A stretch of DNA of 64,000 nt from the NCBI GenBank assembly GCA_012295275.1, contig CM022672.1, positions 7,068,001-7,132,000 on the forward strand. The letters are read 5' to 3'. Made by a program: the position numbers and the translations under genes. Source of the stretch: Chrysomallon squamiferum. Taxonomy: Eukaryota > Animalia > Mollusca. Shown one piece after another: positions 1-64,000 of this stretch (the stretch's first letter is position 1; each line of letters begins with the position of its first letter). Under the pieces are notes generated by a model. It ran no database searches. It had not been told where the DNA came from and saw nothing but the letters and a program-made list of their open reading frames with translations.

Positions 1-173
1 GGCTTATTATTTCTGTACAATATTTATACCTTAAAAAAATCGGAAGAATATTTATTTATATTTATATTTATATTTAGCATGACTTGCAACTTTATAAACA
101 ATGCTCTGAGCAAAATTAAACCAGTGCAGTCATTTTCTTCCGGTAATTAACAAATGTAAAGAAATTAAGATTG

Positions 174-174
174 C

Positions 175-208
<34 letters not shown>

Positions 209-822
209 CTACTTTGGCATGTGATCTACAAGTTAAAGGGCGATCTACAGCATTAAAAAACAAACAGAAAAACGTATATCTAGGAAATTTCTATAATAAA
301 AGAGGAAGATCTTAAAATACTTAAGGATTAATGCATGATACACATGTAAGAACATCGCATCAAGGCAAACTTCATTTCTGAGTACATATATGATTTTTTA
401 TTCATTCCGACGAATAGCCTGAATACTCAATTTTAAATCGTCTAAATTTCCAATACTCAACCAATTCAAAGAACCTGGTCGGATTTGAAAATTCGTACTT
501 TGAACAAGATGAGAGAAGTGAACCAAAGAACCTTCCAATCACACCCTGAATATTTCTGTTGGCTACAGATGAGGAAGAAGGCTGAAGATGTTTTACCTGC
601 ATTTCTAGCAGATGTTCGTTTAATTCATCAATAAAATTATTCAAATAATAAGTATTCTTTTTACACCTTGTTTCTATAAATTATAAATATATAAGAAAAA
701 AATTAATATATGCCGTTTAATTTATGCCGTGAAAAAAATAACAAAATAATAATTAAAATAGCGCGTAGATGACACATCTAAGTAAAACTTCCATGGTGTA
801 GATCACACGCCAAATAGCACTG
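174..822. mobile_element. Putative non-autonomous TIR element (MITE-like), copy 1
   Basis: GTGCTACTTTGGCATGTGATCTACA (206-230) is an imperfect inverted repeat of TGTAGATCACACGCCAAATAGCAC(TG) (797-822). GATCTAC/GTAGAT recurs subterminally. A TG microsatellite appears to have expanded inside the left end (CAGTG at 174). No clear TSD. Confidence 0.5.
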
Positions 823-1282
823 TTAATTGAAGTGATCAATGTAATATCTGCTTTGAAAATTATAAAATGTTTAATTTCACCTGTATTTCATTACTTGGTA
901 ATAAAGATAACATAAAAATTTGTGATTCACGTGTTTCTTAATTCACTGTTGCCGTTTCAATGTAACATGTAAAGTATCTTGTAAAACTTGACTTAACTAT
1001 TAAACGTCCCATATTTTATTTTCCTATGTGTTACAATACAGCTTTAGTAATCAGATAAATATCACATTAACACATTTCTACTACTTTTTTCATTTATTAC
1101 TTTTCGGATCCACCGACTTCAATTCTATCATCTACAAAAATAAAAATAATTGAGATTTGGTTATTTTTAATCTTAATTTTTCGTGTCAATTTATATGTAG
1201 ACAATGTTTCTACATCTCGAAAATAATTTTTCGCATCAGTTATGTTGTCGTCGTCCATATTGTGAAATTAATTTCCGTTTAG

Positions 1283-3118
1283 TATGTAAACAGTAAATTC
1301 ACTTTTAATGAATGTTAGAAGAGTTAATGAGATGGGTGGTTTTGCATACCATGAAGCAGCGATTCAATGTCAGCGGAAAAGAAATGCGGAACTTATCATT
1401 TAATTCATCATTGCATTGCGTATCTACCAACTCTATATGCAAGGAAGCTGTTTAATCATCCACTGGGATTTCAAAAGGGGCGCTGAACAATTTGAAATGT
1501 GCAGACGGTGGTCGGAGACAAATTCTTTCCGCAGTGAGGTGATGACTGCAGCACAAGTCTTCAAGACGATATCAAGAAATGAACAAGCAGCAAGACGAGT
1601 AAAATGCTGAAATTGACAATTAGACAACAGGGATTCCCACAACCGTAGTTTCACTTCAAATGCTGTGAGTACATACATCACTGGAACAAGAATGTCCTTA
1701 CCTTTCAAACTGACACTGACAATTTTGAGGTGTGTGGTGATATGCATGAGAAAAGCCAAGCGGGAAAGCCATTTTTAGTCTGTAAAATTATCAACATAAG
1801 GGAGGTTCTTCTCATGATGAAAGGTGAAAATTACTTGTTGCAAGTCCCCTACACGAGACAGCGTGGCTCCATGACTCAGCCAGCGCACTTCAGAAAAGTA
1901 GGTCAGGTCTCCGTAGTGCGCATTGACTTCGTGTATCAGTACATACCAGGAACTGGCGATATTTCAGACTGAGAAAGTTCGGAATTGACAACCTTCACTA
2001 CGGTTGACATGACAAAGAGTTCAGACTTGGCGCACACAGATTCTTGGTGGATGATGCAGTGCAGTTTATGGATGGTCTGATTGTGTCCAAGAGCCTCACA
2101 TTGGCGAACGAGCAAAGAAGCCCCACCTTTATTCTCTCCGATCATTGCCGGTGTCCCATCAGTTTCCACACTTAGAAGACGGGAGAGATCAAGAGATTGA
2201 TGCTCCACGCACTGAAGTAAGGCACTGAGCATGTCTTTTCCACTGGTGGTGTCATGTAGTGGATCAATCTCCAAGAACTCTTCTCAATCACCTCGAGGGC
2301 AGAAGTGACACCACGTATGAAAATAGCCAGTTTGGCTGTGTCTTTCATATCAGTGCTCTCGTCAAGATCACGAGAGAAGGCGACAAAGGTTGAGTACTTA
2401 CTCTTTAATGAGTCTTACACAATGTCTGATATCTTCTCAACTCAGCGACCAATAGTACGAGACGACAGACTCATATTTTCCATGACTGAACGTTGTTCTG
2501 GGCAGACAGAATTCACCACAGTCATGAGACATTCCTTGACAGAGTCTTCATCAGGAAATGGCTTCATCCTTTGAGCAAGGAGTAGTGAAACTTCGTAACT
2601 GCCCCGTGCCACTTTTTTATGCTGAGATATCTGTTTACGAAACATCAAAGTGCCCTTTTCAAAACCGCCTGACAGTTTTGCGATGGTATCCTTTTTCTCC
2701 GCCCACTTAGAGTTGAATATTCGACTTTCCATATCCACTTCTCTCCGTTTTAAATGCGAGGTTGCGGACATGACTGACTGGGGGAAAATGATAGATAGTA
2801 AAAAGCAAAAACGCAAAACCCAGTTCTGCTCGTGACAGCAAGAAGTTAGCGTTGTTCAATTCGGCCGCGTGTGTAAATGAGACATCGTTATAGTTTGCAT
2901 ATTTTCAACTGAGTGAAGCAGGCAGCCATTAATTCGGATGCGGGCACTACTGATTCGACGAGCACCTTCTAGACGCCTTATATTTTAAACTTGAGAGCGA
3001 CTTGAATAAAAAAAATAGCTACGTCAACTGATTTATTTCATTCACTTTTATTTTGCCGGATGGCAATGTTGATTGTGAACACTTTGGCGGGAAAGCCAGT
3101 AAAGTTGGCCCGCCACTG
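1283..3118 (-). mobile_element. Decayed hAT (Charlie/Buster/SPIN, GTF2IRD2-like) DNA transposon with its left end deleted
   Basis: Minus-strand ORF fragments carry hAT motifs (DESTD, TDGTPAMIG, LHCIIHQE, AFEVKLRLW). The end ...GCCCGCCACTG at 3118 is followed by GTCTAGAT. The other TIR is lost in a deletion relative to copy 2. Confidence 0.85.
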
Positions 3119-3254
3119 GTCTAGATAAATAAATAAATAAATAAATAAATAAAGGGAAATAACTGCCCTTTAAAATATTTATTTCTGTTAAAGGTAAATA
3201 AAATTTAATATACTTCTTGATTTCGTAAATTGCCCCACTTTCTATGTGTCACTC

Positions 3255-3256
<2 letters not shown>

Positions 3257-3314
<58 letters not shown>
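3257..3314. repeat. (TG)n microsatellite
   Basis: Directly visible dinucleotide run; a shorter run sits at the equivalent place in copy 2 (~29195-29228). Confidence 0.95.
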
Positions 3315-3317
<3 letters not shown>

Positions 3318-3444
3318 TGTGTGTTCGTGTAAGAGCGCTTCTGAAATTTGAATTTACCGCCCCAAATTCGATAATTATGTTGATTTCCGGAATTGGGAGT
3401 TATCGGTCTTTAGTCGATCAAAGTCCGATAGCAATCTTTTCCTT

Positions 3445-3460
3445 GTTTCACTTTCGTTTT
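3445..3460 (+). promoter_or_regulatory. ISRE/IRF-binding-like element at the putative 5' end of the PARP14/DTX3L-like gene, copy 1
   Basis: GTTTCACTTTCGTTTT; the reverse complement AAAACGAAAGTGAAAC matches GAAANNGAAA. It lies ~70 bp before a likely first-exon donor (G|GTAACC, GT at 3527) and is identical in copy 2. Confidence 0.6.
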
Positions 3461-3949
3461 ACTCAATTTGTTCATTTTGCTTGAAGAAATCGGTTTTAAT
3501 CAAGATCTTTCAAAGAACAGAAACTGGTAACCAACTTCAATCCCGAAATGCAATGATTAAATGCAAAGAAATGTTCGAAATTTATAAGCTTCTCGTGAAA
3601 CTGTTCTGATCAGACCGAAGAAATCTGCTTGTGAAGACATTTTAGCAAAGCTATTCAAATTTTCATTTAAGAACCAATATTTAAGTTTCATAATTATTGT
3701 TTTCAATAACGTTTATCTTTAATAATTTTCTTCTTGTTATCATTTATTTATTTATTTAAATTTGGTATAGCAGTTGAAAATATTACTACAGGTTATAGCG
3801 AATTACGTTCACACACAATTGTTATTAATGTATTGATGAGTATGAAGGCAAAATCTAAAAACATTTCAATAATACTTTATTGTTTATGCACACTAATCTT
3901 GACTATTGGATGAGTACATTTTCCACCATAGCACTTTGTTTATGGAACA

Positions 3950-3953
<4 letters not shown>

Positions 3954-4030
<77 letters not shown>
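3954..4030. repeat. (CT)n microsatellite in the putative first intron
   Basis: Directly visible; explains the RERERE/SLSLSL ORFs. Confidence 0.95.
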
Positions 4031-4034
<4 letters not shown>

Positions 4035-4469
4035 TTGTTTGTTTGGTTGTTACTTTTCTTGATTTGTGTTTCTTTTGTAATAATGTAATACTGCAATTAT
4101 ATAGAATCTTTTCATCACAAAGTCTCTCTTGATTGTGTGTGTCTCTAGGCCATATTAATCCTGCTTCTAGAAAAATGTTATTTCTTTTAATATTATACAA
4201 AATGCAGTATATGTTGAAAAATGACAATAATGAAAATGAATATGAAACTCAGCAGCTAGTCTTCTCAGCACAACAGATTAACAATTAAAATGTTTATTTT
4301 ATATGTTTATATCCATATTTGTAGACTGTCATGATGAGCTGGTAGGATGAAATCTTCTTTTCAGTTTATATTATTTATTGTTTATACTTATTCCAACATA
4401 ATGTTAAAACACATTATCTACATGGTTATGTTTGGTTTCAGTATGTGACTGAATGTTTAATGAACTGAG

Positions 4470-6479
4470 ATGTCTGCAAAGCACAGAAATACAGATTTAT
4501 TTTACAAAGACAATGAACACAAGACCATCGAGGTCCGAGGTTTCCTAGCAGAAACAAGTGATGACACACTTAAATGTTATTTTGAAAATCCTAGGAAAGG
4601 TGGAGGAGAAATTGCAGACTTCCTCAGGTTTGATGACGATAAAGTTGCATACATCACCTTTGCCGATGCTCAGGGTAAATAAGTATTATTGTCTTTTACA
4701 ATATGTACTTGTATACATATATATTCACATATTGGTTGTTTTTTTCTGTGTACTGGTAAAGTCTAAGAGCTAAAACAATAACTAGCAGGACATTTTTCTC
4801 CCAAACTGTATATGATAATAAATGTCCACTGATTATAAAGAAACAGATTATAAACTCTTTATTTTTTTCTGTACTATTTTATTGTTATTTAAGGTAACAT
4901 TATTATTTTGTTTCGTTTTTGAATGTAATATATATATATATATATATATATATTTTCATTATTCTTCAGTTGCCAGAAACATTGTTGGACAACCTCACAA
5001 GATTGACAATGTTGGACTTCAAGTACAGCTTATCAGTCAACCTGCTGAACAAAAACCTCTTCTCCTGTACACTGACAGGTTATTAATTAGTGGTATTAAT
5101 GAATCTACTACAAAAGATTGTTTGATAAATTATCTGGAAACCAGAAGTGACTGTGACATTGCTGATAACAACATTGTGTTTGGAGACAAGAAGGGACATG
5201 CAGTTGTCATATTTGATCAAATTCCAGGTGAACTTTCTGTTGTTACATATTCAGTTTTTTCTTCATTAGTTTGTTGTGTTTTATTCCTTTGTCTTTTCCT
5301 TTCTATATTATCCTTACCAAAATGTACTTTTCTCAGAGTAGCTAAATGAAAATACTAGAAATCTATCAACAGAGATAGGATTGTATTGTCCACTGAAATG
5401 TTTAAAATATTTGACAGCTTTGTGAAAAATGAAAACTTACTAAAAATATATTTGCTTTATAAAACAAGAATTTCTGCTGATTAAATGATTTATAGCATTC
5501 CTATTTTGTGAGTTAAAAAAAAGAAAACATTTTAATTTTTATTTCTTTATGATTAAATACAGCTTTAATGTTTATCACTTGTTGTTGTTCAGCATTCAAA
5601 TCAAATATAAATGTTGATATAATTTTGAAGAAGTCATACAGCTGGATTATAAATGTCATCTCAGTAACTTTGTGACTGTCAGAATTCTCATATTTCAGTG
5701 AAATTCTTTCCATGATATAGGTCATCATAGGTAGATAAAATGTGTCAAAAGCTGCGTGATTCATGTTTGTAATAATGTAGTAACTTGGCTCAACATTGAG
5801 CTGGATAGATAATTATTGACTCTGATGAAAAAAACTATTATTAATTAAAAGAGAAAAATCAAAAAAAGTGGATTGGCTAAATAGGTAATGTCACAGAAAA
5901 AGAATAATGATAACAGTTACACACAAGTATACATGCCTATATCTAAGTTTAATGATTTTGAAAGATTTTAACATTTCAAAAATTTGGTTAAATTGATAGT
6001 TATGATACATGAGCTGGAAGATTCCCTTATAAAAAAGACCTGGAAGATATAATTTATTGAAGATCTGAATGACCAGTGTTGTAGAAATGAAAGTTTACAA
6101 TGAATGACCCATTTTACCTATGGGTTTTGATAACTTTTTTCTTCTGTTACTATTAATTATTTTCATAATTATTTTTTCTTATCTCTTTATTTTATAAATC
6201 AAAGTGGTACACTACATTGCTTTTTGCCTTCTTCAGACCTGGAGAAACTACAAGAAAAATGTGCTAAAAAATCACTAGAAGGATCACAACTGACAGTCAG
6301 CCAGATTCCAGTTAATCCTGTGATGATTGTGCGAGGTCTAAGTGAGAACACTGATGAAGAGACGCTGTGTAACTATTTTGAAGGGAAACGTTCGGGGAAT
6401 GTGGCAGGTGTTGAGGTTGACAAAGTGAAGATGATGTTTGATGAAGGTTACTGCCTTGTGTATTTCAAAGACTATTCAG
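4470..6479 (+). CDS. Three PARP14/PARP10-type RRM exons (4470-4674, 4970-5227, 6237-6479), copy 1
   Basis: Motifs TIEVRG..DTLKCYFENPRKGGGEI..AYITF, LLISGINESTTKDCLINYLE and IVRGLSENTDEETLCNYFEGKRSG are typical of macro-PARP N-terminal RRMs. Confidence 0.85.
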
Positions 6480-8233
6480 GTAAAATAATTCAATTCACTG
6501 AAAGACCATAGTTTCAATTGCATATCTTAAATTATGATAAGCATTTTCTATTTGTTGTTATATGCAAAATGTATCTGAAATATTTTAATTCATATCTGAA
6601 ATGACACATATTGTCTTTCCAGTAATTGAACAGATCCTGACTGTAGATAAAGATAAAGGTCACAGGCTTAATGATGCTCATCTCGATGTTTCTGTTTTCT
6701 ACGAATGTCTGTTTGTTAAGCGAGAAGATGACAAGTTGTTTAACAGACCAACTCCACTGGTGATTAAGAATCTTGATAAATACAAAGTAAATTTTATCAA
6801 AGAATCAAAATTATCAAAACAACTACTTCAGAAAAACCTTGAACTTTGCCATGCTGATTTGTGCTGGTCAGATGGAGATGACACTTCAGTTATGCTAAAA
6901 TGTATCCTAACAGACAAGATCAAAAATGCTCATATGCTTTCACAAAACTGGGCTGATAATGCAGAGAAAACTCTACAGAAACATTTCAGTTCTCTGCTAG
7001 TTGAAACTATTTCTGTTTCACAAGAGATTATGGATGAACTGGTAAAAAATTTTGATACATCCATAACTGAAGATGTCAGAATTTTTGTTTTGAAAGAACT
7101 TTCAACAATAGTTGTTGCTGGACACTCAGACCCTGCTCTAAAATTAGCTGAACAACTGAAATTTACAATTAAAAATACAGAAGATGCATATGAAAGTAAA
7201 AACAAATAAAAGAAATTATTCATGATCTCAAGATAATCGAGTTACAACTACTCCAGGTGAGTGGTTTTCCTCAAAAGATAATGAACAAGTTTCCTGGACT
7301 GACTGTTGACATTTGCATTGAGAAAACTGAAATATCATTTAATGGAACACAAGTTGATATTTTTAAAGCTATTGCTGATATGTACAAATCATTTAAGGAT
7401 ATAAAAACATCCAAAATAAGCAGTTTCTCTGATAACCAATTGCAACTGCTCCAGAAGCAAACTGTCCGAGAATACATTGAAAAGAAAATATTTGGAAAAA
7501 ATCTAGTTGGGGTATGGGAGCTGTCTGATGGTCAGGTTTCAGTATTTACATTCAGTGATGCTGATGAACTTTCAAGGATGATTAAGGAATCAGTAGTTGA
7601 GAAGAGTGTGGACCTGGAAGCTGAAGCTGTTACTCTGTTATCATTAGACACATGGGAGGTCTTTACAACAGAACTGTCAGAGAAACACGACGTAGAAATC
7701 CTTCACAAACATGATGAAAACACTATTACTGTTACCTCCACAGACAATAGAATTGAGGTTGTAATTGACAAAATACATCAGTTCATTTCAGAAAATGCTC
7801 CATTCAGTCAAACTCTCAAGTTTGACTTGGGAATTCAGCACTTCATTCAGCAGTTTTGTCACAATGAAATAAATCAGATAATGTCAGACTTGAAAGATCT
7901 GCTGGTACAAATAGAGTATACATCTGATGGTAATGAATTTATCATAACAGCTACAAAGAAGGGAATAAGTTCAGCAGTGAAAAGACTGCGTGATTTGGCC
8001 AGTACAGTCAAACAGAAAAATCATACACACAAAAGGCCAGGTGTAACAAAAGTTCTTCAGTCACAGAGAGGAATTCAGTTTATTGCTGGTCTTGAACAAA
8101 GAGAAAGGTGCATTATTCAAGTAAAATGCAACAGCAGTATAAAAATATCTGAAGAAAATTCTCAAAACCTGGGTTTCACAACTTCCACAAGTAGAGATGC
8201 TAGAGGTAATGTTCTTTTGTCTGGATGCAAAAT

Positions 8234-8288
<55 letters not shown>

Positions 8289-11200
8289 AAAAAAGAAAAA
8301 AGAACTGAACTTGCAAAATAAAATATTTTTTCTTCTGATTTACAGATTATAATAAAATTTCACATTTTACTTTACAAATAAAAGTGAGTTAAAAGTTAAT
8401 AAAAAGATAATCATTTAAAAAATCTTTTTATAGTATCCCTATTTACATTTTTCTGAACCTTTTTTCATTCTTGTTTTGTTCTTTAATATAACTTACATAT
8501 GGCTAATTTCTTAATGTCAGAAAATATTATTTTCTTGTTAAATTTCTTTCACTCCAAACAGTGATGAATTTTTCTATAAATGTTTTTAATGTAGAAATGC
8601 TTGAGTCGTCTGATGTGGCTAGTATGAAGCAACATGATTTTGAAAATGAGAAGACAGTAGAGGTATGGATTCTCCTTATTTTTTAAAATGTGTTGGCAAT
8701 TTAACATATTAATCTTTTATAGTTGTCTACTTTCAGAATTATGTTTTTCTAAATTATTGATATTTAGGTTCATTTGTTTCAATACATTTTAATTATGTCC
8801 AATCAAAACAAAGGCAATGAGTTTCTGTCTCACCCACTAATGAAGGACAAAAATATCAATGGACAACAAAAATTAAAAAACAAAAAGAATTGTATAGCTA
8901 AAACTTTGTTATATTTTATATCTAGAAAGAAATCAGATTTATACTGAAATTATTTTTATAAAAAGATTTCATAAAAATAATAATTACCTTAATAAAAATG
9001 CAGTGAAACAAAAAATAAAGTTAATTTTTTCAAATTAAGTACCTGTATTTACAACAGAGCTACTTATACTCAAAATGTATTCAAAGTTTTTCAGTTTTGT
9101 TAATTTTAAAATGAATAAATAATGTGTATTGTTTGTAAAAGATGCATATTTATTTATCTTTTATTTGGGAAATGTACACATTTTGCTACTCTAGACTTTT
9201 AATTTCTAAACTTAATTCTTATATTTTAAACTTGTTTTGGTTGGAGATTTTGTATTTTCTAATTTTCGATCAAAGTTACCATTATAATAGTTTTATTTGT
9301 TAAAGCATTATTCATTTAAGTTTTTGGATGGTTGTTTCTGAATTCAACCAACTGTATTTTGGTAAAGTAAGCAAATAAATAAAGACAAGTCAAAATTCAT
9401 GATTGCAGATTAGGATAATTTCTATTATTTGCATCAACAATTACAAATATAAATTAAACATTCTCTTTGGGTTTCTTTACTGCTGAGTTTTTAAAATTTA
9501 ATTAAAATGTATCTAGACCATTTATGAGTAGTTTTTGATTTGGGAATATTTTAATTCCTCAAAATGATGGACATGAACAGCTGTTTGATCTGACAGTCTC
9601 TGTTATATTCTAGCTAAAACATATCCAATAGTGTCAACCAATACATTCCACTGTATTTTCTTCCTTTCCTCTTCATCAAGGTGAAATACCATTTCAACAT
9701 ATTTACAGAAATACATTTTCAAAAGAACCCTTTTAGCCTTAATTCATCATTAATTTTTTGATTTTGACTAAATGAATCAAATACATTATAAATATATTTG
9801 TCAATGCACTGTAATTTCATGGATTCAGTTCCAATATAAAAAGTAAGCAACAAAAGATTATATTTCAAATAATAACTAATGTCTTCATCAAAATTTCATC
9901 ATAAAAATCCAAAATTAACTGTCAGCATTTATGTGTGTGTTTTCTGTGTTATCCTATTTTTTTTTCATTTGGGATTTTTTCATTCACATTTCTTTATGAA
10001 CATTTTGATCAACAGTCTATTAATATATGATAAAACAAATATTTTCTTTTCTTAAAAGTTGATAAAGAAATTTGATTATCCATCTGTGTATATGTATAAA
10101 CCTCTGTTATCTTTTTTATTTAATTATTTTATTAATGAATATAAAAAAAATAATTGTATAAAACTACTGATGTAAGAATTTTAATTTCAGCATTCTGTAC
10201 AAGGTGACAGTGGAGTACACACTGATGCAGGCTTGTCAGGTGATCAAAAACCAACCCGTAGAAACAGAATATTTAACCATCCATCCATGGCAACAGGTAA
10301 ATAGGAATATAATCACTTTAAACAAATCACCTTTGATACAACACATCAAAACGTTTCATATGTCAAGCATTATTAGTGGTTTAAGAACAGGATGAATATT
10401 GCCAAATGTATTATAAGGTAAATATCATTAACTATATACAGAATAAAATAATCCAAACTGCATGTCTCTTCGTTGAAAGTTATAGTGATTTTACCATTAT
10501 CCATTGACCACCAAAAAGGGTACAAATCTACCAGTTGAAATGTCCCTCAACTGATTTTGTAAACTTAAGACAAATGGCTCAACGACTTTTATTATTATCT
10601 GAACTAGCCAGATATTCAATCAAGTTTTATGTTTCTCTTTGTAATATTAATGCCATTTTAGTTGAATGTTTTATTTATTTTTTATTTTTAGCTCAGTTTG
10701 GAGAATGTTGCCATGAAAACAAAGATGTTTCTGAGGTAACCAGCCAAATAGTTGATTATGAAGATATCTCTGAAATTTTTCTTTGCTATTTCTCTGATGA
10801 AATTCAGCATGCTGAACAGTGCATTCAGTTCATAGAAAAATTTTGTGCAGAGGAAACGACAGAAAAAAAATTAGAAGATAAAACACTGAAAATACTGAAT
10901 TCATCACAGGTGCCATTTCTTAATACTTATTTTCAAATTGTTGATTTGAGGTGAAAATCAGTTTCAATCAGCTTTAAACATTGTGTGTTTTACATCCAAA
11001 CAAGAAAAATACATAAAGGAAATATAATTAAAAATTTAAAGTAAATTTAAAAAAAATAATAAAAGCAATAAAATTTAAAAAGAGAAAAATTTGGGTTTAA
11101 CTTCAACAAATCAATACCTATTAATTTTTCCTTCAAACCTTTATTAGTTTTCAAATATTTTTGGTATGATCATCATAATTTAACTATGTCAAACTTGAAA

Positions 11201-12195
11201 CCTATTGAATTCATTATTGTTACTATCCTGTGATCTGAAAAATATGTCACCATGATAAAGCCAAATATCATTTTATCCTTTTTCTTGTTCAGCGAAGTGA
11301 CTTCTTATTATCTGCAAACAACAGTCTGTTCTCTATGCCAAAATTATCATATTTTGTACTTTCTTGTTTCTTTTATTTAAGTGTAAAAGAATCCGGAATC
11401 TTGAAAATATTTATCAAGTGAAGATGATACTGCAGAAGGAGATTGGACAAGTTTGCATTCAGGGATATCACCAAGATGTTTCAGATGCATTTGATGTTGT
11501 AATCAGTATCCTGAGAGAAGCTGATCATTTTAAGAGTGAATGTGAAAAAGCTGCGATACTTTCAAACCAGGCTCAGTGGTACTTCACTGATAAAGAACAA
11601 GAAACTCTTATAAAGTACGATAAAGATGTGAATGGCACTATAGAAAAAGCACATTATGATGGCTTTCCCACAGTCAGTTTGCAAGCTGGCAGGTTTAAGT
11701 ACATCATAGACTTTCAGAGCATAGAGGAATACCTTGCTGATAACAAATATGATTCTGTGAAAGTTGTTCGTGTGAATCTTATCAAAGGTAAAAATAGTTT
11801 CTTGCACATAAAATCATTACATATTTAGGTTAATGGTTTATTAAATGTGCAAAACCTAAAAAATTAAACACTTTTTATTTCTATCTGACAGATTCAAATG
11901 TCAAAACAATAAAACACACACACACACGTACACATATGCATTTTTGTAACAAATATGTAAATGAGTTTTATTTGTGTTTTGTCTGTTACAGTTCAGGATG
12001 AAACAACATCTGAGTTAGAAACTGTCAAAGACTCCAGAGGTGTTCAGAAAAAGTAAGTTACAATTTTAAAGGATTATCATATTGGACATAATAAATCAGA
12101 TAGTTATAAATTTCTGTCAAATATAGGCACAAATGAGAGACAAATACAAAAATGCCAGTTTGTATGACAAATATAATTATGATGAACATATGTGT

Positions 12196-12246
<51 letters not shown>

Positions 12247-12642
12247 GGGTTTGGGATCATCTCATTCAGCACATAGCAGTTGTGGTGAGTCTGTCAGTGA
12301 TCACACAAAACAAGTTGCTGGAACTACCAGCAGGTTTGTATGTTTTGCTTATATAGTGAAATAATTAATGGGTTTCTTTTCAAATCATATTATTAAATAG
12401 CATAGCATAAATATTCCAAAGCATTTAGACCACCTCATCACCAAGAAAGATATGATGTTCTTGATAGGATGAAATCATGAAGCTGTCTCAAAGATAGTGG
12501 AACAAAATACCACATGGTTAAATAAATCTCTGAACAAATATCTAAATATTGTCTTTCAATTTCACTCAAAAATAAAATGACTTTTGTTGCAACCCAGTAG
12601 ACTATTTTAGATAGGATCTTTTTATTTTAATACCAAAAAATA

Positions 12643-12691
<49 letters not shown>

Positions 12692-15337
12692 TTGTATCAT
12701 ATCTTTGTTTGTTCAAATTCAGATCAAATATAAATCTTTGGAAACTTTGATTGTTAAAATAAAGATAAGAATGAAGCTAAAAGGCAAAGTGCAGTTACAC
12801 TTAAATATAATTATGTACCAGAATTATGTACCTTGATTGCTTCAATCTTAGCTTAATGACATTCAAAACTATCATCTCTATAGATACAAAACGTTTAGTG
12901 AACTTTAAAAAAAAAATGTTTCTGTGAAAAATCTAATAGTAACACTAAAAATATTGAATCTAAAATAGTATAAATTAATTTTTTAAATGTTCTTAGGGAA
13001 ACATTAATTATTATTATCACTGGGTTATTATCATTTGTCATGTTAAATTTTTAGGAGACCATCAGAGTCTGGTTATGGACGTCAGAATACACAGATGTTT
13101 CAGCCTAATGGTAAAACAACTGATTATGTTACATAAAATGATATTTTGAAATCTGTAATCAGTCCTTAAAGATTTCTCATTTTTGACTTTTGGAGACTCT
13201 TTTATTTTAAGCAAAACCATGAAAAAATTAATGATATTTATCACTATCTTTGTCAAGTTATTTATGAAACATAGATGTTAAAGAACATGTTGTTTTTAAT
13301 ACAGTTTGTATAGTCAATTAGATTAAGTCTCAAATTCATTAGAATTGCATATTTTATAGAGAAGGACCAATTGCTGTGACTGGTGTTTGTCACCACAGTT
13401 GGACAGCTTCCCTATCACTATTTATTTCATGCTGTAGATTCTGCTTACTATGGTTAACAATTAACTGCAGCAGAATTGTTACTGATGCTTGTATTTTGTT
13501 AATTCCTGTTAAATAAGAAAATCTGTAATTGTTCAGTATGAAAAAATAAATGATTTGAAAATAATTCTTATTTCTTTCATCACTCTTGTTTTATTCCTTT
13601 TATTTATGAACAGCACCTGTTGTAGTTTTTTATTCTTATTTCATGTGAATTTCTGATTTTATTGACATTTATTCATTAGATTCAGATAAATGTATTGAAT
13701 CCGTATGGAACCAGAGTGACAGAGAACATGTAGTTTCAGTGTCTGGGGAAAAAGGAGAAAACATCACTGGAGCTTTGGAAAAGTTGAAATCCACTAACTG
13801 TCCAGTATATATTTACTTTTCTCAACTTTTGTCTAGTAGCAATGTTAAAATAATTTATAATGTACCTATTTCTGGTTTGTTAGGAATTGAAATTATTACT
13901 TTTTATCATCAGATTAATGCAGTAAGATTTCTAAATGTAATTCTGTTTGATTGTTTGATCAAATTAGTTTACAATATTAAAGCCAGCATTAACCACTTGG
14001 ATCACCCAAAGATGAACTTAAATAACACAGTTACAATTTTGTTTCATGCTTTATTACTATGAAAAGAACATAAAGTAGCTTTCAGAATATAACTCCCACT
14101 TACATACTGTACATTACACAAAAAATAAAATACTTAAAAAAATAAAATGTTAATCATCACAGGTGTTTAGCTATTCTTTTCAATAACCATTGTCCAGTAA
14201 CACAGAAATTCTTTATTTATAAAGATATAGCTGATAAAAGTATAGGTTTTCGTCTATAAAAAGTAGTTACTTTAAACATTTGAAATGAATTTTCATTCAA
14301 AACGTTTTACGAGTATGTCCTGTGCAGATTGAATTCTTTCAGTAACCTGGGTTTTTATTCACAAACACATCAGTAGAAAGTTTTAAAGGAAAAGTCACTG
14401 TCCCTCTGAATAGAAGTTAGAACAATGTGTTTTACTTATTCTCCTAGGAAAGCAAAAATACAAATAGTGAAAATGATGTTGGTAGTTTTGAAATAATTGA
14501 CAACACAAATGAAGGTACTGAGAGCTTATCAGCAGTGAATCCACAAAATGTTATAATACCAGGAAACAGTAAGTACGTTTTCCTGCACTTTACATTTCTT
14601 CTAGTAATGTCACATTTGTAAAAACAGAGTTTATTAATCTTAACCACTAAGCAAAATTAACTCACATTAAATTCCTTAACTTTTTTTTTTAACTCTGAAA
14701 TCGCAAAAACTAATTTTTCAATTTTTATTTTATATTGTTGATGGTTATTTTCACAATTTTGGGTAATATCCCAGTCAGATAATCAGTTTGATGTATATAA
14801 TCTCTCACAATTTTTTTCATTTTCACATGTGTTTTTTGTATATATATATACACATTTTTATTGATCTCCTTTTAACTATTTATCATAAGACAGACACTAT
14901 ATCAGGAATTTAATTCAAAAATAAATAAGTATGAACACACATCCGATAATTTTACTATTATGGATGTTGTAATGAAAATTACTTAACTGCATAAATAGCC
15001 TTCCAGCGGACTTCAAGCAAGCAAAAATGTGGTGAAAGACAAGTCTTTAAATTAATAATAACACTAGAATTTAAAATCTGTTATATTATTATTACTAATT
15101 AGAAGTTCTGATCAACTGATTAATTAGAATGTGTCTTTTTCACATTGTAATGTTCTAATAAGAAACACAAACATACAACCATGCATTACTTGTAAACAAT
15201 AATGGAAAAATGCCATTCAGATATTTCCATAATGAAATTAATAGTACACTTTTCTTTTAAATAATGGAGTGTGAAATTTAATTTTAATTTTAATTTTAAT
15301 TTTCATTTTCATTTAATTATTTTATTTTAATTTATCA

Positions 15338-15380
<43 letters not shown>

Positions 15381-18300
15381 TGTTTTGTTTTGTTACATTG
15401 ATTTGCTTAGTTCTTTTATTAGCAAAAAAAATCTAAACTTCTGCCAGCTTTGATAAATTAGTGGTGTTTTGCAATGTGTCCCTGTAATCAATGTGCTTTA
15501 TGTATTTCTTCAGTAAATGTCCAAACACAATGAAGATTGTTATTTCTAATTACATTTATTCACAAACCTGGGTGTATTTAATTAGGTTTGATGATAAACA
15601 ATAATTTGAGCAATGCAATTTTTGAACAATCATTAAATTTAAGCAATAGTGTGGAATTTAACTCAAGGCTAATGTTTTCTATACTTTTTTCAGCAACTGT
15701 AACATAGTGTAGATAATCACTTACTCAGTTAAACCTTTTCTCACATGAAGTTAAATTTTATAGTTACTTGTTCTTTTACTAATCTCCTTTTTCCTTGTGT
15801 TCAGAACAGATGAACTTTTATAAATGTAAATCTGAGATAACATTGATCCCAGTTTGGATTTGAAAGAATTAATATGAGGATCCTTATGTTAAATTTTGTT
15901 TATTCATGTGGCCATCATCATACTTAGAATGAACATTATTTGAAATTTGTTTCCTCTAAAGATAAAGAAATATATATAATATAGGTCATAATCACATACA
16001 TTTCATGCTCAGCTAATTACATATCTTCTTAGTTTTTTTTGAAAATGATACAACTGGATATAAAATGTGTATATTAATAAAACATAAATAATCCTGAAGT
16101 GAAAAAAATATACTATGAAGTAAATGTGTAAATTGTTTTTATTTGTGTTTTGTCTGTTACAGTACAGCATGAAACAACACCTGAGTCAGAAACAACTAAA
16201 CAGTCCACAAGTGTTCAAGAAAAGTAACAATTTTAAATGATTATAATGTTGGACATTATAAATTTCTCTCAAATAGCAGACACAATGAAAGACAAATACA
16301 AATATGTCAGTTTGCATGATAAATTAAATCACAATATACATGTATATGAGGGGTTTCATTCTTTCTGCATTAAGATGGATATTAGCTGATTATTTGAAGG
16401 TTTCTTGAACTATACTGATTTGGTTAATGTTGGTTGTTTAACAGTCCTTTAGATAAGAACCTTTTTTTATTTTTTTAATAAAAACTAGATCTGCCTGTGA
16501 ACCTGACATGGTGTCCAGTGATCCTACCTGTATTCTGTTACAAGCAGTCCAGTCACTTAATGGAAATATGGATTCTGTGTGGAAAAAATTAGCTCGAAAT
16601 AAACATACACCAACTGCCATTTTGTATCCACACCCTATCAAGTTGGAAGAGAAAGCAATAATTGTTTTTGAAAAGTCAGAAGGTAAGAAATATCATACTA
16701 TACTTTCATAATTGAATTACATTTTTATTGATGTGTTAAGAATATTCCTATCTTCATTCATGTCAGACATGTTTATTTCTATTTTAATGTTACTGTTATT
16801 TTTTAAATATTGTATTTCTTCAACACTGACAAATAAAAACAATTTTAGAAAATCACCTAAAACTGTTAGTTCCTTTAACAAAATTACTATTATTGTTAAA
16901 CTAAAAAATACTTTCTAAATTTTTTTTTTCATTTTTAAAAATAATCACAATGATTACAGTATCATTAAATTTTGTCCAGCAAATTCTGTTTGGGTGGTGG
17001 AATGTTTTACTCACACACAAACACACACTTGTACATACATTCACACAAAAACACATTATTTTGGGCCTGCTATTCCTACTAATAGTGTTCTGTTATTTTT
17101 TTATTTACTGGAAAAATATCATCATTGGTTGTTTTTTATTTTCCCAGATGTTAAACAAATCTTGGACAAAAATTACTTTCTGAACATGAGCCACAAAAAC
17201 TGCAGCCAGTAAGAATATTAAAATACTAAAATATTAAAATTACAAAACTTAGCTTTCTTCAAAGAGAGTAAGGTTAAATAAAATTTTAAGTAAAATAGAA
17301 TTAAATATCACATACATTTTAAACAAACCTGGTTAATAAATTTTCAGCATGAAATGTTACAAACTGTTCTATAAATAGTATCTTATATAATCATAATAAA
17401 TTAATTTACTAGTGCAGATGGTACATATCTTATTATTCTTAGGACAGGTATTGGACTTTCTCTATATAAAAGATTTCTGTAAATATTTCACTTCATACAT
17501 CTAGGAAATGAAACATTATTTTAATAATTTATTTACTTTACTCTGTATACATGTGTTATATTCTGTCTATCATCTTTTTAGCATCCCATAAACAGCAGCT
17601 CTCAAATAGAGAGAAAAATATTTGAAAAGATATCTCAGGATAAAAAACTAAAATGGGAATTCAGAGATAAAACAGGACTTGATTTTCCCAAAACAAATCA
17701 GATTACAGGTAACTTTTTTCAACTTGTGGCTGCAGACAACTTCTTCCGTCTTATATGTCAAACTGAAAGTAAGAAACCAAAGCTTGAAATTGATTTGATT
17801 CTATCTGATGCCATCAAAAAGTTGAATATTACCGAAAAAGAACATGTAAAATACATTCCAATTCACAATGACAAAATGTTATTAATATTTGAAAAAGACT
17901 CAGATGAAGCTAAAATGATCCAAAACAGAATTGAGGCACTGAACAGAGAAAACATCAGGATAGAGAATGCATCACTGAAACAAGAAGAGATCAAATCAGT
18001 TGTAAACAGTTTACAAGATTCTACACAAGATGTTTACTGTGCTTATATTCCACAACAAAACATGGTTGCAGTTTTCAGTGAAGATAGAAACACACTGAAT
18101 TTAGTGAAAAGGAAACTTCAGGTGAAATTGGGACTAATAAAACAAAGAGGTCGATCTAATAGAAAATTTACTTCTTCTAAAGCTGTCAGCTCTGAAGAGA
18201 AGAATCAAACAACACCATCCATTCAGAATGTGTCAACATCCACTTCAACAACATCCAGTGTTCACCCACTTGTCAAAGGCAAACATCTTGACGTGATGGT

Positions 18301-21300
18301 GTACAAAGGTAATATCACTCAGCTGTCAGTTGAGGCTATTGTAAATGCTGCTAATGGTCATTTATCTCACGGAGCTGGAGTAGCAAGAGCAATAGCTGAT
18401 GCAGCAGGAGAAGACTTGGTTAAAGAAGGAAACAAGTTTGTTAGAGAGCAAGGACCAATTGCTGTGACTGGTGTTGTTGTCACCACAGCTGGACGACTTC
18501 CATATCACTGTGTACTTCATGCTGTAGGTCCTGTTTACTATGATTACAAGGACAAGTCAGAATGTTTGGAAGATCTCTGTAAAACAATACTGAGATGTCT
18601 GTGTGAGGCCAGCAAACAAAATGTGAAATCTGTAGCAATTCATTCCATCAGTTCAGGTATTTAATTATCATAAATATTTTACTTAGTTAAATAAAATAAT
18701 GTGAACAGATATTAATTTGAAATAAATTGTGTTCTTTATCTGAATTTCAAGTTAGCAACTTCACAGATATCTTTCCCTTCATTGTTTATAAAATTCTAAA
18801 ATATTAATTGAATCAGATATTTCTTGGATCAGTTGTCTATGCATTTGCACATGGTTTGCCTTGTAAATTTGCCTAAAAATTATTGATATTTGGTTTTCTA
18901 GGGTATCAAAATTGTAATAATCATAGAAATATCCAATTACATATTTGTATTGGTATTAATATAAATGTTTTGTTATGTGAATTTAATTTATTTCAGGAAT
19001 CTTTGGTGTTCCAAAGGAATCTTGTGCTGAGATGTATGTGAGAGCTGTCATGTCATTTAACTCGGTAGTTTCTGGAGGAAGTCTGAAAGAAGTTCACTTT
19101 GTTGACATTAGTGACAATATGCTGCAGTTAATCAGCAATGAGTTTATCACAAAATGGGATACAAAACTTGATGATAAAATTCTGGAAAGAGATAAAAGAT
19201 TTATTGATGAACATCTGCTTGCAAGTAAGTCTGTCTCAGTCAAACATGTGAATGCTGCAGCAGCAGGAGATATGAATCACTCAACAACATCAACAGATAA
19301 GTGTGGCATTCAAGTCATTGTTTACCAAGAAGATATTTTTAAAGTTGACTGTGATGCAGTTGTCTGCTGGAAAGATCCCAGTTTTTCAGGAGAAGATCAC
19401 GCAATAGCAAGAGCAATATATCAACAAGCTGATGGTAATTACAGAGAGAGATTAAAAGAAATTAAAAAGAAGATCCCTTTCCAGGAGCGTAATAAGACAG
19501 TTTTCAAGGCTTATGTAAAGAAACATTTTCTGGTCTTCCATGGAGTGATTGAAAAGTCAAATCCAAGTATAACTGATTTCCATGAGGTTTTGACAAAAAT
19601 TATTGTAAAAGCAGATAAAGACATGATGCAATCAATTGCTATTCCAGTTTTTCGATGTTTCAAAACAGGTACGTTAATGGTTTTTTTTTTTTACTCAAAA
19701 ATATATATTACATTATGTTGTTACTGACACTGGAATTCTTAAAAATTTAAAAATATGCAAAGTAACATCTTTTATATTATGTATTAAGATAAAGCAAAGA
19801 GCAGTTTCCAGTAAATGGAATATGTTTTCTCATTTAGATGTTAAGTTTGCTATAACAGTAGATGTATTTTTAATTTCCAATATGAAATTCCTATTGTAAT
19901 TATCTTACAGGTTATTTTACACATTTGTGTACTTTAAAATCAGTTTAATTTAGTGACATTTTCTTATATGATAAATCATTTCCTTTTTGCAGACACTGTC
20001 AAGAAATTCACAGAAGTACTTTGCCAGAGTGTGAAAAATTTCACAACAAACAAAGAACATTTTGCCTTGAAGCAGATACACATTGTTGACACTGATGACA
20101 AAGTTGTAAGTTCTGTTAGCACACTTGTTGAAAACAGTGGAGTAAATGTCTGGGCTTCATGCAATGAAACTGATGTCTACAAGAACGAAAGTTCTCCAGC
20201 ACAACATGCATCATCCCAGCATTCAGATCACACAGATCATGTTTGTCCAGTTTGTCTGGATAAAATGTCAAATGCTCTGAAATTGGAGAAATGTGGCCAC
20301 AGTTTTTGTAAAGATTGTATTGATACACAAATGAAATACAAACCTGTTTGTCCAATCTGTGGAATGTTGTATGGTGTTCTGACTGGTGATATGCCTACAG
20401 GAGGAACAATGCGTGTTGATTTTGATAAGTGGGGACTTCCTGGATATGAAAAATGTGGATCTTATCGTATCACTTACTCGTTTCCAGATGGAAGGCAAAC
20501 TGTAAGTACTGTAAAATGGTTCTACAGTAGTTCAATGAGATATTTTTCTAAATACAAACACATACACAGATATACATTTGTTTACCATTACTAGATGTGA
20601 TCAGCAATTATGATTTCTTCAAATCTAAAATAAACAATCAAAAGTAATCAGTGAAGCGAAATTTAACTGATACAAATTAATACATTTCTAAAGCCTTTTA
20701 TACATACATACATATATATGTATATATACATATATATGCTGAATGTTCTCAAGGAACACTTTGTCCGTGGCTGTATTCATCAACTGGTTTTAAAAAAAAA
20801 AAAAAGTGTGAATGTAGGCATGTTACAGACACTGTAAAATTTCAATTTAAATGTTCCATCTGGTTTTTGAATAATATAATACCAGACAGATTTAACAACA
20901 TCAGTCTTTTCATAAACTAACCATCTTTACTGAAATTTATAAATAATCTAACTTTCTTAAAGAATCAGAGTGAACATTTATTGTTTTTGCTATATGATAA
21001 TATATTTATTGTTTTTGCCTTTTTTTCCTTTTTATCATTATCAAATTTTCATTCTGTTGGTCTTTTAGATGCAAAGATTACAGTACACTAGGGAAAATAA
21101 TTATATAAATGCAGAGAGAGTCAAGAACATACATACATACATACATTCATACATATATATATACCCCAATATGAGATATTGTTTATATTAGCACATATGG
21201 TTAATTCTTTTTAACAATAAAATTCATTTTATAATTATTGAATTTTTTATTTGGTATGTTTGGAAGTCCCTCTGACAGAGGATGTGGGACAGTTGCCTTT

Positions 21301-22647
21301 TTTGCCCCGTTTGCCCTCTGATAAATCTGTCCCTGTTCTCAAGTTAAATTTAATCAGCACTGTTGGAATATTACAAAATGCTGCACTTTATATATTTAAA
21401 TACCACTACTAATAACAATAAAAAAAATGTATAGCAAATCTTGATGTTGTTCTACAATTTGTTTATACAACTGTTTTATATAAATTGTTTTTCAGAAAGA
21501 ACATCCTAATGAAGGACAGTGGTATAAGGGTATTACCCGCTATGCTTATTTACCAGATACACCAAAAGGTCGCAAAGTAATTGCCATGTTACATGTTGCT
21601 TGGGAACGAAGACTGACATTTACTGTTGGAAGATCAGTCACAACTGGATATGATGGAGTCATAACATGGAATGACATTCGTCATAAAACAAGCAGAAGTG
21701 GAGGCCCAGACAAGTAGGTTCTCATATAATCCCTTAAATATGTAGACCATCTTAGTAGTAAAGTTCTCAGGTTTGTAATAATACATCACCATAAGCTTAC
21801 TAAGTAAACCTTCCAGTGTGAATGTGTTTCTTTACCTCATTAAAAATGTTACTTTTAACATTTGAGAAAAATACTATTGAATTGAAGTTGATATAATTAA
21901 TTTGTTTTAGGATAATTTAATTAGATAAAGAATGAATTGAAGTTGACATGGGAAACCTGTTTTAGAAATTAATATCATTTTATTAATGGTGTCAGCTATA
22001 ATAATTATAAGAAAAAGAGTTTAAAATTTAAATTTAGATTTAGCTGTAAATGTTTTGTTGTGAATATTAATTGGTGACTTTTGTACTATTTATTTACATG
22101 TTGTTGTGTGTTCTAGTTTTGTTTCACATGTATTTACATAGGCTAAGTGTTTGCCAGAAACACTGTCCTGTCATGACTGACCAGTTGTCTTATCCATGCT
22201 TCTTATTTCTTCATTCTGAAACTTTGTATAAAAATATCAATCTATCCTGTACATTCACAGTATATTCGTCTTACAAGTGAAATGATTTTGTTTTTCTAAT
22301 TGGAGGATATTATAATCAACAGAGTTTATATAATTGTGTGTACATGTGTATTTTATTGTTTATATCCTTGTTGCTTCTTTAGTATTAAGAATTTATAAGC
22401 CAACATTAATAAAGTTTATATTGTTTTGAGATTATCAGTGAACTGTTTTGTGACATAAATTTTTATCATACATTATTTCAGTTCCATATTTTAATATAAT
22501 ATTAATGTATTGTTTCTCTCTCTTTATAGTTTTGGTTATCCAGATCCTGGCTATCTAGATCGTGTGGAAGAAGAACTGTCAGCCAAGGGAATCACTGAAG
22601 AAAGTATTAAAGATCCAAAGTACAAGACACTCACTGGAACCTTTTAG
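4470..22647 (+). CDS. PARP14/DTX3L-like: Multi-exon chimeric gene, copy 1: PARP14-like RRMx3-KH array-WWE + linker/RRM-like/KH-like + Macro-Macro-RING-DTC (DTX3L-like E3 ligase); one frameshift at 7198-7202
   Basis: Predicted exons: 4470-4674, 4970-5227, 6237-6479, 6623-8205, 8595-8662, 10191-10296, 10692-10909, 11382-11787, 11992-12052, 13055-13110, 13680-13804, 14448-14568, 16163-16223, 16489-16682, 17148-17208, 17596(or 17582)-18656, 18997-19668, 19993-20501, 21496-21713, 22530-22647. All introns are GT-AG and phase-compatible except the A5 frameshift and the ambiguous 17.6 kb acceptor. Sum 6344+1 nt = 2115 codons. Confidence 0.75.
6623..8205 (+). CDS. Large exon encoding a PARP14-like KH-domain array, interrupted by a 1-nt frameshift
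   Basis: ORFs 6601-7209 and 7257-8288 join if AGTAAAAACAA gains one A. Repeated beta-G-helix KH-like segments (TIVVAGHSDPALKLAEQL, EISFNGTQVDIFKAIADM). Confidence 0.7.
11382..11787 (+). CDS. KH-like + WWE domain exon, copy 1
   Basis: VCIQGYHQDVSDAFDVV followed by QWYFTD..KYDKDVNGTIEKAH..KYIIDFQSIEEY..VKVVR, matching the WWE that precedes the ART domain in PARP14. Confidence 0.8.
13358..13458 (+). pseudogene. Decayed intronic fragment of the Macro1 coding sequence
   Basis: AAGGACCAATTGCTGTGACTGGTGTTTGTCACCACAGTTGGACAGCTTCCCTATCAC... aligns to ~18450-18548 with indels. Confidence 0.8.
17596..19668 (+). CDS. KH-like + Macro1 (MacroD/PARP9/PARP14 MD1-like) + N-terminal part of a degenerate Macro2, copy 1 (exons 17596-18656, 18997-19668)
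   Basis: VYKGNITQLSVEAIVNAANGHLSHGAGVARAIADAAG..VLHAVGP..AIHSISSGIFG..LKEVHFVD; second unit IVYQEDIFKVDCDAVV..SIAIPVF. Confidence 0.9.
19993..22647 (+). CDS. DTX3L-like: End of Macro2 + C3HC4 RING + Deltex C-terminal domain, copy 1 (exons 19993-20501, 21496-21713, 22530-22647)
   Basis: CPVCLD..CGHSFCKDC..CPICG..YG..TGDMP.GGTM..LPGY..Y.FPDG.Q.KEHP..AYLPD..GRKV..RRLTFTVG.S.TTG..ITWNDIRHKT..FGYPDPGYLDRVEEELSAKGI; stop TAG at 22645-22647. Confidence 0.92.
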
Positions 22648-25600
22648 CACATTTGACCACAGACTGAAACATTCATATTTGTACTTGTCATTTGTACTTG
22701 TTACATAAGATTTCTGTAATTTAATGATTATTTGTTTGGTGTATTTTACTATTGAATATTTTTACTTTTTAGTGAATCTTTGGATCTTCATAATTGTGTG
22801 GATATAATAATTAATTAACACTATCATCAATTACATATTCTGAATATTTTGAAGTATATTAATTAGTAATGATGAGGTTTTGTTTGATTTTTATTTATTT
22901 TTATTTTTATTCTATTTTTTTCTGTTTTAATGTTTGTTTGTTTTAACTAGATTATTTATATTACTGAAATTGATATTGTGGTGTTCAGAAACTTATACTG
23001 AGACATTTCTTTCTCAGTGCCTTGTATTATGACTGCTTTGATTCTTTTAACATTTTATTTTACATATTTCTTTTTCTTTCCTTTACATTACAACCCACTG
23101 CTTTTTCTTAATTTTATGTTTTGACTTGTTTTTATTACTAACAGTGTAGATAGTTTTCAGATTTTTTGATGTTCTGATAAATCTAATGATGGTGAGGGAT
23201 TTTCTACATATTATTTACAAAATTTGACTTTTTTATCATTTACTTTTAACTATGTTATGTATATTTATTGTAGAAAATGTGGCAATTAATGTTAATATAT
23301 TTAACATCTTCTGTTACTATATTATCTAATATAGTTAATAATATGTATTATTTATATTTTATATAGACAGTATGCATGTATGTGTTCTTATAATAATAAT
23401 TTAAAAAAGCATAAAATAATTTAAAAAATAAAGAAATAAGCAAACAAAGTGGAAAATATCAACAAATTACAACAGAAAAACTGGTCAAAGTTTAATAAAT
23501 AAAACTGAGCCAAGCATTTTGTCTCTTAGAAATTGTCATCTGTCAGTAATATCAAAATAAATAATTTACATGTATATAAGTTTAATTTCAATCAAGTACA
23601 AAGGTGTTTAGACATTTCAAAACAGAAATGTCAAGTGTTGTTTTATCTAGAAAAGATGAATTCTTCTTGATATGAGTTTTAATTCAAGTAGTGATAATTA
23701 AATGTTGACAATTAACTTGAAGATGTACTAATGTGACAGATTTTTTGATTTTCTACCTAATCACCTAAATACAGTTTCTTTACACACTACATGTAATCAA
23801 CATTTCCTGACTGATTTGATGCTGTGAGTCTCTGAAAACAAGAGTACAGTGATTTTGGTATTGAGTTAGAAAATTATTTGATCCTGTACTATCATGTGAC
23901 TGAATCAACTCTACAACAACAAATTAAGGGTAACTGCTGAATTTTATCTCTCACTGTTATTGTATATAGGTGATTAGTTCATGTTGGTGTTTTCAAGAAA
24001 GCTGAATGATTTAAACAAGTTATTCATATATTTAATGTTTCTTTTCTTTTTTTCTTATTTTTTTTAAATTAATTTTTTATTATATTCCATAGTAATTTAG
24101 TACACAAAGACAGTTACATTCATTCATACATACATACACAGTCATGCACACATGAAACATACATATATATATATAAACAAATTTTATCATTTATACATCT
24201 GTTAAGAGTTTATTATATTATATTATCTGTGTGTATACAAAATTTGATTACACAGTCTTTAATATTTTTAAATCATGGACAACAAATAACTTCAAAAATG
24301 AAGATCTAATGAAATTGTTTTAAATCAATTTTTATATAAAAATTTGAAATTCAGATGTTCTTAAATTATATATTTTTATAGCTGTTTATTATTTAAACTG
24401 AATATTGCTGAGAATTTTAAATTTTCTTTAAATGTAACAGCAAACGGGCAGTAATTTTATGATTGTTATTTGCATACATGGTTTTAACAATATTAAAAGA
24501 CATTGAAAAATTAATATTCATTAGTATCATCATTTATATTTAAGCAGAATGTTGTATTTAATGTCTATATCTCTCTCACTTTTAAATCTTTGTTTATGCA
24601 TAATGATGAAATGAAAAAGGAAACCTGTTTCAGCCATATTTACCTTCAATGACTGCAACAGATATTTTAAGTAAACCTTGACATAAACAGAAAAATTCAT
24701 GTCACAACTTTTATAATTTGTTTAAGATTTGAAACAAAGTAATTAAACAAGATTTTTTCATTATTCTTGTAATTGCTATTAATGGGTGAAAAGCTAAAAC
24801 ATAAAAACTAAACTTTTTAGGATTACTGTTTTGCTACAGACTTGATTTTGATTAATGTAGAACAGACCATTTTTTTACTATTTCAAATCACAATGAGTTA
24901 TAATGGGCAATAGTACCTGTATGTGCATTACTGTTAAATCAAAGATGTATTATAAATGATCTTGTGTAGCTAGTGAAGAAGTGAAATGGGTTTTCTCTGT
25001 GTCAGCAACAACAAAAATATATATAATCACAGAGTTTTGCTTCTTTTAAAGGTGTTATTTGTTTGTTGTAGTTTCATTATTGTTGTTTTCTGTTTATGTC
25101 CTTTGTTTATTTATTTTTATTTTTTTTCTTATTTCTTCTAGTTAAGCTTGATTAAACAACAAAAACATTTATGAAATGGTTTAATACACTTTTTGTTTGT
25201 TTGTTTTTAAATATTTAATTTTCTTTATTTTCTTTATTTACCTTATTTTTAATTAATTTATTTATTCGTTTATTTATTTATTTATTTTTTTTATTTTTTA
25301 CTGATTTTCTTATAATATATTACTATTTGAGTTTATTATTTCTGTACAATATTTATATACGAAAATATTCTGAAGAATATTTATTTATCTTTAATCTTCT
25401 ATATAGTTTTGTTTTAATAGTTTTAACTGTTAAATGAAAGAGTACACAGTTACCATAATTGTTTATGAAGCTATATTTTAAAGAGGAGGCAAGATATTCT
25501 ATACAGACTGGTTTGATTTGAAACAAAATGATTTCATGTTGATCAGAAATATTTGTTTAGAAGATATGAAGAAATTTGAATTTAAAAATTTATTTTAAAT

Positions 25601-25797
25601 AAATCAGATGAAAAATGATTCATTAAAAAATGGTAAATAATTTCAAATTTATTGAAACAATAGCATTAATTGAAACTTGATAAACGCTTTGAGAAAAATT
25701 ACAATCCAGTCGTGCATAAACATTTTACAGTGCAGTCATTTTCTTCACGTGTTTAGGAAATCTAGAAATTAAGATTGTAATATGTGTGTGGGTGTGT

Positions 25798-26422
25798 GTG
25801 CTACTTTGGCATGTGATCTACAACTTAAAGGGCGATCTACAGCAAAGAAATATATATATATAGAAGAAAATTTCTACAATGTAAGAGGAAGATCTTAAAA
25901 TCCTTAAAGACTAATGCATGATGCATCTATAAGAACATCATATCCACGGACGCTTCATTTCTGAGTACATGTACGATTTTATATTCATTCCGACGAATAG
26001 CCAGAATACTCAAATTTAAATCGTCTAAATTTCCAATACTCAACCAATTCAAAGGACCTGGTCGGATTTGAAAATTTGTATTTTGAACAAGATGAGAGGA
26101 GTGAAGCAAAGAACCTTCCAATCACAACTTGATTATTTCTGTTGGCTACAGATGACGAAGAATGCTGAAGATGTTTTACCTGCGTTTCTAGCAGATGTTC
26201 CTTTAATTCATCGATAAAATTATTCAAATAATAAGTATACTTTTTAGCCGTTGTTTCTATAAATTATAAATATATAACAAAAGAAAAATATCTGCCGTTA
26301 ATTTATGCCGTGAAAAATAATAATAAAAAAACAAAAATAACAAAATAATAATTAAAATAAGCGCGTAGATGACACATCTAAGTAAAATTTGCATGTTGTA
26401 GATCACACGCCAAATAGCACCG
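25798..26422. mobile_element. Putative non-autonomous TIR element (MITE-like), copy 2
   Basis: Same inverted termini as 206-230/797-822, at 25798-25822 and 26397-26420. Confidence 0.5.
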
Positions 26423-27213
26423 TTAATTAAAGTGATCAGTGTAATATCTGCTTTGAAAATTATAAAACGTTTAATTTCACCTGTATTTCATTACTTGGTA
26501 ATAAAGATAACATATAGAAATTTGTGATTGACGTTTGTTTCTTAATTCACTCTTGCTGTTTCAATGTAACATGTAAACTATTTTGTAAAACTTGACTTAA
26601 CTATTAAACGTTCCATATTTTATTTTCCTACGTGTTATAATAAAGCTTTAGTAATCAGATAAATATCACACGTACCAGTGAATGAAATGTGCAGTACTTG
26701 TATATTTATATAACTTTAACACATTTCTACTACTTATTTGATTTATTACTTTTTGGATCCACCGACTTGAATTCTATCATGTACGAAAATAAAAATAACT
26801 GAGATTTGGTTATTTTTAATCTTATTATTTTCCTGTCAGTTTATATGTAAACAATGTAACTACATCTCGAAAATAATGTTTCGTATCCGTTATGTTGCCG
26901 TCATCCATATTGTGAAATAAATTTTCGTTTAGTATGCAATTCAATTTATTAATCAAAATTTGTACGCGAAGGAAAGCTCCGGCTGTATAACGCTGAAGCA
27001 GGGTCTTTTGTTCAAACATCGGGTTGAATACATCAATGTTTTTGGAACCATGTCTGAACTGGCACAGTCTTTGTTCAAGTTGTCGAAGTCATTCCACATA
27101 CTTAGACATTTCTCGTTGATGTGGCAATCGTTCTTGACCGAGTCTAACTTGTCTGACACTCTCGATGAAACGCCGTATGGTATCAGAAAATAGCTTCTTC
27201 AAATCGTCTAGAT

Positions 27214-29066
27214 CAGGGGCAGGCAAACATTTTAAAACAGAGGCAGGAACGATCTTATATGAAGAGCATGAGGGCTAGAATATGAAATGAAAACAAAAAA
27301 TATTTCAAAACGTGTATTTTATGTAAACATAAATTCACTTTTAATGAATGTTAGAAGAGTTAATGAGATGGGTGGTTTTGCATACCATGAAGCAGCGATT
27401 CAATGTCAGCGGAAAAGAAGTGCGGAACTTATTTAATTCATCATTGCATTGCGTATCTACCAACTCTATCTGCAAGGAAGCCGGGGAATCAGCCACTGGG
27501 ATTTCAAAAGGGGTGCTAAACAATTTGAAATGTGCAGATAGTGGTCGGATACCTCCAAAACGAGAGATAAATTCTTTCCGGATTGACATCATGACTGCAG
27601 CACCAGTCTTCAAGTCGATATCAGGAAATGATTAAGCAGCAAGACGAGGATAAATGCTGAAATTGACCATTAGACAACTGGGATTCCCACAAGCGTAGTT
27701 TTGACTTCAAATGCTGTGACATCTCTGGAACAAGAATGTCCTTACCTTGCAAACTGACATTGACAATTTTGAGGTGTGTGGTGATATGCGTGAGAAAAGC
27801 CAAGCGGGCAACCCATTTTTGGTCTGTAAAATTATCAGCATAAGGGAGGTTCTTCTCATGATGAAAGGTGAAAATTACTTGTTGCAAGTCCCCTACACGA
27901 GACAGCGTGGCTCCACGAATCAGCTAGCGCACTTCAGAAAACTAGATCAGGTCACCGCGCATTGACTTCGTCCATCAAAATGTACCAGGAACTGGCGATA
28001 TTTCAGACTGTGACTGATATTTCTGATTGTGTCCCAGAGCCTCACGAGCAAAGACGTCGCACCTTTATTCTCTCCAATCATTGTCGGTGTCCCATCAGTT
28101 TTTACACTTAGAAGACGTGAGAAATCAAGAGAGTAATGCTCCACAGACTGAAGTAAGGCACTAAACATGTCTTTTCCACTGGTGGTGTCATGTAATGGAT
28201 CAATCTCCAAAAACTTTTCATGCACCTCGAGGGCAGAAGTCACACCACGTATGAAAATAGCCAGTTTGGGTGTGTCTTTCATATCAGTGCTCTCGTCAAG
28301 ATCAAGAGAGAAGGCGACAAAGGTCGAGTACTTACTCTTTAATGAGTCTTGCACTGTCTGACTATCTTCTCAACTCAGCGACCAACAGTACGAGACGACA
28401 GACTCATATTTTCCATGACTGAACGTTGTTCTGGGCAGACAGAATTCACCACAGAAATGAGACATTCCTTGACAGAGTCTTCATCAGAAAATGGCTTTAT
28501 CCTTTGAGCAAGGAGTAGTGAAACTTCGTAACTGCCCCGTGCCACTTTTTCATGCTGAGATATCTGTTTACGAAACATCAAAGTGCCCTTTTCGAAATTG
28601 TCTGACAGTTTTGCGATGGTATCCTTTTTCTCCGTCCACTTAGAGTTGAATATCCACTTTTCTCCGTTTTAAATGCGAGGTTGCGGACATGATTGACTGG
28701 GGGAAAATGATAGATAGTAAAAAGCAAAAATGCAAAAACCAGTTCTGTTCGTGACAGCAAGAAGTTAGCGTTGTTCAATTCGGCCGCGTGTGTAAATGAG
28801 ACATCGTTATAGTTTGCTAATTTTCAATTGAGTGAAGCAGGCAGCCATTAAAAATTCGGATGCAGGCACTACTGATTCGACGAGCACCTTCGAGACGCCT
28901 TATATTTTAAACCTGAGAGTGACTTGAATTCAAAAATAGCTGTGTCAACTGATTTATTTCATTTACTTTTATTTTGCTGTCTCGCGGGCCGGATGACAAT
29001 GTTAATTGTGAACATTCTGGCGGGCAAGCAATAAAACCTTCGCGGGACGAAGTTTGCCCGCCACTG
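27214..29066 (-). mobile_element. hAT (Charlie/Buster) DNA transposon with both TIRs and a TSD; transposase pseudogenised
   Basis: TIRs CAGGGGCAGGCAAAC and (revcomp) CAGTGGCGGGCAAAC match at 13/15. Perfect 8-bp TSD GTCTAGAT at 27206-27213 and 29067-29074. Fragments FSLDLDESTDMKDTPKLAIFIRG, TDGTPTMIG, FKLFSTPF resemble GTF2IRD2/SPIN transposases. Confidence 0.92.
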
Positions 29067-29191
29067 GTCTAGATAAATAAATAAATGAAGGGAAATAACT
29101 GGCCTTTAAAATATTTATTTCTGTTAAAAGTAAATAAAATTTAATTTACTTCTTGCTTTCGTAAATTGCCCCACTTTCCATATTTCACTCA

Positions 29192-29229
<38 letters not shown>

Positions 29230-29367
29230 TGCGTGCGTGTGTATGTTCGTATAAGAGCGCTTCTGAAATTTGAATTTACCGCCGCCAAATTCGATAATTA
29301 TGTTGATTTCCGGAATTGAGAGTTATCGATCTTTAGTCGATCAAAGTCCGATAGCAAGCTTTTCCTT

Positions 29368-29383
29368 GTTTCACTTTCGTTTT
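29368..29383 (+). promoter_or_regulatory. ISRE/IRF-binding-like element, copy 2
   Basis: GTTTCACTTTCGTTTT, identical to copy 1, upstream of the donor CAG|GTAACC (GT at 29450). Confidence 0.6.
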
Positions 29384-29869
29384 ACTCGATTTGTTCATTT
29401 TGCTGGAAGAAATCGGTTTTAATCCAGATCTTTCAAAGAACAGAAACAGGTAACCAACTTCAATCCCGAACTGCAATGATTAAATGCAAACAAATGTTCG
29501 AAATTTCTATGCTTCTCGTGAAAGTGCTTTGATCAGACCGAAGAAATCTGCTTGTGAAGACATTTTAGCAAAGCTAATCAAATTTTCATTTAAGCACCAA
29601 TATTTAAGTTTTATAATTGTTATTTTCAATAACGTTTATCTTTAATTATTTTCTTCTTGTTATCATGTATTTATTTATTTAAATTTGCTATAGCAGCTGA
29701 AAATATCACTACAGGTTATAGCGAATTACGTTCACATTGTTATTAATGCATTGATGAGTATGAAGGCAAAATCTAAAAACATTTCAGAATACTTAATGGT
29801 TATGTACACTAATCTTGACTAATGAATGAGTAGATTTTCCACCATAGCACTTTGTTTATGGAACAATAA

Positions 29870-29936
<67 letters not shown>

Positions 29937-32900
29937 TTGTTTTTTTGCTTGTTACTTTTCTTGATTTGTATTTCTTTTGTAATAATGTAATACTGCAATT
30001 ATATAGAATCTTTTCATCACAAAGTCTCTTGATTGTGTGTGTCTGAAGGCCATATTAATCCTGCTTCTAGAAAAATGTTATTTCTTTTAATATTATACAA
30101 AATGCAGTATATGTTGAAAAATGACAATAATGAAAATGAACATGAAACTCAGCAGCTAGTCTTCTTAGCACAACAGATTAACAATTAAAATGTTTATTTT
30201 ATATGTTTATATTTGTAGACTGTCATGATGAGCAGGTAGGATGTAATCTTCTTTTCAGTGTATATTATTTATTGTTTATACTTATTCCAACATAATGTTA
30301 AAACACATTATCTACACAGTTATGTTTGGTTTCAGTATGTGACTGAATGTTTAATGGACTGAGATGTCTGCAAAGCACAGAAATACAGATTTATTTTACA
30401 AAGACAATGAACACAAGACCATCGAGGTCCGAGGTTTCCTAGCAGAAACAAGTGATGACACACTTAAATGTTATTTTGAAAATCCTAGGAAAGGTGGAGG
30501 AGAAATTACAGACTTCCTCAGGTTTGATGACAATAAAGTTGCATACATCACCTTTGCCGATGCTCAGGGTAAATAAGTATTATTGTCTTTTACAATATGT
30601 ACTTGTATACATATATATTAACATATTGGTTGTTTTTGTCTGTGTACTGGTAAAGTCTAAGAGCTAAAACAAATAACCAGCAGGACTTTTTTCTCCCAAA
30701 CTGTATATGATAATAAATGTCCACTGATTATAAAGAAATAGATTATAAACTCTCTATTTTTTCTCCACTATTTTATCGTTATTGAAGATAACATTATTAT
30801 TTCATTTCATTATTCTTCAGTTGCCCAAAACATTGTTGGACAACCTCACAAGATTGACAATGTTGGACTTCGAGTACAGCTCATCAATCAACCTGCTGAA
30901 CAAAAACCTCTTCTCCTGTACAGTGACAGGTTATTAATTAGTGGTATTAATGAATCTACTACAAAAGATTGTTTGATAAATTATCTGGAAACCAGAAGTG
31001 ACTGTGACATTGCTGATAACAACATTGTGTTTGGAGACAAGAAGGGACATGCAGTTGTCATTTTTGATCAAATTCCAGGTGAACTTTCTGTTGTTACATA
31101 TTCAGTTTTTTCTTCATTAGTTTGTTGTGTTTTATTCCTTTGTCTTTTCCTGTCTATTATCCTTACCAAAATGTATTTTTCTCAGAGTAGCTAAATGAAA
31201 ATACTAGAAATCTATCAACAGAGATAGGATTGTATTGTCCACTGAAATGTTTAAAATATTTGACAGCTTTGTGAAAAATGAAAACTTACTAAAAATATAT
31301 TTGCTTTATAAAACAAGAATTTCTGCTGATTAAATGATTTATAGCATTCCTATTTTGTGAGTTAAAAAAAAGAAAACATTTTAATTTTTATTTCTTTATG
31401 ATTAAATACAGCTTTAATGTTTATCACTTGTTGTTGTTCAGCATTCAAATCAAATATAAATGTTGATATAATTTTGAAGAAGTCATACAGCTGGATTATA
31501 AATGTTATCTCAGTAACTTTGTGACTGTCAGAAATTCTCATATTTCAGTGAAATTCTTTCCATGATATAGGTCATCATAGGTAGATAAAATGTGTCAAAA
31601 GCTGCATGATTCATGTTTGTAATAACGTAGTAACTTGGCTCAACATTGAGCTGGTTAGATAATTATTGACTCTGATGAAAAAAACTATTATTAATTAAAA
31701 GAGAAAAATCAAAAAAAGTGGATTGGCTAAATAGGTAATGTCACAGAAAAAGAATAATGATAACAGATACACACAAGGTATACATGCCTATATCTAAGTT
31801 TAACATTTCAAAAATTTGGTTAAATTGATAGTTATGATACATGAGCTGGAAGATTCCCTTATAAAAAAGACCTGGAAGATATAATTTAATGAAGATCTGA
31901 TTGACCAGTGCTGTAGAAATGAAAGTTTACAATGAATGACCCATTTTACCTATGGGTTTTGATAACTTTTTTCTTCTGTTACTATTAATTATTTTCATAA
32001 TTCTTTTTTCTTATCTCTTTATTTTATAAATCAAAGTGGTACACTACATTGCTTTTTGCCTTCTTCAGACGTGGAGAAACTACAAGAAAAATGTGCTAAA
32101 AAATCACTAGAAGGATCACAACTGACAGTCAGCCAGATTCCAGTTAATCCTGTGATCATTGTGCGAGGTCTAAGTGAGAACACTGATGAAGAGACGCTGT
32201 GTAACTATTTTGAAGGGAAAGGTTCGGGGAATGTGGCAGGTGTTGAGGTTGACAAAGTGAAGATGATGTTTGATGAAGGTTACTGCCTTGTGTATTTCAA
32301 AAACTATTCAGGTAAAATAATTCAATTCACTGAAAGACCATAGTTTCCATTGCATATCTTAAATTATGATAAGCATTTTCTATTTGTTGTTATATGCAAA
32401 ATGTATCTGAAATATTTTAATTGATATCTGAAATGACACGTATTGTCTTTCCAGTAATTGAACAGATCCTGACTGTAGATAAAGATAAAGGTCACAGGCT
32501 TAATGATGCTCATCTCGATGTTTCTGTTTTCTACGAATGTCTGTTTGTTGAGCGAGAAGATGACAAGTTGTTTAACAGACCAGCTCCTCTGGTGATTAAG
32601 AATCTTGATAAATCTAAAGTAAATTTTATCAAAGAATCAAAATTATCAAAACAACTACTTGAGAAAGGCTTTGATACCATAACTCTCAACTTTGACTTGG
32701 GAATTCAGCACTTTATGCAGCAGTTTTGCCAGACTGAAATAATTCAGATAATGTCAGACTTGAAAGATCTGCTGGTACAAATAGAGTATACATCTGATGG
32801 TAATGAATTTATAATAACAGCTACAAAGAAGGGAATAAGTTCAGCAGTGAAAAGACTGGGTGATTTGGCCAGTACAGTCAAACAGAAAAATCATACACAC

Positions 32901-34313
32901 AAAAGGCCAGGAGTAACAAAAGTTCTCCAGTCACAGAGAGGAATTCAGTTTATTGCTGGTCTTGAACAAAGAGAAAGGTGCATTATTCAAGTAAAATGCA
33001 ACAGCAGTACAAAAATATCTGAAGAAAAACCTCAAATGTTCCACGGTAATGTTCTTTTGTCATGTATTCAAAAGACTTTTTTTTAAAATTATTAATTAAT
33101 TAATTAATTAATTTATTTATTTATTTATTTAATTTATTTATTTATTTATTTATTTTTAAAGAAAAACAAATTAGCTGAATTTTTCTTCTTTGAAACTGTA
33201 ATTGTTTCCTTCTGATTTACTGTTGAATATAATTTCACATTTTGCTTTACAAATTTCAAGGTAAAAAGGTAATAGAAGGATATTCATTTAAGAAATCTTT
33301 TAATATCATCTTTATTTTTTCTGTAGTTGTCTTTTTTGTAATTGTTGTTGTTCTTGTTCTTTAATATAATTTATATATGGCTAATTTCAGTATGTCAGAA
33401 AATATTTTTTCTCACTAAATTTCTTTCATTGCAAATGGTGATAGATTTTTCTATAAATGTTTTTGATGTAGAAATGGTGGAGTCATCACATGTGACTGAT
33501 ACAAACCAACTTGAATTTGAAAATGAGAACTCAGTAGAGGTATGAATTCTCCTTATTTTTCAAATGTGTTTATGATTTAATGTATTAATCTTTTACATTT
33601 GTCTACTTTCAAAAAGTTATGTTTTTCTAAATTATTGATATTTATATTCATTTGTTTGAATAATTTTTAATTGTTCCCAAGCAGACAAAAAGCATGGTGT
33701 TTCTGGCTCACCCAGAACTGATAGACAAATCTTAAAAACAAAAGACTTGTCTATCTTAACTTTGGACGAAATTATTTAAAAAAAAAAAACTTCATGTAAT
33801 TAATTACCTGAATGAAAATGCTGTGAAATAAAAAATAAAGGATCTGTATTTACACCTTTTTTAAATAATGTGTGTCTGTTTGTATGTGTATTTGCTTGTG
33901 TGTGTATGCAAATTAAATACATATATATATATATGTTTAACATTTTTTTTTTCTGCTCTGGAAGTTGTAATTAGGACATATTTTTTGAAACATGGCCACA
34001 CATTTAACATTTTTAAATTTTCAGTCCAAAGCAAATTTTACAGCAAGTTAAGCACTTTTAACTGTCCCTACATTTCTCAGTATGTATTAGTCAATTAGAA
34101 TTTAATCTGTTTATTAAAAAGCAAATACAAATGCAGTTATTAATTGCTAGATAATTCTTTGAATTCAAATCATAGCTATGGTGTTGGTACATATTGAGAA
34201 ATCTAATAAAGTCAAGTCAACAATGTCAAGTATTTCAAATAATTAGTTATATTATTTGCTTCAATAAATATGGTTATGAGATTAAACTTTGGTTTCTTTA
34301 AGTTTTAATTTTT

Positions 34314-34344
<31 letters not shown>

Positions 34345-34386
34345 GGAATTAAGCAAAAATTTAAGTTAAAAAAAAAATGTCTAGAC

Positions 34387-35330
34387 CAGTGTTTCCAAAC
34401 TGTCTTTGAGCCATGAATCACATTAACTCCTCAAAGATTTTTCTGTCCACTTTGTCATAAAATGCAGCCGACTTCTGAAGAAAAAGTATAATACAAAAGC
34501 CAACATAGAGCTAGTCATAAGAGATATTCTTTATATAGATTTCCATTATTTTTTTTTTTTTAAATTTAAATATAATATTTATTATAATATTTACTCTGTG
34601 TTTCCAATTATTTTTTACTCAAAGGATCAAATAAAAATAGGATATTTTTTTCCTTATTATTGTTAGTGACACATTTCTCACCAACAAAATGATTACTTCT
34701 TTGGTCAAAAATAGGTTAAGATGCACAATGCTGCAACATTATTCTTTTCATATGACATAATATGATGTCATCTAACCAAACACATTATGTTATTTAAAAA
34801 AAAACATCCATCAGTCATGCAAATCTGTGTAAGCTGATTGTCGGCTGCAGTCAAAATGATGACACTGCCGACCTAGGGAACACCACTGACATGGATGCCA
34901 AACTAGTGGTTATTGCTGACACCATAGCGTCAACCAATGTCATAATCACCACTGTTTAGTTTTGTTTTGTCAGCATTTTTGGGGAACATGTCCAATCACT
35001 TTCATGTGTGGAAAAATGTTTAAAAATTAGTCTTTTTTTTTGTAACTTTAACTGTCATATATTAATATTTTTTGTACAGTTTGATAATCAACAGAATCAT
35101 TCCTGTTGACACCACCATATAATACAACGTATTTCACAAGCATTAATTCATAATACGTTTATGGATGATAAAGGTGGTCAATATATAAAAGTAAACAATA
35201 ATAGGTTACAGCTGAAAATGTGATGAGGGGGATAATTTCTGATAAAATTTGATGCAGAAAAAATAAGAAGTATTAATTAAATGGCAGTATCCAGTACAGC
35301 CATAACTAATTTGTCTTAAAACCTGTCAAA
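34387..35330. mobile_element. ~950-bp copy-2-specific intronic insertion starting with a hAT-like end
   Basis: Absent at the matching site of copy 1 (~9515). Begins GTCTAGAC|CAGTGTTTCCAAAC, a Charlie-type target site and terminus. The right end is not clear. Confidence 0.4.
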
Positions 35331-37050
35331 GTTTATGAGTGGCTTTTTCATTTCTTTCACATCTTCACAGCTGATTGATCTGACAGATAGTTTCTGTCAT
35401 ATTCTGGCTCAAACTGATAAGGAACTACTCCTTTTGTATTTTCTTCCTCTTCCTCATCAACTGAAATACCATTTGAATGCAGAAAACAGTCATGAATAAT
35501 ATATTTACAGACAAAGGGGCAATTCTGAAAACTGTTTGTGATAATTGAACAGTGGATGTGTTTATAGTCAGTTCCCCATACAGAGTAGTCAAAACAAAAG
35601 TGTATATTTCATAAAATAACTGATGTCACCATCTAATTCTTCAGTAATCCAGCATGTGTATGATTCCATTTATATATTTGTATTTACATGATATAAATTT
35701 CTTTGTCAACTTTTAACAGAATAAAAGTAATATCTAATAAAACACAAATATTTGTGTTTCATCTTATTTGAATATTTATTTTGTTAAATGTTGATAAAGA
35801 AATTTGATCATTCATCTGTGTATATGTATATAAACCTCTCTTAATTTTTTATTTAATTATTTCATTGAATTTAAAATAAAAAATACTTGTATAAAACTAC
35901 TGATATAAGAATTTTAATTTCAGCATTCTGTACAAGGTGACAGTGGAGTACACACTGATGCAGGCTTGTCAGGTGATCAAAAACCAACCCGTAGAAACAG
36001 AATATTTAACCATCCATCCATGGCAACAGGTACATATTAATATAAATATTTGTAACAAATAAACATTATCAGTCATTTAAGAACAGCACAATTTTACTAA
36101 ATCCATTATGAATATGGCAGTAGGTGCTAAATTTTAAACAGAACAAAACAATCCAAACTGTATGTCTCTTGGTCAAAAGTTATAGCTATTTTATTAGTAT
36201 CTACTAAATGGGACAAAAATTAGAAAACCCTCTTTAAAGATGACCACCAAAATGCACATAGTTAACAGTCTGAAATGTCCTTCAACTGACTATGTAAACT
36301 TCAGACATCTCATTTACTTTCTTTGTAATATCAATACTGTTCTAGTTGAATTTGTATTTGTATGTTTTTATTTTTAGCTCAGTTTGGTGAATGTTGCCAT
36401 GAAAGTAAAGATGTTTCTGAGGTAAACAGACAAATTGGTCGTTATGACGATATCTCAGCAATTTCTCTTTGCTACTTCTCTGATGAAATTCATCATGCTG
36501 AACAATGCATTCAGTTCATAGAAAAATTTTGTGCAGAGGAAACGACAGAAAAAAAATTAGAAGATAAAACACTGAAAATACTGAATTCATCACAGGTGCC
36601 ATGTCTTAATATTTATTTTCAAATTGTCGATATGCAGTGAAAATCAGTTTCAATCAGCTGTAAACATCATGTGTTTTATATCCAAACAAGTAAAATACAT
36701 AAATGAAAAATAAATTAAAGTCAATAAAAAGAAAAAAAAAAAATAATAATAATAATAATAATAATAGTAATAATAAAATATAAAATCAGAAAAGATTAGG
36801 CTTAACTTGAACAAATCAAAACTTACTCATTTCTCCTTCAGCATTTTATTAGGTTTCAAATATTTGTCTAAGAACATCATCACTTAATTACCTAACACTT
36901 GGAAACTATTGATTTCATGTATGTCACCGTAATAAAGACAAGTATCATTTTATGTTTTTTCTTAATCACTGAAGTGTCTTCTTATTTTCTAGAAGGAAGA
37001 CTGTGATATCTGTGTAAAAATGATCATATTTTGTACCTTTTTTATTTAAG

Positions 37051-38582
37051 TGTAAAAGAATCCTGAGTCTTGAAAATACTTATCAAGTGAAGATGATACT
37101 GCAACAGGAGATTGGACAAGTGTGCATTCAGGGATGTCACCAAGATGTTTCAGATGCATTTGATGTTGTAACCAGTATCCTGAGAGAAGCTGATCATTTT
37201 AAGAGTGAATGTGAAAAAGCTGCGATACTTTCAAACCAGGCTCAGTGGTACTTCACTGATAAAGAACAAGAAACTCTTATAAAGTATGATAAAGATGTGA
37301 ATGGCACTATAGAAAAAGCACATTATGATGGCTTTCCCACAGTCAGTTTGCAAGCTGGCAGGTTTAAGTACATCATAGACTTTCAGAGCATGGAGGAATA
37401 CCTTGCTGATAGCAAATATGATTCTGTGAAAGTTGTTCGTGAAAGTCTTATCAAAGGTAAAAATAGTTTCAAGCATACATTTATTATCAAACTTCAACAA
37501 TATATACATGTATAAATTTATTATTTTTATGGTAGATATTTTATAATAATATTCACATTTTTGAAAGTGAATTGAATTTAAGAATTTGATGTACTCTAGT
37601 TTTTTATGAACACATAATCATTGAAAGGTTAGCTGTTTATTAAATGTACAAAAAATTATTATGAAACATCATTAAGTTAAATATTTAAATTTTTATTTGA
37701 CAGATTCAAAAATGAAAACAACTGAAGTTAAATCACTTCATTATGAAGCTATGAAAAGACTGCTTAAAGAAGATCTGTTTGTTGATATAAAACTAGGACA
37801 TGACAAAACTTCATCAACATTTGAAAAAGATGAAACTAGAGAGATCCAAAACAGAACTGAGGAACTGATGAGAGAAAACATCAACACAGAGACTGTCTCA
37901 TTGAAGCAAGAAGAGATCAAATCAGTTGTAAAGAGTTTACAAGATTCTACACAAGATGTTTACTGTGCTTATATTCCACAACAAAACATGGTCGCAGTTT
38001 TCAGTGAAGATAGAAACATACTGGAAGAAATGAAAAGGAAACTTCAGATAAAATTGGAACTAAAAAAACCAAGAGGTCAAGCTGGTCAAATATTTACTTC
38101 TTCTAAAACTGTCAGCTCTGAACAGAAGAATCAAGCAACATCATCCATTCAGAATGTGTCAACATCCACTTCAACAACATTCAGTGTTGAGCCACTTTTC
38201 ATAGGCAAACATCTTGACGTGATGGTGTACAAAGGTAATATCACTCAGCTGTCAGTTGAGGCTATTGTAAATGCTGCTAATGGTCATTTAGATCATGGAG
38301 CTGGAGTAGCAAGAGCAATAGCTGATGCAGCAGGAGATGACTTGGTTAAAGAAGGAAACAAGTTTGTTAGAGAACAAGGACAAATTGCTGTGACTGGTGT
38401 TGTTGTCACCACAGCTGGACGACTTCCCTATCACTGTGTACTTCATGCTGTAGGTCCTGCTTACTATGATTACAAGGACAAGTCAGAATGTTTGGAAGAT
38501 CTCTGTAAAACAATACTGAGATGTCTGTGTGAGGCCCGCAAACAAAATGTGAAATCTGTAGCAATTCCATCCATCAGTTCAG
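37051..38582 (+). CDS. WWE exon (37051-37456) spliced across a 247-bp intron to the KH-like/Macro1 exon (37704-38582), copy 2
   Basis: Phase-1 donor AAAG|GTAAAA and phase-1 acceptor TGACAG|AT give a continuous frame; Macro1 has NAAN, HGAGV, VLHAVGP and AIPSISSG. Confidence 0.85.
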
Positions 38583-40677
38583 GTATTTAATTATCATAAA
38601 TATTTTACTTTGTTAAATAAGATAATGTGAACAGATTTAATTTGAAATAAATTGTGTTTTTTATCTGATTTTCAGTTTAGCAACTTCAGAAATATTTTTT
38701 TCTTCACTGTTTGTAAAATTCAACCAGATTAATTGAATCAAATATTTCTTGGATCAGTTGTCTACACATTTGCATATAGCTTGCCTAGCAAATCTGCCTG
38801 AAAAGTACTTTTATTTTTATTTATTTTTTGAACTGTTTTTAATTTAGTATTTGCCAGACATAAAAATTTTAATAATCATTGTTATATCCAAATACTTTTT
38901 GTATTGGTATTAATATAAATGTTTTGTTATGTGAATTTATTTTATTTCAGGAATCTTTAGTGTTCCAAAGGAATCTTGTGCTGAGATGTATGTGAGAGCT
39001 GTCATGTCGTTTAACTCAGTAGTTTCTGAAGGAAGTCTGAAAGAAGTTCACTTTGTTGACATTAATGACAACATGCTGCAGTTAATCAGCAAAGAGTTTA
39101 TCACAAAATGGGATACAAAACTGGATGAAGAAGTTCTGGAAAGAGATAAAAGATTTATTGAAGAACATCTGCTTGCAAGTAAAGGCTGTCTCAGCCAAAC
39201 ATGTGAATGCTGCAGCAGAAGACAAAAATCACTCAACAACATCAACAGATAAGTGTGGCATTCAAGTTATTGTTTACCAAGAAGATATTTTTAATTTTGA
39301 TTGTGATGCAATTGTCTGCTGGAAAAATCCCAGTTTTACACCTGTAGATTATGCAAATGGCAAGAGCAATATATCAACATGCTGATTATAATTACAAACA
39401 GAGGTTAAATGAAATTTAAAACAAAGTACACTTTCCAGCAGCGTAATAAAAAAGTATTCACAGTTTTTGCAAAGAAAGGTGTTCTTGTCATCCATGGAAT
39501 TATTGATCCCCTGTCCATCAGTAACTGATTTCCAGGATGTGTTGACAGAAATTATTGAAATATCAGATCAGGAGAAACTGCAATCTATCACTGTTCCAGT
39601 TTTTCATGCTTTCACATCAGGTATCTTAATATTTTGAAAGTTTGCTGAGACTGTGTTTGGATAAACAAAAAAACAAAAACTTTTATTTTTATCTATTGAA
39701 ATATACTTTTACTGATATCATAATTTTTCACACTATTTATATCTTTTGAATTATTTATTTTTTATTTTTGTTGTTGTTGTTGTTGAGAAAGAAAAAGATC
39801 TGGTAGTATTTTTTTCATTTAATCATTAAGTTTAAGATATCAATATGTTTTAATTTTCAATATTGCAATTTTTGTTGTAAATATTTTACTGGTCATCTGA
39901 AATTAGTGTGCTTTAGAATCAGAAAAATGCAGTGATATTTTCTTTGATGATAAATCATTTCCTTTTCCAGACAGTGTCAAGAAATTTACAGAGGTACTTT
40001 GCCAGACTGTGAAAGATTTTATAGCAAATAAAGAACACTTTGACTTGAATCAGATACACATTGTTGACACTGATCAGAAAGTTGTAAGTTCTGTCAACAC
40101 ACTTGTTGAAAACAGTGGAGTAAACAGCTGGACTTCAAACAATCAAACTGATGTCTACAAGAATGAAAGTTCTCCATCACAACATGCACCATCCCAGCAT
40201 TCAGATCATGTTAATGATGTCTGCGCAATTTGCAGGAATGAAATGTCAAATGCTCTGAAACTGAAAAAATGTGGCCATAGTTTTTGCAAAGATTGTATTG
40301 ATACACAAATGAAATACAAACCTGTTTGTCCAAGCTGTGGAATGTTGTATGGTGTTCTGACTGGTGATATGCCTACAGGAGGAACCATGTGTGTTGATTT
40401 TGATAAGTGGGGACTTCCTGGATATGAAAAATGTGGATCTTATTGTATCACTTACTCGTTTCGAGGTGGAAGGCAAACTGTAAGTACTGTAAAATGGTTC
40501 TACAGTAGTTCAATGAGATATTTTTCTAAATACAAACACATACACAGATATACATTTGTTTACCATTACTAGATGTGATCAGCAATTATGATTTCTTCAA
40601 ATCTAAAATAAACAATCAAAAGTAACCAGTGAAGCGAAATTTAACTGATACAAATTAATACATTTCTAAAGCCTTTT

Positions 40678-40710
<33 letters not shown>

Positions 40711-41110
40711 CATATAAATGCTGAATATTCTCAAGGAACACTTTGTCCATGGCTGTATTCATCAACTGGTTTAAAAAAAAAAAAAGTGTGAATGTAGGCA
40801 TGTTACAGACACTGTAAAATTTCAATTTAAATGTTCCATCTGGTTTTTGAATAATATAATACCAGACAGATTTAATAACATCAATCTTTTCATAAACTAA
40901 CCATCTTTACTGAAATTTATAAATAATCTAACTTTCTTAAATAATCAGAGTGAACATTTATTGTTTTTGCTATATGATAATATATTTATTGTTTTTGCCT
41001 TTTTTTCCTTTTTATCATTATCAAATTTTCATTCTGTTGGTCTTTTAGATGCAAAGATTACAGTACACTAGGGAAAATAATTATATAAATGCAGAGAGAG
41101 TCAAGAACAA

Positions 41111-41146
<36 letters not shown>

Positions 41147-42573
41147 TATATACATACATATATGATATATATATATATATACTATAAGATATTGTTTATA
41201 TTAGCACATATGGTTAATTCTTTTTAACAATAAAATTCATTTTATAATTATTGAATTTTTTATTTGGTATGTTTGGAAGTCCCTCTGACAGAGGATGTGG
41301 GACAGTTGCCTTTTTTGCCCCGTTTGCCCTCTTATAAATCTGTCCCTGTTCTCAAGTTAAATTTAATCAGCACTGTTGGAATATTACAAAATGCTGCACT
41401 TTACATATTTAAATACTACTACTAATAACAATAAAAAAAATGTATTGGAAATCTTGATTTGTTCTACAATTTGTTTCTGCAGCTGTTTTATATAAATTGT
41501 TTTTCAGAAAGAACATCCTGATGAAGGACAGTGGTATAAGGGTATTACACGCACTGCTTATTTACCAGATACACTAAAAGGTCGCAAAATACTTGCCATG
41601 TTACGGGTTGCTTGGGAACGAAGACTGACATTTACTATTAGAAGATCAGTCAAAACTGGACGTGATGGCATTCATCATAAAATGAAGATATCATAATTTG
41701 GAATGACATTCATCATAAAACAAAACAATATATGGAGACAAGTAGGTTCTCTTTGTAATTTCTTAATAATGTAGACCATCTTGAATGTTTTTTATCATTT
41801 AAGAAAAAATTACTGAACTGAAGTTGATATAGTTAACTTGTTTTAGAAATAATTTAACAATTTAAAGAGTGTATTGAAGTTGAAAGATTGGTAAACTTGT
41901 TTCAAAAATTATTTTCTTTGTTTTAAAAGTGTTTCTTCTTTAGTGTTCAGAATTTCTATAGCAACATTAATAAAGTTTAGATTAAATGTTTATGTTGTTT
42001 TCAGATTATCAGTGAACTGTTTTGTGACATGAATTTTTATCATACATTATTTCAGTTCTGTATTTTAATATAATATTAAAGTATTGTTTCTCTCTCTTTA
42101 TAGATTTGGTTATCCAGATCCTGGCTACCTAGATCGTGTGGAAGAAAAACTGTCAGCCAAGGGAATCACTGAAGAAAGTATTAAAGATCCGAAGTACAAG
42201 ACACTCACTGGAACCTTTTAGCACATTTGACCACACACTAAAACATTCATATTTGTACTTGATATTTACTGGCATTGTGATTTGTACTTGTTACATAACA
42301 CATTTATTCTAACATTTTCAATTATTTGCTTGTGACAGTATATTATTGTTTCTATATTGCCAAGGTACAAAGCAAATGCAATGTAATTATTTTATTTTTT
42401 TATTTTATTAATTATTTTTCAGTCAGATTTAAGATGTTCGTACTAATATTATGTGTAAAAACATAATTAACTTTCTCATCAGTTAAATATTTTAAATATT
42501 TTTAAAAATAATAATTAGTAAGGGTGCTCATTGTGGGTTTGTTTCTTTGTTGTTGTTTTTTTTTAAAGAAAGT

Positions 42574-42612
<39 letters not shown>

Positions 42613-44523
42613 CTGTTTAATGTTTCCTTTGTTTTATTTATTATCTGTTTAATGTTTCGTTCTGTTTTTATTGAGACATTTCTTTCTCTTTGACATATTA
42701 TGACTGCTTTGCTTTTCATAACATTTTATTCATCTATTTCTTTTTCATTCCATTACAACCAACTGATTTTTCTTAACTTTATGTTCTGACTTGTTTTATT
42801 TAACCTTATATTAGAAAACATATTTTGTTTCTTTTAGTACATTTGTTTTATAGTGTGACCTCTTTGTTTCTCAAAATATTAATGCTGGCATCTCTCATTT
42901 ATTGTAGCATTATTTTAATTCACCTGCCAGACAATATGCTGACTATTTTAACTGTCAAAAAATTTGTAATTAGCTTAATTTATCATATAAATAATTTCAC
43001 TTAATTAAGCTTTCACCTTTTTAGTTAAACTGTACATTGCCAAGTACTGTGGAACAAAAGTAAGAAATAATTAAGAGATAATTAGAAATTGTTGAAGTTT
43101 TAAAAGTATGAAACAAGAAAATAGCAACTATGGTACCATGTCATAAAGTTATTTGATCCTTTACTATCATATGATTGAATCAGCTCAACAACAACAAATT
43201 CAGGCCAACTGGTGAATTTTATCTCTCACTGTCTTACTGTATGTAGGTGAATAGTTCATATTAATGTTATCAGTTTTTGTGAAAGTGTAATGATTTAAAC
43301 AAACTATTATTACATTTAATTTTGTACTCTTTAATTTTTTTTTTGTTGTTGTTCTTTTTAAATTTAGTTTTTGTTATATTACATAGTATTTTAGTATACA
43401 AAGACAAAGACAGGTACATACATACATACATACATGCATACACACATATACTCATAAACATGCACATACACATTACACAATACATAGATGTAAATATATA
43501 TAAAACTGTTGTATCGTTTATACATTATACAAGAGTTTATAATATTATATTATCTGTGTATATAGAAAATTTGATTACTCAAACTTTAATATTTTAAAAT
43601 CATGAGCAACAACAAAGAAGATCTAATGAATTTTTTTTTGTAAATCTATAAATTTTTTGTAAAGATTTTTAAATTCATATGTTCTTAAGTTATACATTTT
43701 TATTGCTGTTTATTATTGGAATTTAATATTGCTGAGAATTTTAAATTTTCTTTAAATGTAACAGCAAACAGGCAGTAATTTTACCTTTGTTAGTTGCATG
43801 CATCGGTGTAACATGTTAAAAAGACTGAAAGATTAATATTTATTAGTCACATCATTTATAGTTGAGCAGAATGTTGTATTTAATGTGTAGGAGACTCTCT
43901 CTCTCTCATTTTAAATCTTTGTTTTTGCAAATGATGAAATGAAAAAGGAAACCTGTTTCAGCCACTCCATATTTACTTTTAATGACTGTAACAGATATTT
44001 TATATAAACCTTGTCATAAACAGAAAAACTCATGTCACAATTTCTATAATTTGTTTATGTTTTGAAATAAAGTAATTAAACAAAACCTTTTCATTATGAT
44101 TTACATATTTATTGTTATCACTGTTAGTGGGTGAAAAGCAAAAATATGGAAAACTAAAAAATTTTAACGGAATATACCAATTATTTCCCATTTCCATTCA
44201 GAATGAATTATCATCAGTTGTCATACTAGTATGTGCACTGCTGTTAAATGAAAGATAATAAAACTTGATCTTGTGCTGCTAGTGGAGAAGTGAAATGGGT
44301 GTCCTCTGTGTCAGATTTTACAACGTATTTACCTAGTTGTTTATCAGTGTGTTCTTGTGATGTTGTTAAACAAATAACACTAACAACAACAACATTTTAT
44401 ATGTTTGGTGGTTACTGTTATTGTTATTATTATTAGTTATTACTGATCGACTGATTTATTTTTATTTATTTTTTTTGAGGGGGGGGTTTGTTTCATTTTG
44501 TTTTTGTTTCTTTTTCTTCTTTT

Positions 44524-44593
<70 letters not shown>

Positions 44594-45124
44594 TATTTAT
44601 TAATATTTCTTCAAGTTAAGTTTAATGATAAAAAACGTGTGAAATAGTTTAAAATACGATTTTCATTTCTTTCCTCTTTTTTTATTTTTATTTTTTTATT
44701 TACTGGTTTGAATTTATTATTCCTTTATAATATTTACATACTATAAAATATTCAGAAGAATATTTGTTTTTATTTACTGTATTATTCTTATATATAATTT
44801 TATTTTAATAGTTTTAACTTTTGAATAAAAGAATACGTCTATTACCATAATTTTTTTATGAAAACATTTTAAGTAGGAGGCAAGAGATTCTATACAGACT
44901 GGTTTGCTGTAAAACAAAATTATTTCACGTGCATGAGAAAAAAGTTTTTAAGTACATGAAGAAAATTATATTCAAAATTGTCCCTGTTATAAACTGAACC
45001 AGTTAGATATACTCATCTGTTAACAAATGGTTAAAAACTGAATTTAGATGCATTTAATAATGAAATATCATTACATATAACTTTTTATGAAAATTTCACT
45101 GTTTTAAAGATATCAACGTTATTA

Positions 45125-45168
<44 letters not shown>

Positions 45169-45175
45169 AGATATA

Positions 45176-45206
<31 letters not shown>

Positions 45207-46922
45207 GTATATACAGGGCCTATAAGAGGGGGGTCCAGTCGCTACTTTGTTCCTGGGGCCCAAGAGTTAAGAATTAACCATGCACTAATAGAATAAGTTT
45301 ATTACATTATGTTATATCAAATAAAGCGTTTATGAGAGTTTACATACATATTTACTGGATGTGAAATGCTCTGTTTTGAGGGAAAAAATGCCTGCCTTGC
45401 CTTTGAAGCCCTGTATGTGTGTGTGTGTGTGTGTGTGTGAGTGCACGCGTGCTAGTTTATAAAGCAAAATAATGTAGTTAAAAGCCTATTTGTTAGTAAT
45501 TTTTCTCATAATAAAGACTTACTCTTTTATCTAGTGATTTGTTATGTTGTTTGTTATATACTGAAATAAACTGAACTGTGTGCGTTAGTGTGTATCTGTT
45601 TAAGTACTCTTATTTTGTTTTCAGGTAAATAAGATTTAAAACTGAACTCATTAAATTATAAATAACATACCTAAAAAGAAAATATGGCATTTAATAAAAA
45701 ATTTTAAATTTTATTCTTTTACGTCTTCATATGACGTCTTTAAAGTTATTTTGATCGAAACAACAACTTTTATGATTATTGTTTGTACCAATATTAATTT
45801 TTATTTTATTTTTAATTTCTTTGGTTGAATGTTCTTCTGCAATTTCATATTCTTGATGTAATATTATTTGCTAATGTTGAAAAATTAGAGTAGTACAGAT
45901 CATTAACTAATATCATTTTCAACTCAAATTAGCAATTTTAAGGCAAATAAATGTTGTTTATATGTAAAAAATAATAAATTATTGAATTAAAGCACTGACA
46001 AAAAAAAAAAAAACAACAGGAGGTTGAGTAGAGAGATATCTTCATTGTTTTGTTAATGGTGAATGACATTCCTGTACAAATAAATCGACCTGAATTAAAT
46101 GGAAGATAGGAAACAAAAATCACGGGTGGTTTCATTGTAGATTACGTCTTTCTAAATTGAATAAATCATTCTGAATAGATTATTTTCTCCACATCTAATA
46201 AAATTGGATAAAAACTCTTTGCACTATTTTCAGACGAGAAATAAAACGTCAAAGTGATTTTTCTTACAGATACGGGAAAGAAAATATATTCGCGTCAAAA
46301 ATTTGGTTTTATTGATTTGTTTTCCAGCATTAATAATGTATTCCTAAATTGTAATAAAAAATAACGTAATAATAATATTAATTTTAACAACAATAATAAT
46401 AAACAAGGGGAGAAAAGAAATTGTGTTGATAGAAGAAAACAGAGACAAAATGGAAGATTCCGCATGGAAACTGCGTACGTTTTAATGAAATAGTAAATAA
46501 TTTAAAAAGGAATTCGACTTTAATATTCCCCCACATTAAACGTTTAATATCCTTAATACTGCAGAATAAAAGATAATTATTTCAGAAGTAACTTATTTAT
46601 CAGATAACCTAAACAGCATTTATAAACAGGTACAGTAATGACACAGTGATATTATTAAAACTGGAGATTGTTTTAAAGTAATCCATTTAAAACCTGTCCA
46701 GCCAATATGCACGCACAGGCAGAAAGAAACAGAAAATAATTTTGATATTTACATTTGAACTTGCAAATAATTCAGCTAGATTTCTTTTATAATGTGACTT
46801 TACCTTATGTGTTTCATAAAAAAGATAAAATTTTAACATGATATCAGTTTAAAACCATGAAAATCCATTGGTCAATCAGAAAGTAAGCACTATTGTGTAT
46901 AAGTGGTAAAACTGGTTTGATA

Positions 46923-47877
46923 TATATTCTTCAAAAACAAAAAGAAAAAAACAATAAGAAAGAAAGAAAAAAGAAAAAAATTGAACACTGATCTTCAAAG
47001 TTTGATAATAAAACTAAACAAAACTAAACCGATAGACTTGATGCATCAAGCATTCAAAGATCAAGACCCCATGGGATTACTCTGTACGGTCCGGAACATG
47101 TACATAGGGATACATGTGACACGGGGGTGGGCAAAATGCCAGTATCAGTTACGACCACAATATGCCCTCTTGACAGCTTGACAAAGGTATAGAAACAACC
47201 TCACTTGAACAACACGTTGTGAAATGTTCTGCCACTCAGCAGTGCTGTAAAATGTTTCAAATGTGTAAAATGTCGCTGCAATGGATTCTTCTGGCAAACA
47301 CGCTGATCGCACAGATGTGCTGTTAGATTCAAATGTTGCAAACGAGCAGGCCAAGATCATGTCGATGTTGCGGCACCGAAGAATTCCTAATACTTGCAAC
47401 CTCTGGCCTGGCGTTGTGATACTGAAACATTTCACCGCTGATGTTCATAAGCGGAATGACGTAATGCTGCACGATCTCGTCTCGATAGCTGACGTCCATC
47501 ACCAAAACAGTTGACATGTTGCTCTCAGACTGCAGTCTTCCAATAGCACTGATGTCAATATTTGCATTATTATGTGACATACTTGTCGTTATGCGGTTTG
47601 TTTAAATCGCTATTTATGTGGCATTTTATGCCTCACCACCAGAGATTCGGCATGCACAGTTACAGCACTTCACGATGCACCTTTTTCTCTCAGATTGACG
47701 TTTTTACGTGTCATTACAAATTTTAACTATGGCTACGTTTATGCGAAACGGACATGTTTGCTAGCGCTTTTTCATTTCTTACTTGACTGTCTATACGGTG
47801 TCTTTGATTCTGTAAAAGACATAGCATTATTTTTACCTATATCAAGTTTCTACTTTTTCTCTTCTTTCAAGAGTATA
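46923..47877 (-). mobile_element. Decayed, internally deleted Tc1/mariner element
   Basis: Termini TATATTCTTCAAAAA... and ...TTTCAAGAGTATA. Minus-strand fragments YRDEIVQHYVIP..FQYHNARP and WPARLQHLNLTAHLCD are degenerate FQQDNARPH and WPARSPDLNPIEHLWD motifs. Confidence 0.75.
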
Positions 47878-47962
47878 TAAACCATGTGACACTTGAATTA
47901 ATGTTGTTTGTCAAGTAAGACATTTCAAAAGAACAACTAGTTTAACTCTTCTGTCTATTTAG

Positions 47963-48085
47963 AGACACGATTTTTTGTTGACTTTAGTATGTATATAGTT
48001 TGTATAAATGACCACATTGGTGAAGACACGATTTTTTGTTGACTTTAGTGTCTATATAAGTTTGTGTAAATGACCCCGTTGGTAA
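47963..48085. repeat. Two ~61-bp tandem units
   Basis: AGACACGATTTTTTGTTGACTTTAGT..TATA..GTTTGT.TAAATGACC...TTGGT.AA occurs twice in direct succession. Confidence 0.85.
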
Positions 48086-48977
48086 AGAGCAAACCTACTT
48101 TCATACTTAAAAACATACATACATACATATATATAAATACACACTCACACATATATATCTTTTTGACGTCTATTTATAACGCTCATTTTGAGATTTATTA
48201 TAATTCTGACATTAGTCAGAACAAATTTTAAAAACAAAAAGAACAACAAAAAAACACAAAAACATAGCAGTAATTCATATTACGGCTTGTTAAATCAAGC
48301 AGTTATGTAGTTTTAATCACTATGTTAGAAGCTAACGTTCGCAGTTTATTTTGAATCAAGGGTGATGAGGAAGAATGTACGAAATGTTTTTCAATCTTTA
48401 TATATATATATATATATATAAGAACAAACTTGCGCGGCCAGTTTTAATTTTCTAATTTCTGATTATACAAACAATGAACTATTTGACTATTACTGGTGTA
48501 TTTTCATTTTATTATGATTTTTCTTAAAACAATAATTATATGACACGTGATCCCTGAAGGTCAGTAGTACACCCTCGGAGGACTGCACGGCTGCCTAGTT
48601 AGCCTGATGGTAGCGCCGTTGTAGCATCTTGAAAACACGCCTCCGCCCGAAAACTGTTCCCGGTTCAACAACTCTCCGCCTAGTTATGTAGATTTAAATA
48701 CAGTCATAAAATTTAGTTGATTTGAGCACTGTTTATTTTCTTTAGTTGCAATTTAGTAAGTGAACATGTCTGTTATGAACATCAGTGCAAAGTTTAGAAC
48801 ACAAATTTTTGTTTTATGTATATGGCATAACATCCACGTAATGTGAAAAGGAGGTCATTCATACATACATGTATATATCTATGCATACATACTTAAATAT
48901 ATAAATAATGCATAGACATATATTTAAACGCACATACACATGCATGTAGCAGCAACGTATTTGAGTAACCTTCCTAT

Positions 48978-49600
48978 GTGCAGAGTCTAACCAAACGCAT
49001 GTAAGACAGAAAATATTCATTCGTAAATGCATACCAGTGCCAGGTTTCCCACAAAAATAGATGCAACCAAAAATGATGAAAAACGAAAAGGAACGGCGTG
49101 TTTCGTGGGAAGCGATGATTACCCTCGATTACTCAGTAACATTTCTTTCAAAGGTTATCATGGTGCTGAGGGCGAATGACTGTCATACGTTCAAGTTTCG
49201 TAAACGGCATCTAACATGTTTGACTTCGTCCTCCTCTGCCAGTGAGTTCCTGAATATTGTCTACTGCGGAGTCTAATCAGACGTACATAAGACAGAGAAT
49301 ATTCAAATGTTAAAATACATAATTGCCACAAAAAATAGATGCACGCAAAAATAGCAAAAGACAAAGAACGACTTACTTGGTGGGAAGCGAAGATTATCGT
49401 CGGTTTTTACTGAACAACCTTTTTAATGTTGTCTTGATGGCCTAATTGTAAAGTCGTCCGGCTTTCGGGGTGCGAGCGAATGGGTGCCAGACGTTCAAGT
49501 CTCGTCAGCGGCATCTGACGGGGTTTGTTAGGTCGTGATTGGATTTCCTCCTCCAGCGCCTGTGCGTTCCCGAATATTGTCTAAGTGCAGAGTCTAATCA
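48978..49600. repeat. Diverged ~290-320-bp tandem repeat (two units plus the start of a third)
   Basis: GTGCAGAGTCTAA-like starts at ~48978, ~49264 and ~49585. The units share CCACAAAAATAGATGCA, TGGGAAGCGA, CGTTCAAGT, CGGCATCT and GAATATTGTCTA. Confidence 0.75.
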
Positions 49601-49799
49601 TAAAATATAAACATACATACATACATACATACATGTATATAATTTAAAAATGTATCGTTCTTCGTATGAAATCCAAGAACACTTTCAACGGAATTATTAA
49701 TAATCCCAGGTTTTGGCATTATGAGGTAATGCATGACACCAGTTTAGAGATATGGGGGAGTGTTTTGGGGCTTTTATACCGGCCCCGAGTTATTTAATA

Positions 49800-49937
49800 C
49801 AGTGGTACCTTGACTTACGAGTTTAGTTCGTTCCGTGTCCGAGCTCGTATCTCATTTTGCTCGAATATCAAATCAATTTTCCCAACTGAAATTAACTGAA
49901 ACATCATTAATCCGTTCCAGCCTCCCAAAAACCACCA

Positions 49938-50013
<76 letters not shown>

Positions 50014-50585
50014 TAACGTGTTTTTAAATAAGAAAAAAATGTATTTATAAATGACAAATATTGTAAACAAACAATAAAAAATAAAATAAAAGAGAATGTA
50101 AAGAAATAAATAGGTTTTGTAAAGTGTATTTATCTTGGACATCAGACAAATTATTTTAACGCCTTTGACTTGAGTTACAGCCTTTATCGACTGCTCCTGC
50201 TTCAGTATGGTACATATCGTAGAAGTGCTACGCTCGTACTGCCTAGCCTACGTGCACACCTCGCTCAAGTGTTTTCTATGATTTCAAGCCTTAATTCAAT
50301 GGACATCATCCGCTTCTTCTTCTTAGCTCTGTCCTTTGCACTCACTTTCTTAGGATCCATGGCCAGAAACCAGAAAATTTGCAAAATACTGCACAAAACA
50401 CGAGCACAGGACAACAGAGATGCTTCCGCGGCGAGGTAACCACGTGAAGTAAACGAGTGAGACGCGGGATACTGGCCGAATGTTACGTTGTTCGTTGCGC
50501 CAACTAGCGGCGGCGTATCTGAAGCTCGCTCGAAACCTGGATTTTAGTTCGGACGACTGCTCATAACTTGAAAAACTCGTAAGTT
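49800..50585 (-). mobile_element. Tigger/pogo-like non-autonomous element, one TIR missing
   Basis: Starts TA|CAGTGGTACCTTGACTTACGAG, is collinear with 51952-52821, and ends in a (TG)n run before the second TIR. Confidence 0.8.
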
Positions 50586-50623
50586 GTGTGTATGAGTGTG
50601 TGTGTGCGTGTGTGTGTATATGT

Positions 50624-50700
<77 letters not shown>

Positions 50701-50842
50701 AATGTAAACATGTGTAAACTCACTTGGTTATAATAAAATTGCAAAAATGCCGGTTTAAATGTATTTTAATTGCTAAATAAAAAACATAAAATACAGGCAA
50801 AATTTAATGTAACAACAAAAATAAAATTTGTACTGCACAAGT

Positions 50843-50888
<46 letters not shown>

Positions 50889-50991
50889 GCCTTAGAGACT
50901 AAAATCCGAATACATTTATAATTAAGTAGTAACTATTTTAACGAGGATATATCGTCTGCATGAGCTGTGTTATCCGTCTTTAACACAAAAA

Positions 50992-52963
50992 TTATATTCC
51001 AGCTGCAGTAAGAATCATCGTGAAACAGGATACCATCATAAACCACGGCATATTTATAGACGGTGCAGCACCAACAGCCAGGGGAACCAGAAAATCCATG
51101 ACGCGTTCAAGACTGCCATTGGTCGGTCCTGGGGGAACACCCAAGAGTTCACACATGAGAGGATATATATCGACATTTCTGATTGGTCCAAATCGAACGT
51201 TTTTCTTGAAGTTTGGCCCACTTGCAAGAAATATCGGTTTCATAGACATGAGACTGTTGTCCCATCCGTGAGTTCCTTTGTACCTTTTCTGTCGAGCAAG
51301 TTGTTTCTTGTTCTGTGAAACGATAAAGATATATATAAAGTTACATGTGTTTGTATATCTATTTGTAACTTTAATCACTGTTTTATATTTGTTGGTTGTA
51401 TTACGATTGTTAACTATTGTGACAATTACGTTCTTATCCGTACAAATATCGCTGAAGACACTGCCTTTATATAATGTAATGTCTACTGCGACTATTACAC
51501 TAGTCAATAATAATAGTAATAACAATATTAATCGTATAAATTTCTGTTTATCTATATTTAAATATCAATCAGCTTATCTATCAATCTGTCAGTCTTTCTC
51601 AATCCATCAAGTTATCTTTTCCTTCGATTTTCTAATTAGTTTTTGTTACTATTGGTTAATATCTTCACACACACACTTACGGTAGTTACAAGCCAGCCTT
51701 CTTCAGCAATAACAAAAACTGGCATAATTCTCCTGTTGTGTTTGTAGTGAAACCTGTCAGGAATATCTCGCTTGTGATAGACAGTTATGTGAGAGACGTT
51801 CTTCAGTAGACTGACCACTGTGTCCACCTGTCCGTCCACAGGCAGAATGTGAGCTGTAGGTCCCTTTGATGGAACTCTTGCAATCAAAGTTTTGTTCACA
51901 TAGTCATAAATATCGACAACCTGGAACAGAAAGAATGTAGCAAATAAAATACAGTGGTACCTTGGCTTATGAGTTTAATTCGTTTCGTGACCGAGCTCGT
52001 AAGTCAAAATGCTCGCATATCAAATCAGTTTTCCCAATTGAAAGTAACTGAAATACCATTAATCCGTTCCAGTCCCCCAAAAACCACCCCAAGTGTTTGA
52101 AACGTGTTTTAAAATAAGAAAAATGTATGTATTAATGACAAATATTGTATAAAAAACTAAATAAAAGAGAATGTAAAAAAATTAATTGGTTTTGTAAACT
52201 GTACAAGGTTAGGGTTTCTCCATGTTTTCATGGACAGAGGTCCGCAGCTTATAAATTATTTTAACGCCTTTGGCTGGAGTTATGACCTTTATCGACTTCT
52301 ACTTCAGTATGGTAAATATCTTAAAAGTATTACGTTCGTACTGCCTAGCCATATTGATTATATGCACACCACGCTCGTGTTTTTCTATGATTTCACGCTT
52401 TAATTCAACGCTCGTACTGCCTAGCCAAGTCGACTACGTGCACACCTCGCTCGTGTTTTTTCTATGATTTCAAGCTTTAAATCAATGAACATCATCCGGT
52501 TCTTCTTCTTAGCACTGTCCTTTGCACTCACTTTCTTAGGATCCATGGCCAGAGAAAAGAAATTTGGCAAAATACTGCACAAAACGGGAGCACAACACAA
52601 CAGAGATGCTTCTACGGCGAGGTAACCACGAGAAGTAAACGAGTGAGACGCGGGATGCTGGCCGAAAGTTCTGTTATTCGTTGCGCCAACTAGCACCGGC
52701 GTATCTGAAGCTCGCTCGTAACTCGGATTTTGGCCCGCAACTCAAAGCAAAACCTACCGGGCGGCTACTTGTAACTCGGAAAAATCGTGAGTTGGAGCAC
52801 TCGTAACTCGAGGTACCACTGTATATCACAGAAACTAATGAACTAAACTATTTATTTTAGTTTAAAAACTCATTTCTGAGATTAGAGCTGATTAAAAATA
52901 TGTTAAATTTATCAGTGTTATTATATATTCAAATTTATTGATTTATTTATATTTCTTGTACAA

Positions 52964-52997
<34 letters not shown>

Positions 52998-54216
52998 TAA
53001 ATAAATAAATAAATAAATAAAAATGAAAAATAAACAAATTACATAATTATTTTTATTTTTATCATAATTTCTCAGTGTAATAATCTGCTACTGAACCAAC
53101 CTTGTTTTTTACATCGATTGGAAACATCCCATGATCACTTGTAACAATGACGTTCACTTTATCTCTTAATTTATTTTCTTCTAATTTGGCCATCAGATAT
53201 CCTAAAATATCATCCATTTCTTTCACTTTTTCAACTATTTCCGGTGAATCTGGACCGTAACTATGCCCTGTATGATCTGGTTCCGGGAAGTACAGGGTAA
53301 CAAAATTCAGCTTTTCATAAACAAACCACTCCATAACTTCATCAACCCGTTCTCGGAATGGTGTTCTTGATGAATATTTCAACCATTTATTTGGTCTTAA
53401 ACCTCCAATTCGTGACTCACTTCCTGGCCAATAGTAAGTTCCGGATTTCAACCCGAACCGTTTAACTCGACACCAAATTGGTTCCGATTCGTTCCACCAT
53501 TTTGTATCTTTTGTGCTCATGCGGAAGTTTTCGTTGAACAGCGGATCAAACATAGAATTCTCCACTATTCCGTGCGTTTCTTCATAAACACCTGAAACAG
53601 AATTATTTTAATAATCAGACAACGTAAACACAGAAATCCCATCAATGTAGATATCAACTGGTTTCAACGATTTAATCATTTTTTAAGACTACGAACCTGC
53701 GAAAAATATCGACACCTGACAGTGCACGAACTTCAGTCTAAGTTCTTTTATTCAAATAATAATGATAATAATTGAAAAGAATGTAATTAGGTGCTTAACT
53801 GATAATAATATTAAATGTATGTTATTGCTGTTGTTTTGTAGTGTTTTCGTTATTTATTTATTTATATATTTATTTTATTATTATTATTATTTAGTTTATT
53901 TAGTTTATTTATTTATTTTATATTTTTTATAAAAAAAATTTCTTGGTTGTTTTTTCTAACAAATATTACCTGTGACAATTGTGTAGTGATTTGGAAATGT
54001 TTTCGTCACAAAAGAATTGTTCATATAGTCCACTTTAATTCCATTTTTCGCAAAAGCATCGAAATTTTGTGTTTTTGTTTTTTCTAAATAATCCCAACGA
54101 AATCCATCCATGGAAACCAATAGCAGCTTGTCGGCGTATTTCTCATTTTTCTGTTCCGAGATTCCGAACAGATCCAGAGACAAACATAATAACAGTACTG
54201 ATATCGCTGAAGTCAT
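50992..54216 (-). CDS. ENPP4/5-like: Ectonucleotide pyrophosphatase/phosphodiesterase (ENPP4/5-like), copy A, ~432 aa, 4 exons
   Basis: Exons 54216-53970, 53591-53101, 51920-51681, 51312-50992 are phase-compatible (1299 nt). Signal peptide; SMDGFRWDY; catalytic TKTFPNHYTIVTG; EPDHTGH; TSDHGM; GTHGWDN; hydrophobic C-terminal tail. Confidence 0.92.
51952..52821 (-). mobile_element. Complete Tigger/pogo-like non-autonomous element in ENPP copy A intron 2
   Basis: TIRs CAGTGGTACCTTGGCTTATGAG and (revcomp) CAGTGGTACCTCGAGTTACGAG, with TA on both sides. Retains the transposase N-terminus MDPKKVSAKDSAKKKNRMMFIDLKLEIIEK (CENP-B/psq HTH-like). Confidence 0.9.
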
Positions 54217-55133
54217 CTTGACAAGTAAACTTTCTACAGCGATGTCACCTTGCTTATTTTTAAGTAACTAATATCGCAGTAAGAGATGTATTAAGTTCAT
54301 ATATGAACAACCGGGTGTTTATATACGACGTTTATATTACACAGTACGTGACTTAGATATTTATATTAAATCCAGACACCTCTACAAAGATAATTCCAAG
54401 ATCGTCGCTTTCTCCACAACGGTTCATTCGCTGGATTCGGACAGATTTAGGTAAAAAGGAGAGTTTGTGTGAAAGAATTTGGTCGTAGTAATCTGGAAGC
54501 GGGGAGAGGATAGCCTCATAAGATTTTTTCAACTTTTCTTTTCAGAAAATGTAACGTCTCCTGCACCTGCACAAATAGTCTCCTGACATTGTCACTATAA
54601 CTGAATAAAAAATTAGATTATACCGTTCATGCACATACACACTTTTATTATACAAACATAATGTTTTTTTCTATGCACTAGAGAGAATGTTGAGTATTCA
54701 TGTATAGGCTTCTTTCAGTAATGGAAATTGCACATATTTTTGTCAGGTCTTCTCTGTACATTTACAGATGATCATCCTCTACATTTGTTACTCTAAATAT
54801 GTAACCCCCTAAACATAAATGTTACCATCCCTAGTGTTGCTATGGATTTAAAGTGTCTAACCGCGTTTATCATTTCAGAGGTGACCATGACAAATGGCAC
54901 ACTGTTAAATATATATGTGTATATATATATATATATATATCGGCGTTAAGTGATATCACTTAGTCACTCATCATACTATATAATTAGACTATAAATATTT
55001 TTCAGTTTCTAAACGTCGTTCTGTTCAGTTACAGATTATCCTCCATAACTACCATTCATGTATTCACGTTTTTAAATTATGCAATATCCGTATTTTTTCT
55101 TTTTTCTATTTTTTCTTTCATTTGTTGTTGTTG

Positions 55134-55195
<62 letters not shown>

Positions 55196-55747
55196 TCTTG
55201 TCATTTTTTTCAACTGAGAATACTTGATAATAATATTAATTAGAACTTCTTTAGACGTTATATACAACTAACCATAATTAGTCTGATGTGAAATAACTAT
55301 TTTAAAAAACAATTTAAAAAAAAAAAAAAAAAAAAAAAACAGTAATAAATAAATTAATAACAACAAAAATAAGTGAAACATGAAACTGGTAACAAAATGA
55401 CAATTCAAACGTTTTAACAATGTTTTAAGGTATGAAAATTAAAGTTAATTTTTTATTTCTAGTACATATTTAAATTTGAAACATTTTATGATCTTTCAGA
55501 TGGGTAAATAATCACTCGATTTAAATCATTATGGATCTGATAAAATATCAATAAAATGTTTTTACAAAATGTTTTAATGAGATAAAAGCTCGTTAATTGC
55601 AATTTCAATGTATAACATACATATTCAACATTTTGGTTATCATCATAGGTTATCATATTCATGCATGATTTCTTTCTGTAATCATTCCATTTAGTTCATT
55701 CCAGTAATATTACTGTCTTTGAGTGAGTGTGTTGTAGACTGCATGTT

Positions 55748-55830
55748 GTTCTGTTCCGACATTCCGAAAAGATGTAGCAACAAACACGAACAGGACTGAT
55801 ATCGCTGAAGACATCTTGATAAGTAAGCTT
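55748..55830 (-). pseudogene. Orphan relic of the ENPP exon-1 start (signal peptide)
   Basis: CTGTTCCGACATTCCGAAAAGATG..CTGATATCGCTGAAGACATCTTGATAAGTAA aligns to 54151-54230. ATG at 55814 reads MSSAISVL, versus MTSAISVL in copy A. Confidence 0.7.
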
Positions 55831-56856
55831 ATGAACTGTTATAAAAGTTAACAACGATTAAAAACTCAGATCATGTCAGATAGTATTTCGTCTCTCTTAC
55901 TACTTAGTGAACAGACAGAAGTTTAACACAGCTCGCTTTTAGAAACTCCAGTTTATAGCGCAGCTTATTTATCTATGGCGACATCCTGGGTTAATATTTA
56001 CTTTCAGTGACCGAGATTATGTGATATAGGTTTTTAAGGCGGATTTTAAATTTTTGTTATTTTTACAATTTTATATTATTTTATACTATTTCATATCTAT
56101 ATATAAAAATCATATTTTAACCTATTTATTCAAACTAATACAAATGAACATATTCACATTCTTACTGACTTTCCTTATGTTTACTTTGTTTATGTTAATA
56201 TCTTCTCAAGCACGCAGTTTTATAATTTGAGACTGAGTAAATTATAAATTAACCAAATGAACAACTTGACAAGATACTGTACCTTCCACTAAATAACTGA
56301 TTCACTGCCTAACTGATCAACCAATCGATCGATCGATCAGTTACGTGATTGACTGATTGTTGGTTAAGTGGCTGAACGCTTAACTGATGTGTTTATTTAC
56401 TAGACCACTAAAACAAAAATGGAATAAATTTTGATGAAACATTGTATTCAACGTATAAGTCGCAAAATCCCTTTGTAGTTTGTAAACTTTTGTAACCATA
56501 TTACTGAAATAAATTACAATTAAAACTGAACAGTAAAAGAAAAAGTGTTGTACAGAACATGAATAAAACACGTACGTGTGTTTGTGTGTGTGTGTGTGTG
56601 TGTATTTGTAGATATATATATATATATATGTACAAATACACAATTAAGTTGATTGTTCTTGAAACATAATTCATACTAATAATAATTAAAAAGAGTTCAG
56701 TATATTTATTGTTTATTTAAAATATATATATATAAAAAAATAACGTACAGGGAATACACAAACCGAATAGATTGATAGGTGTAAAGAAAACTACAAGTAG
56801 ACAAAAGGCTATGAACTGTGTTGATTATTTAAAATGGCTTTCTCAACAAACATCAA

Positions 56857-57855
56857 TTAACTTGTAATTATACTGAGCACCGTGCACAGGACTGATGCAA
56901 ACAACGTCACGTCAACAGACGTCGCTGAACTAGTTCCGAAAGGAACCAGAAAATCCATGACGCGTTCAAGACTGCCATTGGTCGGTCCTGGGGGAACACC
57001 CAAGAGTTCACACATAAGAGGATATATATCAACATTTCTGATTGGTCCAAATCGAACGTTTTTCTTGAAGTTTGGCCCACTTGCGAGGAATATCGGTTTC
57101 ATAGACATGAGACTGTTGTCCCATCCGTGAGTTCCTTTGTACTGTTTTTTGAGAGACAGCTTCGTTTTGTTCTAAAAAAAAAGGAACAGTATTTTGAAGA
57201 TGTTTTGTAACATAACAATAGAATATCGATAACTCGTATAACTTTGCCATGTAATTTCCATAAAATTATTTTTAACTTGAATGTCCTGAAATATTTTGTC
57301 ATTACTTTTGTATGTGTATACAGACACAGAGAGAAAGATCGTGGAACATAATTCCTTTATTTAAAGTATGTATAGAAAATGCCTAAGTGTATATATATGT
57401 ATTGTAAAAACTTGCCTTAGACACAAGCCAGCCTTCTTCAGCAGTAACAAAAACTGGCATAATTCTCCTGTTGTGTTTGTAGTGAAACCTGTCAGGAATA
57501 TCTCGCTTGTGATAGACAGTTATGTGAGAGACGTTCTTCAGTAGACTGACCACTGTGTCCACCTGTCCGTCCACAGGCAGAATGTGAGCTGTAGGTCCAT
57601 CTGATGGGATCATCCTGATTAACGATCTTTTCACGTGATCGTAAATATCAACAACCTGAAAACAAAGAATCGATATGGCAAATATAAATTTAATATCAGT
57701 TATGGCCAAATGCTGTGTATCATTCTTTGGATGATGTGTACATTTAAAACATATGTAATATATAAAATCAGTAAGAAAAAATCTTATAGAGAAATTTATA
57801 GAGAAATACAGGTAGATACATATAGATACATACATACATACATACATAGATAGAC

Positions 57856-57912
<57 letters not shown>

Positions 57913-60473
57913 CGTATTGTTAAAATCCTTATATATATTTTTGTATAATTTCGTGACAGGTCATCAGGTTTAAAGAACATCCTAATAAGATTCTTTATTT
58001 AAAAAAGAAGGACTACAGACAGACAGACAGACAGAAAGACAAACTAAAGTGAAAGGAAGAAAACTGAACTCTTGAAACCAACCTTATTCTTGATATCAAT
58101 AGCGAACATCCCATGATCACTTGTAACAATGACGTTCACTTTATCTCTTAATTTATTTTCTTCTAATTTGGCCATCAGATATCCTAAAATTCCGTCCATT
58201 TCTTTTACTTTCTCTATTATTTCCGGTGAATCTGGACCGTAACTATGCCCTGTATGATCTGGTTCCGGGAAGTACAGGGTAACAAAATTAAGATTTTCAT
58301 TGACGAACCAATCCATGACGTCATCAACTCGTTTCTGAAAAGGGGTGTGGTCAGAATATTTCAGCCATTTATCAGGTCGGATCCCTCTTATTTCTGATTC
58401 ACTTCCTGGCCAGTAGTAAGTTCCTGATTTTAGATTGAACCTTTTGACTCGACACCAAATTGGTTCCGATTCGTTCCACCATTTCGTGTCCTTAACACCC
58501 ATATGAAAAGTTTCGTTAAATTCTGGATCGAACATAGAATTCTCAACTATTCCATGAGTTTCTTCGTACACACCTGAAAATAAACCAAGAAGGAAATAAT
58601 CATTCGTGACTGAAAATTTAGAAATTTATCTAGTCGTCATACTCACATATATACACACATACACACATATACATACATATATACATATACGTGTACATAC
58701 ATACATACATACGTACGTACGTACATACATACATACATGCATACATACATACATACATAAATGTAAGGTATATTATCTGAGAGAATGGTTGTATGATAAC
58801 AGCGAATTAACTGAGAAACATTACAACCTGTAGTTTTACAGCAGGTTTTATGTCTGCCAAAGATCTTGAAGGACGTTTGAGGTCAGAAGTAAAATATGGA
58901 ACTGGACGGGATTATTTTTTTTTTTTTTTTTTTTTCGTTATCAGTAATGGATTATACATGTCACACCATTCACCTCTGTGGACACTGTGACAATATATCA
59001 AACGTAGGCCCAGCCCAGAACCGTCCAACATAAAGATGTGCTTCATGAAGACCCTTAACTCGTACGTCAGTAGCCTAATGAAGATTTTCCACATTTTGAT
59101 TTTCAGTTTGAGCTCGGTTTTTTAGACCTGGTTCTGTATGAATTGATCCTGTACTCCTCTCGTTGACCAGCACAACCTGATCGTGATCATCAAAATTTTG
59201 GGTTTGTATCAGTGCATGCTTATCATTCTCTTCGAAACACTGAAGGTGTTGGCCACTTCACGCTGACTTCCGACCGTTTGCTGCAGTTTAACATCACTGT
59301 GCCCGTAGTCTGTTGGGATTAGTAAGGGATTAAATTATACGGCTCAGCGCTTCAATCGCTATCGTCAGTGTCATTAAAGTGAACACTTACTCAGAATTCA
59401 AGCCTGTTTATAAAGATGTTGCAGTTTACATGGTAATACATGGTAAAACTGAAGACGATGCGGAGCAGGCATCCCAAAAAATTTTAAATTCATAAAAATG
59501 ATTAACAGAGAACAGGCCTTTGTTGAAGATACAGTTTTACATTTAAGAGCTGGTAGAAGACTGGCACCAAAACGTAGGAAATACCAGCAAGTTAACTTTG
59601 ACATACACCAGCAGCAAATGTTCCATTTTGTTGAACTGTGAAATGTTATTAGTCCATTGTTGGACTTTTGGAAAATAAACTATACTGTAATCCCCTAGTG
59701 TTTCATCATCTGCTATCCTTGACTGTGACAGTAACATGTAACACCGCAGTGAGCTGACCACTCTGATGCACGCCATTAGCCGGGACGCTCGTCGCGTTGC
59801 ATAAGCCGCAGAGCAAACTCAAACAAATAAAACGATTAAGAACAAAACAGCATAATGAAAAAACGTGTTCCACATCCACTGTCAAAATCAAGAACGACAA
59901 CCAACGCACATGTACTGGGAACTGCGTGATGTACGTGCAAACTTTGGAATGTGTTTCGGTTTGTTGATAAACAGACCTGAAGGTTCTTTACAAGGAATTC
60001 AAAAAGTATGTTCGGTCTAATAGTTGATATTAACATTACTTTTACAGGCTCCCTAATTTTTTTGAAGAGTATACACACTTATCGCTTTAAGTAATTTCTT
60101 TGTGTGAGGGATATTTCTGTATGTTTGTATATATGAGAATCATCCGTGACATCCCCTCATAAAACTTATGATATACTAAACAAGGAAAACAGCTACAACA
60201 AAATGTAGAAGGGCACACAAACAAACCTGTAACAATTGTGTAGTGATTTGGAAATGTTTTCGTCACAAAAGAATTGTTCATATAGTCCACTTTAATTCCA
60301 TTTTTCACAAAAGCATCGAAATTTGGGGTGTACGTTTTGTATAAATAATCCCAACGAAATCCATCCATGGAAACCAATAGCAGTTTGTCGGCGTATTTCT
60401 CATTTTTCTGTTCCGAGATTCCGAACAGATCCAGAGACAAATATAGTAACAGTACCGATCTAGTGGAAACCAT
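56857..60473 (-). CDS. ENPP4/5-like: ENPP4/5-like phosphodiesterase, copy B, ~430 aa, 4 exons (intron 3 is GC-AG)
   Basis: Exons 60473-60227, 58573-58083, 57655-57416, 57171-56857 (1293 nt). The first three exon sizes equal those of copy A (247/491/240) and all catalytic and metal-binding motifs are intact. Confidence 0.9.
57828..57912. repeat. (TACA)n/(GATA)n microsatellite
   Basis: Directly visible tetranucleotide runs in ENPP copy B intron 2. Confidence 0.9.
58940..60072 (-). mobile_element. Partial Tc1-like element in ENPP copy B intron 1
   Basis: The terminus revcomp TATACTCTTCAAAAAAATTAGGGAG at ~60048-60072 resembles the 46.9-47.9 kb element ends. Minus-strand fragment GSQREVANTFSVSKRMIS resembles the Tc1 N-terminal HTH. 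Confidence 0.55.
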
Positions 60474-60677
60474 CTCGATAAATAAACGTGAGTGTTATTC
60501 CGAGCTGTGTTAGTTTTATAACGAGAACTTAACCCTTGTACCTGGTTACCGTAACAGAATACATAATAGCTATTTGCTTAGATAGAATTCTGCATGACTA
60601 AATTGGTAAAATGTCACAGTATTTTGTTATTATTAGCATCATCGTCCTTGTGAACGCCGTAATCATTAGCATAATAT

Positions 60678-60792
<115 letters not shown>

Positions 60793-62255
60793 GTGTTAGT
60801 AGTAACAGCGTTACAGCTGTCATAATCGTTAAGTTTCTCTCGCTCTCTCATCTACACAAACACATACATATACATTTTTGTCTTTTTTAACTGGACGAGA
60901 AGCATCGCTGACCTTTTAAATAAAACGAGCCTAAGGAACACATGCTGACGATAAAATACTTTTGAAACTAAACAAATTCATATTTTATCTTCAACCTGCG
61001 TGTTATCTGACACAGCTTGCTTGAAGTGTAATTGTGTAAATATACTTATTTACTAAGTCGCTTACTATGATAAAGAATAGAGGAACAGAGGAAATACAGG
61101 AAATCAGTTATAAATTAGTTATATATTTTGAATAAAGAATACTCCAGTTTGATAACTGTATTTTAATTTTCATGACTCTTACGTTACATGTACAGTCAAT
61201 ACAAATACAGTCCATGAAAATTATAACAAACTGTACTGCTTAGTAAACTACAAATTTATAAGTGAAATATGTAGTTTTGGAGATTGCGAACGCTAGTATA
61301 ATGAATAGTTCGTGACGGCGTGAATGAAACCGAGGTTAATGAATAGTTATGCGAGATGAGAACCTGAGAGGTGTCGCCACACTGTCGTTTTTACAACCAG
61401 TGTTTGCGAACAGCATCGACTGGTCGCAGAGTGGTCGAAGTCCGCACGATCGTTGAACGTGTAGGTCGTTACGTGAGGAGTATACATACAGTAATTCACA
61501 ATTATCAATACACACAAATTAAAATAACATGCATAAACACTGTATCTGTTTGAACACGAATGACAGAGAAATTCTCAGTTTCATATACTGTTGTTGTTTG
61601 TTTTGTTAATCTTGTATATTTTTTTATTTTTTTTTATTATTATTATATGTCTAATGGACCCGTTTATTAGACATCCTTTCAGAATTTCCCAGATTAAAAT
61701 CAACTGTATTGTTATTGTCATTCCAAAAATTAATCCTTCTAGGACAACGGCGCAATGATTTGAGTACTTAATTCCTGTTCCAGCTTCTATCTTCCTTCCG
61801 ATGTTTTCAGGATGTCTTAATCGGTTGTGGCTGATAAATTATTAGAAACAATAACACTTTTATTATTATTATTAGTAGTAGTAGTAGTAGTAGTAGCAGT
61901 TGTAGTAGTAGTAGCAGCAGCAGCAGCAGAAGCAATGGTAGTTGTAGTAGTAGTAACTAGTAAAAAGAAGTTAACGAGCACACTTCTTTTTTTGTTGGTA
62001 TATGTATGTGAGGCTTTACGAGTTTTAATATTTACTTTTGACGACCTCGAACTACGTTACTGATTTAACAAACGGTTGAGAGAAACGCCTATCATAATGA
62101 TCCCAGCTGTATTCTCGTTTCGTTTAAACTTTTACTATATTTTCTTCTTTTTTTCCCAGATTTGTCATTGCTATTGATGTTTCATTACTGTCTTTTGTTG
62201 GATTTATTGTTTTTTTTCGTTTCTCTTTTTCTTTTCTTTTTCGTGTTTTTCTTTA

Positions 62256-62297
<42 letters not shown>

Positions 62298-62782
62298 AAC
62301 ATGATAGCTAAAACTACCTGTATATTAAGATGAATAACAAATTAGAGAGAGGAGAAAATATTTTATTTTACGATGCATCTAGCAGCTTTTTAATCTACGT
62401 TTACATGGCGTTACACATAATTATGTTATTTGATCACACACTTCACGAGGGAAGAAACCCGCCGTGATTAGGCTATTGTTGTTCTATATATTGTTTTTTA
62501 AATTTTATTTTTTATTTTTTATTTATTTATTATATATATATATCATTCCAAAGGAATAAAACTCATTATCTGGTCAGTGATAAACCAGTCTAATGAAAAA
62601 CATTTGTACTCATTGATCATTATGAAGTACAAATGGAAGATATTTTCACACTGGTTTTATAAATTTTCATTAATTAGGAAATCTATTGTGAAGAAAATAC
62701 TTTTCTATATCTTTATCAGATAACAGTTGGCAGGGGTAATTTTTGAAGCGAGTTATTTCCCTTTCAAGCCTATCCCGCAATA

Positions 62783-62822
<40 letters not shown>

Positions 62823-63233
62823 TTTTACAATAATAAATATTCATGATCGTGATGAATCATCATACAGTTAGTTGTTCGTGGAACAGTTGTTAACATTGTG
62901 CCTAGCAATCGTAACTGGAAATAATTTCAATTCTTCGTTAATAAAAAGAAAAAGAAAAGAAAAGAAACAAAGCTCATATTATTATTTTTTATTATTATTT
63001 AATTATTTTCAATCAAATTCGTGAAATATGTTGCTATCCAGACCTTTGTAATTCTCTAGATATTTAATTAGTTCGGTTACATCCTGTTCCATATCGAACC
63101 ATGATACTTTTAAACATTTGTCAGTAAGCTATTACAAATTCCCTTTGACTAATGAATTACAATATTAAATTTATGTTTGCTTTTACCTATCAGTTATTGA
63201 CACGTACCATATTCCCCCAAAACGTAAAGTTAA

Positions 63234-63281
<48 letters not shown>

Positions 63282-63494
63282 AATAAGTAAATAACACATT
63301 TATTATATAAATTAGATTTATTAAAATGCAAATAACATTTAAATAATAATTATGTACAATGTATAAAATAATACAAATTTTAAATCCTCATCATCCGTGA
63401 ATTTCACTCAAGAAACATCATTCAAAAATTTGTATTTATTTCTTTTCTTAATATCCTCTATTTTCATCCATTAGCTTTTAATAAATATAATGAA

Positions 63495-63542
<48 letters not shown>

Positions 63543-64000
63543 CTGGCCACTTTTGTCAATGAGCTTAGGGGTTCATGGAATGGACTTTAATAAAGAAAAG
63601 TGTACTGGACAATAAAAGAAAAACATCTAAATCCTACATCAACATTTCGTATTTACTTAAGTTTCAATATATCAAGTATATGTTTTCTGTGAAGTAATAG
63701 AATAAAATGAAAAATAAACTTCGGACTTTTTCTGAACCTGATTTAGGATAGAAGCTATTTTGCATTTTTCTCGGTTTATGAAAAAAATAAGTTTTGAAAT
63801 TCGTTGGACATAAATCCAAAATTTTCATCTTGTGGCCATAAGTAATGCATGAGTGAGAATGTTATTTTTTGTTGTTGTTGTGTTTAAAATTGTGTTTGTT
63901 TCTTTGTTTTGTCGTTGCTTTTTTGTTGTTGTTGTTGTTGGTGGTGGTTTTTTGTTTGATTTTTTCCCCCAGTCAGAAACAAATTTATCTTGAAACAATT

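Follow-up and report, generated by a model that had tools for sequence, protein, structure and literature searches.

The 64,000-nucleotide stretch of DNA analysed here, referred to as the window, contains two tandem copies of a multidomain gene, at about 122-25587 and 25728-44977. We interpret the locus, with somewhat better than even confidence, as a tandem pair of gastropod macrodomain-bearing DTX3L-type E3 ligase genes, likely spliced into one chain whose front is a PARP14-type RRM-KH-WWE region. The predicted substrates for ubiquitylation are targets that separate PARP enzymes have ADP-ribosylated. The chain predicted for copy 1 is likely about 2000-2100 aa long. The family itself is a described one, namely the invertebrate ubiquitin ligases that read ADP-ribose marks (macrodomain-bearing DTX3L). 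What looks new is the presence of a PARP14-type scaffold, including the WWE, before a macrodomain-bearing DTX3L.

Domain content and family assignment

Pfam searches performed on 16 window segments revealed three RRMs, a KH array, KH8-WWE, two macrodomains, a C3HC4 RING and a DTC, and this domain set was found in both copies (Table 1). The order agrees with that given in an earlier note on the same DNA, with the second macrodomain scoring under the Pfam cut-off.

Table 1. Positions of the features within the window and the evidence for each
Feature	Position	Strand	Evidence
Copy 1 exons 1-3, three PARP14-type RRMs	4470-4674, 4970-5227, 6237-6479	+	RRM_PARP14_3 (PF23085) E 3e-10 and 8e-7, middle RRM 0.004; splice sites and phases
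Copy 1 exon 4, PARP14-type KH array	6623..8205	+	KH_PARP14_1 (PF23084) E 3e-5; assembled sequence lacks one base near 7200
Two short linker exons	8595-8662, 10191-10296	+	Open, phase-compatible
KH8-WWE module	10692-10909, 11382-11787 (phase-1 donor at 11787)	+	WWE (PF02825) E 1.6e-7
Relic of the short-intron acceptor used by copy 2 (AG before 11892)	11850..11910	+	Alignment to 37457-37800
Candidate linker exons, absent from copy 2	11992-12052, 13055-13110, 13680-13804, 14448-14568	+	Canonical AG/GT, open phase-compatible chains
Exons leading into the macro exon	16163-16223, 16489-16682, 17148-17208	+	RNA joints X1-X3; one base missing from 17148-17208 in the assembly
Long exon, two to three small alpha/beta (putatively KH-like) domains and most of Macro1	17582..18656	+	Macro (PF01661) E 4e-27; model pLDDT 82.5
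End of Macro1 and degenerate second macrodomain	18997..19668	+	PF01661 E 1e-3 (under cut-off); family profile E 1e-33; flanked by RNA joints
C3HC4 RING and start of DTC	19993..20501	+	PF13923 E 5e-12; PF18102
DTC exons with stop	21496-21713, 22530-22647	+	PF18102 E 6e-29
Copy 2, same exons (WWE exon 37051-37456, spliceable to 37704)	30364..42221	+	blastn, Pfam (WWE E 6e-9), splice check

The Pfam PARP14 models and the profile scores showed that the front half holds the RRM1-3, KH array and KH8-WWE scaffold of PARP14 type. Exons 2 and 3 of copy 1 were joined by an RNA contig of run X3. The copy-1 KH array was 43-45% identical to Gigantopelta P0003 and P0022, and it scored 248-267 bits against the Gigantopelta PARP14-type arrays versus 30 or less against DTC-bearing homologues. 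The KH8-WWE module displayed 62% identity to Gigantopelta P0001, which lies above the cut-off for PF23254 and PF02825; the WWE matched solved structures weakly (best E 0.03). Only two short linker exons separate the KH array from KH8-WWE, and the macrodomains of PARP14 are absent there. Given the domain order of PARP14 (PMC13224862), these linkers would occupy the place of its three macrodomains.

The earlier note had seen no PARP catalytic exon in the window, and the searches bear this out. A profile built from six non-snail ART domains gave a best E of 2.1 over 2754 six-frame peptides, and tblastn on the window returned no ART match at E<=1. The DTC, Macro, RING and RRM profiles recovered their exons in both copies.

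In the back half, the nearest solved folds to Macro1 were PARP9 and PARP14 macro 1, with PARP14 macro 1 being the best (E 4e-24). Macro1 carries a loop-1 Asn/Gly and a loop-2 Ile-Phe, which are features listed for hydrolytic (MacroD-type) macrodomains (PMC10221186), and judging by its sequence is a predicted hydrolase; the translation of Macro2 lacks the features of both loops. The domains before Macro1 gave no fold match at E<=0.001 with a single-sequence model (pLDDT 63). Atlas structural rows, all under the bar, related residues 209-402 of P0001 to PARP14 KH8-WWE and those after 401 to DTX3L KH or other KH proteins, and a KH-like identity is a lead only.

RNA joints at 20501>21496 and 21713>22530 connect the final exons, and the C-terminal RING followed by a DTC is the arrangement expected of Deltex. 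DTX3L was the best of three solved matches to the DTC (E 4e-24). In a midpoint-rooted tree of 29 rows, holding no DTX1/2/4 or DTX3 rows, the RING-DTC was sister to Gigantopelta P0002 (99/95) and next to Haliotis Macro-RING-DTC proteins (92/86). A C3HC4 RING-DTC nearest to DTX3L, an RRM/KH front and macrodomains place the predicted protein in the macrodomain-bearing DTX3L clade.

RRM-Macro-RING-DTC proteins made up 24 of the 166 fetched homologues and were present in bivalves, a lancelet ('DTX3L'), a brittle star and hemichordates; no RRM was detected in 104, and the stand-alone Macro-RING-DTC form was the commonest. Human DTX3L already combines one RRM with five KH domains (PMC13224862). PARP9 occurs in jawed vertebrates alone (PMC10221186), and according to a 2026 preprint DTX3L carried a macrodomain before PARP9 appeared (bioRxiv 10.64898/2026.04.23.720386). 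The 'Rosetta stone' fusion of PARP14, PARP9 and DTX3L put forward earlier is therefore overstated and, as PARP9 is vertebrate-only, the snail gene is no PARP9 fusion. The earlier note would have given way to an architecture already common and annotated; this is the case for RRM-Macro-RING-DTC, partly named DTX3L, but not for the WWE-bearing PARP14-type front. None of the 146 DTC-bearing matches listed carries a detectable WWE, although the Pfam WWE model is insensitive (it missed the P0022 WWE at 1e-5) and our own WWE profile is narrow, so distant WWE domains in other homologues are possible. Among 972 candidate proteins of 236-2000 aa, a range that excludes P0022 (2022 aa), the copy-2 WWE exon returned only P0001, and a metagenome scan with P0001 gave 25 pattern matches, of which none was confirmed.

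The border between the WWE and macrodomain exons

In copy 2, the WWE exon is followed by the macro exon across an intron of 247 bp (37456/37704), phase 1 to 1 and with the frame open, exactly as had been claimed; no other entry exon is therefore left for the 3' half of this copy. A single Gigantopelta model, P0001, aligns across the copy-2 junction: its q264-404 matches the WWE exon at 63%, and q402-537 together with q545-841 falls on 37697-38569. The P0003 model extends from RRM1 past KH8 and reaches this macro exon as well. The copy-2 junction and these two border-crossing models argue that the family likely has one gene running from RRM through WWE to Macro-RING-DTC. The one-gene reading of the earlier note is upheld to this extent, but not by the copy-1 junction on which it also drew (11787 to 17596), which was out of frame. 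The neighbouring copy-1 acceptors, 11787 to 17582 and 11787 to 17599, were also out of frame.

RNA contigs of runs X1-X3 enter the copy-1 macro exon by another path, with joints at 14568>16163, 16223>16489, 16682>17148 and 17208>17582, through exons missed by the earlier note. Exon 16489-16682 appeared RRM-like by eye, yet found no match among 167 sequences. Further upstream, the 11992 exon duplicates the 16163 exon, and we infer the link of exons 11992-14568 to the WWE exon. With two single bases added, three open routes lead from the WWE to the macro exon (1998, 2080 and 2119 aa); the phase fit of the small exons is partly selected, given that they were chosen by eye. The relic of the copy-2 acceptor scored 101 in a local alignment to 37457-37800, against a maximum of 85 in 200 shuffles, and a decayed macro fragment matching both macro exons by blastn was located at 13354-13456.

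The WWE donor is used in RNA, as a contig piece of X1 ends exactly at 11787 while its record continues for 228 letters; positions 13743 and 14462 fall outside this record. No joint leaving 11787 was present among the 15 listed of 65 RNA joints, and the single chain is thus a deduction. As to one transcript holding both the RRM/KH front and the RING-DTC, the 3' half is spliced in RNA, the WWE donor is used, and the homologue models cross the border. Weighing against a single chain are the lack of a detectable WWE in the 146 DTC-bearing matches listed, the partial coverage of the chain by each Gigantopelta model, the unrelated sequence behind the WWE of P0022, the broken frames of both assembled copies, and a similarity of only 90-99% for most of the placed RNA contigs.

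These observations also bear on a different reading, which we consider unlikely though not negligible: copy 1 may consist of two units, a truncated PARP14-like gene (RRM-KH-WWE, with no macrodomains or ART) and then a stand-alone macrodomain DTX3L gene starting at 12.4-13.7 kb, the joined form surviving only in the broken copy 2. The copy-1 3' half does have its own upstream exon run that copy 2 lacks, exon 13055-13110 contains an in-frame ATG, the ancestral macro exon behind the WWE has decayed, and the stand-alone form is the commonest among homologues (P0002 and P0004 included). Contig depth per exon base also rises at exon 13680, from about 12, 10 and 5 to about 110, 31 and 27 (X1-X3), a hint only, as depth cannot rank gene parts. 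Two separate units are harder to reconcile with the use of the WWE donor in RNA, the open chains through all copy-1 exons, the two Gigantopelta models across the border, and a 5' half for which no ART or other terminal exon was found in the window.

Depth per exon base was 12.1, 10.0 and 5.2 in the bin with exon 11992-12052 and 12.3, 11.8 and 4.6 for the WWE contigs. Such similar depths would fit a WWE>11992 joint, and the rise at 13680 would fit an additional start, but neither claim can rest on contig depth.

Reading-frame breaks and the catalytic site

The open, phase-compatible chain described in the earlier note holds for the domain order and the copy-2 junction, but the assembled copy 1 runs into a stop at aa 431, and copy 2 into one at aa 1092, within the second macro exon. 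To restore the copy-1 frame, a base must be added near 7200 and another in exon 17148-17208. The former is carried at 7197-7202 by RNA contigs of X1, X2 and X5, and at the latter an X3 contig has 64 letters versus 63 in the window. Assembly error is the likely cause: each gap falls in a run of A, and the base missing near 7200 is present in contigs from three RNA runs, as such an error would predict. In copy 2 the frame breaks after Macro1. Its KH exon has undergone a large in-frame loss, frameshifts occur within 38951-39620 and the DTC exon 41508-41741 shows a net gain of 16 bases; this copy is probably a decaying duplicate.

Alignment to 3pg6 placed a copy-1 Arg codon (21679-21681) at the position of the DTX3L catalytic His707, while the Glu733 equivalent is kept. 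With Arg at this site, the final ubiquitin-to-ADP-ribose step would be missing from copy 1 as assembled. His occupies the position in 132 of 139 motif matches among homologues, and the Arg in copy 1 looks new. A G>A change at 21680, giving a His codon, accounted for all of the depth in X2, X3 and X5 and for 53.2 of 107.8 in X1; since about half of the X1 depth does not show it, the Arg form may be expressed.

Alternatively, both copies could be dead or decaying genes in a family with rapid turnover, the working, expressed gene being a paralogue elsewhere; we give little credence to this reading. It would account for the copy-1 stop and the Arg, and for the damage in copy 2, where the net gain in the DTC exon is not a homopolymer slip. 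RNA contigs at least 99% alike were only 25 of 161, 26 of 156 and 10 of 49 of those placed on the window. Most were 90-99% alike, and their source may therefore be paralogues or different alleles and not this copy. In the RRM and Macro1 exons, pN between the copies roughly matched or exceeded pS, with few changes. The A-run gaps and the base recovered by three runs speak against general decay, as do a pN/pS of about 0.5 in the KH8-WWE and RING exons and the possible expression of the Arg form.

Proposed mechanism and comparison with known systems

Under the favoured reading of a single ligase chain, the front end would derive from a PARP14-like paralogue after loss of its three macrodomains and ART. 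The RRM and KH domains may bind single-stranded nucleic acid and partners, the WWE and Macro1 would find ADP-ribose, and Macro1, which keeps its hydrolase motif, could erase it. In the ligase half, the RING is expected to bring in E2-ubiquitin and the DTC His/Glu pair to link ubiquitin to the 3' hydroxyl of ADP-ribose, following the chemistry of ADP-ribose ubiquitylation (PMC10810221; PMC7615817). An immune role can be suggested by analogy only. The KH8-WWE/DTX3L-KH border is the PARP14-DTX3L contact in humans (PMC11251020). Tentatively, and with less than even confidence, we propose a snail-lineage chimera, in which the whole PARP14 scaffold, minus macrodomains and ART, was grafted onto a macrodomain DTX3L exactly at this border. 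The expressed product would then unite, in a single chain, two readers of ADP-ribose, an eraser and a ligase that ubiquitylates ADP-ribose, and within the family DTC forms with His (active) and with Arg (decoy or protein-only) would both remain in use.

A hydrolase-type macrodomain beside a Deltex ligase in one natural chain could model the balance of erasing versus ubiquitylating the same mark, a question open for PARP9/DTX3L, and dozens of invertebrate proteins already offer this pairing. The PARP14-type front with its WWE would show that molluscs exchange PARP14 and DTX3L modules, and the two residues seen at the catalytic position, His and Arg, lend themselves to comparison.

The invertebrate macrodomain-bearing DTX3L proteins (Potamilus KAK3607180.1, Mizuhopecten XP_021355425.1, Pecten XP_033731448.1 and Branchiostoma CAH1268224.1, named DTX3L) likewise have three front RRMs, one to three macrodomains, a C3HC4 RING and a DTC, whereas the snail KH array is PARP14-type and ends in KH8-WWE. 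Human DTX3L has the same RRM, KH, RING and DTC order (PMC13224862), but is without a macrodomain or WWE, and snail copy 1 has Arg at the His707 position. PARP9 resembles the snail chain in its two macrodomains, the first hydrolase-type, working beside a RING-DTC; it occurs in jawed vertebrates only (PMC10221186) and keeps an inactive ART, so the likeness is one of function, not descent. PARP14 shares the three RRMs, the KH array and KH8-WWE; in the snail gene the ART is missing, and the macrodomains follow the WWE instead of preceding KH8 and are encoded by exons aligning with Macro-RING-DTC proteins. DTX1, DTX2 and DTX4 combine WWE and RING-DTC in one chain, as the snail gene does. To our knowledge they have no RRM, KH array or macrodomain, and the single snail WWE comes after a PARP14-type KH8. 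The closest relatives are four Gigantopelta aegis models (XP_041354984.1, XP_041376690.1, XP_041360710.1 and XP_041369501.1) on four different contigs. P0022 has a WWE, then unrelated sequence and a PARP14-type array. Each of the four holds only part of the chain, but jointly they tile the whole of it, with 42-79% identity per exon-sized piece.

Domain architecture and setting of the locus

The window comprises AT-rich, intron-containing animal DNA whose closest protein matches come from the snail Gigantopelta aegis. Self-comparison revealed two tandem copies and a segment restricted to copy 1. Pfam analysis of 16 segments recovered the domain order proposed in the earlier note: three RRMs, a PARP14-type KH array, WWE, a macrodomain (Macro1), a weak second macrodomain (Macro2), a C3HC4 RING and the Deltex C-terminal domain (DTC). 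As that note had also held, no exon for the PARP catalytic domain (ART) was found within the window, where control profiles recovered every other domain in both copies. Copy 2 is probably decaying: its KH exon has lost ~990 bases in frame, several single-base gains precede a stop at aa 1092, within the second macro exon, and its DTC exon shows a net gain of 16 bases.

Remains of broken DNA-transposon-like coding sequence, hAT-type in appearance, lie directly upstream of the gene in each copy and were duplicated along with it. The window also contains a tandem array of ENPP-like phosphodiesterase genes (at least two full and further partial ones; PF01663, E 2e-52 and 1e-50). Nucleotide diphosphates, ADP-ribose and NAD among them, are substrates of such enzymes; the proximity may be a chance neighbourhood.

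Coordinates of features and contig joints within the window
Feature	Position	Detail
Copy 1	~122-25587	
Copy 2	~25728-44977	
Copy 1-only segment	11.8-17.9 kb	absent from copy 2
hAT-like remnants	1283-2855; 27320-28668	
ENPP-like array	50900-60500	minus strand
Copy-2 WWE donor to macro acceptor	37456 to 37704	247 bp; both phase 1; open frame
Copy-1 WWE-to-macro junctions	11787 to 17596, 17599 or 17582	run into stops
Contig joints, copy 1	14568>16163; 16223>16489; 16682>17148; 17208>17582	
Extra base in contigs	7197-7202	X1, X2, X5
Depth without called exon	12412-13035	shared loose ends at 12907 and 12921

Probable continuity between the WWE and macrodomain halves

The earlier note had read the locus as one gene encoding a single-chain PARP14/PARP9-DTX3L fusion, with Macro-Macro-RING-DTC replacing the ART. 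Its observation was partly confirmed and this interpretation partly supported. The copy-2 WWE-to-macro junction held; the direct copy-1 junction did not. In favour of one gene, the copy-2 junction is matched on either side by Gigantopelta P0001 (KH8-WWE-Macro), and Gigantopelta P0003 (RRM x3-KH-Macro-Macro, without WWE) spans RRM1 into the same macro exon. Copy 1 retains a relic of the copy-2 acceptor 104 bp past its WWE donor (score 101 vs a maximum of 85 among 200 shuffles). Against a single gene, the original macro exon following WWE is decayed in copy 1, and the present one comes with upstream exons of its own.

Contigs from three RNA runs (X1, X2, X3) and one run of unrecorded kind (X5) were compared with 4300-23000. 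Among the 15 of 65 joints listed, those in the table link the extra exons to the macro exon, past which contigs also join downstream exons up to the last DTC exon. Three open routes lead from WWE to the macro exon through extra exons, giving 1998, 2080 or 2119 aa, provided that a single base is inserted both near 7200 and within exon 17148-17208. Contigs carry the former base, and for the latter X3 record 17 shows 64 letters vs 63 in the window; because both sites are A runs, the two gaps are likely assembly errors.

One RNA contig piece terminates exactly at 11787 while its record goes on for 228 letters, in favour of one gene, but none of the joints listed leaves 11787, and in X1 this record leaves 13743 and 14462 uncovered. 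Two separate genes would agree with the rise in depth at exon 13680 in X1-X3, although contig depth cannot rank gene parts, and with the fact that WWE and RING-DTC occur together in no protein among the fetched homologues; most contigs are 90-99% alike to the window and may be paralogous. Also against a joined form, Gigantopelta P0022 is RRM-KH-WWE followed by other sequence. On this evidence, we favour with moderate confidence a joined form of the front end and Macro-RING-DTC.

Depth in three RNA runs at 12412-13035 may come from repeat sequence or from an initial exon of the 3' half. P0022 (XP_041369501.1) and the single-exon macro protein P0088 (XP_041369505.1) lie on contigs of equal length and have near accession numbers, which suggests that a locus of similar kind was annotated in two parts.

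Active sites and proposed mechanism

Both sequence and fold place Macro1 nearest to the first macrodomains of PARP14 and PARP9. At sequence level it carries the loop features listed for hydrolase activity in the available text of PMC10221186, which are missing from Macro2. The RING retains its full set of eight ligands. In structure 3pg6, Tyr138 and Glu152 correspond to the published Y719 and E733, and therefore His126 is the catalytic H707. Copy 1 has Arg at the H707 equivalent and keeps the Glu equivalent to E733. The change to a His codon at 21680 accounts for all depth in X2, X3 and X5 and for 53.2 of 107.8 in X1, which seems to contain both forms. Homologues carry His at this position in 132/139 motif matches; Arg also occurs in Potamilus P0023.

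The product is most likely an ADP-ribose-directed E3 ligase. Its front end would bind nucleic acid as well as partners, ADP-ribose written by separate PARPs would be engaged by WWE and Macro1, the RING-DTC would place ubiquitin onto ADP-ribose in the His form and onto protein only in the Arg form, and Macro1 would erase the mark. We infer every step from human DTX3L, DTX2, PARP9 and PARP14, as described in the available portions of PMC10810221, PMC7615817 and PMC11251020; an immune role may be proposed by analogy.

Origin, distribution and comparison with known DTX3L

The RING-DTC has DTX3L as its best solved match. It was sister to Gigantopelta P0002 (99/95), with Haliotis Macro-RING-DTC proteins alongside (92/86), in a tree whose 29 rows included 28 named homologues selected from 146 DTC-bearing proteins and none from DTX1/2/4. 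The KH array scored 248-267 bits on Gigantopelta arrays, one of which, as in PARP14, stands directly before a macrodomain. Its score was 32 bits on Pomacea P0009 and no higher than 30 on DTC-bearing proteins. In place of the three macrodomains of PARP14, copy 1 has two short linker exons. These scores and linkers make it likely that the front end derives from PARP14, lacks macrodomains and ART, and was placed ahead of a macrodomain DTX3L back end. P0009 carries part of the same KH array ahead of a similar macro exon; therefore, the module exchange may predate this lineage.

With the macro exon as query, 11 of the 21 longer proteins had Macro+RING+DTC; P0002 gave 928 matches at E<=1e-30 among 1.84 billion representatives. 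In the fetched set of 166 proteins, enriched by the P0002 query, 128 had Macro+RING+DTC, 24 of these with RRM by our own profiles; Pfam agreed, placing RRM_PARP14_3 in 18/123 DTC-bearing proteins. Examples include Potamilus, Pecten, Mizuhopecten, Branchiostoma (named DTX3L), Amphiura, Ptychodera, Saccoglossus and Lingula, and Atlas clusters with DTC and Macro were most frequent in Cnidaria (score 0.96), followed by Mollusca (0.89). WWE was detected in 0/146 DTC-bearing proteins (123 at E<=1e-4, 23 at 1e-5), and a family WWE profile was positive in 2/166, both Gigantopelta, both searches being insensitive to distant WWEs.

Lingula anatina P0008 (1918 aa) reads RRM-Macro-RING-DTC-Macro-RING-DTC and then the catalytic domain of a PARP (Pfam E 5e-13), which puts Deltex ligase and ART into a single gene model. 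This fusion is more complete than the window's; the model may be merged. Haliotis P0006 and P0026 carry a TRIM-like N-terminal RING and B-box on Macro-Macro-RING-DTC, and so pair this back end with a different front end.

No account of a WWE-bearing, PARP14-scaffolded DTX3L was found in the available text of 10.64898/2026.04.23.720386, PMC13224862, PMC10221186, PMC10810221, PMC7615817, PMC4245714 and PMC11251020; Figure 1d or the supplements of the first, a preprint, may show mollusc or WWE-bearing forms. The main text of that preprint (bioRxiv 10.64898/2026.04.23.720386) describes DTX3L without WWE, with RRM in most metazoan forms and with macrodomain loss coinciding with PARP9 emergence. The locus is a variant of the macrodomain-bearing DTX3L kind.
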